Virus record (IMG/VR): IMGVR_UViG_3300032373_001148
Location: 1 to 57,158 of that record
Strand: one strand, 5' to 3'
From: a virus
Taxonomy: Duplodnaviria; Caudoviricetes
Length of the DNA stretch: 57,158 nt
Shown: positions 1 through 57,158 of the stretch, in pieces
Layout: each line of letters opens with the position of its first letter
How positions within the stretch are numbered: position 1 is the stretch's first letter
Notes under the pieces: model-generated
Database searches by the model: none
The model's input: the letters and a program-made list of their open reading frames with translations, nothing else
What the model was told of the DNA's origin: nothing
Program-made: the position numbers and the translations under genes

Positions 1-717
1 CTATTCACGGGGCATGCGAATACACGCGACAGTCCCACCACTCATAGCATTTTCAATTTCGAGGCTACCGCCTAACAACTGAACCTTGTTTTGGACGATT
101 TGAATCCCCTGCCCCCAGCCCTTACGTTGCGAATGAGCATATGATGTCGTTACGGAGCCACCCTTCATCAAACTCATCAAAATCGTCGTTGGGATGCCTT
201 TGCCGGTGTCTTGCACAATAAGGATAAGGCCGTGATTTTTGTAATCCAGTTCCCCCTTAACGGTCACGCTGCCGCCTTTGGGGGTGAACTTGATCGCATT
301 GCTGATGAGATTCGACATGATTTCGTAAAGCACGACAGGGTCCGTATGCAAAATTGGAAAATCATCCGCGATCACATAGTTCAGTGTCACATTGCGTTGG
401 TCGGCATCTATTTCGAACGTTCGGATAATTTCAGGGCACAGAGCGCGAAAATCCACGTCCTCCTTTACGATCACCGCTTTCCCTTGGACGGCCTGGTCGA
501 GAACACGCTCACAGATTTGGAGAAGCCGCCTTGTCGCTGTGTTGACACGATCAGCGTAGTCAAAGGCCGTTTCCTCCGACAACGGCTGAGGCAGCGCCCC
601 CTTTTGCATCATCGCAGAAAAACCCAACATCGCATTGAGGGGCGTACGTATCTCATGCGCAAACTCGCGCAGCAACAAGTGCTCAGAATCCTGCTGGGGC
701 GCTTTTGTATCCGACAT
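1..717 (-). CDS. Host sensor histidine kinase (HisKA + HATPase_c)
   Basis: H-box FAHEIRTPLNAMLGF, N-box NLISNAIKFT, G1 DTGKGI; lies outside the att repeat. Confidence 0.9.
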   Translation of the reverse strand: MSDTKAPQQDSEHLLLREFAHEIRTPLNAMLGFSAMMQKGALPQPLSEETAFDYADRVNTATRRLLQICERVLDQAVQGKAVIVKEDVDFRALCPEIIRTFEIDADQRNVTLNYVIADDFPILHTDPVVLYEIMSNLISNAIKFTPKGGSVTVKGELDYKNHGLILIVQDTGKGIPTTILMSLMKGGSVTTSYAHSQRKGWGQGIQIVQNKVQLLGGSLEIENAMSGGTVACIRMPRE

Positions 718-835
718 GAGGGCCTCTAAACTCGGGAGTGTCGCACGTTACGGTCAACAATAATACAAATACCGCGCAGTGAATACACCTAGAGTTGAAA
801 TACTAAAATTTTAATGAATCGCGAATTGGGCACAC

Positions 836-866
836 AAAAAAGGCGGCGCTGGTTGCGCCGCCTTTT
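836..866. terminator. Bidirectional rho-independent terminator (probably the original tRNA-Val terminator)
   Basis: AAAAAAGGCGGCGC-TGGTT-GCGCCGCCTTTT, directly 3' of the displaced tRNA fragment. Confidence 0.8.
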
Positions 867-872
867 ATGAAC

Positions 873-920
873 TGGTGGGCGGTGACGGGTTCGAACCGCC
901 GACCCTCTCGGTGTAAACGA
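873..920 (-). repeat. Left att site: 48-bp copy of the tRNA-Val 3' end
   Basis: TGGTGGGCGGTGACGGGTTCGAACCGCCGACCCTCTCGGTGTAAACGA, identical to 56677..56724. Confidence 0.97.
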
Positions 921-1013
921 ACACTATACACGCCGAAACGGCTGTATTCTGCGGTTTAAACAAAGCATCGCACCGTGAACGCAACGAGAACATCAGGGTG
1001 TTTTGGGGGATAT

Positions 1014-1036
1014 GTGCCTACACCGTTGGCACTAAT
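1014..1036. promoter_or_regulatory. Putative integrase arm-type site (left arm)
   Basis: GTGCCTACACCGTTGGCACTAAT matches the reverse complement of 56614..56636 at 22/23 positions. Confidence 0.6.
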
Positions 1037-1047
1037 CATTTGAGCAT

Positions 1048-1073
1048 AAAAAAACCGCCCCCGAAGGGGCGGC
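1048..1073 (-). terminator. Terminator after the lysis genes
   Basis: GC-rich hairpin (CCGCCCC/GGGGCGG) followed by T7 on the minus strand. Confidence 0.8.
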
Positions 1074-1102
1074 AGAGGTGTCCAATTTAGGTGAATGGGT
1101 TG

Positions 1103-1756
1103 TTATTTTCCGAGCATGGCTTTCACGGCATTGATCGCACCTGAAATTGGGTTCTTATGACCTGATTTCCCGATCTCTCGCAAGGTCATATAACCGCCAA
1201 TGATACCGGCAGCCCAAGGCACATAATCCCCATACATGACGGCATAGACAGAATCCCCACTGAAGAATTGCCCCGCGATGAGATCAAACTTGATAAGAAC
1301 GACGGAGCTCCCATCGCCCCTCGTCCATCCAAATCCAGCAGACACGGTGTTGAGAACAGCCAGAGTGCCGTCTACTGCAAAGAGAAACGCCATGGGGTAG
1401 ACCATGCCTCTGGTCAGTAGCCAAACCACCCGAGGGCGCGTTGTCATGCGTTCCTTGGCGATTTCTGCAGCAGCTTCAGGTCCTAGCTTCGCGATCATGG
1501 TATCCGTAATGTCGCCCTGTTCATTTCGCAACCGATCCGTCTCGGCCTTATACAGATCAACCTTAACCTTCATATGGTCTAACCAAGCCTGCGCCTGTTC
1601 GGGCGGCAAAGCATGTATTTCACTTTGCAGCTCTTCTGGTGTGGTTGCTGCCGATTGATTTCCGGTTACGGCCTCATATATTTCCTTTCCAGAATCAATG
1701 AGCCCTGGGGCTGCGGTCAACGCTTTGAAGATAAGCGGTAAAAACTGGATCATCAC
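1103..1756 (-). CDS. Putative holin-like membrane protein
   Basis: C-terminal hydrophobic segments ending GYMTLREIGK, resembling 3TM-holin C-termini; coupled to the endolysin gene. Confidence 0.55.
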   Translation of the reverse strand: MMIQFLPLIFKALTAAPGLIDSGKEIYEAVTGNQSAATTPEELQSEIHALPPEQAQAWLDHMKVKVDLYKAETDRLRNEQGDITDTMIAKLGPEAAAEIAKERMTTRPRVVWLLTRGMVYPMAFLFAVDGTLAVLNTVSAGFGWTRGDGSSVVLIKFDLIAGQFFSGDSVYAVMYGDYVPWAAGIIGGYMTLREIGKSGHKNPISGAINAVKAMLGK

Positions 1757-2220
1757 GCCCTCACATACTTGCGATAGTTCAAAACAAATTCAGCTACGGT
1801 TCCTGCTCCTTGCTCGGTGTTGTAATGGGCTTTCCAATATTGCCCCAATGCTTCCGCATCATCTGCGCTCGGGAGCGCATGGGGAACTCGCATGTAATGC
1901 ACCCGCGTCATCGCCACTGCATAGGGCATATTTCCCACCAACTGTTCAACCTTGGGCTTGTACGGTGCCAGCAGACGATCCACCCGGTTCTTAAGCTCTG
2001 ATCTGTAGGATAAATAGTTTTCCCAAATGTCATCATGCGTTGCCGGTTCCATTTGGCACACACCCAACGCAGGGCCCCCGCCAACTTGGCGCAAGTATGT
2101 CAAATGGCTTTCCTGAACAGCCGTCCCCACAATCAAATTTTCAGCAGCCTTTGAGTACAACGCCAAATGCTCAAGAGTTGGAATGACGATTTCAGCGGTA
2201 TATTGCTTTATATCCAACAT
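1753..2220 (-). CDS. Putative endolysin (lysozyme-like fold)
   Basis: QES catalytic-Glu-like motif followed by GPALGVCQMEPAT; end of the late operon. Confidence 0.7.
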   Translation of the reverse strand: MLDIKQYTAEIVIPTLEHLALYSKAAENLIVGTAVQESHLTYLRQVGGGPALGVCQMEPATHDDIWENYLSYRSELKNRVDRLLAPYKPKVEQLVGNMPYAVAMTRVHYMRVPHALPSADDAEALGQYWKAHYNTEQGAGTVAEFVLNYRKYVRA

Positions 2221-2241
2221 GCTATTTACCCATCCTCCAAT

Positions 2242-2270
2242 AAAAAGGGGCGGCTCCTAAGAACCGCCCC
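2242..2270 (-). terminator. Terminator closing the GGY-NN RNA
   Basis: GGGGCGGTTC-TTAG-GAGCCGCCCC-TTTTT on the minus strand. Confidence 0.85.
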
Positions 2271-2273
2271 GTT

Positions 2274-2350
2274 GGGCCTTGGCTTGACAAACCTTGCCTT
2301 ACCTAGCCTAGCACTGCCAGACCGGACCAAGCCGTGCCTGCCTTGCTGCC
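2274..2350 (-). repeat. Phased pentamer array (GGY-NN)n
   Basis: Minus strand: GGCAGCAAGGCA GGCAC GGCTT GGTCC GGTCT GGCAG TGCTA GGCTA GGTAA GGCAA GGTTT GTCAA GCCAA GGCCC; 10 of 13 in-phase triplets are exactly GGY. Confidence 0.9.
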
Positions 2351-2396
2351 GTTTCCGGCCCCGAGGTTGTAGGGAACTCTCGGCGTAACCCAAATT

Positions 2397-2885
2397 TTAA
2401 GCGCTGATCTTGTCTTGCGTCTGCTCAATGGCGCTGAACACAGCGGCCAGTTCTTCAATTTCCTTGTAGCGATCATGCCAGGTCTTGAGTTCCCGCCATG
2501 CCCGTTTCAGCACCTGCTGACGCATATCGGAATCGGTCATCGCGGTATGGATTGGCGCGTATCCACGATCATCGTTGCGCTTCACATTCACATATGCCCT
2601 GACGGGTTTGGGTGGATTGGTCTTCACCTGCTTGATTTCAACCGTGATCGACCGTATTAACGCTCGTGCTTGATCCAGACGGTATTGCTCAGCGGCCTTA
2701 GAATCATCCCATTCAAACGCTTTGTTCAGTGGTGATGATTTCTTCTTGGCATCAGCCAACACCGCTTCAGCAGATAACAGCCCGTTATGGCGCTTTTCCA
2801 ACCACTCAAGACGTTCACCAACCTTCTGAGCGTCAACCTTGATGGCGGCACCGTCTTTCCAGGAATAAACCTTCAAATCGCTCAT
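2397..2885 (-). CDS. Partner protein of the RAMP-like gene, function unknown
   Basis: 162 aa, ATGA overlap with the RAMP-like gene; motif SPLNKAFEWDDSKAAEQYRLDQARALIRSI. Confidence 0.75.
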   Translation of the reverse strand: MSDLKVYSWKDGAAIKVDAQKVGERLEWLEKRHNGLLSAEAVLADAKKKSSPLNKAFEWDDSKAAEQYRLDQARALIRSITVEIKQVKTNPPKPVRAYVNVKRNDDRGYAPIHTAMTDSDMRQQVLKRAWRELKTWHDRYKEIEELAAVFSAIEQTQDKISA

Positions 2886-3487
2886 GACGCACCATCCGCT
2901 TCACAAGCGACATGGAACATGCCGAAGCTGTTGCCAGACTTCTCGGGTCGATTTTCGCCGACACCGACATGGAATCCTGCAGTATTGAACAAATGAATTA
3001 CCTGTTCCGCCGACAAAACACTGGCGTTGTATCTCACCGTGAAAGTGGCTTTCCACTCCGGGAACTCGCCCCGGAACCTGATATCGGCGGTTCCTTGGCC
3101 GATTCTGACCATATCCTGACGGGGCCTCGGCTCACCGTCGATCTTCACCAGTTCGCCAATGATATGGAACGCACCGCGCGCCTGAACCATGGTAACGCCA
3201 TCAATGGCCCGACAGGCGCCAACGGCTGCCGCTTTAAACGCTACTGCTGGGAAGCCATATCCACCCTCTGGATGCGGATACAGACTGTCTTGATAATCTT
3301 GCTCGGGGTCTTTTGCCACTTTTGCCGTCTTGGCCCGCTTCATCTGCTTATCAAGCATTTGCTGCTTGGCCTTCTGCGACCATGCATGGCAAATCAGTGG
3401 GCTATCCCCGACCAATGTCAGCTCAAACGCTTGAATATTCAGCGCCGGAAGATCAACCTTCTCTGTCGTTTTTGCTGCCTTAGCCAT
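2882..3487 (-). CDS. Stand-alone Cas7/RAMP-like protein (Vipr-like)
   Basis: RAMP-like motifs in order: LTLVGDSPLICH, FPAVAFKAAAV, WKATFTVRY and a C-terminal Gly-rich loop GVGENRPEKSGNSFGMF. Confidence 0.75.
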   Translation of the reverse strand: MAKAAKTTEKVDLPALNIQAFELTLVGDSPLICHAWSQKAKQQMLDKQMKRAKTAKVAKDPEQDYQDSLYPHPEGGYGFPAVAFKAAAVGACRAIDGVTMVQARGAFHIIGELVKIDGEPRPRQDMVRIGQGTADIRFRGEFPEWKATFTVRYNASVLSAEQVIHLFNTAGFHVGVGENRPEKSGNSFGMFHVACEADGAS

Positions 3488-3731
3488 GATTGACCTCCAT
3501 CAGGTTGTCATTGGCCACAGAATTGTTAGGCATACACGCTTTCCACCCAAGAGTGCCGTAACGCCTTACGGTCTCAGAAAGTACCTTTCGATATTCAGCA
3601 CGCTGCCCTTGTGGGAGGCTACGCTCAATAGGACCGGGGATGCGTGCGCCAGTCTTATTGGCATCGCTGCCTACATTCCAATCCGCCCGTATCTCACAGC
3701 GGACGCGGAAAGCTCTTTTGCGGGTGATCAT
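3480..3731 (-). CDS. Small basic hypothetical protein, first gene of the RAMP operon
   Basis: RBS GGTGGAG; overlaps the start of the RAMP-like gene. Confidence 0.5.
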   Translation of the reverse strand: MITRKRAFRVRCEIRADWNVGSDANKTGARIPGPIERSLPQGQRAEYRKVLSETVRRYGTLGWKACMPNNSVANDNLMEVNHG

Positions 3732-3765
3732 TTTTGTTGCTCCACCTTGCTCTTTTGTCCATATA

Positions 3766-3801
3766 GTGATACAAAGGTATCACAAGAGATACGAAAGTCA
3801 A
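3766..3801 (-). promoter_or_regulatory. Promoter and operator of the RAMP operon
   Basis: TTGACT-N16-TACCTT on the minus strand; palindrome GTGATAC-N4-GTATCAC (3766..3783) covers the -10. Confidence 0.6.
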
Positions 3802-3839
3802 TTCTTTTATCTCAGTAATTAAACTTATGGATCAAAATA

Positions 3840-4091
3840 GTGATTTATGTAGATCAAATCAGAGCAGCTAGAGCAGCCTTAAAGTGGCAGCAATCTGAAC
3901 TTTCAGAGCGCTCTAGTGTCTCCATTCCCACAATTAAGCGCATCGAAGGTGGAACAGGCCCGGTCAAAGCAAACTACGACACCGTTACCAAGCTTGTTGA
4001 CGCCTTAGAGAAAGCTGGAATTCAATTTATTGATGATGCTGAAAAACCCGGCGTTCTTTGGAAGGGGCCCAAGCAGCGAGAGCTTCTTTGA
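3840..4091 (+). CDS. XRE/Cro-family HTH regulator
   Basis: QIRAARAALKWQQSELSERSSVSIPTIKRIE; divergent from the RAMP operon. Confidence 0.85.
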   Translation: MIYVDQIRAARAALKWQQSELSERSSVSIPTIKRIEGGTGPVKANYDTVTKLVDALEKAGIQFIDDAEKPGVLWKGPKQRELL

Positions 4092-4133
4092 TGGGGGTCA
4101 GCACAGCCATGTGGTGAGCTTGAAGAAGTAACC

Positions 4134-4376
4134 CTAATCACATGCATTTAAGTACCGCACGCCAACTGCGAAAGCCCCTAATGCAGAAATAAAAAACCAA
4201 ATCACATACTTACCAGCTTCTGGCTTGCCATCAGGACCACTTTTTTGTCCCTCCTGCCAGCATTCATTAAATAGCCAATATGTAATTGCGAGCCCAACGG
4301 TTACGAATAACAGCCCAGCGCCTTTATCCATCATATGCCCCCCTATTGGTAGGGATGGTACAGCTATATGATGCAT
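4134..4376 (-). CDS. Small membrane protein with two predicted TM segments
   Basis: Two hydrophobic segments; AT-richer DNA; start uncertain. Confidence 0.5.
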   Translation of the reverse strand: MHHIAVPSLPIGGHMMDKGAGLLFVTVGLAITYWLFNECWQEGQKSGPDGKPEAGKYVIWFFISALGAFAVGVRYLNACD

Positions 4377-4391
4377 AGTGTCTTGGGTTTG

Positions 4392-7300
4392 TTAATCTGG
4401 ATAAATCACATCCAACTCCGCAGCGCGACCCCTTGCTTTCTTCGAAATGCGCCGTGCGCCATATCCCAGCACTTCTTGGCGAACTAGGCGCTTCAGGTAA
4501 CCTGGGTTAATAATGACGCGCTCATGAATAGGCCGATCAGCATTATATGCCATCAACTCGGACCTGATAACCTCAACCTCGTTGCGGTTTCCGCTGGCAA
4601 CCGCCCTAGCCAGGCGCGTGTAATAACGCCCCTGAAGGCCTGTGATTGATCGCTGCGCCCTTGTTTTGGCCCATTGCTTCTCACGTCGTCGCGTAATGCT
4701 CACGGGGGTGAAGCCTAGCGCCTTTAAGGCTACATCAAGGTTTGTGATTTCTTCCTTCGGTATCGCCACGCGGTCACGCGACTTGACGCCATCTGCCGCC
4801 CATCCATAGGCTTTTACAGGGTTGCTGGCGAAAGACGGCAACATCTGCGCTACGGCCTGGGTAGGTTCATCGTTTTTCAAATGCTCAATGGCGCGTTGCG
4901 GACGCCCGACCAGCATGTCATAGGAAACACCAAGCGCTTCAGCAGCGCGGTTCGTATCCTTCCCGAACAGGGCCAAAATTGTATCGGTTGGCAGGATGTT
5001 GCCCATATCCAACCGATGTGACATATCCGCGCCGGTCATGCGCAGAGCCCCGCGGTTAACGGTCTCTGCTAAAAGTGCCGAGTCCGACATCTCATAAACG
5101 ATTTCCCGAAGCTCTGATTCCAGATCAATCTCTTTGTCCGTCGCCCAGGCATAGATTGCCTCGAATAGATCCTTAAGATCATCGCCGAATGGTAAACCCC
5201 AAAGCCCAGCAGACGCCATCAAAGCACCAAACACATAGGCCAGAGCCTTCTTGCCTTCAGGGCCATTCTGCCGCGCCATGCGCCACATAAGTTCCAGATA
5301 GTTGACCGAGAACCCACGGAACTGGAACACCGCTGTCCCTGGCCATGCCCCGGCATCACGGAACCACGTCGGGCGGTTGCGCTTGCCCAGAACAAAATGG
5401 GTTTCATCGATCACCCATTCGGCAAAATCTACAGGCTTGGTGCCCATGCTGGCCCACAGAGCATTGTCCGTCAGAACCTCGTTGACCTTTTCCATCACGC
5501 CGGGGCGTCGGGCCAAGCGGTGGGCCGCGATAAAGGTGACAATGCGGTTGGCGCGTTCTGCCCCGGTGAACATCGAACCCGCAAATTCAACCGTGGCTTG
5601 GGTGCCTTTGCTGAATCCGCGACGGAACTTCTCAGAACCGTGGGCCACCCCCATTTGCTCCATCGTCACCAACGGAACCAAGGTGCCATCATCCCAGGCC
5701 CTTTGCAGGTCTTCCCGCACGTCTTCCGGGGCTTTTGATGGATCAAAGAACTCCATAGTCCCGCCATCCATGGTCGGCTTGCGCCATGCCATTTTAGCCA
5801 GGTCTTTATAGGCCCTGGTCATCTCAATGTTGATACGCCCGGCAGACGCAAATTGGCTCAGGTATGGCATGGTCGCCAGGGGCACCTGGGTCAAGTTGAC
5901 GCTCGCTGAGCTTGGATTTCCACTCAAATAAAAGAAGAAATTCAAGCTTCTCAGCCATTGAAGAGTTTCTTTCGGGCTTTGAACATACTCGATATAAACA
6001 TCCGCATATTTCCTGAGATTTGTTTGGTTCTGTGGAATTGACGCCACCGCCGTATCCAGCTCATCGCGTACTTCACGCCGCGCTAAATATGAAGAAATTC
6101 CGGTCACATAATCAGCGATCGATCGTTCAAAGTCAGGGCTATAGCCTGGGGTGTTCTTGGCGCCGATGAAATGCTTGCGAAACCCAACCTTCTTGCTGGC
6201 TTCGTTCAGCTGCTCACGTACGGCCTCCCATTCCGGGCCTTCAACTCGGCCCAGTTCGGCAAGGGCGTCGACATCACCGATCTTGATCCCGGCTGCTGCC
6301 AGATCGTTGGCGTTGACCATCTGGCGTGGGGCCTCAACGTCATACCCCTGTGATTTTGGGTACTGAGACATCAGCTTGCGGCGAACATCGATGACCTTCT
6401 TTCGATGAATCAGGCGCCCGACCGCACCGCCCACCTCAATCTTTTCGAAATGAACAAGATTGTTGCCCTTGTCGCGCACCGAAATGCTCACTTCGCCAAA
6501 ACGTGTAAACGGCACATATCCGCCCTTCTTGGCCTGCTCTATCTCAGCAACCAACTGGGCCACCTGGCGGGCACTGTCGGCCTCACGGTTCATATCCCGT
6601 GCCTCTTCAGGGGCTTCGCTCTTCTTGGCTTCCTGATAGAGTTCCTTGGCGTGGGCTTCCAGATCCTTAGCGGTTTCAGGGTCGCCCTCCTTGCCGAACC
6701 CCCATTCCCGCAGAACCTGCTGCTTATACAGGTCAAGCGCCTTGTCCATGGCACTGCGCACGGCGTGGTAAGCTTCAGACTGAGCCTTGTTCAGTTCGAC
6801 ACGCTCACCGCGCTTGCTCAGCGCGGCGTCTCCAAGCTTGTTGGTGACCCCAACCATAGGGCTATCAATGGCGCCACCCTCAAGCCGGCCGATTTCCAGA
6901 ACCTTGTGAACCTGGGCTTTATCTTCCAAATCCAGCTTGTGGTAGGGCTCAAGAATACGCGTCAAGTCTGCATTGATGGTGTCGCGGCGCTTGAACTGCT
7001 TCTCAACAGCCAACCATACTGGGGTGAACTTGCTGTAAATCGATGCGATGGTGCGCGGATGCACGATTGCATTTGCGAACCAGTTTAGGTCTTTGGCGTG
7101 AGGCACTGCCGGATCGGTGGCAAAATGCTTCAGTTCCTGTGTGGCCTTGCGTAGCGCACCGCGTTTTTTGGCTTCTGTATCCAGGGCTTCTACAGCACGA
7201 TCAGCAAAGCTTTCAGAGGCTGCCAGATCATCAATAGGATCATGAATGCTGAACTTGTCGCCAGAATCAGGAACGGCCCCGTTTCCGGAGCCGCTTACTT

Positions 7301-10300
7301 GTTCTGCTTTGCTTTGTTTGCCGCGATCAGTTCCCGTGCCCTCTTCTGGGCTTCTTGCTTGTCGCGCAGAAGATCCTTGATCTCCTCCTCGGTCAGGGGA
7401 CGAGGTCGTTCCTTCGGTGGGTGTGTTGGCTTTTCCATCATCAGACACGCTATATGAAATTCCATCGGCGGTATCCGACATTCTATCACGTTTTCCGACC
7501 TCGCCGCTTTCGATCTTGTCAAAGATATCCGAGGCGGATTGATAGCCCATACCATTCAAAGCATTGCCGAGACGTTCCAAGAACTGTTTGATTTTCTCTA
7601 GAATGCGACGAATTCCGGGTGGGAACTTCCCGTCTCCGTAACCGTATTCAGCCGATGCCTGGGCGACGGCTTCCTCAATCTTCTGTTCTTTGCTGGCATT
7701 TGGATACAGCTTGTCGATGTTATATTTTTCAATCCATTCACGGCGCGCCTTGTTGGCCAGTATGTTTTGCTCTGTTTTGTGAATCAGCCCCATTGAATAA
7801 AGCGCATGAATACCTTCGTGGCGGATGGTCTTTTCCGGGTTGCCCAGGTCAATCGCCACCTCAATGAGGTTCTGCGCGGCACGATGAACGCCGGTAACCG
7901 GAATTTTGCCCCGCCCTGGCACGTTGCCTAACAACTCATCGACCACCTGAACCTTGACCTTCGGCGCGATCCGCTTGGAAATGGTGATGATCTTTTGCGC
8001 CAGTTCTTCGCGATCGACGGACGTCTTCCAATCGTATTCGGCCAGGATAGCGTGGCTTTCGCCGCGCCCCAGCACCGGCTGGCCATCCACTTCAGAATTG
8101 ACGTCATCCAGCAATTGGCGGATACTGATAGATGAACCCGGTAATGGAATTGACCCAACTCCACTTGTGGTGCGGTCGTTCGAAGGACTCAGTCCCGTGC
8201 CGGGTTTTTCTATGTCCAAATGGTCGATATCGTACTGGCGCTTCATACCGTCACTGTGTTCGCGCACGGTGATTTTGATACGACGCACGTCACCATCCAT
8301 TTGTGCGGCTGCATAGAACCTGTGGATGCGGTTAATGTCTGCCCGTGTCTTGTTGTCCGAGACAGTTTCGACCAGGATCGCATGTTTCAGAAGATCGGGA
8401 AGCTTCCAGGCTAATGCAGCTCGAATTTTACTGCCTTCACCTGACAGGGTTTTCTTAATGCCCTTGGCGTAGAGATGAATATCCCAACCCGTATCTAAAT
8501 TCTGGTACTCACCGAGTATCCCATCAGGGGCAGAAATTTCCTGGTTGGCCAAGCGCCTTACGTCAGACGCATCTTCAACATCTTCGTACTGCTTCTTGAT
8601 CTCAACAATCTTGGTCTGAACCTTCCAGTCCAGCCCCTGCGCAACACCCGTCCAGTCGGGATCGTTGAAGACGGAGAACATCTCAACGCCTTTGTCGGTT
8701 TCCCGGTGCTCGATGGTGTTGAAGAGGTTATCAAAGGCCTCACGGATGCCATCCTGCTTCATTTCATCATTGGTTGGGTACGCACCGCTGGTCTGATCAA
8801 TGTTTGCGAGGTAATCATTGATCGCCCCCTTTTCGGAGAGACGGTCAACCATGTACTTCTCGAAGGCGCGCGCGGCTTTTTCGATGGTCTTATTCCAGTA
8901 CGGCTTAGACTTGGCCTTATCCAGCTCAACTGAGCGTTCCGCAAAGCCGCCCTTTGCCAGCGCCGTCTGCACGCCCTTCCATGCCTGATATACCTCGTCC
9001 CGCGCGGTTCCTTCAGTGCGCCGACGCGAACTCATATAGTCTTGATCTTGCCCCGTCGCCTTGCTTTTCCCGTGGTCATCTTGACGAGCAAAATAGTTAT
9101 CCAAACCATGCAGCCATTCATGAGCAAGCGAACCTGGACCGCTGCCCTTGGTCAGATTGATAACGACTTGACCCGGCTCATAGTGTGCCGCTGCCGCGGC
9201 GTTGCCACCAGTGCCCCGCGCTCCAAAGGCTAAGCCAAGTTCACCATTCAAAGAGATAGCTTTGGGGGGCACGCCGATGGTATCGGCTAAGTCCATAAGC
9301 GCATCATAAGCGCGGTTAAGGTCCGATTGACGGCGCGGTCCTTCAACATAATTGCCGAACTGCACGCCTCGGAACCCAAATGCCTCAGAGAATGTTTCCG
9401 GGGACACGTCACCATCACGCAGGTCTTGCCCGCTACGAGCCCGGTTCTCCGTTCCGCGCATATTAGGGCCCTTGCGCATATCGTCAATCTTGGCTTGAAC
9501 GTCATCACGGTTTTCGTCCAAATATTCCCGCGCTGCCGTTGGGGTTTCAAACCCCGCCTTTAGACGAAGAACCGTGCTGCGCACCTTGAACCCCAAGAAA
9601 ATATCGCTCGTCTTGTGGTCGCGATAAACATTAACAGCCGTGTATTTAGAACGTGTCTTTGTGCCCGTTTCTTCCTTTCCAGCAATCAGGTAAGGAATGA
9701 GTTTTTTGGCAAGTGAGATGGCCTCTTCTTCACTTTCCCGGTGCGTGTCTTGCATCGCGGGGTCATTGCCCATGGAATTGCGAACGGTACGGTTTTTGGA
9801 ATCCGTCAGGAACCAAAATGACTTGGACGGGTTGTAACGCTCACCTTTGAACATGCTGTAAGACGCTGAGCGGACGCTGTATCGAGCAGCCTTTTCCATG
9901 TCGGCTGGCGCAATGTCTTTAATGGCCTTCACCGTCGTCGGAATATCACCAAGCGTTGTTGCGTTTGCGACCTTCATCATGTGGTCGAGCGTCTTTGTGT
10001 CTACGTTCCCGCTGAGTATGTCATTTGCAAAACCGCGAAGAAGCTCAACCTGTTTTGCCCAACGCGCCACTTTCCACTTTGAACGAGGCTTGCTGGGGAT
10101 CGTGTTCCGGATTACAGCAATGTAGGCCATAACCTCACCCGAAACGCCTTCCTCTGCCAATTTCACGTAGTTCGGCTGAGGGAATGATTTGGAAAGTGGC
10201 GCGGTATTGACGTCAATACCCTCATCACTGAGGGCTTCTTTGAATCCGGTGAAGGTATCTTTGCGGGCACCGTGGATCTTTTCTCCAAAGTCCTCGATTT

Positions 10301-13300
10301 TGTCCTGCGGCTTATCGGTCACATCCGGCTGTTTCTGAGCATCAACGGGCTTTGCCTTGGGCGCATCAAACATATCCACCTGATCACGCGCACCGGTGTC
10401 AAAGAGACCGCCATCTGAGCCAGCATCCTTCTGGGAAGCCTTGGCCTTCATCGGTCCAGCCATCTTGCGCTCGGCCAGTTCTTTGTCGCTGATCTTCTCA
10501 GCGCCGGGGATAACGCCCTGTTCTGTGGCTCCGGCCACGTTGGTCACGGTTTCGGTGGTGGGTCGTTGTTCCCCAGAATCAGAAACCCCCGCGTTATCGG
10601 CGGGGGCTGTGTTAATTTTTTTGACCTGATTTGAGGCGTCTTTTCCGGGGCTTACGCCTGGGCGGTCTTGGCCTGCCGTTTCAGTTCCGCCATCTTGGCC
10701 TCTTTCGTCCGCATTGATTTGGCCAGTTCCTTGGCCTCCTTCTGGTCGGACGGCGATACCTTCGGGTTCACGGCTAGGCTGTCCAGAATTAAGAGCCTGT
10801 GCTTGCGCGATTTCATCATCAATCCTTCCGCGGTCTTCCAGCGTCAGAGGTTCACCTTCAAGTGTGGCGTAAATGTCTTCTGGGTTCAAGTTTTTCAATT
10901 GTTTTGCAAGCAGAACATCAAAATAGCTGTCGTCTGAATCCATCTGCGATTGAAGGTCGGCAATCTGCGCTTCGATGGACTCAGCCTCGCCCTTGCTCTC
11001 AAACTGATTAAGATATTCGTCTTCAGCCCGCAATTGAGCGGCTCGTTCTTCCATTACATGCGCTTCTTCTGCACGATAAACCTTCTCCCCGGCCAGTGCC
11101 CGGTCCAGAACCTCAAGGACTTGAGCCTCAGTCGGGCGCGGGGTTGTTTCCAAAGGCCCAAAATAGCCAGCCTCATGCAAGCGCTCTCCAGCGGCATCGA
11201 TACCCATGCCATTGCTGCGGATCAAAGCGCCGACACCAGGAATAAGCCGTTGCGCATTGCGGCCTTTCTTCAGGTCATGCCCTTCATCGTCACGAAGCCC
11301 ACCGTGGTCGGCAATAAACGTCAACATATCAACAGGGCCCTTACGCACGGGAATGCGGCTATAGCCCTTGTCGGTCTTGCGGATCACGCCCCGCGCGGCC
11401 AGGACGTCAAGCACGTCGCGCGCTTCTTTGCCCCTCAGACCCATTTCTTTGCCAAAATGCAACGGCGTCAGCTTAAGCCCCGGTGTCTTGGCATAGCGAA
11501 TACCAGCCCCATAATGGGTGGCCGGGTCAAAAGCGGCTGATTTCTGCGACTGTTCTTGATTTGTTTCACGGGAAACATTGGTCGGCTGCATATCAGCGGG
11601 GAGCGGATCATCAAGGGGGTCGGTTGCGGTCAGGTCCGGCTTCGTCTCAACCATATCCTTAAACGCCAGAATAGGCATGGTCATGGCCTGGGCCTGCTCA
11701 TCCATGCCCAAAGCCCGGTTGCTTCGGGCAACGGACAAGGCCTGGGCCTCGCTGTCGGCTCCCATAACGGCGATCTGGCGACCGTCCTCAGTTGTCAGAA
11801 CACGGACCTCATCCCCTTCACCAATGGTGATTGTGGCGATATCAGCGCCGGTAGCCGTCTTGATGGTTCCAATATCAGCCGATGCAATGAACTGGCTCTG
11901 TTGCCCACCCTCACCCATCTGGGTACTGACGTCACCCTTCTTGGTGCCCGTAGGTGCTTGTGGGGTCGACACGGGCGTGATCTGGATGTTCTGGCTGGAA
12001 ATGTCCTCAAAGGTGGCTGAGAAGTTCGAGCCATCGTCCAAGTGCAACTTAACGCCGGACCCGGCCTGTTCATCCTCATAGGCGTCAACAATGGTGCCCG
12101 TCGCCATCTTATCGCCGATCTGGACGGAAACCTTCGTGTTGACCTGGGGCACCCCAGCAGAACGCAAGATATCATTGGCGCTGCGGGTGGCTTCGCCGTC
12201 CTGGACAACGGATTTGCCTTGCTGAATCAGATCGTCGGGAATGGGGCTGGCGCGGTCGGCTTCGCTGAGTTCTGGGGCTTGTTGCGCGGCCTGTTCGCGC
12301 TTGCCAGTGGGGGCGGGCTTGCTCATAGATGCTGAACGACTGTGGCGGCCCATGACGAGACCGCCAATCGTTTCGTAGATCACGCCCGCGGTGAAGCCGA
12401 CACCAGCATTTTCACCTGTTCCGGTAAACGTGCCGCGTTCCTTGTCATAACCAACAATGTCGTTGGCGACCAAGTTTTCTAGGATGGATTGGCTCGCTTC
12501 CTGAATGGCTTCTTCGGTGCCTTGTTTCAGGGCGTCGACCACCAATCGTTTAGCCCCGCCGCCCGTCACCTTATCAAGTCGACTTAAGAACGGCGCAATG
12601 GGGACTGCTTCTGTCGTGCCGATCCACGCGCCGTAATCAGAAGCCTCAAGGGCTTGGCCAAGGTCCGCCCCGTTCTGAAGCGCATCTTCGAACATTGCTG
12701 ATTTTTCAGCGCCCGCACCGACAAAGGCCGTGGTCGCTAGAGCTGGCACACCACCCAAGGGAATGGTGGCCGCCGTTGTTCCCAAGAAACCTAATGTGCT
12801 ACCCAGTCCGCGCGGAAGCTTGGAGGCCAAAAACTCACCTTGATATTCTGGGTTTTCTGGAAAATTGTCACGCGCCCAATTCGACAGGCCATCGCCAGCC
12901 TGATAGGCGCCGGTATCCTTGGGGCTATCCTGACGCTCAAAGCGTGCGCGGTATTCCTGGCGCTGCTCTGGCCCCATACGAGAATACACCTGCATATGCT
13001 GGGTCGATTGAGGGGGGAGGTCGTTTTTCTTGGAAAATTCAAAGCTGGCCGGAAACGTGCTCAGGTCTTCGCCGTTATCGATGGCGTCGAACGCCGCATT
13101 CAAGCCTTGGTTGGTCTGAAAGGACGAGATACCAACGCTTTTAGCCACACCTGCGGGAATGTCCAAGGTGCCTTGGGTGGCGGCGTTCAACCCAGAAAGA
13201 AAGCGGCCTTCGGGAATGTCGCCGCTCGTGGCGGGAGCCTCAGCAAACGGATCATAGTCCACCTTCATGAGGCCCATGCCCACACCTTCGCCACTGGTTT

Positions 13301-13367
13301 CAACATCCGCAAACGGGTCGAAATCGACGGGAACCAGTCCGAAGGGTTGCTTGGCCATAGTGTTCAT
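4392..13367 (-). CDS. Giant polyvalent virion/ejection protein (LPD- and PLxRFG-like domains)
   Basis: 2991 aa after the ejection genes; LAFGARG...AAAHYEP...LAHEWLHGLD, second HExxH (RHEGIH), YVPFTRFG. Confidence 0.8.
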   Translation of the reverse strand: MNTMAKQPFGLVPVDFDPFADVETSGEGVGMGLMKVDYDPFAEAPATSGDIPEGRFLSGLNAATQGTLDIPAGVAKSVGISSFQTNQGLNAAFDAIDNGEDLSTFPASFEFSKKNDLPPQSTQHMQVYSRMGPEQRQEYRARFERQDSPKDTGAYQAGDGLSNWARDNFPENPEYQGEFLASKLPRGLGSTLGFLGTTAATIPLGGVPALATTAFVGAGAEKSAMFEDALQNGADLGQALEASDYGAWIGTTEAVPIAPFLSRLDKVTGGGAKRLVVDALKQGTEEAIQEASQSILENLVANDIVGYDKERGTFTGTGENAGVGFTAGVIYETIGGLVMGRHSRSASMSKPAPTGKREQAAQQAPELSEADRASPIPDDLIQQGKSVVQDGEATRSANDILRSAGVPQVNTKVSVQIGDKMATGTIVDAYEDEQAGSGVKLHLDDGSNFSATFEDISSQNIQITPVSTPQAPTGTKKGDVSTQMGEGGQQSQFIASADIGTIKTATGADIATITIGEGDEVRVLTTEDGRQIAVMGADSEAQALSVARSNRALGMDEQAQAMTMPILAFKDMVETKPDLTATDPLDDPLPADMQPTNVSRETNQEQSQKSAAFDPATHYGAGIRYAKTPGLKLTPLHFGKEMGLRGKEARDVLDVLAARGVIRKTDKGYSRIPVRKGPVDMLTFIADHGGLRDDEGHDLKKGRNAQRLIPGVGALIRSNGMGIDAAGERLHEAGYFGPLETTPRPTEAQVLEVLDRALAGEKVYRAEEAHVMEERAAQLRAEDEYLNQFESKGEAESIEAQIADLQSQMDSDDSYFDVLLAKQLKNLNPEDIYATLEGEPLTLEDRGRIDDEIAQAQALNSGQPSREPEGIAVRPEGGQGTGQINADERGQDGGTETAGQDRPGVSPGKDASNQVKKINTAPADNAGVSDSGEQRPTTETVTNVAGATEQGVIPGAEKISDKELAERKMAGPMKAKASQKDAGSDGGLFDTGARDQVDMFDAPKAKPVDAQKQPDVTDKPQDKIEDFGEKIHGARKDTFTGFKEALSDEGIDVNTAPLSKSFPQPNYVKLAEEGVSGEVMAYIAVIRNTIPSKPRSKWKVARWAKQVELLRGFANDILSGNVDTKTLDHMMKVANATTLGDIPTTVKAIKDIAPADMEKAARYSVRSASYSMFKGERYNPSKSFWFLTDSKNRTVRNSMGNDPAMQDTHRESEEEAISLAKKLIPYLIAGKEETGTKTRSKYTAVNVYRDHKTSDIFLGFKVRSTVLRLKAGFETPTAAREYLDENRDDVQAKIDDMRKGPNMRGTENRARSGQDLRDGDVSPETFSEAFGFRGVQFGNYVEGPRRQSDLNRAYDALMDLADTIGVPPKAISLNGELGLAFGARGTGGNAAAAAHYEPGQVVINLTKGSGPGSLAHEWLHGLDNYFARQDDHGKSKATGQDQDYMSSRRRTEGTARDEVYQAWKGVQTALAKGGFAERSVELDKAKSKPYWNKTIEKAARAFEKYMVDRLSEKGAINDYLANIDQTSGAYPTNDEMKQDGIREAFDNLFNTIEHRETDKGVEMFSVFNDPDWTGVAQGLDWKVQTKIVEIKKQYEDVEDASDVRRLANQEISAPDGILGEYQNLDTGWDIHLYAKGIKKTLSGEGSKIRAALAWKLPDLLKHAILVETVSDNKTRADINRIHRFYAAAQMDGDVRRIKITVREHSDGMKRQYDIDHLDIEKPGTGLSPSNDRTTSGVGSIPLPGSSISIRQLLDDVNSEVDGQPVLGRGESHAILAEYDWKTSVDREELAQKIITISKRIAPKVKVQVVDELLGNVPGRGKIPVTGVHRAAQNLIEVAIDLGNPEKTIRHEGIHALYSMGLIHKTEQNILANKARREWIEKYNIDKLYPNASKEQKIEEAVAQASAEYGYGDGKFPPGIRRILEKIKQFLERLGNALNGMGYQSASDIFDKIESGEVGKRDRMSDTADGISYSVSDDGKANTPTEGTTSSPDRGGDQGSSARQARSPEEGTGTDRGKQSKAEQVSGSGNGAVPDSGDKFSIHDPIDDLAASESFADRAVEALDTEAKKRGALRKATQELKHFATDPAVPHAKDLNWFANAIVHPRTIASIYSKFTPVWLAVEKQFKRRDTINADLTRILEPYHKLDLEDKAQVHKVLEIGRLEGGAIDSPMVGVTNKLGDAALSKRGERVELNKAQSEAYHAVRSAMDKALDLYKQQVLREWGFGKEGDPETAKDLEAHAKELYQEAKKSEAPEEARDMNREADSARQVAQLVAEIEQAKKGGYVPFTRFGEVSISVRDKGNNLVHFEKIEVGGAVGRLIHRKKVIDVRRKLMSQYPKSQGYDVEAPRQMVNANDLAAAGIKIGDVDALAELGRVEGPEWEAVREQLNEASKKVGFRKHFIGAKNTPGYSPDFERSIADYVTGISSYLARREVRDELDTAVASIPQNQTNLRKYADVYIEYVQSPKETLQWLRSLNFFFYLSGNPSSASVNLTQVPLATMPYLSQFASAGRINIEMTRAYKDLAKMAWRKPTMDGGTMEFFDPSKAPEDVREDLQRAWDDGTLVPLVTMEQMGVAHGSEKFRRGFSKGTQATVEFAGSMFTGAERANRIVTFIAAHRLARRPGVMEKVNEVLTDNALWASMGTKPVDFAEWVIDETHFVLGKRNRPTWFRDAGAWPGTAVFQFRGFSVNYLELMWRMARQNGPEGKKALAYVFGALMASAGLWGLPFGDDLKDLFEAIYAWATDKEIDLESELREIVYEMSDSALLAETVNRGALRMTGADMSHRLDMGNILPTDTILALFGKDTNRAAEALGVSYDMLVGRPQRAIEHLKNDEPTQAVAQMLPSFASNPVKAYGWAADGVKSRDRVAIPKEEITNLDVALKALGFTPVSITRRREKQWAKTRAQRSITGLQGRYYTRLARAVASGNRNEVEVIRSELMAYNADRPIHERVIINPGYLKRLVRQEVLGYGARRISKKARGRAAELDVIYPD

Positions 13368-13376
13368 TTCTCCAAC

Positions 13377-13445
13377 AAAAAAGGCCGCCCGGATGGACAG
13401 CCCAAAGAAAAACCCCGCTCAATGGCGGGGCTGGTGTGGCTTTTC
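13377..13445. terminator. Tandem hairpin terminators
   Basis: Two GC stems with A/T tails between the toxin-like gene and the giant gene. Confidence 0.6.
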
Positions 13446-13877
13446 TTAACGCCAGCGCTTCTTGACTTCCTCAAGAAGCTGCTTTGACGCCATGCTCAGG
13501 CGCCCAACAATAGGCCCCTTCCCATCGCATGGCCTTGGAATAAAGAATTCTGATGCCCAAGGAAGACGCTTGGTGAGGTTCAAATCGAACCGTGTGCAGC
13601 ATAGCAAACCCGCTTCCATCATGTCCGCAGCCTGCGTGACGTAAAGGTTGTTTGGGTAACACTTCGTCATATTGCTAGTGCCATACGCCACTTCGACTGC
13701 ATAACGGTCGTTCTTTCGGTCCCAAGCAAGGGACCGAATGAGAACGGGCCTTGGTTTCGGGCCTGGGTTTACGATATTTGAATGAGGCCAGCGACACCAC
13801 ACCACATCAAGCATGGCGGGCAATTGGTCATTTGGGAGGTATGAGAACTTACCAAGCTGGTCCATCAAGCACTTCAT
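13446..13877 (-). CDS. PemK/MazF-like toxin
   Basis: DVVWCRWP...PGPKPRPVLI...VAYGTS pattern of the PemK-like fold. Confidence 0.6.
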   Translation of the reverse strand: MKCLMDQLGKFSYLPNDQLPAMLDVVWCRWPHSNIVNPGPKPRPVLIRSLAWDRKNDRYAVEVAYGTSNMTKCYPNNLYVTQAADMMEAGLLCCTRFDLNLTKRLPWASEFFIPRPCDGKGPIVGRLSMASKQLLEEVKKRWR

Positions 13878-14019
13878 AGCCGACGAACTCGTTGTCGCTT
13901 ACTTCCTCGTTCATCAATGCCAACATTTGCGGTGTGACTTCGTCCTCATAAGTCTCAACACATTTCTGTTCAACATGATCAACGGGCTGGGAGTTTGGGC
14001 CGTTCAAAAGAGCGGTCAT
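13849..14019 (-). CDS. Small acidic protein, putative antitoxin
   Basis: 56 aa from ATG 14019 with AAGGAG RBS; acidic; overlaps the toxin start. Confidence 0.45.
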   Translation of the reverse strand: MTALLNGPNSQPVDHVEQKCVETYEDEVTPQMLALMNEEVSDNEFVGYEVLDGPAW

Positions 14020-14322
14020 GGGGGTAACTCCTTTCTCTCTTTCTGCGCTGCATCTTGATGCATAACATTCTGTCGTCAAGTCTAGTCGCATGCGCATGGG
14101 CTTTATTATATGGCTTATGTTGCGTATTAGCAACACTGACCAGAGTGGTGAATAGCCGCAGCAAGATGCGCATCATACACAAAAGAACGCTGGAGGGTGA
14201 TAAATGTGAAAGCAAGAGAACAAAACATAAACATATTTTCCTATAAATGTCAATGCTTGTGATTATGTTCTGTTTTTCATCACACACTTTTGGTTGTTCG
14301 GTTTTGCTGCTATGCTCTCGTC

Positions 14323-14640
14323 ATGCGCACCATACTCACCATCTCAGTCTTGGCCATGTTGGCGACGTTCGCCGTCGCCGCGGCGCCCAACGCCGCCGAC
14401 AAGACGCCCCTGGAGCAAATGCTCGAAGCCATGCCGCCGATGGACCCGCAAGTCAGGGCCTCATTCGATAAGGCAGCTCGGTCGATGTATCGGGAAGACT
14501 GCAATTGTCTTACGTACATCATGGACGGCGTCACCCGAAAGGTGATGCTCCCAATGGATGATGTGGACCGACGTTTACTGATCGAGGGCCTGAAACGCGG
14601 TCTCATCACCCCATTTGGCCAAGCGGGACAGACGAGTTAA
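14323..14640 (+). CDS. Exported hypothetical protein (moron)
   Basis: Signal-peptide-like N-terminus MRTILTISVLAMLATFAVAAA; opposite strand to the late operon. Confidence 0.6.
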   Translation: MRTILTISVLAMLATFAVAAAPNAADKTPLEQMLEAMPPMDPQVRASFDKAARSMYREDCNCLTYIMDGVTRKVMLPMDDVDRRLLIEGLKRGLITPFGQAGQTS

Positions 14641-15542
14641 TACTCGCCGTGCTTTCCTTTTAATCCACCCTTCACACTCTCATCCGACGCTCCTGCGACA
14701 CTGCCCATGGTCACCATGGAATAGATCGGCTTGCCGCCTTGACCGGTCCCGGTCTGGACGTACCAGTTTCCGTCACGGCCTTGTTTGGCGTTTTGGAAAC
14801 CTGGAGGGGGCGTGCTTCCTTGGTATGGAGCGGCGTCGTTCGCCATCTGGGTGTTAGGCTTGCTTGGCTGTCCGGGAGCGGCGTTGCCACCACCCATCAG
14901 GGCGCGCGCCCGTTCCGTGGTCCATTCTTCCTGTGACTTGTCGCCGTAGGCTTCTTTCATGCCGCCAGGGCGCATCCAATCAGGACCGATCGGGTTTTTG
15001 TCTTCAGCTTCGGATTTGGCGCGTTCAAATGCTGTTTCCTGGTCAAGCCCCGTGCCACCCCCTTGGGCTTGATCGCCTGGGCCACCACGCAAGCTGTCGG
15101 CATAATCACCAAAGCCCATGCGGGTCATGGCCGCGTAGACACCTTCTTTATTGACCTGTTTGGTTGTGAACCCGCCAGCATCAGGTACTTCAACGGTATT
15201 GTCCTTTACGGCCATGTTGTAGGCTTGCTGTGGCGTCAAAAGGCCACTCTTGGCCTTCATCCCGGCCAATTGGAGGTTTGTTTGCCGGGTCTTGTCATTT
15301 TCACTGGCACTGGCCTCACGGGTCTTTTGGCTTTCTGAGGCTTTGAACTTCTGCGTCACGGCCAATTCGCCCATACGGTTGCGAAACTCCAAGTCAGACC
15401 GGGCTTGGTTCACCATCATGTCGTATTTGGCTTTGCCTTCCATTGCGCCCTTGGCGGCCATGCTTTCGCCGTAGCCTTGAACGGCGCCAGCCACCGCGCC
15501 AAGCGCCACACTAGCACCAAGCCCCATTCGTTTTTTACCCAT
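14637..15542 (-). CDS. Putative ejection/internal virion protein
   Basis: Gly/Ala/Gln-rich, hydrophobic N-terminus, position; start chosen by GGAGG RBS. Confidence 0.55.
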   Translation of the reverse strand: MGKKRMGLGASVALGAVAGAVQGYGESMAAKGAMEGKAKYDMMVNQARSDLEFRNRMGELAVTQKFKASESQKTREASASENDKTRQTNLQLAGMKAKSGLLTPQQAYNMAVKDNTVEVPDAGGFTTKQVNKEGVYAAMTRMGFGDYADSLRGGPGDQAQGGGTGLDQETAFERAKSEAEDKNPIGPDWMRPGGMKEAYGDKSQEEWTTERARALMGGGNAAPGQPSKPNTQMANDAAPYQGSTPPPGFQNAKQGRDGNWYVQTGTGQGGKPIYSMVTMGSVAGASDESVKGGLKGKHGEY

Positions 15543-16098
15543 TGGCCTGCCCCTCCGCATTGCCTTGCTGCTTAAAGTTAGCGCTGAATCCTTGGCCAAA
15601 GAGCTGATCGAGGTTTCCGCTCTGATCGGCTTGTTGCAAGGCCTGAACGTCTTCCTCCAAGCCTTGCTTATTCAGGGTGCCGTTGCCGACCGCCTGAGTT
15701 CCATATTGATCCATGGCGATGTAGGCGGCGGATTCAATTTCTTGGGGGGTAAATTGATGGACATCAAATGCCGTAGCCATTTGGGCGATGGCTTCCAACA
15801 GCTCCTGTCCACCATGCAGAACGATAGCCGGGTCAACGGGTCGACCGCTTTCCCGTGCCGATTGTTCCAGGCGCACCACCACGCTCACGGTCATCGCCGC
15901 AAGACCTTCGGCGGGCTTTTCAGCCTCACGGATGCGCTTCAGAATTTGCGGGGCCATCTTCTGGTCAGCAATCAGCTTCAAGCCGTTGTCGACAAACTTC
16001 TCATAGGCCGCTTGCTCTTCTGGCGAGACATTGGCTTCGCCTTCATAGTTGGCTTCAGGGGCCACGCCCTGCTGTTGTTGCGGCATCAATCCAGCCAT
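15535..16098 (-). CDS. Hypothetical virion-associated protein
   Basis: Coupled ORF in the ejection cluster. Confidence 0.6.
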   Translation of the reverse strand: MAGLMPQQQQGVAPEANYEGEANVSPEEQAAYEKFVDNGLKLIADQKMAPQILKRIREAEKPAEGLAAMTVSVVVRLEQSARESGRPVDPAIVLHGGQELLEAIAQMATAFDVHQFTPQEIESAAYIAMDQYGTQAVGNGTLNKQGLEEDVQALQQADQSGNLDQLFGQGFSANFKQQGNAEGQANG

Positions 16099-16110
16099 GG
16101 TCTTTCCCCT

Positions 16111-17091
16111 TTATGCTGCTGAAGGTGTCGGAGCGCTTGGAACAAACACGACGTGGCCAGAGGCTTGGTCATATTGCCAACGCCCATTGTTGTAAGCAGT
16201 ATCAGGCGTATTCCACCGTTGTGAAGGTGCCAGACCGCCCTTTTGTTGGGGAACGGAACTGGCCGTCAGCAACCCACCGGTGCCGCTGTGGCTGCCTTGA
16301 ATACGAAGTTGATCCGCTTGTTCCGCAGCAATGCGTTGTTCTGTGGCGGCCGCATAGTCGGTTCCGCCACCTTGACCGCCACCAGCGGCCAACTCGATTG
16401 CGCCCTTGGCCGCACCGCTGATCATTTTACCCATGAGTTCTGGGTGACTATCGACCCAGCCACCAAGGCCAGTTCGCCCCGTACCGAGAACAGTACCCGC
16501 AGGCGTCATAACAGATTGACCGGTGGGAATGGTGGCCGAATTAACCCCATTCCCAACATAGACAACTGGCGTACCCCCTGGTCCGGCATTAAGGGCACCG
16601 CCAGAAGCGGCAGACGGTGAAGTCAAACTGGCATTTTGAACGGTCGGTGTAGCAGTGGATGGGGCAGCGCCCACGGCCCCCGGCGTGGTTGCCCCGGCTG
16701 AAGCACTTGGCGCCGCAGCTCCAGCCGCACCGGTCGGCGCTCCTGCCGTTGGCGCAGTTGCCGTAGCGCCCGGAATAGCCGTGTAATTGCCCATGGCGGA
16801 TTGAACCCCGCCCATAACGGCCCCACCGGCAGCCCCCAGCAAAAGGCCTTTGCCGATACCCCCGCCACTGATGGCGGATGTTATCCCCCCCGCTATAGAC
16901 CCCGATATGGCGTGACTGAGCACCGTCGCCATGGTTGGAGATAAGGTCGCACCAAAGCTCGTAGCGCCTAAGACGCTGGCCCCCAACCCTGCTGTGAAAT
17001 AAGATACAGCCGCAGCGACAATGAACTTGCCGACTGTAGACTTGGTGACCTTTTTGAAAACTTTTGTCACTGCTTTTACGGCACCCGACAC
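16111..17091 (-). CDS. Putative ejection protein
   Basis: Gly/Ala/Thr-rich with a basic amphipathic N-terminus and glycine-zipper-like segments. Confidence 0.55.
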   Translation of the reverse strand: MSGAVKAVTKVFKKVTKSTVGKFIVAAAVSYFTAGLGASVLGATSFGATLSPTMATVLSHAISGSIAGGITSAISGGGIGKGLLLGAAGGAVMGGVQSAMGNYTAIPGATATAPTAGAPTGAAGAAAPSASAGATTPGAVGAAPSTATPTVQNASLTSPSAASGGALNAGPGGTPVVYVGNGVNSATIPTGQSVMTPAGTVLGTGRTGLGGWVDSHPELMGKMISGAAKGAIELAAGGGQGGGTDYAAATEQRIAAEQADQLRIQGSHSGTGGLLTASSVPQQKGGLAPSQRWNTPDTAYNNGRWQYDQASGHVVFVPSAPTPSAA

Positions 17092-17588
17092 TGTACTTCT
17101 CCTTCCGAGAAATTGACGTAAGCAAACACTGCGTCATAGGCCGTGGCGGCCCTGTCATACGCTTGGGCTGCTTCAACCTCATCTGTAAATGTCCCCAAAT
17201 ATTTTTTTCTAAACCTTGCTCTCCACCGGCTAATGTCCTTCTGCCAATAGACGCCTTTGAAACGTGATGTTTTTCCCTTCACGTTACCCCCTCGGTTCAG
17301 CGCGTTTCCTAAGTGCCCTGTCAGTCGAAGGTTTTCCCTTCTGTTGTCGAGAGGATTCCTGTTGATATGATCAACAAGCATGTGCGGAGGGGCCTGGAGA
17401 ATGGCTCGGTGCATAAGCATGGACTTCTGCTTACCGTCTCGAACGAACACACGCACAGCTCGATACTTCTCGCCACCGCCTGTCTGAACGGACGCGCTCC
17501 ATTTCCATTGGTTTAACCACTCAAAATCTACTTCATCAACGAGCGCATGCTGGCCCTTGCTTAGTTCGATTTCTTTCACACCACGCAT
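17076..17588 (-). CDS. HNH-AP2 homing endonuclease
   Basis: MHRAIL...VDHINRNPLDNRRENLR plus an AP2 domain SRFKGVYW...YLGTFTDEVEAAQAYD. Confidence 0.9.
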   Translation of the reverse strand: MRGVKEIELSKGQHALVDEVDFEWLNQWKWSASVQTGGGEKYRAVRVFVRDGKQKSMLMHRAILQAPPHMLVDHINRNPLDNRRENLRLTGHLGNALNRGGNVKGKTSRFKGVYWQKDISRWRARFRKKYLGTFTDEVEAAQAYDRAATAYDAVFAYVNFSEGEVQCRVP

Positions 17589-17664
17589 AGTTTTGTCCTT
17601 TCGCGGCAACGAATAAGGGACGGCTCCGAAGAACCGCCCCCTACCAAAGGTCCGTCATCTCTAA

Positions 17665-18129
17665 TTAGAGGCGCTTAATATAAATCCCGCCGCTTAACGT
17701 GTAGCCCATACGCGCATAGGCCTTGCCAAGCCGTTCCCATTCGTCATTCACGGCGTTTGTGACCGCAAGCCACACCTCATCAACGCCCTGTTCTTCCCGC
17801 GCCCATTGGTCGAACGCTGATGCCAAAGCCAAAGCCCCGCCATGCCCTTTGTCGGTAACGTAATAACCAATGTCCGTTGCATATTTTGCTTTTGTGAATA
17901 AATAGAGGGGTGCCGTAATCCCGATGATATAGCCCTCAACCTCTCCATCTGTTTCAGTTACAAAAAGGCAATGACTTCCGCTGCGGATCGATTCCATGCA
18001 TGCATCTTTGAAAGCCTTGATGTCTTCTTTGTATTTTGCGTACTTGCTCTTTTGGTGCATCTCACGGGCGAGAACGACAAGCCTCGGAATGTCTTGATAT
18101 TTTGCGGGGCGGACCAGAGTTCCTACCAT
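17665..18129 (-). CDS. GNAT-fold virion assembly protein
   Basis: VRPAKYQDIPRL...GYIIG...KGHGGALAL...AYARMGY; typical position in podovirus tail modules. Confidence 0.7.
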   Translation of the reverse strand: MVGTLVRPAKYQDIPRLVVLAREMHQKSKYAKYKEDIKAFKDACMESIRSGSHCLFVTETDGEVEGYIIGITAPLYLFTKAKYATDIGYYVTDKGHGGALALASAFDQWAREEQGVDEVWLAVTNAVNDEWERLGKAYARMGYTLSGGIYIKRL

Positions 18130-18611
18130 GACAACGTAATGCCATACATCTGCTCAATGATCCCCTTGTCCCGATTGGACATCGCCTGCAAATGCTCATA
18201 ATACTTGGTCCGGTCTTCAGCGCTGATGCTGGTGTTTTTCATCACCTCTGACCAACCGGCCGCATAGGTTTTTTCCATGTCGGCAGCTGCGCTGATCGCA
18301 TACTGTCGATCATGGGCGGCCACGTTCATATTGGCGATCTTTTCCGATGACGCCGTTCCCATCGCGGTGAGGTTTTTCTGCGCCGTCTGGCTGGCGTCCT
18401 GACTGGCGATGGGAAGCGCGCTCTTGAGCATTGCGTCGGTCCCGGCCTCGGCCGCCATGGATGAATTGATCAGCCCGCGCCGCCCTGAATATTGCTTGGC
18501 CTGCGTTTGGGCTTTCTGCATGAGCGGGCTGTTCTGGCTCATCAAGCCCGTCATTTGGGTCTGAACACTGTCGTCTTCATAGTCCCAGGTTCCGTCTGCT
18601 TTGTAAGCCAT
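18123..18611 (-). CDS. Hypothetical virion protein
   Basis: RRGLINSSMAAEAG motif; position in the tail module. Confidence 0.55.
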   Translation of the reverse strand: MAYKADGTWDYEDDSVQTQMTGLMSQNSPLMQKAQTQAKQYSGRRGLINSSMAAEAGTDAMLKSALPIASQDASQTAQKNLTAMGTASSEKIANMNVAAHDRQYAISAAADMEKTYAAGWSEVMKNTSISAEDRTKYYEHLQAMSNRDKGIIEQMYGITLSW

Positions 18612-18682
18612 ATTCAGTCCCCTTCATGGCATAAAAAAAGACGCTTTAAGCGCCGTCATCCGTTGGTGGTCTGGTATTTTTG

Positions 18683-19018
18683 TTATCCGCCGACTTGGAC
18701 TTTCCAGATGTAGACAATCAATGCCACCAGGGTCGCAACTGCGGCCAGAAAACCTGTCTTTACCCAAGCGTCCATCCGGCCGTGGACGCGACCGACCGTG
18801 GCGGCGATATCTTTGCTGATCTTGTCGTGACCGCTGATGATCGTTTGCATGATGTTCGATATGCCCGTTCGCATTTCGACTTCGAAGTTTTCTCCGCGGC
18901 GCATGTGGTCATCGAGTGTTTTCTGTGTGTGAGCAATGGCGGCCAAGGCTGCCTTAGCTTCTGCGAGAGCGCTGGCCGCGTCCGCACGGGCCTGGTGGTC
19001 AACAACATCCTCAGACAT
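18683..19018 (-). CDS. Coiled-coil protein with a C-terminal TM helix
   Basis: C-terminal hydrophobic helix; could be holin/antiholin-like. Confidence 0.5.
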   Translation of the reverse strand: MSEDVVDHQARADAASALAEAKAALAAIAHTQKTLDDHMRRGENFEVEMRTGISNIMQTIISGHDKISKDIAATVGRVHGRMDAWVKTGFLAAVATLVALIVYIWKVQVGG

Positions 19019-19091
19019 GCTTTGCTTCCCCCTGTATCCTTGATCCGATGTCATCGCGCCATGTTCTCCGTTGGGCTGTCGGGCTGGCCTA

Positions 19092-20576
19092 TCATGGGTT
19101 CACCATGGCATTAGCTGGGGGCACATTCGACCCACCCGTGTAAGCGACAACATCCAGTGAATATGAAAGAGACCCCGTAAGAGTTGCATCTGTAATTTTT
19201 AGCCCCGTTGCCGTGACGAGGCAGTTCGTTCCTGGGACCATTGTTGTGGCGCCAACGGTGAGAGTTCCAGCTTTATCAGGGGCCATACCGAGGATTATAA
19301 AGGCGTTGTCTGCTGTGCCATTACAGACCACCGTACCTGTCTGCGGTGTGCTTGGCACTTTTGGCGAACGGGCGGGCAGGTTGTTGGTGCAAACATTTTT
19401 GAATGTGCCTGACGATGTTGAAAAATCTGCCAGCGTGGTTGTAGCCCAAAAACCGTTAATGCACGGAATCACATCAGCAGCAACGTTCGTAAATGATGCA
19501 CCTGTACCAGCCTCCGGATCGCCTTCCCAAGGCACCCCGTTCTTGCCTAACCATATTTTCCCTAATCCATCTCCACCGGAAAGATCGCCCCAGACATCCA
19601 CAAAATCACCATCGGCATAAGCCGTGGATGAAAGTAATGTGTATCCAGCATTTCCTTTGCGGATATCTAACACATCGTGGCGCTCAGCCACCACCCAATA
19701 GCCCGATCCGGCACCGAATTCTGCATCTAGTGCGGGGGTCGCAGCAATTTCAGCTTTGCTGACGACTCCCACTTGCAGCCTACCTGCTGCACCGTTTGCG
19801 ACGGCTTTAACCCTGAAGTAAAACTTCTCCGGGCAATACAAATCCGCAAATGTTCCGGCCCAACCCGTCGCATGTGTAACGGATAAATTACCATTAGAAT
19901 ATGTTGGTTGTAGCGCTGTGAATGCCCCGTCCCCGGCAGGGTGCAAAGGGTTCCACGTCGCACAACGGTTCGTCGGCGTTGACGTAACTTGGCTTATCCC
20001 ACCTACAACGGTGTAAGCACCGCCAGTGCCAGAGTTGGTGCCCATTGTGCCACTGTTCTTGAACTCCAGCAGCGTGTGTGGCGTGCCAGCAGGATGAGTG
20101 TAAACATAGTTCGGCGTTGCGCTGTCCAACTTAACGCCATTCAACGCTTCAGAAGTGCCATCCCAAAACGTGACTTCAGCAAGCCCTACCGACGAGAAGT
20201 TTATGCCGTCATAACCCCACTTCGGGTTGACGATGGAAGCCGTTGCATAAGTCCCGACGCCCGTTACGGGGTCAAGCCCAACCCACGCGCCAGTAGCGTT
20301 CCAAAAAATGTTATACCAAGCATTGTCGCGGTACACAGATGTGGAAGTTAGGCCGTTAATCACAAGCTGATTGCTGGCATTGAAGTAAATGCTCGTACCG
20401 AGAACTGGCTGGACCACGCCGTCTTTAAACTTGCACACGCGCACGCAACCAGAGTGCGTTGCAGCCGTGGTGTGCGTGATAGTTAGTCCGCCAGTAGAGC
20501 CATCAAACAGGGCGGCGTTGGCGATGTTGTAGGTTTTCATGGAGCCAATAAATTGTGGGGCGAGAAGCATACCCAT
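19092..20576 (-). CDS. Putative receptor-binding/tail fibre protein (lectin/SPRY-like)
   Basis: Beta-rich; TPTNRCATWNPL and IWLGKNGVPW motifs; TAATG coupling to the upstream gene. Confidence 0.6.
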   Translation of the reverse strand: MGMLLAPQFIGSMKTYNIANAALFDGSTGGLTITHTTAATHSGCVRVCKFKDGVVQPVLGTSIYFNASNQLVINGLTSTSVYRDNAWYNIFWNATGAWVGLDPVTGVGTYATASIVNPKWGYDGINFSSVGLAEVTFWDGTSEALNGVKLDSATPNYVYTHPAGTPHTLLEFKNSGTMGTNSGTGGAYTVVGGISQVTSTPTNRCATWNPLHPAGDGAFTALQPTYSNGNLSVTHATGWAGTFADLYCPEKFYFRVKAVANGAAGRLQVGVVSKAEIAATPALDAEFGAGSGYWVVAERHDVLDIRKGNAGYTLLSSTAYADGDFVDVWGDLSGGDGLGKIWLGKNGVPWEGDPEAGTGASFTNVAADVIPCINGFWATTTLADFSTSSGTFKNVCTNNLPARSPKVPSTPQTGTVVCNGTADNAFIILGMAPDKAGTLTVGATTMVPGTNCLVTATGLKITDATLTGSLSYSLDVVAYTGGSNVPPANAMVNP

Positions 20577-21985
20577 TATGAAATAACTCCCGCCAAGGTG
20601 AAGCGGGCGCCGCCACCCGCAATCGTTGATCCGGCCTGCGTACACTTGAACGTGATCCGATCCCCCGCCGCAATCGTCGTTGTGGATAGGGTGCCCGCCG
20701 TTCCGGCGTTCGCCAGAGCCGCGACCTGGGGCTTGATGGAATAGACACTCACACCGTTCTTTTCTATATCGAACACAGCCGCCAATCCTGTTGGGGCCGT
20801 GTCCATATAAAGCTGCTCTCCGGTTAACGTGATGGCGCGTGGTGCGATCAGTGTACTGTAGGTCTGCACCACCAAATCTTCCGCCGTCATGGTATTGTCG
20901 AAGCCCGCGATCATGGCGATGTCATAGGCTTTGGCATCGGCAGCGAGTTTTGCAATTGTAACTGCCGCTGCGGCTAAATCACCAGTGGCGATGTTACCGC
21001 TCGATCCATCAATCCCAAGATTTGATCGCGAAGCTGATGCGCTTGCAAGTCCAGCAAGGTTTTCAGATTTTTTCATGTCGCCCAGGGGGCGCTTAATCCA
21101 AGTGATTGCGGTGGTTCCAAGCGTGCCGCCAGGGTCAACCGTGCAGGTCCATTCTGTGTCGGAATAAGTGGTGCCTTGCTCAACATTCACGGTTGCGCTG
21201 ACGTGTTCATCCCAGGTGTCCAAGGGGACTGCTCGTACCCATGACCCAGCGCTAGACACGTATATGCCGTTTTCTTCCGTTGCCGTCTGCCCCGTGACCA
21301 AAACGCGGCTGGCGCTGGTCAAAACACCATCAATGGTTTGTTCGCCAGTTAGAGATATATTGGATGTCGCCACGACGGCAACCGGTGCCTTCCAGGAAAT
21401 GCCGTTGGCGGCGGCCTCTGCGGCGGCTTGGGCGTTCTGGGCGGATGTGACGTTACTCCCCGTCGTCACGACATCAGCATGCGTCAAGACAACATCTGCG
21501 TTCGTTAAAACCACATCTGCGGCCGCCGCGCTTGCAGAAGCCGCCGCCGCGGCTGCATATGAAGCCCCAGCGCTATACGAAGCCCCAACAATACGGAAGT
21601 TTGTGCCATTATGGCGCAACGAAACAACGGAACCAGCAGGAAAGTCACCAGCCGCAGGGTCATTTCCGGCATAGTCCTTGATCGAAACAACGCCAAGCTC
21701 ATTGACGTCAACCGTACAGGGGCCTGTGTTGGTGTTTCCATCACCGACCTTCATATTAACCAGAAGTCCATCACCGTATGCAGATGGCGCATGTGGCAAT
21801 GTAACGACATAAACATCAGCCGCACCGGAATCCACGGCGTAATTAATTTTGCCTTGCTTGATATTGGCTTCGGTCGGCAGCTTATCAAACGCAGCTTCCG
21901 TTTTGGTTTCCGTATTATTGGGAACAGAGGCGCGCGCCAAGACATACTTTGATGTCACTGTCGGGCTGAAATAACCGTTACTCAT
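20576..21985 (-). CDS. Tail fibre protein
   Basis: ADVVLT repeats, Ala-rich stalk, SRVLVTGQTATEENGIYV module. Confidence 0.75.
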   Translation of the reverse strand: MSNGYFSPTVTSKYVLARASVPNNTETKTEAAFDKLPTEANIKQGKINYAVDSGAADVYVVTLPHAPSAYGDGLLVNMKVGDGNTNTGPCTVDVNELGVVSIKDYAGNDPAAGDFPAGSVVSLRHNGTNFRIVGASYSAGASYAAAAAASASAAAADVVLTNADVVLTHADVVTTGSNVTSAQNAQAAAEAAANGISWKAPVAVVATSNISLTGEQTIDGVLTSASRVLVTGQTATEENGIYVSSAGSWVRAVPLDTWDEHVSATVNVEQGTTYSDTEWTCTVDPGGTLGTTAITWIKRPLGDMKKSENLAGLASASASRSNLGIDGSSGNIATGDLAAAAVTIAKLAADAKAYDIAMIAGFDNTMTAEDLVVQTYSTLIAPRAITLTGEQLYMDTAPTGLAAVFDIEKNGVSVYSIKPQVAALANAGTAGTLSTTTIAAGDRITFKCTQAGSTIAGGGARFTLAGVIS

Positions 21986-24054
21986 TTTTTAAGTCCCCTA
22001 TAGGAGAAATGAAGCGTGACCCCGTTCAGCGTATGGGGCTCTTCATAAGTGCCCGTCGAGCTGATCGCCAAGCTCACGTTTGCGCCAAGACCAGGAAGGT
22101 CGGCTTTGGCGCGCCCAACCACCTGGGCAGACCAATAAAACTGATTCCAAATGGCCTCATCCCAGAACCCGCCGCCGCCAGCCACATCAAAGTCTTCATC
22201 CGTTGCTGTGGGTTGGTCGGCATCGCCATAGTCAAAATCGGGGGCAATCTGAATGGAAATACCGGGCGCAGACTCAAGCTCCAGAATGGCTTGCAGAAAG
22301 CGCTTGTTGCGGGTTGGTGAACCAAGGTGGTTGTAGGAGAGCCGGATAAAGGCCTGGACCTCCGCACCATCAAAGCTGGTGCCTTTGTCGGCCCGATAGA
22401 CATACCCATCAGTCGACCCAAACAAAAGCCACTCGGTTCCGTCCGCGTCTTTAACGCTGCTTGCACACTTTACAGTGAGTCCGTAATTCAACGGCATGTA
22501 TTGGGGGTATTTGCCATTCAAATCCATGGCAAGAATAGAGCCATCTGACCAAAACAGGCGATATTGGTTTTTGTCTCGAACCCGCATAGAAGCGGTCACA
22601 TAAGCGTTTGATTTTTTCTTTGTCCGAAACCATGGATACACATTGGCCGACAGCCCTCCGAGCCTAAAATCACCATAGGCTTGGGTGGTTTGCATATCTG
22701 TCACGCCCTGGCCATCGAAGGCGACGGGCTTACCTGGGCGCTGAATGGTCCACTCCACCGCGCCGTTTTCTTCCAAAGGCGTTTGCAGTGACCAATCCGA
22801 TGTATCGTTTCCATAAAGGACGCTGGTCTTGTTGGCGCCGTAGATCAACATAACGCCGCCGACACCTGATAAGAACCCCGTGACCTCTTGACCAAAACCA
22901 AACTCAGCCGCGCCGCTCAAGATGGACCAAACATAGGGCGTGCCAATGCCGCTGTGCTGAACCGATCCGTTATCGAACGAGAAAAACAGATGGTTTCGAT
23001 GTGCGGCAACATGGGTTGGCGTGTCTGTTGCCATGCCTGTGTGAATCGGCACAAACACGCTTCCGTCCCACTCGAACCCTTTGGATACACCATCCACGCC
23101 GTACATGCGCTTGGTTATTGCTGATCCATAAAAGTTGTTGGTTATAAATTCAAAGCGCCCGGAAGGTTGCAGTGTGTTTTCCGTGCTGTCACCGGCGATA
23201 GTTGCAAGATTTGTTGATGCACCAACATTTAAGTTTTCGGCCTGAAACGTCCCAACCTTGGTGTAGAGGATCATCCACCCTGCGGCGTCACCACCCGCCC
23301 ACGTTCCAGATGTCACCTGAATGCATTTAACCACTGCCGTAGCGCCTGATGTTGCGCCCGTGACGGTATCGGCTTCGGAAATCTCCGTGGTGCCACCACT
23401 GGTGAACTCAATCCGGTTTCCAAGGTCACATTCCATCCAACCAGACGCGCTGGAAACATACATCTTGGCCGTTGCGCCACCGGTCGCATTGCGGAAAGCA
23501 TAGTTCTTGCTGTTGTAGCGCCAAACACCAAGGATATCACCATCCCCTGGCACCGTGCTGATATTGGTCCTAGCGGTTTCAATGGCATCTTGGAACCATG
23601 TCGCGTCGTCCGTGTCGTTATCGGCGCCCCGCAGAACAGGGGAGCCATCAGCCACGCATTTGGTTGAGGCTGATACCTGAATGTCTTCATTGTCCTGAAA
23701 CGTGCCGGACACTTCGCTCAGCACCAAATACCCAGCACCATCACTACCAGCATATGAACCGCTCTCAAGCACCCCAGCGATCAAGGCCACACCCGTTGCG
23801 CCCGACGTCGCGCCGGTAACCGTGTCGCCTTCAGCAATGGCTGCGACACCTGCATCAAAGTTGATCAGGTAGTATGTTGCTTCTGAAGGCTGGGTATGGC
23901 CGTCGTAGCGCTCAAACCCATCCGTGCGGCGATAGCCTTCCGGACGGGGTTCATAGTTTTCCGCTGCGATGACATGACCGCCCACTTTGGTAATGGCCGG
24001 AGTAACCAGATCCAAACCACCGCCAAACGGGAAATACTTCGTTTCGCGGCTCAT
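21982..24054 (-). CDS. Tail nozzle/stabilisation protein
   Basis: 690 aa, beta-rich, follows the adaptor gene; N-terminal FGGGLDL. Confidence 0.65.
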   Translation of the reverse strand: MSRETKYFPFGGGLDLVTPAITKVGGHVIAAENYEPRPEGYRRTDGFERYDGHTQPSEATYYLINFDAGVAAIAEGDTVTGATSGATGVALIAGVLESGSYAGSDGAGYLVLSEVSGTFQDNEDIQVSASTKCVADGSPVLRGADNDTDDATWFQDAIETARTNISTVPGDGDILGVWRYNSKNYAFRNATGGATAKMYVSSASGWMECDLGNRIEFTSGGTTEISEADTVTGATSGATAVVKCIQVTSGTWAGGDAAGWMILYTKVGTFQAENLNVGASTNLATIAGDSTENTLQPSGRFEFITNNFYGSAITKRMYGVDGVSKGFEWDGSVFVPIHTGMATDTPTHVAAHRNHLFFSFDNGSVQHSGIGTPYVWSILSGAAEFGFGQEVTGFLSGVGGVMLIYGANKTSVLYGNDTSDWSLQTPLEENGAVEWTIQRPGKPVAFDGQGVTDMQTTQAYGDFRLGGLSANVYPWFRTKKKSNAYVTASMRVRDKNQYRLFWSDGSILAMDLNGKYPQYMPLNYGLTVKCASSVKDADGTEWLLFGSTDGYVYRADKGTSFDGAEVQAFIRLSYNHLGSPTRNKRFLQAILELESAPGISIQIAPDFDYGDADQPTATDEDFDVAGGGGFWDEAIWNQFYWSAQVVGRAKADLPGLGANVSLAISSTGTYEEPHTLNGVTLHFSYRGLKK

Positions 24055-24746
24055 GCCAGTGGCTCACTGCCAATGGTGATGCGCGGCAGCTGATCGCGCT
24101 CCAGATCGAACATCATTTTTGCATAGTTTGATTTGGCCTCAACATATCCAACCGATCCCTCATCGAAGGCGTTCAGATACATCAAGGCCCGGTGCAAGAT
24201 AACGTCGTGAAATTGGACGGGGCACTCTGGAATATCTCCATCGACAGACAAGGTCTGAACCGTCTTGTAGTATTCCCCGTTGACCACATAGGTTCCGTCC
24301 GGAATGGGCCCCAGACAGAATTCATTCTGTGGACTGATGGCAAATTGTGACGGTTTATTGTTGATCTGAGACCCGCGCCCATACCGCACTCGCCAGTCGC
24401 CCCAACCGATGTGGTCAATCTCCCCTTCATCGGAAACGCCCGTCGATTGAAGATAAAGCGTTGTAACGCGCTTTTCCGTCACCCAGCTGGAAAAATCCGT
24501 AATGTTCCAGCCCGCGGGCGTGTACTTCGCCGTGCCCGACGAAGTCTCTTTGTCCGTGAACTCCTTGCGCATCCACAGCCATGCCCCAGCATGAGCATTT
24601 TGGATATCCGTCCAGGCGTCATTGACCCATATCACGATGTCATTCAAACGGCCCGTCTGCCCGGTCACGGCAACAGGCTGGCCTGAACCGGACACGGTTC
24701 CGCTCTTGCTGGCGACTTTTTGGCAAAGCTCAAGATAGGTCGACAT
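24051..24746 (-). CDS. Tail adaptor/gatekeeper protein
   Basis: MSTYLELCQKV N-terminus, LGPIPDGTY motif; position. Confidence 0.65.
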   Translation of the reverse strand: MSTYLELCQKVASKSGTVSGSGQPVAVTGQTGRLNDIVIWVNDAWTDIQNAHAGAWLWMRKEFTDKETSSGTAKYTPAGWNITDFSSWVTEKRVTTLYLQSTGVSDEGEIDHIGWGDWRVRYGRGSQINNKPSQFAISPQNEFCLGPIPDGTYVVNGEYYKTVQTLSVDGDIPECPVQFHDVILHRALMYLNAFDEGSVGYVEAKSNYAKMMFDLERDQLPRITIGSEPLA

Positions 24747-24761
24747 CGTCTATCCTTTGGA

Positions 24762-25244
24762 TCAAGAGACGCGACGGAACGGATAGGCGTGGGCCTGACG
24801 CGGAACCATTTCCCCAGGCTGTCCATTAGCGGCTGGCTTCTGGTCATAGACGGTGCGGATGGCGTTCCCCAAGACGTGCTCGTAACACTTGCGGACACGC
24901 ACATCTTCGCCGCGCGGAATCCACATGCCGCGACCATTGACGCTGGCCCATACAGGTTGATCGCCTCCGTCTTCCTCAGTCTTGGCAATGTTGATGGTGA
25001 CAAATTCATCATCATCGACGGCTTCCGATGCTTGCGTTGCAGCCTGTTCAGAAGATTGTGCAGCGGCATCATCTTGAACAATGATGGTGATTTCTTCCTT
25101 GTCCCAGGCGGCGGCGATTTTGGCGCGCAACGTTTCTTCAAGGATCGTGTTCGGGCTGCGTTGGAAACCAAGGTGTTCGACGGCAAACCGCTGCATTTCA
25201 TCCTTGGTGGCATCGGCGAGAAGAATTGTTTTTGTCTTGAGCAT
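24762..25244 (-). CDS. Hypothetical phage protein
   Basis: VWASVNGRGMWIPRG motif; in the structural operon. Confidence 0.6.
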   Translation of the reverse strand: MLKTKTILLADATKDEMQRFAVEHLGFQRSPNTILEETLRAKIAAAWDKEEITIIVQDDAAAQSSEQAATQASEAVDDDEFVTINIAKTEEDGGDQPVWASVNGRGMWIPRGEDVRVRKCYEHVLGNAIRTVYDQKPAANGQPGEMVPRQAHAYPFRRVS

Positions 25245-25271
25245 GATTTTTCCTAACGGGTTCTGTGGGGG

Positions 25272-25949
25272 TTATTGGGTAAACGTGCGGATGATGTACG
25301 ACAGGTCATCGATCGCGCCGCTCAGGTATGTTTCTTCGTGTTCGAGGGCACGCTTTTGGGTGGATACCGCATTCAAACGGGCCTTGAGCTCCACCATGCG
25401 TGCATCAAGTTTGACGGCCATTGGGGAAGGCTTGTCTATGGCATATGTCCGACGCGGAATGTTCAAATCGGATACGTCCGGAATGGTGACCTTGATGCCA
25501 CGCCGACGCGCCAGATCAACGAAGTGCAGCACGCCCCATCTCTGCTCGGCGTATTCCGTGCTTTGGGCCATATCAACGCCATACAGCGCAATTTCTTCGG
25601 GGCTTTGCTCAATGGCAAATGCCATCATCCAAGAAATTGATGACGTTAAAAATTCAGTACCGTATTCACTTTTGAGGTGTTTGTGTGGGAACGGCTGGAA
25701 GGCCGGAATGTCTGCGTCTGGATGTGGAAGATAAACAGGTTTGTCTGTCACACTCTCAAGCATGGCAACAAAATCAGGGAAACCATTTCGGATTGATGTG
25801 AAATCGTGAATTTCAAACCAAGCATCCCACCGGGAGATGTCGATATTTCCAGTGGAGCATGCCCAAATCGTCCAGGACTCATCACCTAACGGCGCAAGAT
25901 TCCTGGACGATGGGGCGGTGCCAACAATGGCGATCTTCAGTCCGCTCAT
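25272..25949 (-). CDS. Rossmann-like protein, possibly glycosyltransferase-like
   Basis: KIAIVGTAPS...TSSISWMMAFAI...EIALYGVDM. Confidence 0.45.
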   Translation of the reverse strand: MSGLKIAIVGTAPSSRNLAPLGDESWTIWACSTGNIDISRWDAWFEIHDFTSIRNGFPDFVAMLESVTDKPVYLPHPDADIPAFQPFPHKHLKSEYGTEFLTSSISWMMAFAIEQSPEEIALYGVDMAQSTEYAEQRWGVLHFVDLARRRGIKVTIPDVSDLNIPRRTYAIDKPSPMAVKLDARMVELKARLNAVSTQKRALEHEETYLSGAIDDLSYIIRTFTQ

Positions 25950-25955
25950 TGAGTG

Positions 25956-26489
25956 TTAGACCGATGACAAGGCGACAGAGCCGACATTGCTGCTGACGCA
26001 ATAGGCCGCTGTTGTAAGGCCTTCCAATACCAGCGTTTCCGCTGCGGCATTGAACGTCGCCGTGTTGTTGGTGCCATCGAAGGTTCCGGACGCCAGAGTA
26101 ACGGTCTGGGCTGCCGTAGTTGCACCCGTCATGGTGATCACTTTATGAACACCAGCCGCAGGAGCGCCCAAGGTATAGGCCGTTGCAGTGGTGGAGCCCA
26201 ACGTAGTGGTGCCTGTATTGGAGATGTTGGCTTCCGTGCTGCCCGCCGTAACGCCGCATTTGAGTGTGGTCACGGTCAGAGCATCAACCTCACCGCTTGT
26301 GCCCAGCACCAAAGCCTTCGAGGCAGAAGCCACCCCTGCTGTGACACCATCGATAAAGGCAATTTCCGTGGGGCTCAGGCCTTCGATGGCGCCGCCAAGA
26401 TTGCGAAGCGATGTTTCCAAGGCACGCAAATCACCGCGCCCTGCCTGAGCGGCAAGCTGTTTATAGGTCGTAATTGAAAAAGTCGTCAT
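25956..26489 (-). CDS. Putative head fibre/decoration protein
   Basis: Thr/Ala-rich, downstream of the capsid gene. Confidence 0.5.
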   Translation of the reverse strand: MTTFSITTYKQLAAQAGRGDLRALETSLRNLGGAIEGLSPTEIAFIDGVTAGVASASKALVLGTSGEVDALTVTTLKCGVTAGSTEANISNTGTTTLGSTTATAYTLGAPAAGVHKVITMTGATTAAQTVTLASGTFDGTNNTATFNAAAETLVLEGLTTAAYCVSSNVGSVALSSV

Positions 26490-26572
26490 GGTTCGGTTCC
26501 TTCCGAATTGGTGTTGAAACACAAACGGCCCCCCCAAGGAGGCCGCCCGCGTTTAAGTGTTTGGAGTGTGGC

Positions 26573-27106
26573 TTAACGCCAAGCCGACCAAGCGATAAGC
26601 TTGGCGTCGGTGCTGACAGCACTTGCCAGAGTGAAGCCCTTGCTGTTGGACGCCGAGGAGCCCAGATAAGCCGAAAGACCCGTGTCCGAAGCAACTTCGG
26701 TGTCAACGTCCACACCCTGATTGGCCGTAGCCGCACCGGTAGCGTCGTTGGTGCCCGAAGAGCCTTCGTAATAGATGCTTTCGCTGGTGAAGGTTCCGGT
26801 TTCAGTTTCAGCGCTCAGGATCAACGTGCCTGCGGCATCGCCACCAGCCCAAGTTCCGGTATCGGCCAGAACGGCAACAACCGTAGCCGTTGCGCCCGAC
26901 GACGCGCCGATGATCTTGTGACCGGCTTTGATTTCGTTGGTGCCGCCAGACGTGAACGCCATGGTTTTAATGGACGGAAAGCCAATGTTGATCGGCGTGC
27001 CGTCTGTCAGATTGATGGTTTCGACACGGGAAGGGACAAAACCGACCTCAACATTGATGGCTGCCCCCGTACCGTAAACAAAACCGCTTTTGAATTGCGT
27101 ATCCAT
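26573..27106 (-). CDS. Putative capsid decoration protein
   Basis: Immediately after the major capsid gene; VGFVPSRVETINLT. Confidence 0.55.
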   Translation of the reverse strand: MDTQFKSGFVYGTGAAINVEVGFVPSRVETINLTDGTPINIGFPSIKTMAFTSGGTNEIKAGHKIIGASSGATATVVAVLADTGTWAGGDAAGTLILSAETETGTFTSESIYYEGSSGTNDATGAATANQGVDVDTEVASDTGLSAYLGSSASNSKGFTLASAVSTDAKLIAWSAWR

Positions 27107-27167
27107 TGTGAACTTTCCTTTGCAAAAAGAAGCGAGGGGCCCGGTTAAGGGCCCCACTCAAGTGCTG

Positions 27168-28178
27168 TTAGAGCTGGGTGGCGGCACACTCGATGCGGAC
27201 CATCCAAGCCTCGTTGAGGATTTTGGCGCTAAACCAAGACTTCCAACCGGCATAGCCACGCTGGCCAAGGGGATCGTCCTTGGTCTTCTGTCCAACCGGA
27301 ATGATTGTCGGTTCAACCGCGCCCATGCCTTTCAAAGGCACACAGCCAAAGGCTTCTTTGGCAAACACGATCAACGGATAGACGTCGGCGCTGGTGCCGG
27401 ACGTAGACACCATGGTCGTACCTGACCCGGCTTTTGCCGCGCCGCCATCGGCCCACGATGACAGATCTGGTGACAACACGAAACGAACGCGTTCCACCGA
27501 ACCGACTTCGTATTCACTGATGGTTTTACGGCTGCCGTATTCCGAAACGGGTGTAAAACCGGGAAGGTCGCGAATATCCGGTTCCAAATCCGTGTGACCG
27601 ACCGCCACATAACCTGGCTCGACGGCTTTGGTGCCGTAGTTTTGAGACGGGTCCAAGGTGCGGGTGATCATCATGCCCTTCTGGGCCATGAGGGTTTTGA
27701 CGGCCGCACGAACCTTTGCCAGGGTTACGGAGGTGTTGACATCGGTGCGCTGCGTGCCGTTGGTGTATTCAACTGACGTGCCCGCTTTGACCACGCCATA
27801 GGTCAAGGCTTCCATGGTACGGCCGATGTTTTCACCCAGCTGAACCGACAGGTCATTCAAAACCGGATCGGTCGTGGTGTCTTCAATGACGTCGGTGATT
27901 TCGCCAACTTGGCCGTATTGTTTCAGGGTCGTTGACACGACACTGTAGGTGAATGCGGTCGACGCGGGCGTGACACCTTCAATCAAAGGGGTATCGGCAG
28001 CGGTGAACACGTTGGGGCGCCGGAATTCAATCGTGGTGCCCTTGTTCTTGGGCATCGGCTTGGTCAAGGCCAGCTTGTCGAGAACCGTGACCGGTTCGGC
28101 ATGTTTGAGAATTTGGGTCTCAAAATAAATCACCGTCCCTTTGGACGGCGAAACGTTGGTCGATTTTGTCTGTCCCAT
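27168..28178 (-). CDS. Major capsid protein (N4-gp56-like)
   Basis: PMPKNKGTTIEFRR, LKQYG, DPLGQRGYAGWK. Confidence 0.85.
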   Translation of the reverse strand: MGQTKSTNVSPSKGTVIYFETQILKHAEPVTVLDKLALTKPMPKNKGTTIEFRRPNVFTAADTPLIEGVTPASTAFTYSVVSTTLKQYGQVGEITDVIEDTTTDPVLNDLSVQLGENIGRTMEALTYGVVKAGTSVEYTNGTQRTDVNTSVTLAKVRAAVKTLMAQKGMMITRTLDPSQNYGTKAVEPGYVAVGHTDLEPDIRDLPGFTPVSEYGSRKTISEYEVGSVERVRFVLSPDLSSWADGGAAKAGSGTTMVSTSGTSADVYPLIVFAKEAFGCVPLKGMGAVEPTIIPVGQKTKDDPLGQRGYAGWKSWFSAKILNEAWMVRIECAATQL

Positions 28179-28196
28179 GGGACTGGCTCCTTAAGA

Positions 28197-29195
28197 TTAA
28201 GAAGCCGCCTTCTTTGCGTCCTGAGCAACGAAATACGCAAACGCCGCTTCCGGGTCTTCGGGAACCCCGGTCGTAACCGGAGGAGCACCCTTGGCGCGAG
28301 GAGCGGTGGAGGATTGAAGTTGCAAGGAACGCTTGGCGGCCTGTGTTTTGGCTTTACCGTCCGCATCGTCATTGGCCAGGGCATCGCCTTGGCTTGCGGT
28401 TGTGACGGCGAATGAAGTTTGATCCTTAAAGCGCTGAATCATGTCGATGGCCTCAGCCGGGTCGACAATGTTTTGAGCATTCCGGTTAAAGCCGTCCTGC
28501 ACATAGCGAGGCTGTTGACCGATCCAGGTTGCAAACTCAGTGGATTCCGCGATGGATTCCCACTCAGGATGAGCTTCGGCCAAGCGGTTCAGGTTATCCT
28601 GATACGTCTTGGTGATGACTTGCTGGTCGATCTGGCCTTGCTTGGTGTCAACGGTTGAGACCTTTTGCTTCAGCGTCTTGATTTGGTCCACTTGTGAATT
28701 GAGAACGGCTTTGATGGGGCCTGCGATTTCCGGGTACTCAGATTCAAACACTTGCCAATCTTGGCTGTCGTAGACCTGAGCCGCCTCTTCCGTGGCCTCT
28801 TTCTTGCTGGCTGCGTCCCCAGTCTGGGCGGCGTCCAGTTGTGCTTGCAGTTCATTGAGCTTGCGTTGCAGAGCTGATTCCCGACCGACCGTTGATTTGA
28901 CGGCATGGTCAAGCTTTTCGGCACGCTTGCGTTCGTCCTCATAGGCGGAACGCAGTGGTTCAGGTGCATCGGCCCAGATATCTTTGGATTGATTTGTTTC
29001 GGGTGCCGTTTCTTCTTTGATCTCCGGCGTTACCGGGTCTTCGTCCCTGACCGTGCTGAGATCATCCCCATCGGGCGTATCGCCATTATCGATGGCGACG
29101 AAGTCATTAAACATTTGCTGTTCTTCCGCGTCCGTATCAACGGCGGCGGCAGAGGTTTCAATGTCGGTGGTTTCAGGGGTGGTGTCGACGGTCAT
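28197..29195 (-). CDS. Scaffolding protein
   Basis: Acidic coiled coil directly upstream of the capsid gene. Confidence 0.7.
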   Translation of the reverse strand: MTVDTTPETTDIETSAAAVDTDAEEQQMFNDFVAIDNGDTPDGDDLSTVRDEDPVTPEIKEETAPETNQSKDIWADAPEPLRSAYEDERKRAEKLDHAVKSTVGRESALQRKLNELQAQLDAAQTGDAASKKEATEEAAQVYDSQDWQVFESEYPEIAGPIKAVLNSQVDQIKTLKQKVSTVDTKQGQIDQQVITKTYQDNLNRLAEAHPEWESIAESTEFATWIGQQPRYVQDGFNRNAQNIVDPAEAIDMIQRFKDQTSFAVTTASQGDALANDDADGKAKTQAAKRSLQLQSSTAPRAKGAPPVTTGVPEDPEAAFAYFVAQDAKKAAS

Positions 29196-29235
29196 AGTTT
29201 ATCTCCTGGCGTCCCTATCGGGCGGCCACTGGGGG

Positions 29236-29439
29236 TTAATATCCGGGTCCCGATGACGGGATTTCCGGCTTGTCTTTGGTTTGTGATAAAAGGTTTTTCA
29301 GGGTTGAAATCTTGCCCCGCAGCGCTTCCGTGGCGATGGGGTCCGTACCTTGGGCCTCAACTTGAAGGCGCGCGGATTGCAGCTCTTTCTCAGCCCACTC
29401 TTTGACGTGCGCCCAAGTTTGAGACGTCGGATCAATCAT
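29236..29439 (-). CDS. Small hypothetical protein between portal and scaffold
   Basis: 67 aa, helical, conserved position. Confidence 0.6.
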   Translation of the reverse strand: MIDPTSQTWAHVKEWAEKELQSARLQVEAQGTDPIATEALRGKISTLKNLLSQTKDKPEIPSSGPGY

Positions 29440-29442
29440 GGC

Positions 29443-31584
29443 TTATATACCCTGGCCAAAGCGGCTCTTTACACCCACTTCGGCGGCAAACATGCGCTCT
29501 TTCGAGGTGGTTGCCATGGATGCCAGCTCAAGCTTGGTCTTCAGGTCTTCAAGGGACATATTCATCTTGTCCGCATGGATTATCAGGGCCGTTTCTTGCT
29601 CGACCTTGGAAATCTGCATGCGGCCTTCGATTTCCATCTGTTTGACCATCATTTCTGGCGGCTGTTGCGGTTCCGCATCTGCTTCCTGTGCAATCTTCTC
29701 TTTCAGTTCTTCATCGGTGATGATGACTTCATCAGCTGGGATCATCATGGATTGGACCAACTTCCGCAGGATGGGTGCTGCCTTCAACAGCGGGCCAATG
29801 GCCGGGTGTGCGGTCATGTTGGCCAGGGCCATAAGGTTCTGTGATTGAACCTCACGCACCAGCAATACACTGGTCCCACGGGCATCAACCTCAAAGTCGC
29901 CCTTAATGTATTCCTTATCGGAAAACTGCATGTTCCAGTCGTACATACGCCGGATGTTGGGCACCGTGATGTCATCGTCAAAGTTCTTGACCATGCGGCG
30001 GAAAACGACATTTACAGCATTCATCAGCATGGCCATACCGCCCGATGTCTGGGTCGTATGTGCGCCCTGCTCACCTTGGGAAATGACGGAAATGTTGGTG
30101 GACGAATCAATTGCCTCGGCGGCCAACTTGATGATGGCCATCAACTCGCCTTGATGGCTGTCGATGTTGTGAATATGAAAACCAAGTTTCCCGGCCGGAG
30201 CATCTTGCTTACGCAGCCATACCTTACCGGACGTCAGGGTGTAGTTATCATCAGCCGGTTCAATGACGCTGGTATCAACCTCAATCTGCGGACGAGCACA
30301 CAGCCCCGCATTGTCCATCATCATGCGCCATGCTCCGGCGCTGGCTTTCTGCGGGTCACGCATGACAGCGGGGATGCCAAAGCCCCAAATGGAACTTTCA
30401 TCCTTTTCCAGATTGAAGATGGAATAGATACCCTCTCCTGAATCCAGGTGATGAATGCCAAACTTGAGCACTTCGCCTTCACAGAACCAGAGCACCACGT
30501 TCATTTCTTGTAGTGGATCGGCTTCGATGGTTTCAAGAACGTCTTCTTTGCCCAGGCAGCGGCATACGTCTTTCATGTCTTCTTCGCTAAGCGGCCCGCG
30601 ATATTCCCAGACTTGATAGCGCCCATCCATAGGGGCGTTGCTTTCGCCTGAAATATTGCGCAACTCGGCAAGATAGTTCGGCTGCGGTCGTGTTTGCTTG
30701 TCCGTCAGAATGCGCCGGATGGCGTCCTTATCAAAACCGGGTTGCTTGGCAAGACCGCGCATCTCCTTTGTGGTGAAGAGATGACGTTCGAAATTGCTTT
30801 CGGATTCCTCAATGCGGCGTGCGTCGGACTCCGGAAAAAAGCTCCACGGATCAACCCAGACGATGGCTGGGCGGCTGTCTTCGACAAAACCGAGCTGATA
30901 GCCGCTGTCGTCATCGTCCGCGGGCTTGGCCCATGAACGACGGGTGCGGTCTTCCGCAGCAATGGGGCCCTTCAAAATTCCGGTGCCGATCTTACAGGCG
31001 TCGCGGATGGCATCGCGAGAATGAATGGCATAGCCACATTCGGTTAATTGATCTTCAATTTCCAACTGCATGGCTTCGGCGCGTTTCCGAGCCTCATCCA
31101 TCTCAGCTTTCAATTGCTGAGCATTGCCGTAATGGGCGGCTGCCTGTTCGGCCTGTTCCTTGGCCGCTTCGCCATCGCCAGCCTCTTGTCTTTCATTGGC
31201 ACCTTGTAAGGCCTGTTCCCCGGCCTCAAGTGAAGACTGTGCTTGTTTGGTCAGTTCCGGGACGGGTGTTGCCCTAATACCCCAGTTCCGATCATCGGTG
31301 GGGTATAGCATATCCGACAGCCGCGCTTCGCATGCATTGGTCTTGGGCCGGGTCTCATTGATAAACAGCGTGGACTTTTCAGCTCTTTCAAGTTTGGCCT
31401 TGATGTCAGGCTCATATTCACCTTGGAACTGGCGCAGGTCCATCAACCAGCGCTTTTCAACGTTTTGACGCTTGGCCACGCGGTCGCTGGCTTCTGTTTC
31501 CAGCCGTCCAATGATGGCGCCAAGAGCCTCTTTCAGCCGAACCTTTTCATTCTCTTGGGCCTGTTGGTCCAGGTGTTGTTCCAT
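29443..31584 (-). CDS. Portal protein
   Basis: ~713 aa after terminase; GTGILKGP, VDPWSFFP, WGFGIP. Confidence 0.85.
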   Translation of the reverse strand: MEQHLDQQAQENEKVRLKEALGAIIGRLETEASDRVAKRQNVEKRWLMDLRQFQGEYEPDIKAKLERAEKSTLFINETRPKTNACEARLSDMLYPTDDRNWGIRATPVPELTKQAQSSLEAGEQALQGANERQEAGDGEAAKEQAEQAAAHYGNAQQLKAEMDEARKRAEAMQLEIEDQLTECGYAIHSRDAIRDACKIGTGILKGPIAAEDRTRRSWAKPADDDDSGYQLGFVEDSRPAIVWVDPWSFFPESDARRIEESESNFERHLFTTKEMRGLAKQPGFDKDAIRRILTDKQTRPQPNYLAELRNISGESNAPMDGRYQVWEYRGPLSEEDMKDVCRCLGKEDVLETIEADPLQEMNVVLWFCEGEVLKFGIHHLDSGEGIYSIFNLEKDESSIWGFGIPAVMRDPQKASAGAWRMMMDNAGLCARPQIEVDTSVIEPADDNYTLTSGKVWLRKQDAPAGKLGFHIHNIDSHQGELMAIIKLAAEAIDSSTNISVISQGEQGAHTTQTSGGMAMLMNAVNVVFRRMVKNFDDDITVPNIRRMYDWNMQFSDKEYIKGDFEVDARGTSVLLVREVQSQNLMALANMTAHPAIGPLLKAAPILRKLVQSMMIPADEVIITDEELKEKIAQEADAEPQQPPEMMVKQMEIEGRMQISKVEQETALIIHADKMNMSLEDLKTKLELASMATTSKERMFAAEVGVKSRFGQGI

Positions 31585-32057
31585 TACCAAGAACTCGGTG
31601 CCCGGAAGGTCAAGACCAAGCCAAGATCAGTGGTGGCGGCAAAGGTCGGCGTAGCCCGTGAAAGGATCGCGGCGTATAGGTTCAAAGTCGTTTGCGTGGG
31701 GTCGAGCTTAAAGCTTAGGTCCAGGTTGACGGCCCGACTGATTGAATTGTCGGCAAAGACATGATGGGTCGTGACCGGCACAACCCCGATGATCTTGGTG
31801 ATGTCCGCATCGGCGATATCTTGCGCCACGTTGTTGGTGAAGGTCGTTGCCGATGGGTTGGAACCGAACAACAAGATATCCAGATTTGCCGATTGAATGG
31901 CAAGGTCGGTGACCAAGATATGATCTAGGATGACCGCGCCTTTGGTGTTTTTGAAGGCCGAAAGATCGATGGTCTGAAGACCGCCAATGTTATCGCCAGA
32001 GGCATAGATGTTGGTATCGACTGTCGGAGACAGAGCGAATGAATAAACTGCGTCCAT
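31584..32057 (-). CDS. Hypothetical beta-rich protein
   Basis: Coupled to portal (TAATG); AAGGA RBS. Confidence 0.55.
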   Translation of the reverse strand: MDAVYSFALSPTVDTNIYASGDNIGGLQTIDLSAFKNTKGAVILDHILVTDLAIQSANLDILLFGSNPSATTFTNNVAQDIADADITKIIGVVPVTTHHVFADNSISRAVNLDLSFKLDPTQTTLNLYAAILSRATPTFAATTDLGLVLTFRAPSSW

Positions 32058-32073
32058 GATGCGCAAATCCTTT

Positions 32074-32832
32074 TTAGTAACCGACTGAGGCATCCCCGGA
32101 AGCGCCGGAAGTAAAGCCATGAGTCTTTGGTATTTCGACGGCCATCCGAGCAAGACCGGATGTTTTTTGGCCTTTGGCGTTAACGGCAGGTGTCACCAGA
32201 TACCGGGTGGCATCCATAAGGTGATCAAATTTTTTGACGATTTTTCCGTCTTCATCGCGGTGGTATTGGCGATATTCGTCACACCAGTTCAATAAACTGC
32301 TGAACACCTTGAGGCGCCCCGTTGAAAGCCGTTCCCATACGTTGTAAATACCCGCTTCAACCGCGTTGTTGGCTGGCTCCAGATTGAGATCCAGCGCGCG
32401 ATATGTCGCGATAAGCTGTTCCCCATCATCTTGAGATCGGCCATTTGCCGCAGGATCAATCACGCCCGGTATCCATTCGCCCCGCGCTTTGATGGCAGTG
32501 GCGTGAATGCTTGGCTCGGCCTGTCCTCGATAATGTTCGGTGTAGAGGTAGATAACATCCGCCTCACGGTCCCACGCACCCCATACGGCGGCGGTTCTGT
32601 TCCAGCCCACGTCCAGCGCGTAACAGCGTGCCCAGTGGGGCGGGATTATGATTGGATCAATGACAAATTCACTTTCCGCAACGGGATAAATTGCCCCCGC
32701 GCCAAGTGTTGGGATGCCTTTTTCTCGCGCATCTCGTTCATGCGGGGAAAAAGTTGCAATGATTGTCTTTCGTTCTTCGTCGGTATAATGGTCGACATCG
32801 TGAATTGTCATGCGCGTGACGTGCCGGCTCAT
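32074..32832 (-). CDS. terL: Terminase large subunit, C-terminal nuclease part
   Basis: ALDVGWNRTAAVW, IDPAA, FDHLMDATRY (RNase H-like). Confidence 0.85.
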   Translation of the reverse strand: MSRHVTRMTIHDVDHYTDEERKTIIATFSPHERDAREKGIPTLGAGAIYPVAESEFVIDPIIIPPHWARCYALDVGWNRTAAVWGAWDREADVIYLYTEHYRGQAEPSIHATAIKARGEWIPGVIDPAANGRSQDDGEQLIATYRALDLNLEPANNAVEAGIYNVWERLSTGRLKVFSSLLNWCDEYRQYHRDEDGKIVKKFDHLMDATRYLVTPAVNAKGQKTSGLARMAVEIPKTHGFTSGASGDASVGY

Positions 32833-33569
32833 TTCATTGCCCTCATATCAACGTCACTGAGAAACATCCGAACAACGTCAGACATGCCCTGAAGTGGCGT
32901 GAATGTCACAATTGTGAAGATGCCTGCTTGTCCGCGCTGCGTTCTGGTACGACCTTCTGAGTAGATGTCCATGGGCGGTTCTTCATCAAACCAAACCCCG
33001 TCGATTGTTGGGCCTTGCCACTTTTTGCGACCCTTCTCATAGGATTTAAAAAACAGAACGGACTCGCCAGATTGTATGTCCCCACCACCGCCATGCCTGA
33101 CGGTAATGCTATCTAGCAAATCGGCGACACCCCTTGCCCTCGTGGTATCAATAATGGCATCGCCAGGGATTGCGCCTGTTCCCCAAGCATCTTCTCGCTC
33201 TGGCGGTCCAACCAGAATGTTTTGTGGGTTGTCTCGGGTACTTTCTCCAGATTCACCGGATGCCCAAAACTTCACTGGCTTCTTGAATTCCATCCCTTTC
33301 CACCAGTCTGGATAGCGACCGGTTAGATGGATGGCCCATTCATTTCCACCAGACAGGGTTTTTCCCAATTGGTTTCCAGCCATGAACAAGCGCTCGTTAT
33401 GCTCAGCTCCGGCGTTATGGAATTCGATTTGTTTAGTGTAAGGACGGTACGCGGCCAGTTTGTTTCTGTCCGTCCTTCGTTTTAACTCCGTGATCAGTGC
33501 CGCCCGTTCCTCCAAGCACGTCCGTAAGCGCGTTATCGAGGTCTCTGATGCGCTGAATAAGCTGCTCAT
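32829..33569 (-). CDS. terL: Terminase large subunit, N-terminal ATPase part (P22 gp2-like)
   Basis: PYTKQIEFH, Walker A AGNQLGKT, Walker B VWFDEEP, TFTP; start uncertain. Confidence 0.85.
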   Translation of the reverse strand: MSSLFSASETSITRLRTCLEERAALITELKRRTDRNKLAAYRPYTKQIEFHNAGAEHNERLFMAGNQLGKTLSGGNEWAIHLTGRYPDWWKGMEFKKPVKFWASGESGESTRDNPQNILVGPPEREDAWGTGAIPGDAIIDTTRARGVADLLDSITVRHGGGGDIQSGESVLFFKSYEKGRKKWQGPTIDGVWFDEEPPMDIYSEGRTRTQRGQAGIFTIVTFTPLQGMSDVVRMFLSDVDMRAMK

Positions 33570-33909
33570 CCGTCATATCCTCTAGGGGGTTGAGATTGAC
33601 GTTTAGCTCCTTGGGCAGAATGGCTACACAAGCCTTTACATAGGCGACGGGGGAGCCCGTCCTGACCTTTTCAATTGTTGTTATGCCGTGCTTATCAAAG
33701 TCATCCGCTAGTGCTTTTAGAAAAGCCTCCCCAAGCCTATTACGGCTTCCTTTAGGGCGGCCTTTGTTTCCGGGCTTGAACTGATGCTCTACAGGAGGTT
33801 TGCCAGGGCCAACGTCAGCCCGTTTTCCTCCCGTATTATCGGGTAATGGCGTTTTTGATTTTGATGGTGCCCGAGAGCTTCTCTTCTCAGGCGTTGTCCT
33901 CTTCGCCAT
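33433..33909 (-). CDS. terS: Terminase small subunit (DUF5681-like)
   Basis: PPVEHQFKPGNKGRPKGSRN motif; GGAGG RBS. Confidence 0.8.
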   Translation of the reverse strand: MAKRTTPEKRSSRAPSKSKTPLPDNTGGKRADVGPGKPPVEHQFKPGNKGRPKGSRNRLGEAFLKALADDFDKHGITTIEKVRTGSPVAYVKACVAILPKELNVNLNPLEDMTDEQLIQRIRDLDNALTDVLGGTGGTDHGVKTKDGQKQTGRVPSLH

Positions 33910-34093
33910 GGTCTTCCTCCGGGCGGCTTCGAGAAGCGTCCCTCTGGACCCGGTGCTGCTCAGCCCTCTGGCGGTTCAGTCCGGTGTTATGTGGGGGTGT
34001 GGGCGGAGCGGTTTTGGGCCAGCTCCGCCCGGTGACGACGCGTAACCCCCGTCAGCGTCTTCACGGGTGTGTCTGTCGCGTGGGGGGCGCGGG

Positions 34094-34243
34094 TTAATGG
34101 ATGTTTGCTTCGTAGTCTTCGCGACGGTCCAGGCTGTTGTGCGTCACGACACCGTCTTCGTCCTGTGGTCGACACCAGCAATCGATGCTTTCCTCATGCT
34201 CTTTGAGGTCGCCAACAGGAAGGACGTGAACACGCTCAACCAT
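34094..34243 (-). CDS. 49-aa His/Cys protein (absent from the ORF track)
   Basis: MVERVHVLPVGDLKEHEESIDCWCRPQ...; TAATG coupling to the upstream gene. Confidence 0.55.
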   Translation of the reverse strand: MVERVHVLPVGDLKEHEESIDCWCRPQDEDGVVTHNSLDRREDYEANIH

Positions 34244-34920
34244 TACTTAGGCCATTCCCAGTAACGGTACGGGTTTGATGTGTCGTCAGGCGTATCTCGC
34301 AAATTCACCGACGTTTCGTCCGCGACGGGCGAACAATCAAAAAACACCTTCAGGTTCACGCAACCATCACTCCACACCGCTGTAACGATGGCTGGGTGAT
34401 CGCGGTGACCATTCGATTTTTTAACCGGGTTGCCCTCGTGGTCCTTGGTGGGTTGAAAATAGACCACGGTATCACCGATCCTCGGCTTTCTAGGCCTCAC
34501 CTCTTGCTCAATGACGTTCTGGCTCCACCTATTTCCGGAAGCGCCAAGCGGCCTGTGATGCACCTTCACCATTTCATAGGAGACAATGGCCGCCAAAATG
34601 CGTTGCCATGTCTCTTCGGTGAGCATGCCGTCCGGAAGGTCATTGCCGCGGTGATGATCTTCTCCTGCCCGCGGAATACGGCTGGATGCTTCACAGCCCA
34701 AATACCCGCTGATATCACCATCCTCATTGGTGTGTTGGCTCACCCTCAGGTGATACCAATTATTTGCGGTGTAGATGCGGATCGCTAACTCTTCGTGGGC
34801 AACGCCACCAATAGAGCCTTGCCCGCTCTGCTCCACAACTTCAACGCTGTCACAAATGTCGGTGGTTTTGTAATTCAGGTCGCGTGCGACCCATGCCTTA
34901 AATTCTTCGATGGTAGCCAT
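34243..34920 (-). CDS. Hypothetical two-domain protein, first late gene
   Basis: AAGGAGG RBS before ATG 34920; C-terminal PRIGDTVVY...PAIVTAVW...VNLKVF. Confidence 0.6.
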   Translation of the reverse strand: MATIEEFKAWVARDLNYKTTDICDSVEVVEQSGQGSIGGVAHEELAIRIYTANNWYHLRVSQHTNEDGDISGYLGCEASSRIPRAGEDHHRGNDLPDGMLTEETWQRILAAIVSYEMVKVHHRPLGASGNRWSQNVIEQEVRPRKPRIGDTVVYFQPTKDHEGNPVKKSNGHRDHPAIVTAVWSDGCVNLKVFFDCSPVADETSVNLRDTPDDTSNPYRYWEWPK

Positions 34921-34969
34921 AACGGCCTCCTTTGCTTGGAACAAGTGCCGACGCCATAACGGCTGACAC

Positions 34970-35054
34970 AAAAAACCCGCCGCGGGGGTCCGGGCGGGCT
35001 CTAGGCGCAATTTCTAAGATGCGTAATAATGTCAGTTGACGGCCCCCGCGTCAA
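34970..35054 (-). promoter_or_regulatory. Putative late promoter with a proximal terminator (pR'/tR'-like)
   Basis: TTGACG-N17-CATTAT (35054..35026), then a GC hairpin with T6 at 35000..34970. Confidence 0.6.
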
Positions 35055-35108
35055 TAATTTGTTCCCGTTTTGTTTTAATGGGGCAGATGTGGTGGTTAAG
35101 CTTCCAGA

Positions 35109-35300
35109 TTATCTGTCGACAATTGCCTTTTGTAGCACTGCAAAGTCAGACTTCAACTCCGCGTTGACGGCCCGCAGCCGCTCGATCTCATGGGCCAGAG
35201 TATCAAATTCTTCCCAGTCGATGTCTGGTCCACGGCGGTACAGATTCCCCACTCTGCGACGGTTTTGGTCTTCCAGAACTTCATCAGCGGTGCTCATCAC
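35109..35300 (-). CDS. Hypothetical protein
   Basis: Coupled small ORF. Confidence 0.5.
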   Translation of the reverse strand: MMSTADEVLEDQNRRRVGNLYRRGPDIDWEEFDTLAHEIERLRAVNAELKSDFAVLQKAIVDR

Positions 35301-35650
35301 TCCCCCTTCGCCGCGTCGAGCATGGTAGGCTGTGCCGGTTTCCAGTGCTTTTTTACCATAGTGGCATCAACCATTCCTGCCGGGTTAATGCTCCTGTCTA
35401 TCTCATTAATCATGTTTGAAAGCAGATACCCCTCGTCTTTCGATAACCCATCGCCATTCCAATAGGCAACTAGCATTCTGTATGCGTGTTCTCGCACGAC
35501 CATCCCGCCCGGAAGCCTGTCGCCGGGGCGGATGGTGGATAGGGCGGCCAAAGCGTATGCTCGATCAAGATCACGAGGCGGCGCGCATTTCCACGCCTCA
35601 TCATCTATAGCCTTAGCCACGCGCTCGACCAGTTCGTTTTCGTCGGTCAT
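35297..35650 (-). CDS. Hypothetical protein
   Basis: Coupled ORF; ELVERVAKAI N-terminus common in small phage proteins. Confidence 0.55.
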   Translation of the reverse strand: MTDENELVERVAKAIDDEAWKCAPPRDLDRAYALAALSTIRPGDRLPGGMVVREHAYRMLVAYWNGDGLSKDEGYLLSNMINEIDRSINPAGMVDATMVKKHWKPAQPTMLDAAKGE

Positions 35651-35970
35651 TTCTCAATCTCCTGTGCCTTGGCGCGAAGGATGGCGGCTACCCAGGCGGC
35701 TGACGTAGTGCTGGCTGATGCCCATTCAGGAGCAGCCTCCAAGGGGTTGCCAACTGCCACGCTATTATTGTGGATTAAAAACTCCCACCCCGACAGCACC
35801 GCGTCGTGCAGGGCCTTGGCTGCGTTTAAGGAACCGGATAATGCCGAAACAACTCCCGGATCAAGCTCATCGTCACACAGCAAGGCGGTTCCGATAGCTT
35901 TCTCAAGTTCGTAACTTGTCTCACCGTCCTCAACCATATCCGCCAGCTTAAACAGTTCATCCTTTGTCAT
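35647..35970 (-). CDS. Hypothetical protein
   Basis: Coupled ORF; SLNAAKALHDAVLSGW. Confidence 0.55.
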   Translation of the reverse strand: MTKDELFKLADMVEDGETSYELEKAIGTALLCDDELDPGVVSALSGSLNAAKALHDAVLSGWEFLIHNNSVAVGNPLEAAPEWASASTTSAAWVAAILRAKAQEIEK

Positions 35971-36194
35971 TTCTCGCCCCTTTCGCGTTTTCCGTCTTCG
36001 GTCGTTTATCGTCCATCACCCACCAAATCTTCCAAAATGCACTTGAACTTGCACTCAACGATGAAATTCATAATCCATTTAAAGCTGCGCACATGATCGT
36101 TTGCATCTTCCACATAATCAAACCCGCCCAAATACTGAAAATCAGGCACATCCTGTGGATAATCATCAACTCTCCGCCTGACCCACATGACCTA

Positions 36195-36914
36195 TCACTC
36201 CCCCACTCTCGGCACCTTGCCCTCATGTTCCGCCCTTGCCAGCTTGACGGCAAAGTCGCGGATGGTGTTGATCAGCGGTTCAGCGAACAATCCCTTGCGC
36301 ACATGGAATTTTGCTTCGAAGTATCCAAGGGTGCGACCTTCCTCGACAACGCTGATTACCAATTCAAACGGGGATATCGACAAATGCCGCCCTTTTCCAA
36401 CAGGGACTCCGTTGTATTGGTGCGCCTCCACCCAGGGTCGGTAAACATGGGACAGCATCAGATCCTGACGCTTGCTCAGCCGCTCAACCGGATGGGTGAA
36501 CGTCTTGGTGCTGGTGTCGACCCGCTCGCCGATCTGCCCGCCGCTGCCCGTCAAACCTGACGAGAGCTTCTGGCGCAATTCCAACAGCTCCTGAATCGTC
36601 CTCTCATCGTCCTTGGTCAACGTTCCGGCCTGAACCAACACGACAACCGGGTCTTTGCCTATCTTCTCCGCCGTCTGGCGGGTCGGTCCGTCCGGCTTTT
36701 GCGAGCGATCCACCATGTTGCGTTCAAACCGCTCAATTTCCTCCTGAGTGGCCGCGCACAACGCATCGCATAAGCCCTGAAAATCAGCATCATCCGACAG
36801 CGCGGCACGTTCGATGGCGATCTTGAACTGTCGCAGCCGCGTCGCGAACCCATCCGGATTGTTCAACCCGGCGCGACACAGTTTCTGAAATGCGGTCACT
36901 TCACCCATGCTCAT
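36195..36914 (-). CDS. Hypothetical protein, possible late-gene regulator
   Basis: Near the end of the early-right operon; helical C-terminus. Role inferred from position only. Confidence 0.45.
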   Translation of the reverse strand: MSMGEVTAFQKLCRAGLNNPDGFATRLRQFKIAIERAALSDDADFQGLCDALCAATQEEIERFERNMVDRSQKPDGPTRQTAEKIGKDPVVVLVQAGTLTKDDERTIQELLELRQKLSSGLTGSGGQIGERVDTSTKTFTHPVERLSKRQDLMLSHVYRPWVEAHQYNGVPVGKGRHLSISPFELVISVVEEGRTLGYFEAKFHVRKGLFAEPLINTIRDFAVKLARAEHEGKVPRVGE

Positions 36915-37251
36915 TTCCTTCCTTTTCAACGAAACGAAACCCAACGTTCCGGATGGTTTCGATGCCTAGGCGCGTGTTGGCCAGCAGCTTGCGCAGCGTC
37001 ACCATGCGAACATCGATACTGCGATCACATGGACCGCCGTTCGGGTCTGCTCCATACAGGCAGTCCATGATGAACTCTCGTCGGGCCACCCGTGGCCAAA
37101 CGTCCATCAGGACGGCCACGATCTGCCCATCCATGGGGCGCAGCTTGAAAATTTCCCCATCGACGTGCAATTCATGGGCGCCGTCGTCTATCCAAAACCA
37201 AGGTTCAGCCTTGATGTGGCCACAGGCGGGGCATGGCGTTGGTTTTTGCAT
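36901..37251 (-). CDS. Stand-alone OmpR/PhoB-type winged-helix protein
   Basis: RSIDVRMVTLRKLL...IETIRNVGFRF; no receiver domain; N-terminal CxxC. Confidence 0.75.
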   Translation of the reverse strand: MQKPTPCPACGHIKAEPWFWIDDGAHELHVDGEIFKLRPMDGQIVAVLMDVWPRVARREFIMDCLYGADPNGGPCDRSIDVRMVTLRKLLANTRLGIETIRNVGFRFVEKEGNEHG

Positions 37252-37255
37252 ATAC

Positions 37256-37558
37256 CTACCCCTCCGCCCGGGTCATCGACGCCGGGGTTTCCCCGGACCA
37301 TCCGTGAAGCGCCGGTATCATTCCGGTGCCCATGATGATGTATTCGAACGTGTCCGGACCCAGTCGACGCTGAAACAGAGCCACCTTGCCAAGTTTGCAC
37401 TGGTGAACGGCCACCGCGGCCTTACGGTCGATTTCACGAATTTTGTGCCGACCTTCGCCGCGGTCACGGGCAAGATTGCCAACGTGGTAGACCCGCACAT
37501 CACCGGCCACGACACGATAGACATCTTTGGTCTTGATCACGGTGTCGAAATCAATCAT
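37256..37558 (-). CDS. Hypothetical protein
   Basis: YHVGNLARDR...LFQRR motif. Confidence 0.55.
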   Translation of the reverse strand: MIDFDTVIKTKDVYRVVAGDVRVYHVGNLARDRGEGRHKIREIDRKAAVAVHQCKLGKVALFQRRLGPDTFEYIIMGTGMIPALHGWSGETPASMTRAEG

Positions 37559-38022
37559 TTGCGGACCTTCAACGCGGACCCGGCAATGTGGGTGCGTCCT
37601 TCATGGTGCTCGCAGTAACTTTTCCCCGGTTGCCGGGGCAGCCCGCAATACAGATCGTCAATGCTCAGACCGTCCGGGCGCTGCTTGGGATCGCCCTGGA
37701 TAAACCGGCACCCATTTTCAACCCGCAGGTGGCTGTGGTCTTCCTGATCGAACTGCTTTTTGGTCGTTTTCAGCAGGTCGCGCTTAACCTTGCGCTTTTT
37801 CGCCAGTTTTGTGCGGGCTGTCATTTTTCCGGGGGCCTTTTTCACGACTGGGTTTTTTTCCGTTCGACACAGCCCCATGCGGTTCGCCGTTCCGATGACC
37901 GCATTCTTCCCGACGCCAAGGACTTCGCCGATCATGCGGGCAGACAGGCCGCTGGTCGTGTACAGCCGCTCAAGCTCGGCCTTCATCTCCGGTGTCCATG
38001 TGGTTTTGGTGATCGCGTTCAT
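37555..38022 (-). CDS. gcrA: GcrA-like cell-cycle regulator
   Basis: WTPE...GLSARMIG...KNAVIGTANRMGL; CRFIQGDP...YCG...SYCEHH. Confidence 0.85.
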   Translation of the reverse strand: MNAITKTTWTPEMKAELERLYTTSGLSARMIGEVLGVGKNAVIGTANRMGLCRTEKNPVVKKAPGKMTARTKLAKKRKVKRDLLKTTKKQFDQEDHSHLRVENGCRFIQGDPKQRPDGLSIDDLYCGLPRQPGKSYCEHHEGRTHIAGSALKVRK

Positions 38023-39170
38023 TGCTCAGATCCTTTCACGGCCTTTGGTCCATAGCCGAATTCAGCCAAAATATCCGGTGGGCATTCGCAGTTCCGATCG
38101 GTTGGGATGGCGCCATAACGATCCATCCAGAACCCCTCATTTTGCAGAAAGGCCTTGATGCGCAGCCGCCATGTGTTGCTTTCGTTGTCCTGGTGAACAC
38201 CGCCTTGGTCGCGGGCCTGATAGCCTCCGCCTCCTTCCGGCATGGGTCGCTTTTCCGCTTTGATGGCCGCAGCAATCGCGGAATCCAGGTAGTGCATCAC
38301 GGTCGGGGGGAAGCTGTTTCCGCGGGACTTGAACTTTTCCAGTTCGCAAAGCGCAACTTCACGGACCAGTTCCGGACTTGCCCCCGCCTCGATCCAGCGC
38401 CGCGCCGTCGCTCCAGCCTGATTGTCGGCCCCGGCCATGCCAGGGCGCGAAGCCAGATAGGCCGTACCGAACACCTCTTTTCGCGCTTCTAGGTACGTTT
38501 TCACCATCAGGTCTGATGGCGTTTCGCCACGCGGTTCAACAGGTTCATGCTGATCGGCCAGCGGGGGCTTGCGCCTCAAAAATTCAGGGATGTACAGCAG
38601 GTCATCTTCGGCATTGTCCGGAACAACACCACCAACAGGCGGTTTATCGTTTTGCTCAGCGCCAGAGATTGCACAAGGTTGTTGTTGTTTATCTTCTATA
38701 TGGCTTCTGGCATCTGGTATCTGGTCCGCGTGCGTATGCTTGCCAAGAATGGAAAGCCCTTTTTCTTCTATGTCGTTGTTTTCTTTAGAGACAGTTTTGT
38801 TTTCGTCGTTTTCTTTTTCATTTTTATCTGACTTTTTCTTGGTTTTTTCTCCACCTTTCACGCCGTTTTCGCTCAGTTTTTCGGCTTCTTTTTCATTCAA
38901 AGGCAATTCTCGGTCAGCCCGTCCGTTGCTCAAGTGGCCTTCATTTTCGTAAATTTTACCCATGCCGATCAGGTCATCGCGGATCTGTTTCCATTTGCGC
39001 GTGGAACATCCGCATTGTCTGGCAATCTCTTGGGGGCTATCTGGTATAGGACCACCACGTACATAAATGAGGTCGAGTATCATTGAATAAGCGCCCTTTT
39101 GCTCCAATGACATGAGCGCCGTTCCCGCAATGAAATCACCCGGATATCGTTTGTACCAAGGACGCGCCAT
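38019..39170 (-). CDS. Replication initiator (DUF1376/YdaU-like)
   Basis: PWYKRYPGDFIAGTALMSLEQKGAY; adjacent to dnaB. Confidence 0.75.
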   Translation of the reverse strand: MARPWYKRYPGDFIAGTALMSLEQKGAYSMILDLIYVRGGPIPDSPQEIARQCGCSTRKWKQIRDDLIGMGKIYENEGHLSNGRADRELPLNEKEAEKLSENGVKGGEKTKKKSDKNEKENDENKTVSKENNDIEEKGLSILGKHTHADQIPDARSHIEDKQQQPCAISGAEQNDKPPVGGVVPDNAEDDLLYIPEFLRRKPPLADQHEPVEPRGETPSDLMVKTYLEARKEVFGTAYLASRPGMAGADNQAGATARRWIEAGASPELVREVALCELEKFKSRGNSFPPTVMHYLDSAIAAAIKAEKRPMPEGGGGYQARDQGGVHQDNESNTWRLRIKAFLQNEGFWMDRYGAIPTDRNCECPPDILAEFGYGPKAVKGSEQ

Positions 39171-40666
39171 TACGATCTGTCCTCTTCGTGTATTTCAAGG
39201 TTGGCGAAACGCTGATAGCCAGGGTGGAAGGCCAGTGTGACCTTTCCCGTCCTGCCTTTGCGGTTCTTTTCGATCAGGGCGTCCGCTATGCCCTTGGCGG
39301 CTTTCATTTGGTCCTGCCATTGATCCATACGCAGCGCGAACTTTGATGCATCCTCGTCTTGACGCTGGCGAGGCTCCTTGCGTTCCAAGTAGTATTCGGG
39401 TCGATAGATGAACATCACCACATCTGCATCCTGCTCAATCGAGCCACTGTCTCTCAGATCGGCCATCCTGGGCACGGGCGGATCGCGTTGCTCCACAGCC
39501 CGCGACAACTGCGAAAGAAGGATCACCGGAACCTGCAACTCCTTGGCCATGTTTTTGAGCGCCTTGGTCATGGCCGAAACTTCGTTGACGCGCCCATCTG
39601 ATTTGCCGTGGGGCGCATCGATCAATTGCAAGTAGTCGACCACGATGGCACCAATGCCCCACTTGCGTTTCATGCGCAGGGCGTGGGCTTTCATCCGCGC
39701 CACGGTCATGCCGCCTCGGTCATCGACAAACAACGGCACATTGATCAGGTTTTGACCGGCCTCCACAACATCTGAAAACTGGCGGTCATCGTAATATTTA
39801 CCCGTCTCCATAAAATCGGCCGGAACGTTTGACGTGGACGCAAACAAGCGCTCATAAAGCTGCTCTGCCGACATCTCCAAGCTAAAGAACAGAACCGGGG
39901 CGCCCTCTTCCCCCCCGCTGCGTTGATGGGCCTGGGCACAGTTGTAGGCAATGGTGGTGGCCAGCACGGTTTTGCCCATAGACGGACGTCCGGCAATGAT
40001 GATCAGGTCCGTATCGCGCAGGCCCCGAAGAACCCTGTCGAGCTGCACCAACCCGGTTGAATGGCCCAACAGGCGTCCCGGGTGCTTCTTGCGGTCTTCA
40101 ATGTCCTTGAGAACATCCATGATCACTTCGCCGCGGCCGCGCATCTGTTGGCTGACACTATCGCCCGCCAAGTCAGACAATTCGCTTTCCGCATTTTCAA
40201 TGTGGCCATCGATCGGCACGTCATCGTTTTGATCATAGGCACAATTCACGATGTTCTGACCGATATGGATCAACTCACGGCGCTTGTGCAGGTCATAGAT
40301 GATGCGCGCATATTCACCGGCGTTTACCAACGTCACCACGCTGCACGCCAGTTCCACCAGATACGTCTTGGTTATGAGCCCGTTTTCATCAGAGATTGTC
40401 CCCGCCAGCGTCACGGGGTCGACCATGCGCCCGGCACCGATCGCCTCTTTCATCACATCGAACAGTTTGCCATGCTCCGGGACGGCGAAGTGTTCACCCC
40501 GCAACGCATCGCTGATCCGCTCAATGATTTTATTGTCGGTCATCAAGGCGCCAAGAAGCGCCTTCTCGGATTCGATGCTATGGGGAAGCTGTCGATAAGA
40601 TGGCTCACTGTTTCCATATTCAGGGCCTTCCGGAAGCATGTCGTTATCGTGGGTGAAATCATTCAT
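39170..40666 (-). CDS. dnaB: Replicative helicase DnaB
   Basis: AGRPSMGKT, VDYLQL, LSQLSR, DLRDSGSIEQDAD. Confidence 0.95.
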   Translation of the reverse strand: MNDFTHDNDMLPEGPEYGNSEPSYRQLPHSIESEKALLGALMTDNKIIERISDALRGEHFAVPEHGKLFDVMKEAIGAGRMVDPVTLAGTISDENGLITKTYLVELACSVVTLVNAGEYARIIYDLHKRRELIHIGQNIVNCAYDQNDDVPIDGHIENAESELSDLAGDSVSQQMRGRGEVIMDVLKDIEDRKKHPGRLLGHSTGLVQLDRVLRGLRDTDLIIIAGRPSMGKTVLATTIAYNCAQAHQRSGGEEGAPVLFFSLEMSAEQLYERLFASTSNVPADFMETGKYYDDRQFSDVVEAGQNLINVPLFVDDRGGMTVARMKAHALRMKRKWGIGAIVVDYLQLIDAPHGKSDGRVNEVSAMTKALKNMAKELQVPVILLSQLSRAVEQRDPPVPRMADLRDSGSIEQDADVVMFIYRPEYYLERKEPRQRQDEDASKFALRMDQWQDQMKAAKGIADALIEKNRKGRTGKVTLAFHPGYQRFANLEIHEEDRS

Positions 40667-41018
40667 GATGCACCCCCACACTGGCGAGAATGCGTTTGCA
40701 CGCCGCATCGGTCTGACGATTTAGGGACCTGTATATACGCACCATGTCGACATAGACATTAGGGGTGGGCGCCCCGCCATTGATCATGCGCTTAAACTTT
40801 TGAACCGGGATTTTGCCCTTGGCTTTGTTGCAAAAGGCACACGCCGCAGCGATGTTCTTTGCGTCCGTACCTCCCAGAGCCTTGGGTTTGACATGATCTG
40901 CAGTGACGTCATCGCGTTTGATCTTGGATAGGCAATAGGCGCATTTGCAGTCTTGACGGGCCCACGCCTTATCGCGGGCAATTTTCATCCAAGAATAATT
41001 TTTATGTCCGCCCTTCAT
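40659..41018 (-). CDS. HNH endonuclease
   Basis: CAYC...DHVKPKALGG...NIAAACAFCNKAK. Confidence 0.85.
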   Translation of the reverse strand: MKGGHKNYSWMKIARDKAWARQDCKCAYCLSKIKRDDVTADHVKPKALGGTDAKNIAAACAFCNKAKGKIPVQKFKRMINGGAPTPNVYVDMVRIYRSLNRQTDAACKRILASVGVHHE

Positions 41019-41383
41019 GATGCACCCCCGTCCAGTCCGGGATACTTCAACATCGGCATGGAAAAGTTCTTCAGAACTACGTTCGCGGCCCGGATCACTT
41101 CAATGGTTGTTGTCGGCTGACCATCCAGACGCCAGCCCCCAGCTGTGGCTGTGTCTTCAACGGCGCGGCCCATCAAGATGATCACCGCCCGGTCACTGGG
41201 GGTCAGTTTTTCCCCAAGCATGGCCCCGCTCAGCATGGCGTAAATGGCGCTTGTCACCGCCGCCGGAGGCCAGCCGATCTTCTGCATATCCGCTGAAATG
41301 GTGTCACCATCCACACCACGCGCCACCATGGAAAACAGATGGTTCTGGGCATGCAGGGTGAAGGCGTCGACGGGTTCGGTCAT
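41015..41383 (-). CDS. Hypothetical protein
   Basis: Coupled ORF. Confidence 0.55.
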   Translation of the reverse strand: MTEPVDAFTLHAQNHLFSMVARGVDGDTISADMQKIGWPPAAVTSAIYAMLSGAMLGEKLTPSDRAVIILMGRAVEDTATAGGWRLDGQPTTTIEVIRAANVVLKNFSMPMLKYPGLDGGAS

Positions 41384-41943
41384 TCTGCGGCCTCCAGGGG
41401 ATTGAATTTACCGACTTCATTGCCCCAGGCAGTCCATCCGGTCCGCTCGCATTGGCGCGCAAACACTTCGAGGTACGGGCCATCCCATAACCCTTCGATC
41501 AGGCCATACGTGGACTCTGGTTTGCGAGAATGCTCCCTGGCCATAGCTTCAATGTAATTGCGGGTGCTGCGGTTCCTGATGATTGGCTTGCCGCGGGTGC
41601 CAACCAAAAACGGCTCCGTCGCAGAACGAAAAATGTAACCGGTCCCAAAAGCTGTTTTGCCGTGCTTTGTCGTTTTGCGCCACGCACCGCCTGACTTGTA
41701 GGTAAACCCCCACGCCGCCATCAAATCCAATGCGACATTGATCATCGGCCACGTTGCCCACATGAAGCATACGCAATCTGGGGCACCGATCATGCCAACC
41801 GGTATGCGCTTGAGATCATCGACTCCCATACAAGCGTAATGAGATTGCGCGCTTTTTTTCTCGCCCTTCGATGAATACAATTTGAAGGACCACGGAGGGT
41901 CTGCGTAAATCACCCCAAAGTTACCAGATGGAAAGGTCATCAC
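41380..41943 (-). CDS. MT-A70 family adenine methyltransferase
   Basis: VIYADPPW, FMWAT, REHSRKP, LEVFAR, WGNE. Confidence 0.9.
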   Translation of the reverse strand: MMTFPSGNFGVIYADPPWSFKLYSSKGEKKSAQSHYACMGVDDLKRIPVGMIGAPDCVCFMWATWPMINVALDLMAAWGFTYKSGGAWRKTTKHGKTAFGTGYIFRSATEPFLVGTRGKPIIRNRSTRNYIEAMAREHSRKPESTYGLIEGLWDGPYLEVFARQCERTGWTAWGNEVGKFNPLEAAE

Positions 41944-42437
41944 TTCCGCCCCAATGCTTCATTGGCGATATCTGCCGGGAAGGTGATATTTGCGCCCTTA
42001 TCCGCCGCAAACTGTTCCATGCGGTTGAGATATTCAGTCATCTGTTTGGTGTTGAAATCCGTGGTGCTGGTCAGGCGCACAATTTCGCGCCTCAAGGCAT
42101 CCGCTTGGATCTCCATTCCAGACTTACGCACCTCCTTGACCGCAGCAACCATCTCGGCATATTCCGCGTCGTCGCGGATCAGGATGGGCACGGCGAAGTC
42201 GGCCTTGGCGATTTCATGAAATTCGTCCTTGGTGTAGCCAAGATATTCGCCAATCTGGGTATTCCAGAGCCACTGCAACCGCTGTTGCTTGGCAGAGCGG
42301 TTTTCCTTGTATGGCTCGATCGTAATCAGGTGTTGAGAAAGCAGGTCCAGCCCCTTGTAGGCCTCCTGCAATCCAAGATAAGCCTTTTGGTGACTCTGGG
42401 CGTCGGCACCGCCGATGATGAAGGTCTGCTTGCTCAT
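41940..42437 (-). CDS. NinB/YbcN-like protein
   Basis: RSAKQQRLQW, STTDFNTKQMTEYL. Confidence 0.7.
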   Translation of the reverse strand: MSKQTFIIGGADAQSHQKAYLGLQEAYKGLDLLSQHLITIEPYKENRSAKQQRLQWLWNTQIGEYLGYTKDEFHEIAKADFAVPILIRDDAEYAEMVAAVKEVRKSGMEIQADALRREIVRLTSTTDFNTKQMTEYLNRMEQFAADKGANITFPADIANEALGRK

Positions 42438-42814
42438 GGCGCATCCCTCCGCACCACGGTTCCATCAAGCTTCTTTTTCAGGTTCGGGTTGCTCAGCGGA
42501 CGTGAGGCCCACTTGTGCTTGGATTTATGAGGGGCTTCGTTCTTGCGCTTGATCCGCTTGCTCTTGGCGATTTCATAGAGATCGGCGCCAAGTTTGCTAT
42601 TCCCGCCAAATGTCTTCAGGGCGTGGCAATGCACATGGCAAGGGCCGATGTTGTCATCATCATCCGTTCCACCACGGCCAAGGGCCAGCTTGTGGTCATA
42701 TTCGACCTTGTCACCCGCCTCGAACGCCACTTCACAGCGATAGCACTTGCCGTCATGGGCTTGCAGGATGCGCGCTTTGCGCGCCGGGGTCATGGATTTG
42801 CGTTTGTCGGTCAT
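42434..42814 (-). CDS. HNH endonuclease
   Basis: CYRC...DHKLALGRGG...NIGPCHVHCH. Confidence 0.85.
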   Translation of the reverse strand: MTDKRKSMTPARKARILQAHDGKCYRCEVAFEAGDKVEYDHKLALGRGGTDDDDNIGPCHVHCHALKTFGGNSKLGADLYEIAKSKRIKRKNEAPHKSKHKWASRPLSNPNLKKKLDGTVVRRDAP

Positions 42815-43254
42815 GATGCCGGTGCCTCCATAATCTTATGAATGCTGACAACCAGGCGCGGTCGGGGGCTGAATTTTTTCTCAGCGCTCAACTGCACCAC
42901 TTGGGAGTCATCGCCGAACACAATCTTGTTAAGGCCATCAAGGGCGGCCTTAATGAAGTTGTCCACGTCGGGGCGCGAGGTCGGGTGCTCATGGCCCAAT
43001 TCAGCGGCCATGGTTTTCTTTTTCGACCAGCTTTTCGGAATAGGCAGATAAACGGTAATAGCTACGTTAAGCGGTCCGTCTATCGGTGCCCCCCCGTTCA
43101 TGGCTTCTCCGGCTGCCAGTTTGATCAGATTTTCATAGCTTCTGGTTTTCGCTGGCGTGAAAGCACAGGCATGTCCGCCCATATCTGTTCCGATCCTGGG
43201 GCGCCCCTTGGCGACGGGCGCGCCGGGTATGGTGATGGTGATCGGCGCGCCCAT
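42811..43254 (-). CDS. rusA: RusA Holliday junction resolvase
   Basis: PDVDNFIKAALDGLNKIVFGDDSQV. Confidence 0.92.
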   Translation of the reverse strand: MGAPITITIPGAPVAKGRPRIGTDMGGHACAFTPAKTRSYENLIKLAAGEAMNGGAPIDGPLNVAITVYLPIPKSWSKKKTMAAELGHEHPTSRPDVDNFIKAALDGLNKIVFGDDSQVVQLSAEKKFSPRPRLVVSIHKIMEAPAS

Positions 43255-43257
43255 AAC

Positions 43258-43779
43258 TCAAGCCGCCTCTTCGCCAGCGCCGAAGCCTTGACCCTTGTCC
43301 ATCACGGAATCATCTTCAACGTCCAACAGGGATGGTTGATTTGGATCAGGTTCGGGAATTTCACCGCCCATATGGGATTCAGCGTCGGCCACAACCAACA
43401 GCACACGCCGACCAACATGGTCCATCATCGTATGACGCTGCGCATCGCTGCGCGGCATGGTGATTTTGAATTCCAACGGTTTGGCCACGTCGCCGGGAAC
43501 TTTACCATCACCCAACGTGGCATATACGACCTTGCGGCCATCGGCAGCAATGATGTTGACGGTTTGGCGCGCTGCGTCTTCAGCCGCAGAATGCGCGGCA
43601 TCAATCCATCCGCGTTGTTCTTCTTCGGTCATTTGTTCCCACGTCTTATTGAGATGTCGGACGCGGTCGATTAGCCATGTGGCCAAGTTTCCAGAAACCG
43701 TATCCGCCGCTTTAATGACGGTATCATCCGAAGGACCGTCTACAGCTTCATCGGAGGTATCATGGGTGTCTGTGGTCAT
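43258..43779 (-). CDS. Hypothetical acidic protein
   Basis: WEQMTEEEQR motif; RBS present. Confidence 0.6.
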   Translation of the reverse strand: MTTDTHDTSDEAVDGPSDDTVIKAADTVSGNLATWLIDRVRHLNKTWEQMTEEEQRGWIDAAHSAAEDAARQTVNIIAADGRKVVYATLGDGKVPGDVAKPLEFKITMPRSDAQRHTMMDHVGRRVLLVVADAESHMGGEIPEPDPNQPSLLDVEDDSVMDKGQGFGAGEEAA

Positions 43780-43790
43780 GGGGGTTCTCC

Positions 43791-43920
43791 AAAAAAGACG
43801 CCCCGCCGATCCGGCCTAAGCCGAACCGACGAGGGCGCGAGTTAACAGGGAGGCTTCACGTCTGGGAGACGTGCGGAAACAACCGGGGCCCGGAATGGGA
43901 GGGGGGTTGGTGCCCCGGTT
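43791..43920 (-). ncRNA. Candidate sRNA with CUCCC-loop hairpins (cuckoo-like)
   Basis: Two hairpins with CTCCC loops, a third CCTCCC and a terminator. Confidence 0.45.
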
Positions 43921-43989
43921 GCGTCCTGGTCTTCGGCACTATGAGCAATGCCGAAGAGGGTGATGCCGTTACGGCAAATTTCTGGGGTG

Positions 43990-44505
43990 TTACGCATGTT
44001 CTTCCCCCTGCCCTTCAAGGGCGTGTTCCAACATGGCCAGTTGGTGCTTGAGCTGGGGCAGCACGCTTGTCAGGCTTTCAATAGAAAGGCTCTGGGCGGC
44101 ATGGGCGCTGTCGCTTTCGACCATGGTCAAGCCCATAGGCGCGAACAGTTCCGTCGCAAACTCAGGACCGAAGAACGCGATCAAGCGAAACAGGTTTTGT
44201 GAACTCGGCGCCGCACCGCCCATGTAGTTCTGAATGGTCTTGGTATCGACGTTGATCAAAGAAGCCAACGCATCGACCGCATAGTCCCGGCGAAGCCCAA
44301 CACGGGACGCCAGGGCCCGCTTCACAATGCTTCCAACGGTTTCCGTGGTGATGTCCGGGGCGCGGAGAAAATGATTACCGCTTTTCCCTGTGGGATGAGC
44401 CAGTGCGCCGTGAACACTATAGGAAGACACAAGCTGAAGCTCTTCAAGTTCAGCAAAGCGCTTGATCACTTCAATCAGTTCACGAAGTTTGTTTGCACGG
44501 TTCAT
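43990..44505 (-). CDS. HTH protein in the CII-like position
   Basis: VDALASLINVDTKTIQNYMGG HTH-like; start uncertain. Confidence 0.55.
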   Translation of the reverse strand: MNRANKLRELIEVIKRFAELEELQLVSSYSVHGALAHPTGKSGNHFLRAPDITTETVGSIVKRALASRVGLRRDYAVDALASLINVDTKTIQNYMGGAAPSSQNLFRLIAFFGPEFATELFAPMGLTMVESDSAHAAQSLSIESLTSVLPQLKHQLAMLEHALEGQGEEHA

Positions 44506-44521
44506 TAAAGGACACCCCCAT

Positions 44522-44762
44522 CATGACCGCCACACAACACAGCAACGTTGTCCCGCTGTTTGGACAAAACCCCAACCTCAACCACATCGATCTGCTCAAT
44601 CTGGCCCGCGCCAACGTGCTCTATGCCGCCGCCGATCTGTGCCGCGCCGCGCTGGACGCCAAAGACCGCCACGCTGTCACGCTGGCGCAATCCATCATTT
44701 TGCAGATCAGGACATTTGGCGAGGAAGGCGGTCATGCTGCGGATTCCCCTTCCTGCTCTTGA
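44522..44762 (+). CDS. Small hypothetical protein antisense to the cro operon
   Basis: AAGGA RBS; NVVPLF motif; competes with minus-strand ORF 44505..44735. Confidence 0.4.
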
Positions 44763-44986
44763 GGGGCATCAAAGAAGTCGTCTGGGCAAAGGGCGATATC
44801 TTCGTCTTGAGCTTTTCTTAAGAGCGTCTGCTGATGTTCCGCAGGGATCAGCCCACCGGTGCCGCCACGACTCTTCGGATAGGTCATCCGATAAACTCTG
44901 GAAATGCTGAGGCCAAGCCATTCAGCTACGGTTTTATAACCACCGCATTTTGTAATAACTCGACTGGCAACAAGGGATGTCTGCAT
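44732..44986 (-). CDS. cro: Cro-like HTH protein
   Basis: GGYKTVAEWLGLSISRVYR...GGTGGLIP; divergent from cI. Confidence 0.8.
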   Translation of the reverse strand: MQTSLVASRVITKCGGYKTVAEWLGLSISRVYRMTYPKSRGGTGGLIPAEHQQTLLRKAQDEDIALCPDDFFDAPQEQEGESAA

Positions 44987-45007
44987 GCTTAAAACTCCTC
45001 TCCTGTA

Positions 45008-45094
45008 ATATTGCTAATTTCGCAACTAATTTGTCAACACAAAAGTTGCGCTATTAGCAAAAGACGGAAAATGAGAATCTTGCGATAATGGAAA
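45008..45094. promoter_or_regulatory. OR region: PR/PRM and operators
   Basis: TTGC-N7-GCAA at 45011..45025 and 45046..45060, degenerate copy 45080..45094; minus-strand TTGACA at 45032..45037. Confidence 0.75.
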
Positions 45095-45095
45095 T

Positions 45096-45818
45096 ATGAA
45101 AAATCACTGGATACAAACACGCATCAGGCAACTTAAGGATGGTGGCATCAAAAAGAACCAAGCTGGCCTTGCTAGAGCCCTTGGCGATGACACCACGGTT
45201 GTCACCAAAATCATTGGAGGCAGACAGATCCAGCCGGATGAATTCAGTGTGATTGCTGAATATCTAGAGTTATCAATTTCTGATGTTGTTGCTTTGGCAT
45301 CCGGTCAAATTCTGCCAGAAAAATTTAACACCCACGATCATTCAACAGAAAAAAAACAAAATAATGCTACAAATCGGGCACAACCTCTAGGTATAACCAC
45401 ACCCGTATATGCACCGAGAAAGATACCAATACGAAGTATCGCTTCGGCAAACGCATCGGAGGGTGAAATTATGATCGTAGAAGATGCTGTTGATGAAGTT
45501 CCTTGCCCACCGGGCTTGCACGGTGTTAGGGACCTATATGCAATTGAAGTATCAGGTGATTGTATCAATGATATTTGGAAGCACGGAGATCCTGTCTTTG
45601 CTTCACCAAACATAGCCCCTAGGAAAGACGACGTTGTTGTTTTTACTTTAAAAAATGGAAAAGGCCAGCAAGAGGCTTACGTTAAAATTTTGGTTCATTA
45701 CGACGATAAGGATCTTGTTGTCAGGCAAACCAATCCAGCAAAGGAAATGGTCTATTCCTCAAAGGATATCTATGAGGTGCATAGGGTTTATTCATACCGT
45801 GAGTGCATTAAAGGCTGA
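45096..45818 (+). CDS. cI: CI-like repressor (HTH + S24 peptidase)
   Basis: N-terminal HTH; C-terminal YAIEVSGDCI...AYVKIL. Confidence 0.85.
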   Translation: MKNHWIQTRIRQLKDGGIKKNQAGLARALGDDTTVVTKIIGGRQIQPDEFSVIAEYLELSISDVVALASGQILPEKFNTHDHSTEKKQNNATNRAQPLGITTPVYAPRKIPIRSIASANASEGEIMIVEDAVDEVPCPPGLHGVRDLYAIEVSGDCINDIWKHGDPVFASPNIAPRKDDVVVFTLKNGKGQQEAYVKILVHYDDKDLVVRQTNPAKEMVYSSKDIYEVHRVYSYRECIKG

Positions 45819-45874
45819 TCCAGCCCCCCACTTCGGTGGGGGGATAGCCTCCCCTCCTAATCAAAAGCAATCAA

Positions 45875-46282
45875 TCAATTTTCAGAACGCTTCACAAGCA
45901 AGTTGGCCTGGGCATTTGATAAATATTTTTTGTGCTCATCAAGTTGCCATTTCATAAGATCCACGATTTCTCGCTCTATACGCAATTCCTCTTTGATGTC
46001 GTGTGCGGCCATCAATCGCGCCTCACCAGGCTCAACACCCTCCGCAATATAATCAAAATAGGCGGCTCGGACTTTATTTACCCTACTATCGACCAAGATT
46101 CTGAGTGAAATGGCGCTAGATTTATAATTTGCCTCAGTGATTTTTACACCTTCCTGGGCCTCCTTCACCTGATCCTCCCAATACCCAACGGGATCGATGG
46201 CTTCTTTTACCCGCTCTACATTAAATTTCGCGATGGCGGCAATCAACACCAGCGCCAACACAACTAAAAATTTATGTCTCAT
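45875..46282 (-). CDS. Membrane-anchored hypothetical protein
   Basis: N-terminal hydrophobic helix; AT-richer DNA; immunity region. Confidence 0.6.
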   Translation of the reverse strand: MRHKFLVVLALVLIAAIAKFNVERVKEAIDPVGYWEDQVKEAQEGVKITEANYKSSAISLRILVDSRVNKVRAAYFDYIAEGVEPGEARLMAAHDIKEELRIEREIVDLMKWQLDEHKKYLSNAQANLLVKRSEN

Positions 46283-46348
46283 AACCCCCTCATATAATTA
46301 CGAGTTTTCCCGTAAAAAAAGGGTAGCGATTATCTAAATTCAAAAATA

Positions 46349-46400
46349 TTGCTATTTTAGCAAATTTATTATTGACAATTAATTGCTATAATCGCAAACT
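46349..46400 (+). promoter_or_regulatory. OL region: PL promoter and operators
   Basis: TTGCTATTTTAGCAA (46349..46363), TTGCTATAATCGCAA (46383..46397); TTGACA-N17-CAAACT. Confidence 0.75.
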
Positions 46401-46431
46401 CTCCTCTATCAACCGATGGAGGCAGTTCAAC

Positions 46432-46797
46432 GTGCACATCACCACCCAAGCGCAACACGACAAGGCCGTTATTGAGCAGGCCAAGGCGGATTATGCAAAG
46501 AACCCGTCCGCTGGACCGATGGTCAATCCCTTCGTGAATATTTTCGAAGGATGGGATTGGCGCCGCAAGGCTGGTTTCTATGAAGCCACCATGCACGAAA
46601 CATTGATCGACGCCGCCATTGATGCGCTTGAACCACATTACCGCTGCACCGTGATGTTTGACCTTGCTGCGGGGACGGTCACCCCGATGGACCTGTCCAG
46701 GTACGGCGACCAGATTGACCAAGAGCGCAAGACGGAAGTCGCTGCTGATCGTCGATACAACGACGAAGCCACCTCCATCTACCGTCAGAGAGCGTGA
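46432..46797 (+). CDS. Hypothetical protein, first early-left gene
   Basis: GGAGG RBS before GTG. Confidence 0.6.
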   Translation: MHITTQAQHDKAVIEQAKADYAKNPSAGPMVNPFVNIFEGWDWRRKAGFYEATMHETLIDAAIDALEPHYRCTVMFDLAAGTVTPMDLSRYGDQIDQERKTEVAADRRYNDEATSIYRQRA

Positions 46798-46804
46798 GGT
46801 AGCC

Positions 46805-47116
46805 ATGTCCCACCGCATTCACCAAAGCCTAAGTCGTGTGTTGCGATTCCCCCTCGCCGTGCCGGTTGGCCGCAATGTCGGGCCGCAATTTAACGATAGC
46901 GTTGATCCGGCACTGCCAAGCGATCCCTACGAGATTGAAGCCTTGTACTCCAAGGCCGTGGTCCACTTGCGCCAGTTGGTTGAGCGGGATGGCACGGCCC
47001 CCGACGCCGCGCTTAAGACCGTGATCGCCGAAAACCTGCTGGGCCTTGCCCAAATCAACCAACTCGAAACCCAGGCCCGCGCGCGCTACGCCGCTCAGGC
47101 TATAGCCGCAGAGTGA
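46805..47116 (+). CDS. Hypothetical protein
   Basis: GAGGT RBS. Confidence 0.55.
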   Translation: MSHRIHQSLSRVLRFPLAVPVGRNVGPQFNDSVDPALPSDPYEIEALYSKAVVHLRQLVERDGTAPDAALKTVIAENLLGLAQINQLETQARARYAAQAIAAE

Positions 47117-47126
47117 GGACAAGCCC

Positions 47127-47297
47127 ATGGGAACCCCTCGCCACCACCAGCACATAGATCAATCCTTCTCTCTGTCGGATCACCTTAACGACTGCCTGAA
47201 CTGTCGTGGGCTTGTGCTCGGTATGTGCTGCATCTCTCTGCTCGGAGCACTCGGCACCTTTGCGATCCTGTTTTATGCGGGAGCGCTGTCGCTATGA
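47127..47297 (+). CDS. 56-aa membrane peptide (absent from the ORF track)
   Basis: GAGGA RBS, C-terminal TM helix, ATGA overlap with the next ORF. Confidence 0.5.
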   Translation: MGTPRHHQHIDQSFSLSDHLNDCLNCRGLVLGMCCISLLGALGTFAILFYAGALSL

Positions 47298-47446
47298 AAC
47301 GCATTTCCTTCAAATGGCTGAAAGACCTTCTGAGCGGCCTGTACAAGCCGAGCGCAAATATCGGCCCCTGTCACTGCCCGCGCTGCACGGAATCCCCTGA
47401 CGTCTTCGAACAGCGTCTGAGCGCCATGAGAAAGGCAGGTCTGTGA
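47294..47446 (+). CDS. Small Cys-rich protein
   Basis: CHCPRC; coupled to neighbours on both sides. Confidence 0.45.
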   Translation: MKRISFKWLKDLLSGLYKPSANIGPCHCPRCTESPDVFEQRLSAMRKAGL

Positions 47447-47712
47447 TGGCACATGAACTCACCGTTGACCCGGCCCTGTACGCCAGATGCGTTCGGGAAT
47501 GCCTGGAAGCCTTCTCGATGGGTCGCAAGGATGAGGCAAGCGTGCTCGCCATGACCGCGGGCGTTGATGCCGGCGTCCTTGGCCTGGACCTGTCCGAGTG
47601 CCCCTTCGCTCAACCGGATTGCAGCGTCAAGAACCTCGAACTGCAATGGAAATGGGGCCACTCCGCAGCCAGAACCGTCAACGACAACCGCGAGCAAGGG
47701 AGGCTTTTGTGA
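47443..47712 (+). CDS. Hypothetical protein
   Basis: Coupled ORF. Confidence 0.5.
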   Translation: MMAHELTVDPALYARCVRECLEAFSMGRKDEASVLAMTAGVDAGVLGLDLSECPFAQPDCSVKNLELQWKWGHSAARTVNDNREQGRLL

Positions 47713-47789
47713 TCCCTCCTCGTAACGAAATCACCCCCGGTAGCGTGGCCTATGTACGTTGCCTTACCAACAAAGATAGGAACCCTCAA

Positions 47790-48305
47790 ATGAACTACAG
47801 CACAGCAATTTTTCTGATCAACAAGGACGTTCGCGCAATCGCCGTGACGTATGAAAAAATTGATCTGAACAAAGACACCACGCAAATGAAGTATCAACCG
47901 GCATACCTGTCGGGCGGAAAGCTGCCGGTCGGCGCAGTGGTCTTCAAAACGATGGACCAGGACATTGACGTCAATGATTACGTCATCGTTCCGACCGACA
48001 CCCGCCACGGCATGACGGTCTGCAAAGTCGTCGCAACCGACATCGAAGTCGATTTTGAAAGTGATCAAGAATGCCACTGGATTGTCGGCACCGTGAACAC
48101 GCACGGGTTTGAACAAATTCGCCAGCAAGAAGAAAAGGCGATCCTCGCCATCAAGGCCGGTGAAGTGAAAAACAAGCAAGACAAGCTGCGCAACGACATG
48201 CTGGCGGCATTGGGTGACCACGCCCTGGACATCCCGATGCAAAACGTCATCGAGCATCACCCTGCCCCTGCTCCCGAACAACCACCCACCCCTGAAACTG
48301 AATAA
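47790..48305 (+). CDS. Hypothetical phage protein
   Basis: Biased codon use; VNDYVIVPT...WIV motif. Confidence 0.6.
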   Translation: MNYSTAIFLINKDVRAIAVTYEKIDLNKDTTQMKYQPAYLSGGKLPVGAVVFKTMDQDIDVNDYVIVPTDTRHGMTVCKVVATDIEVDFESDQECHWIVGTVNTHGFEQIRQQEEKAILAIKAGEVKNKQDKLRNDMLAALGDHALDIPMQNVIEHHPAPAPEQPPTPETE

Positions 48306-48643
48306 GGAGCCCAATCGTCTGCCTGTCGTCATGGATTACGCCCTTGTGCTTAATCAAACCCTAGAGGAGGCCATGACGGCCAAGCCTGTTTCGCATTCGC
48401 TCAACAGGTAACCAAAACAAGTTTTGGCTACGGGAAAGCCGCAGCACTGACCCGGTGGGGTACGGCCACGGGGCTGATTAAAGCGAAGGGTCGCGCTGCG
48501 GTGTTTCCGTCTCATACAAGGATTTTAACGATGGCAAGTTGCCCCAAATGTGGAAAGCCCAAGTTGCGCAAGCACAGATGTCCCCGGTGCGGACCTGTGG
48601 CGACCACCAGTACGGAAACGGCCACGACTGAAGGCGGTTCATC

Positions 48644-49069
48644 ATGAGCACCCAGCGCGAAATTGCAGAGCGTGAAGGCCGCACCCTCAACAACGATGCC
48701 ATTGGCTTTTACAAAATGAACCTCGCCAAAAATGCCCCCGACGTCGGTGCCGTGATCTACATCCCGTGCCCGATAGAGATGCATCCGGAATTCTGGAACT
48801 ACCTTGATCGACCCTGGCGGGTTTGCGCCCAGATCAATGGCCGAGAAGTTGAGGTGTGGCGCATTGGTATTTCTCTGTCGGTTCCGATCAGCCAAGCCGA
48901 GTACGAATTTCTCATTGCTGACCGTGCATGGGCCAAGGCCCACGAACCAGAGGCCCCAGAGGCCAACCCGTATCGTGCCGTCGCCAAGACCACCAAAAAG
49001 CAGGCTGTTGTGGCCAAGCCACCTCATGTCGACATTCGCACAATCCCAATCGAAAACTTCATGCCGTAG
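48644..49069 (+). CDS. Hypothetical protein
   Basis: ORF with RBS-like spacing, upstream of the coiled-coil gene. Confidence 0.6.
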   Translation: MSTQREIAEREGRTLNNDAIGFYKMNLAKNAPDVGAVIYIPCPIEMHPEFWNYLDRPWRVCAQINGREVEVWRIGISLSVPISQAEYEFLIADRAWAKAHEPEAPEANPYRAVAKTTKKQAVVAKPPHVDIRTIPIENFMP

Positions 49070-49079
49070 GAGAACCATC

Positions 49080-49808
49080 ATGGACGGACAATCCCCCACC
49101 ATCGGTCACAACCAGCCCGATGCCTTTGAATCCCTGAAAGACCGCGTTGATGCATTGCTTAAAGCCGGTGACGCATGGAGTGGCATCGAAGCTTTGACTG
49201 ATGAAGAGCAGGCCACTCGCGCCACCGACCTTGCGGATCGCGTCAAGGCGGAAATCAAGGCCATCGACACCGCTCGGTTGAATGCGACCAAACCGCTGCG
49301 TGATAAGACCAAAGAACTCAACGACAACTACAACGGTCTTGTCGGCGCCCTAGAAAAGGTCAAGGGCGTGATTTCCAAGCTTCAGACCAACTATCTGCGT
49401 GAGCAAGAGCGCAAGCACCGGGAAGAAATCAAGCGCCAGGAAGAAGAAGCCCTGCGCAAATTGCAGGAAGCCGAAGACTCCCGCCGCGCCGCCGAACAAT
49501 CGGCCAACGCCGTCACCGCGTCGATCGACGCCGAACAGGCCCAGAAAGACGCCGACGACGCCGTCAAGGCCGCCAACAAGCTCAGCAAGAGCACCGTTGG
49601 CACCAAGGGCAACTATGGTGCCCGCGCCACGGCGCTGCGCACGGTCTGGCACGCCGAAATCACCGACTACGACAAGGCATTTGATCACTTCCGCGATCAC
49701 CACCAGGTGCGCGACTTGATCCAGTCTTTGGCCGATCAAGCCGCACGTTCGGCGGAAAAGAAGCCGATCCCCGGCGTTGCCTTCAAGTCTGAACAGAAGG
49801 CTGCGTAA
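49080..49808 (+). CDS. Coiled-coil phage protein in the recombination module
   Basis: IGHNQP N-terminus, long coiled coil, IPGV C-terminus; AGGAG RBS. Confidence 0.65.
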   Translation: MDGQSPTIGHNQPDAFESLKDRVDALLKAGDAWSGIEALTDEEQATRATDLADRVKAEIKAIDTARLNATKPLRDKTKELNDNYNGLVGALEKVKGVISKLQTNYLREQERKHREEIKRQEEEALRKLQEAEDSRRAAEQSANAVTASIDAEQAQKDADDAVKAANKLSKSTVGTKGNYGARATALRTVWHAEITDYDKAFDHFRDHHQVRDLIQSLADQAARSAEKKPIPGVAFKSEQKAA

Positions 49809-49823
49809 GCCAAAGAGGCCGAT

Positions 49824-50045
49824 ATGGACGATATTGAACGAGTAGCAAGAGGCATGGCAGCAAAGAAGATGGGACTTATTAAAGACCATGACGGAATGCG
49901 CTTGCCTGACGATCTATGGCAACAAGCAATTCCAGCGGCCCAAGATTTTCTTGACCAGCTTGCGCATGAGATTGCCATGAACGAGCGCCGCCAACATGAA
50001 GAACGAGCAATGGCGGAACATTACGAAAAGCACCCGCACGGGTGA
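49824..50045 (+). CDS. Hypothetical protein
   Basis: GAGG RBS; IERVARGM. Confidence 0.5.
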   Translation: MDDIERVARGMAAKKMGLIKDHDGMRLPDDLWQQAIPAAQDFLDQLAHEIAMNERRQHEERAMAEHYEKHPHG

Positions 50046-50248
50046 ACTGAAACGCTCCTTCAAACCGCGATTCATCGCCCAAGCCGGGAGCCGAAAGGTG
50101 GCCCGGCTTAAGGGGTATCCACGGCGCAAGGCCATGGAGTTCTGCGGCAGTTGGGGAACCGACGCAAAAAGCCGCCCCCAGGCCCCGGCCCGTTTATCGG
50201 GTGGCGGGGCCGAAGGGGTAGATAACGCATTCAACGAAGGATAAGGCC

Positions 50249-51214
50249 ATGACACAGGAAAACGTCGCCAAGCTGCCAACCACACAACAACCACACAAGC
50301 GCAAGCTGTTGGAAAAGATTGCTGACAAGTACAGCGTGGACGCCGCCAAGCTCATGGGGACGTTGAAGGCGACGTGCTTTAGGTCCAAGGACCGCGCCGC
50401 GTCAGATGAAGAAATGATGGCGCTGTTGATCGTTGCCGACCAATACGGGCTCAACCCGTTCACCAAGGAAATCTTCGCCTTTCCTGACAAGCAAAACGGC
50501 ATTGTTCCGGTGGTCGGTGTGGATGGATGGAGCCGCATCATCAACGACCACAAATCCCTCGATGGTTTGGAATTTCGCTATTCAGAAACCATGACCACAC
50601 CAAAAGGTGGGCAAGAGTGCCCGACGTGGTGCGAAGTGGTCATTTATCGCAAAGATCGCACGCACCCCACCATCGTGCGCGAGTATCTTGACGAAGTTTA
50701 CCGCGAGCCATTTGTCTTTAAGGACGGCAATACAAAAGCCGGTCCCTGGCAGACCCACACCAAACGTTTTTTGCGTCACAAGGCATTGATCCAAGGCGCC
50801 CGCATCGCGTTTGGCTTTGCAGGCATCTATGACGAGGACGAAGCGGAGCGGATCATCGACATCACACCGCGATCTGAAGACGCCCCCCCCCGCCCCAAAC
50901 TCGAAGACTTCGAACAAAAGAAACCTGACCCGGTTGAAATGATCCCGCTTCTCGATGAGTTCGGCGAGCACGTCGGCGACTATTCGCCAGACGATTACGT
51001 CGCCGAGTCCGAGAAACGCATTCTTGAATTCGATATGGCCGCAAGGCTCGAAGCTTTCTGGGACTTCAACGTAGACGGCCGCGAAATTCTGGGCGTCCGC
51101 ACGGATGCCAGTGAAGCCGTAGCCAGCGCCTACAACATCAAGCGCCAAGACCTGGGCGCTGACGAGAGCTCCCCTGACGCCGAACCAGAAACCCCTGAAC
51201 AAGGATCTGAGTAA
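50249..51214 (+). CDS. bet: Bet (Red-beta/RecT family) annealing protein
   Basis: ALLIVADQYGLNPFTKEIFAFPDKQNGIVPVVGVDGWSRIIN...LRHKALIQGARIAFGFAGIYD. Confidence 0.93.
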   Translation: MTQENVAKLPTTQQPHKRKLLEKIADKYSVDAAKLMGTLKATCFRSKDRAASDEEMMALLIVADQYGLNPFTKEIFAFPDKQNGIVPVVGVDGWSRIINDHKSLDGLEFRYSETMTTPKGGQECPTWCEVVIYRKDRTHPTIVREYLDEVYREPFVFKDGNTKAGPWQTHTKRFLRHKALIQGARIAFGFAGIYDEDEAERIIDITPRSEDAPPRPKLEDFEQKKPDPVEMIPLLDEFGEHVGDYSPDDYVAESEKRILEFDMAARLEAFWDFNVDGREILGVRTDASEAVASAYNIKRQDLGADESSPDAEPETPEQGSE

Positions 51215-51648
51215 TGAACGCTATGACCAAAACCGTAGGGGCAAATGGCCCCCGCCCCGTCGACATGCACGTCGGCGCACGTCTTCGCACCCGCCGCACT
51301 TTGATGGGCATGAGCCAGGATAAGCTTGGCGCATACGTTGGCCTGACATTCCAGCAAATTCAGAAATACGAACGCGGCGCAAACCGCATCGGCGCCAGCC
51401 GTCTTTATCAGCTCAGCAATGTTCTTGATGTTTCGGTCAGCTATTTCTTCGAAGAAATGCCCGGTGACGTGCAAAAGACCAATGGCGGGTATGCCGACAG
51501 CAAAACAAGCCTTGCTGACCAGGGCGTTGACCCTATGGCAAAGCGCGAGACGCTGGAATTGGTGCGGGCCTACTACCGCATCGAAGACCCCAAAGTGCGC
51601 AAAGGCATCCAGGAACTGACCAAATCAATTTCACGGATTTCGGAGTAA
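51214..51648 (+). CDS. XRE-family HTH regulator
   Basis: VDMHVGARLR...GLTFQQIQKYERGANRI. Confidence 0.9.
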   Translation: MNAMTKTVGANGPRPVDMHVGARLRTRRTLMGMSQDKLGAYVGLTFQQIQKYERGANRIGASRLYQLSNVLDVSVSYFFEEMPGDVQKTNGGYADSKTSLADQGVDPMAKRETLELVRAYYRIEDPKVRKGIQELTKSISRISE

Positions 51649-51655
51649 TCCAGAC

Positions 51656-52021
51656 ATGACACCGAAGCAAAGACAGTGCCTGGATTTCATCGCGTGCTTC
51701 ATCGAAGGGCACCGGTACGCACCGACCATTCAGGAAATTTCCGTACACATGGAAATGAAGAGCCGGTCTAGCGTCATCAGCCTTCTCAACGCGCTTTCTG
51801 ATGGTGGTCACATCACACGCGAGCCATTCCGCGCGCGCAGTATTGAAATCACGCCACCCGCATCATGGGAACAGGTTGGTAAGGCCGCAGAACGTCTCGT
51901 CGCCTCCATAATCCGTGAGAAAACGGATGATCATGGAAATGGCATCATTGTTGTCGACGCCGCCGCATTCGGTGAATTGGACGTGGCCATCAAGGAACGG
52001 GAGGCAGGGCAGCATGGTTGA
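51656..52021 (+). CDS. LexA-type DNA-binding domain protein
   Basis: MTPKQRQCLDFI...APTIQEI...RARSIEI; no peptidase domain. Confidence 0.8.
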   Translation: MTPKQRQCLDFIACFIEGHRYAPTIQEISVHMEMKSRSSVISLLNALSDGGHITREPFRARSIEITPPASWEQVGKAAERLVASIIREKTDDHGNGIIVVDAAAFGELDVAIKEREAGQHG

Positions 52022-52208
52022 TGATGTGGATCGTGCCCAAACCTTCGAACAGACCCTGCGAGAGAGCGCCATCAAGGCTCACCGCCACAACCACGGCATG
52101 GGCCGGGAAGACTGCGTCGACTGCGGCCAACAGATACCTGAAGCCCGTCGCCTCGCAGTGCCGCACGCAACCCGCTGCGCCGACTGTCAATCCGACCTGG
52201 AAGGCTGA
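52014..52208 (+). CDS. TraR/DksA C4 zinc-finger protein
   Basis: DDVDRA; CVDCGQQIPEARRLAVPHATRCADCQ. Confidence 0.88.
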   Translation: MVDDVDRAQTFEQTLRESAIKAHRHNHGMGREDCVDCGQQIPEARRLAVPHATRCADCQSDLEG

Positions 52209-52324
52209 TAACCACATGACGATGACACCACAAGCACAGACCACGACCCCCCATTACCTTCCCCATGAGGGCGGAGCACCACGAGCAACCCCGCACGCAT
52301 GGGGCCTCACGATAGGAGGCTACG

Positions 52325-52912
52325 ATGCTTATGGGATATGCACGGGTCAGCACGGACGATCAACGCCTAGACCTACAACGAGACGCCTTGGCGCAAGCGG
52401 GCGTGGCGAACGACAACGTTTATCAGGAACAAGTCAGCGGCGTTGCGACCAAGCGCCCGGAACTGGAACACCTAAAACGCGCCCTGCGTTCAGGCGACAC
52501 GCTGGTGGTGTGGAAGCTGGACCGCTTGGGCCGGTCGGTCAAAGAACTCATAACCCTAACCGACTGGCTGCGCGACCACGATATCGAACTGATCAGCCTG
52601 AAAGACAACATCGACACCACCACAGCAGTGGGTCGCATGGTCTTTCACATGCTGGCAGCCTTCGCGCAGTTCGAACGCGACATCATATCGGAACGGACCA
52701 AAGCCGGTCTGAAAGCAGCCCGCGCACGGGGGCACAGGGGCGGACGCAAGCCCATCATCACACCGATGATGCTCAGGGCCATAGAAGCCTTCATGAACGA
52801 CCCCACAGTCACCATGACGGATTGCGCGGCGCAATTTCACGTATCACGCGCCGCGATCTACCGCGCACGGCAACGGGTGGCACAGAACAAGGCGGGCACG
52901 GTTGCCGCATAA
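52325..52912 (+). CDS. Serine recombinase (resolvase/invertase)
   Basis: GYARVSTDDQ, GDTLVVWKLDRLGRS, C-terminal HTH; AGGAGG RBS. Confidence 0.93.
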   Translation: MLMGYARVSTDDQRLDLQRDALAQAGVANDNVYQEQVSGVATKRPELEHLKRALRSGDTLVVWKLDRLGRSVKELITLTDWLRDHDIELISLKDNIDTTTAVGRMVFHMLAAFAQFERDIISERTKAGLKAARARGHRGGRKPIITPMMLRAIEAFMNDPTVTMTDCAAQFHVSRAAIYRARQRVAQNKAGTVAA

Positions 52913-52921
52913 CCTCCGTCC

Positions 52922-53125
52922 ATGGCACGGGAGATATGCCCAATGAATGAACATGATCTGGAAATGTATCGCGGCTTCATTGCAGGTCGTGACAAAGAAA
53001 TAAACCTGCTTCGTCAGGCCGTGGTTCGATATTGCGACCCTATCCGCATGGCAACAGTCGAACCGATGGAATTGCAACAAGCCATAGATCGTGCCTTTGA
53101 AACGTCAGTGGAGCGAGACACATGA
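52922..53125 (+). CDS. Hypothetical protein
   Basis: Coupled small ORF; start uncertain. Confidence 0.45.
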   Translation: MAREICPMNEHDLEMYRGFIAGRDKEINLLRQAVVRYCDPIRMATVEPMELQQAIDRAFETSVERDT

Positions 53126-53286
53126 GCAACCAAATCAAAGCCACGCTGCAAGAGGCCGATTTTTACCCCGAAGGCATGGACGCGGAACTTGACTACTACA
53201 CCGCGACTTTTCGCGTCCCTAAAGACACGACGCTTTTTTCGGGCGAATACACCATCACTTTTCCGTCCGATACGGGAGAGAGCTAA
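53122..53286 (+). CDS. 54-aa hypothetical protein (absent from the ORF track)
   Basis: ATGA and TAATG coupling to its neighbours. Confidence 0.5.
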   Translation: MSNQIKATLQEADFYPEGMDAELDYYTATFRVPKDTTLFSGEYTITFPSDTGES

Positions 53287-53525
53287 TGGACTTCGCAGCC
53301 CAGGCCATCACGAACGCCCAAAACCTCGCGGCGAAATACAAAAATGAACTGGAACAGGAGCGCCAGGAAAATTGGTACCTGACGCAGACGCTTAAATTCT
53401 ACGCCGATGCGGATGCGTGGAAACCGCGGGGTCATTCACAAATGGATAGCGACACGATCCCCGCGCATCGCGACAAGGGCGAAAGAGCGCGTTCGGTTCT
53501 GTCCGTGGAGAGTGACACAAAATGA
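53286..53525 (+). CDS. Hypothetical protein
   Basis: LKFYAD...DKGERAR; coupled. Confidence 0.55.
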   Translation: MDFAAQAITNAQNLAAKYKNELEQERQENWYLTQTLKFYADADAWKPRGHSQMDSDTIPAHRDKGERARSVLSVESDTK

Positions 53526-54436
53526 CCAATGCGGCCGCCATGCAAAAACCACAGCGCCCCGTGCTTCGTTGGCACGGCGGAAAGTGGTTGCTTGCGCCAT
53601 GGATCATCGAACACCTACCCCAGCACCGCGTCTATGTGGAGCCATTTGGGGGAGCTGCGTCGGTGTTGCTTCGCAAGGAAAGGTCCTACGCCGAAGTCTA
53701 CAATGACCTCGACGACGAAGTGGTGAACCTGTTTAACGTTTTGCGATCTGACAAAGCGGAAGACCTGGTGGAGGCGCTACGCCTTACAGCATTTGCCCGC
53801 ATCGAATTTAAAGATGCATACGAAGACACCACAGATCCGGTGGAAAATGCTCGCCGCCTTATCACCCGCGCATTTCAGGGTTTTGGCTCAAACGCCCATA
53901 ACAAGCGATGGCAGACGGGCTTCCGGGCCAACTCCAATAGATCCGGCACCACGCCCGCACGGGATTGGCGGAACTACCCCGACCAACTGGCGTTCACGAT
54001 TGACCGCTTGCGCGGTGTAACCGTTGAACACCGGGACGCGATGGAAGTGATGCAAGCACATGACGGGGCCGAAACCCTGCATTACGTGGACCCACCCTAC
54101 ATGCCGGAAACCCGCGACAAGGGGCACGACTACAACCATGAACTGACCAAACAGGACCACGCTGACCTGTTGGAATTTCTCAAAACGCTTAAGGGGATGG
54201 TGGTGCTTTCCGGCTATCCGCATTCCGAATATGACGACGCCCTTGAAGGGTGGGAGCGCATCGAACGCAAGGCACTGGCAGACGGAGCCCGCGCCCGCAC
54301 CGAAGTGCTTTGGATTAACCCCGCCGCATGGGCCGCGTTGAATAAACCGCGCCAGGCGGGACTATTTGAAACGTCCCAAGTCGAACAGTCTGGGCCTGGG
54401 AATTCCCCAGGTCCAGAACACGACAAAAACGGCTGA
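53522..54436 (+). CDS. DNA adenine methyltransferase (Dam/D12-like)
   Basis: LRWHGGK, YVEPFGGAASV, YVDPPY. Confidence 0.92.
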   Translation: MTNAAAMQKPQRPVLRWHGGKWLLAPWIIEHLPQHRVYVEPFGGAASVLLRKERSYAEVYNDLDDEVVNLFNVLRSDKAEDLVEALRLTAFARIEFKDAYEDTTDPVENARRLITRAFQGFGSNAHNKRWQTGFRANSNRSGTTPARDWRNYPDQLAFTIDRLRGVTVEHRDAMEVMQAHDGAETLHYVDPPYMPETRDKGHDYNHELTKQDHADLLEFLKTLKGMVVLSGYPHSEYDDALEGWERIERKALADGARARTEVLWINPAAWAALNKPRQAGLFETSQVEQSGPGNSPGPEHDKNG

Positions 54437-54498
54437 TTTTCAACATGCCCGATTGACGCCGCACAAAGGTGTTTCGGGTGAGGTATGGGATTACGAAA

Positions 54499-55041
54499 AT
54501 GAACATGGACACAAATTCAAACGCTGTGATGTCGGATTGCGGAAAGTACCGCTACCGCCTATCGCGTAAATGGAGCAACGCCAAGCCGTGCCTGTTTATC
54601 ATGCTGAACCCTTCCAAAGCCGATGCAGTTGAGGACGACCCCACCATTCGGCGGTGCATTAACTTTGCAAAGTCTTGGGGCTGTGGCGAATTGATTGTGG
54701 TCAACTTGTTTTCGGTTCGCGCAACAGACCCGCAAGACATGATGAAAGCCGATGACCCTGTAGGCCCTGAAAACATGCGTTATGTCAAAGAGGCGGCGGA
54801 TTATGTTGAACGGGGACATCCGTGCCAGCCGAACATGAAAGGGATTGTTGTGTGCGCCTGGGGTGCGCACGGAACATACATGAACCAAGCCGAAACCGTT
54901 TTAGGCTGGCTGGATGATGCCGCCGTGACACCGATGGCTTTGCTTCTAACCAAGAACGACCAGCCCCGCCACCCGTTGTATTTGAAATCTAGCCTTGAGC
55001 CAGCGCCGCTTTACAGCTTCGGCGCTCTGCGCGAGGCGTAA
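54499..55041 (+). CDS. DUF1643 family protein
   Basis: YRYRLSR, MLNPSKAD..DDPTIRRC, AWG, HPLY. Confidence 0.85.
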   Translation: MNMDTNSNAVMSDCGKYRYRLSRKWSNAKPCLFIMLNPSKADAVEDDPTIRRCINFAKSWGCGELIVVNLFSVRATDPQDMMKADDPVGPENMRYVKEAADYVERGHPCQPNMKGIVVCAWGAHGTYMNQAETVLGWLDDAAVTPMALLLTKNDQPRHPLYLKSSLEPAPLYSFGALREA

Positions 55042-55056
55042 CTTTACGAGGCCGAT

Positions 55057-55245
55057 ATGGACCACAAAGAACAGATCGCAGAAAAGGCACTTGAGCACGA
55101 AGACGGCTATTACCTTTTGTCTCATTCGTCCGTATGGGACAAGGACGCCACGTTCAAATGCTGTGAAGAACTTGTCACCGTCGGTCGCGCAGAGTGGCTT
55201 CCATCATTCAACAACAAAGCACCCGGCATTCGGGTCTTTCGATAA
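55057..55245 (+). CDS. Hypothetical protein
   Basis: GAGG RBS. Confidence 0.45.
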   Translation: MDHKEQIAEKALEHEDGYYLLSHSSVWDKDATFKCCEELVTVGRAEWLPSFNNKAPGIRVFR

Positions 55246-55258
55246 CGGAGGCAGAACG

Positions 55259-55420
55259 ATGGATGTACGCAAGGAAACCGGAACTCGGATTGAACTTGAT
55301 AGCGAAGAGGTTGAGCGCGCCGTCATGTATTACATCGAGCGCCAGGGGGTGAAGCTCCCGCAATCCGCTAGATACTATTTTAACCACGATGGTGGCGTTG
55401 CCGTCTGCCACGACGAATGA
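55259..55420 (+). CDS. Hypothetical protein
   Basis: GGAGG RBS. Confidence 0.45.
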   Translation: MDVRKETGTRIELDSEEVERAVMYYIERQGVKLPQSARYYFNHDGGVAVCHDE

Positions 55421-55454
55421 ACTGAATCGAGGCCCCATAGGTAGGGAAAAAGTC

Positions 55455-55772
55455 ATGAATTACACCGTAAAAACAGCCGCTGAGCGCCTCGGGTTCAGTT
55501 CTGACACAATCTATAACATGCTCAATCGCGGTCAACTTGGTTGCATCCGTAGGCCAAACTGCGCTATTCGGATAAAGGAAGAACATATTCTCGCGTATGA
55601 GGCGCAATTTGAATGCCCCGCCCACAACGGTCAAAGCCAGAATACCAACTCACCCGAATTGATGGGCGACGGAACTGGTACGTCCGCTACAGCGAACCGG
55701 GCAGCCGCCGCAGCCAAGTTAAAAGCACAGGTGTCCCACTTGCAGATCGTGTCGCAGCGGAGGAATGGGTAG
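55455..55772 (+). CDS. xis: Excisionase-like HTH protein
   Basis: YTVKTAAERLGFSSDTIYNMLNRGQL; directly upstream of the integrase. Confidence 0.75.
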   Translation: MNYTVKTAAERLGFSSDTIYNMLNRGQLGCIRRPNCAIRIKEEHILAYEAQFECPAHNGQSQNTNSPELMGDGTGTSATANRAAAAAKLKAQVSHLQIVSQRRNG

Positions 55773-56689
55773 CAGCCTTAAAGGCCGCCGATGAAGCCAT
55801 TCCTGAAGGCGCCACCATTGCGGAGATCGTTGACCGTTACCTAGAAGACAAAAAAGGTGTTCGCACCATTGTTAAGATGAAGTCTTTTGCCAAGCCGCTA
55901 AAGGCTTACATGGGGGATCGAACCCCAGACCAAATCACAAAATCCCTACTGGCCGGATACCTACCCCACCGCAAAAAGATGGTTCCTGCGGTACGCCAGG
56001 AGCTTGGGCTTCTTATTCAGGCCCTAAATCATGCTGACCGCCAGCCAGGGGAAAAGATCACCCTTCCTGCCGCCAAACCTCCAAGAGAGCACTTTGCCAC
56101 GCGTGAGCAAGCCCAGGCGCTTCTCCAGGCAGCAACGGAACACACCCGCCTCTATCTGCTTATCGCCATGGCCACAGGGGCTAGGATGGGCGCTATATTG
56201 GATTTAACATGGGATCGGGTCGATGAAGACCGGGGTATCCTCGATTTTAACAACCCGGACATTCAAGTTTCAAAGAAGCGCCGCGCCGTCACGCCCATAT
56301 CCAAAGAGCTGGTAGCAGCCCTTCGTGATCAACGTGAACGCAAGGTTGCGGATACCGTTGTTGAATATGGTGGGAAGCCGGTGGCCAATATCACAAAATC
56401 ATTTGGCCAGGCGGTGAAGAACGCCAAGCTGCCAAAATGGCTCACGCCACACGTTTTGAAGCATAGCGTGATCTCTTGGCTGGCCGAAGATGGCTGGACA
56501 GTAGACCAGATTTCAGACTTTACGTGCACACACCCGAACACGGTGCGCCGGGTCTATCGCAAAGTAAATCCTGAAACCTTGAGGGGGATGGCTGATTCCC
56601 TGTCATTTGGCTCATTAGTGCCAACGGTGTCGGCACTAACTAAAAACAAGAAAAAGCCTAAAACCCGCAGAAACCTTGGTGGGCGGTGA
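55613..56689 (+). CDS. int: Tyrosine integrase
   Basis: TGARMGAILDLTW, TPHVLKHS, H...VRRVY; ends within the att core. Confidence 0.93.
   Translation: MPRPQRSKPEYQLTRIDGRRNWYVRYSEPGSRRSQVKSTGVPLADRVAAEEWVAALKAADEAIPEGATIAEIVDRYLEDKKGVRTIVKMKSFAKPLKAYMGDRTPDQITKSLLAGYLPHRKKMVPAVRQELGLLIQALNHADRQPGEKITLPAAKPPREHFATREQAQALLQAATEHTRLYLLIAMATGARMGAILDLTWDRVDEDRGILDFNNPDIQVSKKRRAVTPISKELVAALRDQRERKVADTVVEYGGKPVANITKSFGQAVKNAKLPKWLTPHVLKHSVISWLAEDGWTVDQISDFTCTHPNTVRRVYRKVNPETLRGMADSLSFGSLVPTVSALTKNKKKPKTRRNLGGR
56614..56636. promoter_or_regulatory. Putative integrase arm-type site (right arm)
   Basis: Inverted copy of 1014..1036. Confidence 0.6.
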
Positions 56690-56724
56690 CGGGTTCGAAC
56701 CGCCGACCCTCTCGGTGTAAACGA
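56677..56724 (-). repeat. Right att site (48 bp)
   Basis: Identical to 873..920. Confidence 0.97.
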
Positions 56725-56752
56725 GATGCTCTACCAGCTGAGCTAACCGCCC
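56677..56752 (-). tRNA. tRNA-Val (TAC)
   Basis: GGGCGGTTAGCTCAGCTGGTAGAGCATCTCGTTTACACCGAGAGGGTCGGCGGTTCGAACCCGTCACCGCCCACCA; 76-nt cloverleaf with CCA. Confidence 0.97.
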
Positions 56753-56885
56753 TTAAATCGTCAAAGCGTGGCGACACTACTGCCAGCCTTGCCGGAACTC
56801 AAGACCAAATAGGCCTTAAACACCAAAAATGCGAAACGGCCACCTCCCTTTGAGGAGATGGCCGAAAATCGCAAAAAACGATGTC

Positions 56886-57158
56886 TTAGTTGACAGCGTC
56901 TTTAAGAGCTTTACCAGCCTTGAATTTCGGCTGATTGGAAGCCGGAATCTGGATGGATTCGCCGGTGCGTGGGTTACGACCGGTGGAAGCTGCGCGAGCA
57001 GCAACACTGAAGGTGCCGAAGCCCACGAGACGGACTTCGTTACCGGATTTGAGAGAACCCGTGATGGCGTCGAGAACACCGTCCACAGCTTTCGTGGCGT
57101 CCGCTTTGGACAATTCGGTGCTGGTCGCTACAGCGGCAATCAGATCATTCTTGTTCAA
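56886..57158 (-). CDS. hupB: Host DNA-binding protein HU
   Basis: NKNDLI...VRLVGFGTF...GRNPRTGE...PKFKAGKALKDAVN; start at the window edge. Confidence 0.95.
   Translation of the reverse strand: MNKNDLIAAVATSTELSKADATKAVDGVLDAITGSLKSGNEVRLVGFGTFSVAARAASTGRNPRTGESIQIPASNQPKFKAGKALKDAVN

Follow-up and report, generated by a model that had tools for sequence, protein, structure and literature searches.

Two overlapping genes, for proteins of 201 and 162 amino acids, are followed on the same strand by a non-coding RNA unit made of a structured 5' handle, a tract of 13 in-phase pentamers and an intrinsic terminator, all within a 57,158-nucleotide stretch of viral DNA that we call, in its full length, the window (Table 1). 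For reasons given below, we refer to the genes as vipr and vap-like and to the RNA as a vrRNA. The open reading frames and their 4-nt overlap (ATGA) bear out the coupled, same-strand operon that an initial annotation, made from the sequence alone, had described. That annotation had also seen no CRISPR array and no cas1/2/3/5/6/8 gene, and our searches agree: TRF detects no CRISPR-like array in the whole window, none of the 35 ORFs scanned with PADLOC matches a cas model, and tRNA-Val is the only Rfam family in the window. An integrase, tRNA-Val, terminase, portal and capsid identify the window as a provirus. Its flanking histidine kinase suggests that the host of this temperate phage is a Magnetovibrio-like alphaproteobacterium, with the phage integrated at tRNA-Val; none of 33 genomes of one order carries a copy of the kinase. 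On the same strand, about 700 nt separate the operon from the gene for a large polyvalent protein that lies upstream of it. A promoter scan found no sigma-70-like promoter within 2100..4000, and we therefore assume that the vrRNA is probably released by cleavage of the operon's transcript. An 83-aa ORF (3731..3480) overlaps the vipr start by 8 nt; it has a homolog in none of 44 related loci.

Table 1. Features of the locus and its surroundings, with positions counted from the first letter of the window.
Feature	Position	Strand	Description
vipr gene	2882..3487	-	201-aa single-RRM RAMP protein; homolog of SUSP1 Vipr
vap-like accessory gene	2397..2885	-	162 aa; coupled translationally to vipr
Non-coding RNA unit	~2390..2242	-	handle, guide tract and terminator
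vrRNA 5' handle	2336..2390	-	GGTTACG, hairpins 1 and 2, linker, GGCAGGC junction; alignment A4
Handle hairpin 1	2383..2361	-	CCGAG / 13-nt loop / CTCGG
Handle hairpin 2	2359..2348	-	GCCG-GAAA-CGGC, GAAA loop
GGCAGGC junction	2342..2336	-	3' of hairpin 2 and linker
vrRNA guide tract	2274..2338	-	13 in-phase pentamers
Intrinsic terminator	2242..2270	-	10-bp stem (2270..2247) with 8 G-C pairs, 4-nt loop, then TTTTT
Large polyvalent protein gene	4392..13367	-	2991 aa; Pfam LPD5, LPD3 and LPD1 above cut-offs; family matched by the guides
Self site in the phage's own polyvalent-protein gene	5914..5951	+	19/26 at 1-nt skip; minus-strand peptide NFFFYLSGNP
Site matched by the sibling provirus's vrRNA (L001 guide)	5101..5138	-	21/26; peptide DKEIDLESELRE

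The guide tract reads GGC-AC GGC-TT GGT-CC GGT-CT GGC-AG TGC-TA GGC-TA GGT-AA GGC-AA GGT-TT GTC-AA GCC-AA GGC-CC, so that its variable dinucleotides (NN) are AC TT CC CT AG TA TA AA AA TT AA AA CC. Ten of the 13 units conform to GGY, the exceptions being TGC, GTC and GCC. This is the highest count of phased GGY over 13 units in the window and exceeds that of every one of 200 block-shuffled windows (mean 5.14, maximum 7), while no second site on either strand of the window reaches 8 of 13. The 13 phased 5-nt units and the terminator of the initial annotation are thereby confirmed; the single 5' hairpin that it placed before them is real as structure and turns out to be two hairpins, not one. 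The same two hairpins appear in the single-sequence minimum-free-energy fold of the RNA unit, and the handle is present in nine sequences, in which 96.2% of handle cells are paired, compared with 71.5% in shuffles (0/500 shuffles reach the observed value). Six of the nine handle pairs have changed on both sides, the mark of covariation (slid controls, 25-53%). A covariance model of the handle (R1), run against 46 sources, finds its nine training sequences and nothing else. The GGCAGGC junction sets the register of the repeat tract. We also considered whether the 5' element is a hammerhead, as in some published VIPR arrays, and found no support for it among the known ribozyme classes of Rfam: over 2150..3900 and at E<=10, Rfam returns only four or five chance-level rows, none of them a ribozyme.

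The arrangement recurs widely. We collected 44 related loci by means of an alignment (A2) and scored a same-strand tract where at least 6 of 8 phased units were GGY. Such a tract occurs in 41 of the 44 loci, which stem from many phyla, and an opposite-strand tract in one; a same-strand homolog of the 162-aa accessory gene is likewise found in 41 of the 44. Altogether 145 in-phase runs comprise 1599 units, of which 63% begin with GGC, 23% with GGT and 14% with another triplet, and all 16 possible dinucleotides occur. Runs of 10-11 units are common in the Vipr clade to which the window belongs. In the closest comparison, a sibling locus (L001) whose Vipr is 83% identical, the handle is common to both and the dinucleotides differ throughout the tract.

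A profile of the Vipr family (A1), built from 60 relatives and searched against all PDB sequences, has a single match, the chain 36pp_D annotated as 'SUSP1 Vipr protein' (E 4.4e-14), with profile positions 23-196 aligned to positions 4-189 of the chain. Comparison with the SUSP1 Vipr coding sequence by hhalign gives 98.3%, and the identity between the two proteins is about 28%, a figure that covers 67 C-terminal hhalign-aligned columns only. The AF2 model (pLDDT 94.5) has 58 Foldseek matches in the PDB at E<=1e-3, the best at E 1.4e-5; among the matches listed, all are entries containing CRISPR RAMP proteins (Csm, Cmr, Cas7-11 and type VII), with Csm complexes at ranks 1-5, TM scores of about 0.4-0.5 and identities of 7-16%. 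According to the accessible parts of the structural preprint, SUSP1 residues H17, R138, D177 and R179 hold G1, G2 and Y3 of each unit, and W178 is a tryptophan that stacks on G2 (10.64898/2026.04.26.720927). The first four align with H34, R139, E178 and R180 of the window protein, of which R139 and R180 are invariant across the 60 sequences, and the G-loop GVGENRP is conserved along with the thumb arginine R139. The position of W178 is occupied by N179, the tryptophan being retained in most relatives. The family is large: 3634 cluster representatives at 50% identity are found at E<=1e-3, and metagenome-assembled genomes of many phyla carry relatives.

The accessory protein is also modeled with confidence (AF2 pLDDT 93) and lacks a clear structural match. 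It belongs to no PADLOC or NCBIfam family and to no Pfam family above cut-off (DUF3545 scores 20.2 bits where 25 are required), its profile finds nothing below E 0.08 among PDB sequences, and in the ESM Atlas it falls in viral hypothetical clusters only. Compared with Vap1 of SUSP1, BLASTP gives E 9.1 and profile alignment with hhalign a probability of 0.08%. Foldseek finds no match to the model at E<=1e-3; its best weak rows are winged-helix regulators of the ArsR/BlaI/MecI kind at E 0.4-1. A wide VIA-align comparison has its best Z of 5.8 in the C-terminal helices, with winged-helix-like rows of Z about 5 over residues 1-113. Taken from the model, these rows are a hint, not a finding, that the N-terminal domain may be a winged helix.

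As described in the accessible parts of a recent preprint, VIPR (Viral Interference Programmable Repeat) systems pair the RAMP protein Vipr and a Vap accessory gene with vrRNAs in which GGY/NN is repeated 9-16 times; their code for DNA skips one nucleotide, and their targets are in competing phages (10.64898/2026.04.26.720920). Seven types (I-VII) and accessory genes vap1-6 are distinguished there, the clade of SUSP1 and Pseudomonas fulva being type II with vap1, and hammerhead or other self-cleaving ribozymes flank the vrRNAs of types I and V. The locus in the window has a Vipr RAMP protein, a vrRNA within the published range of repeats, a minimal layout of vipr plus one accessory gene and, computationally, a 1-nt-skip code aligned to codon wobble positions; it is thus very probably a member of the VIPR systems. 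The initial annotation had noted a match to such an architecture and proposed, among its checks, tests of the fold and of homologous loci. The architecture exists in print as the annotation had it, and the window protein is homologous to SUSP1 Vipr. The translated vipr gene has the Cas7/Csm3-type RAMP fold expected, and in the homologous loci GGY-NN tracts follow downstream and differ in their NN, the dinucleotides of the sibling locus being unrelated to those of the window. The novelty that the annotation implied did not stand, as the kind is already in print in four 2026 bioRxiv preprints, and the locus is therefore not a discovery of principle.

The best-described relative is the VIPR of SUSP1 and P. 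fulva, whose type assignment, structures and biology are treated, as far as their accessible text goes, in three of the preprints (10.64898/2026.04.26.720920, 10.64898/2026.04.26.720927 and 10.64898/2026.10.15.759431, respectively). Both systems are borne by phages or prophages, have a Vipr of about 200 amino acids (201 in the window; 195 in the SUSP1 CDS and 202 in the PDB chain) in which the G-loop follows GVG[DE]xRP and the thumb arginine is present, place vipr, vap and vrRNA in that order on one strand, and use a GGY-NN pentamer guide of 9-16 units. Their predicted targets lie in competing mobile elements under a wobble-aligned code with a 1-nt skip, and in the SUSP1 family, as here, self matches are below non-self matches. 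In contrast, the accessory protein of the window is unrelated to Vap1; the 3' pseudoknot tail of SUSP1 has no counterpart in the window, which instead has a covarying 5' double-hairpin handle, the GGCAGGC junction and a plain terminator; the window has one guide where SUSP1 has four, and an asparagine in place of the G2-stacking tryptophan; and its predicted target is the polyvalent-protein gene of sibling phages, an allele of one that the phage itself carries, whereas SUSP1 guides are directed at a satellite recombinase or at lysis-lysogeny regulators.

That prediction comes from a search under the published 1-nt skip, in which the 13 units supply 26 guide bases. The best such match inside the window is the self site in the polyvalent-protein gene. 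The homologous site is matched at 21/26 in a sibling provirus (G036, which carries the sibling locus) and at 24/26 in a metagenomic sequence (L069). None of 200 base-shuffled and none of 200 unit-shuffled guides reaches 21/26 in the sibling's gene, and none of 300 shuffled guides reaches the 20/22 seen over the first 11 units. The reverse comparison gives the same picture: the sibling's guide matches the polyvalent-protein gene of the window at 21/26 (0/200 shuffled guides) and, over its first 10 units, at 19/20 (0/300). These cross-phage matches of 21/26 appear only with the 1-nt skip; skips of 0, 2 and 3 give 16-18 of 26. In the metagenomic sequence the first 11 units match perfectly, the gene is coded on the strand opposite to the guide-sense one, and the skipped base is a wobble base, so that this site, like the one in the window, lies in the wobble-skip frame. 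Since 18 of the 26 bases were fixed in the pattern that retrieved this sequence, only the extension, the identity of the gene and the frame count as independent evidence. Both guides fit their own gene worse (19/26 self compared with 21/26 cross); for the window phage, the poorer fit stems from two amino acids that have changed relative to the predicted target and from a Leu codon that has switched family. Over the first units the self matches are 18/22 (0.82, 11 units) for the window guide and 17/20 (0.85, 10 units) for the sibling guide, each reached by 1/300 shuffles. Both values lie above the 0.8 cut-off of the VIPR preprints, and self-avoidance is not clean.

These self matches bear on the alternative that survives best, namely regulation by the guide of the polyvalent-protein gene in its own phage, together with any co-transcribed genes downstream, for example as a late gene that is shut in the lysogen or timed, with the better matches in relatives arising as by-products of homology. 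The self site being the best 1-nt-skip match in the window, the parallel self match of the sibling and the position of the operon just downstream of the gene on the same strand all speak for such a role. Against it, the full 13-unit self match is reached by 8/200 shuffles, both guides fit the other phage better (21 against 19 of 26; 20/22 against 18/22; 19/20 against 17/20), and the window guide fits a third allele, the metagenomic one, perfectly over 11 units. In addition, the accessible text of the VIPR preprint has no self-targeting at 80% or above on the source contigs of the checked guides of the P. fulva clade and of types III and V (10.64898/2026.04.26.720920). We consider regulation of the phage's own gene unlikely, and favor sibling alleles as the target.

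A broader search gives no general signal of targeting: all 145 guides against a 640-kb data set yield 24 matches of at least 0.8, compared with 19 for shuffled guides, and the target claim therefore comes down to a pair of sibling phages plus a single metagenomic fragment. At 0.9 and above two matches stand out, that of the window guide to the metagenomic polyvalent-protein gene and that of another guide (L044) to a vap gene (L032). Exact scans covered 26 loci in all, with ORFs listed for L069 and site frames translated for L046 and L058. Units 1-10 match no viral contig, and units 4-13 match one (L046, 24/26), which we judge to be chance given a stop codon in its wobble frame and a GC content of 0.44. 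Units 1-9 match metagenome contigs 25 times, at 19-24 of 26 apart from L069; one of these (L058, 24/26), with a wobble frame interrupted by a stop and a GC content of 0.29, is likewise judged to be chance.

The near absence of matches in the viral collection would suit a working VIPR aimed elsewhere, at a satellite or an unrelated host prophage outside the searched data, with the polyvalent-gene matches incidental; as the accessible text has it, the SUSP1 guides in print are directed for the most part at a satellite (10.64898/2026.04.26.720920). This is improbable, however, since two independent sibling guides each match the other phage best, in the same gene and in the wobble-skip frame, at levels that none of 200-300 shuffles equal. 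Still less probable is a CRISPR-Cas remnant or offshoot, whether a Cas7 left on its own beside a decayed array or a decoy RNA directed against the CRISPR of the host. The fold does resemble Csm3/Cas7, and the class 1 CRISPR backbone proteins (Csm3, Cas7 and Cmr6) share with Vipr an RRM-based RAMP fold, a thumb and a glycine-rich loop. Cas7 polymerizes along its guide RNA with a fixed step, and Vipr, as the accessible structural text describes, does so too (10.64898/2026.04.26.720927). Yet the only solved relative at the level of sequence profiles is a Vipr, not any Cas7, and our scans find no CRISPR repeats or array in the window and, among the 35 ORFs scanned, no Cas5, 6, 8, 10 or 11, other cas genes or adaptation genes. 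Its 5-nt period with a fixed GGY is the signature of a vrRNA, unlike a repeat-spacer array, and by analogy with SUSP1 would correspond to a 5-nt step with three buried bases and a gapped 2+1 DNA code, where CRISPR has a 6-nt step with one flipped base. A functionless tract, arising by chance or composition in the 3' UTR and terminator region, has a negligible claim: three of 13 units are degenerate, but the GGY count exceeds all 200 shuffles, and 41 of 44 loci, of many phyla, have a same-strand tract beside the two genes, which refutes this reading unless all the assemblies share one artifact.

We therefore propose that the locus is a temperate-phage VIPR system with a guide aimed at sibling polyvalent-protein genes, and give this reading as a whole a probability of roughly 0.87. 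Cryo-EM, as reported in the accessible text, places one SUSP1 Vipr protomer on each GGY and leaves NN displayed (10.64898/2026.04.26.720927). By analogy, Vipr protomers in the window would polymerize along the RNA, one per unit, each burying its GGY; the exposed dinucleotides would pair with double-stranded DNA, skipping every third target base; and the bound filament would block transcription. The predicted target of the guide is a conserved segment toward the 3' end of the polyvalent gene in close relatives (peptide NFFYYLSGNV, with the skipped base at the codon wobble), such that sibling phages, superinfecting or co-resident, might be excluded or handicapped, and the sibling provirus would have the reciprocal arrangement. 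A narrower question is whether the guide acts physiologically on sibling polyvalent-protein genes, to which the sequence comparisons incline us, by a little, to say yes. The silencing of competing phages, which the initial annotation had put forward as a role, fits the predicted targets; action on the phage's own gene, though less probable, would agree with the same matches. More tentatively, and as less likely than not, we raise a distinct and possibly undescribed VIPR architecture, in which a 5' double-hairpin handle, a GGCAGGC register junction with a 4-nt step and an accessory family of its own serve guides that police the alleles of one gene among sibling prophages, the phage's own allele having escaped through amino-acid or Ser/Leu codon-family switches. 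If true, this would amount to a reciprocal, allele-level arms race among sibling prophages, encoded in a gapped code.

The points new to this analysis are the covarying 5' handle, an accessory family unrelated to Vap1, and the reciprocal matches between sibling polyvalent-protein genes. The handle is a second way to cap a vrRNA that has the support of covariation, a 5' handle as opposed to a 3' pseudoknot, and bears on how filaments are nucleated and measured. The two sibling prophages provide a natural guide/target pair whose alleles, from matched through partly matched to self, make up a series for mismatch tolerance and self/non-self discrimination, for neither of which we found figures in the accessible text of the VIPR preprints, including that on competition. 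The survey of relatives also confirms from raw sequence that the Vipr family has very many members, in many phyla.

Laboratory models may be at hand, as the Vipr-Vap clade of the window also occurs in cultured actinophages, of Mycobacterium smegmatis mc2 155 and Gordonia terrae. In Mycobacterium phage Brocalys, gp45 is 43% identical to the window Vipr, gp46 is homologous to its Vap (hhalign 99.6%), and GGY-NN guides are delimited by GGCAGGC. The Brocalys locus differs in having its array upstream of vipr, with several guides, and a 5' handle of the window type was not found there (model R1 was not applied to this locus). Both gp45 and gp46 are annotated as hypothetical proteins in the Brocalys record.

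The RAMP-like operon in the window and the pentamer RNA that follows it are best read as a VIPR system. VIPR, which the initial annotation had named, does exist, and is described in four 2026 bioRxiv preprints (10.64898/2026.04.26.720920, 10.64898/2026.04.26.720927, 10.64898/2026.10.15.759431, 10.64898/2026.10.21.760802); the locus is thus a member of an already published kind. As defined jointly from the available text of these preprints, the second of which reports cryo-EM, VIPR systems encode Vipr, a ~20-kDa ancestral RAMP, with one accessory gene (vap) and guide RNAs (vrRNAs) of 9-16 GGY/NN pentamers. Each repeat is bound by one protomer of a filament that buries GGY, while the NN bases pair with dsDNA under a code that skips one target base in three, usually the codon wobble position, and competing phages or satellites are silenced transcriptionally; seven types are named. 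By analogy with SUSP1, the phage whose Vipr has been solved structurally, the window's proteins and RNA would assemble into an RNP, and its guide would recognize DNA in the same gapped manner.

Both genes and the non-coding unit lie on the minus strand, in the layout given by the initial annotation except that two 5' hairpins are present where one had been described. The best 13-unit phased GGY count in the window is 10, and the GGY-NN tract occurs only once in its 57 kb. Across 200 block shuffles the count averaged 5.14 and never exceeded 7, which argues against the weak alternative that the tract is a chance repeat.

Features of the VIPR locus and the prophage integrase
Feature	Position	Strand	Remarks
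vipr, 201-aa ORF	3487..2882	-	ATGA overlap with 162-aa ORF
vap-like gene, 162-aa ORF	2885..2397	-	non-coding unit begins after its stop codon
First part of the non-coding unit		-	GGTTACG, after 162-aa stop codon
Hairpin 1	2383..2361	-	CCGAG, 13-nt loop AGTTCCCTACAAC, CTCGG
Hairpin 2	2359..2348	-	GCCG-GAAA-CGGC; short linker, then GGCAGGC
GGCAGGC junction	2342..2336	-	
Guide tract	2338..2274	-	13 in-phase pentamers, 10/13 GGY-NN
Strong intrinsic terminator	2270..2247 plus TTTTT	-	
Integrase	55613..56689		adjoins tRNA-Val

Two further reading frames adjoin the operon. An 83-aa ORF (3480-3731, minus strand) shares 8 nt with the start of vipr; no family matches it, none of 44 related loci has a homolog, and either it was added to the operon locally or it is no gene at all. 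Divergent from the operon, across a 108-nt intergenic region, lies an Xre-type HTH gene (3840..4091, plus strand), a candidate regulator of the operon whose product shows weak similarity to control proteins of restriction-modification systems and to phage repressors.

The 201-aa protein has no model in Pfam, PADLOC or NCBIfam and matches an unannotated PHROGs family, within a large group of relatives: a word-indexed search gave 2652, and an exhaustive one, cut at E<=1e-3, gave 3634 cluster representatives. When a profile of 60 diverse relatives was compared with solved chains, the sole match was 36pp_D, "SUSP1 Vipr protein" (E 4.4e-14; profile positions 23-196 on residues 4-189), and hhalign of this profile with the SUSP1 195-aa CDS gave 98.3%; the single sequence reaches only E 0.097 against the same chain. 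The RAMP fold proposed by the initial annotation is borne out by a confident AF2 model (pLDDT 94.5) with 58 Foldseek matches in the PDB at E<=1e-3 (best 1.4e-5, TM about 0.4-0.5), of which all those listed are CRISPR RAMP-containing entries (Csm, Cmr, Cas7-11 and type VII complexes). That the locus is a CRISPR remnant is a weak alternative. The SUSP1 residues reported in the cryo-EM preprint text to hold G1, G2 and Y3 (H17, R138, D177, W178 and R179; 10.64898/2026.04.26.720927) align with H34, R139, E178, N179 and R180 in the window, and R139 and R180 are invariant throughout the profile. SUSP1 W178, described there as stacking on G2, is W in most relatives; its counterpart N179 is a trait of a small subclade, with the G-loop reading GENRP in the window, P0002, P0003 and P0006, while the remaining 16 relatives in the alignment have GEWRP.

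A same-strand homolog of the 162-aa protein follows or lies alongside vipr in 41 of the 44 related loci, the exceptions being L002 (at a contig end), L010 and L015. None of Pfam, PADLOC and NCBIfam has a family for the protein, and it is dissimilar to SUSP1 Vap1 (BLASTP E 9.1; hhalign 0.08%), so we call it Vap in a positional sense and do not equate it with vap1-6. Structural neighbor searches gave nothing convincing; weak structural matches hint at an N-domain resembling a winged helix and, after it, a helical hairpin. This Vap family is absent from the available preprint text, though the supplements may already cover it.

The related loci lie on 13 viral contigs and on 31 genome contigs that span many phyla, and include the near-duplicate pairs L002/L003 and L022/L023. 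They carry the variable tracts that the initial annotation had proposed looking for in homologs: in 41 of 44, one or more same-strand tracts reach 6/8 phased GGY or better, one has an opposite-strand tract, and no tract in L011, L015 or L040 passes this threshold. Parsing of 45 loci, the window included, yielded 145 in-phase runs in 42 of them, mostly 10-11 units long, in which units are GGC (63%), GGT (23%) or other (14%) and all 16 NN occur. GGCA directly precedes 70 of the 145 runs, in 31 loci, so that the junction there reads GGCAGGY and its step is 4 nt. The closest relative, L001 (Vipr 83% and Vap 76% identical), has a near-identical 5' element and different NN along the entire tract. 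Arrays vary widely in position and size (L002, L003, L012, L013, L042, L043, L009, L017): some lie between vipr and vap, others upstream of vipr, and many-guide arrays exist, with tracts in L003 totaling over 2 kb. Delimiters other than GGCAGGC also occur, such as GGCCGTC in L002/L003.

The 5' handle is found in nine sequences (the window, L001, L007, L008, L028, L029, L031, L032 and L036). In its two helices 96.2% of cells are paired, against 71.5% in shuffles (0/500); both sides change at 6 of 9 base pairs, and slid partners pair at only 25-53%. A covariance model found no copies beyond the known ones in 46 sources, and Rfam has no match at the handle. SUSP1 vrRNAs instead have a constant 3' tail, described in the preprint text as a pseudoknot (10.64898/2026.04.26.720920, 10.64898/2026.04.26.720927). 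The handle and junction are absent from the available preprint text; here too, supplements may already cover them.

Under the published rule a single wildcard stands for each GGY, and the guide then reads AC-TT-CC-CT-AG-TA-TA-AA-AA-TT-AA-AA-CC. When metagenome contigs were scanned for exact matches to units 1-9, 25 loci came up, and in one of them, L069, the match extends to 24/26, with units 1-11 perfect. L069 encodes a homolog (about 84% identity over 208 aa) of the window's 2991-aa gene, which has the large-polyvalent-protein domains LPD1, LPD3 and LPD5. The matched site is homologous to the best match within the window (5914..5951), which scores 19/26 where shuffled guides reach 16-20. In L069 the coding strand is opposite the guide-sense strand, the skipped base is the wobble position, and the peptide is NFFYYLSGNV (NFFFYLSGNP in the window).

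An unbiased test came from the sibling provirus G036, the full record of L001. The window guide's best match there is 21/26 at the homologous site, a score reached by 0/200 base-shuffled and 0/200 unit-shuffled guides; the peptide is identical to that of L069, and serine TCG in place of AGC costs two matches. Reciprocally, the G036 guide matches the window best at 5138..5101 (21/26, 0/200 shuffles), inside the same polyvalent-protein gene (peptide DKEIDLESELRE). These cross-phage matches arise with the 1-nt skip only. As far as such matches indicate, the window's VIPR likely silences sibling phages' polyvalent-protein gene, and would thereby keep kin out or put them at a disadvantage. Such reciprocal kin-directed guides are absent from the available preprint text.

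The main rival is that each guide regulates its own phage's polyvalent-protein gene. Self matches are 19/26 for both guides at full length, and these scores shift if the effective guide is, as may be, the 10-11 units usual in the clade. The 11-unit window guide then scores 18/22 on its own gene and the 10-unit G036 guide 17/20 (each reached by 1/300 shuffles), both above the preprints' 0.8 threshold, as self-regulation would have it. The same guides reach 20/22 in G036 and 19/20 in the window (each 0/300), however, and the non-self match is better than the self match in every comparison, favoring kin as the target, although the guides may also act on self. A target elsewhere, as yet unseen, is a weak alternative. 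Separately, an 11-unit guide of the Mesorhizobium locus L044 (3682..) matches the L032 vap gene (3400..) at 20/22, in wobble frame over the conserved motif GLIRAVVAIY.

In IMG/VR the window is recorded as a provirus. Its phage functions include a CI-like repressor, RecT, two methyltransferases, DnaB, terminase, portal and major head; after these come the giant polyvalent gene, the VIPR operon and then lysozyme-like and membrane proteins. A flanking gene encodes a histidine kinase with 81% identity to one from Magnetovibrio sp. The two type II methyltransferase genes (41380-41943, minus; 53522-54436, plus) look orphan. The large terminase (32074-33569, minus) is in two adjacent ORFs of 246 and 252 aa, one matching the N-terminal and the other the C-terminal part of terminase families; gene splitting, a frameshift or faulty assembly could each account for this.

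In the phage collection 34 records match (27 Mycobacterium, 5 Gordonia, 1 cyanophage and 1 Pseudomonas), and the window's Vipr-Vap clade occurs in the cultured M. smegmatis phage Brocalys (NC_031262, L078, about 1630-3073). Its gp45 and gp46, both annotated as hypothetical, are homologs of Vipr (43% identity) and Vap (hhalign 99.6%), and upstream of gp45, beside the antirepressor and excisionase genes, is a GGY-NN array that holds several guides delimited by GGCAGGC.
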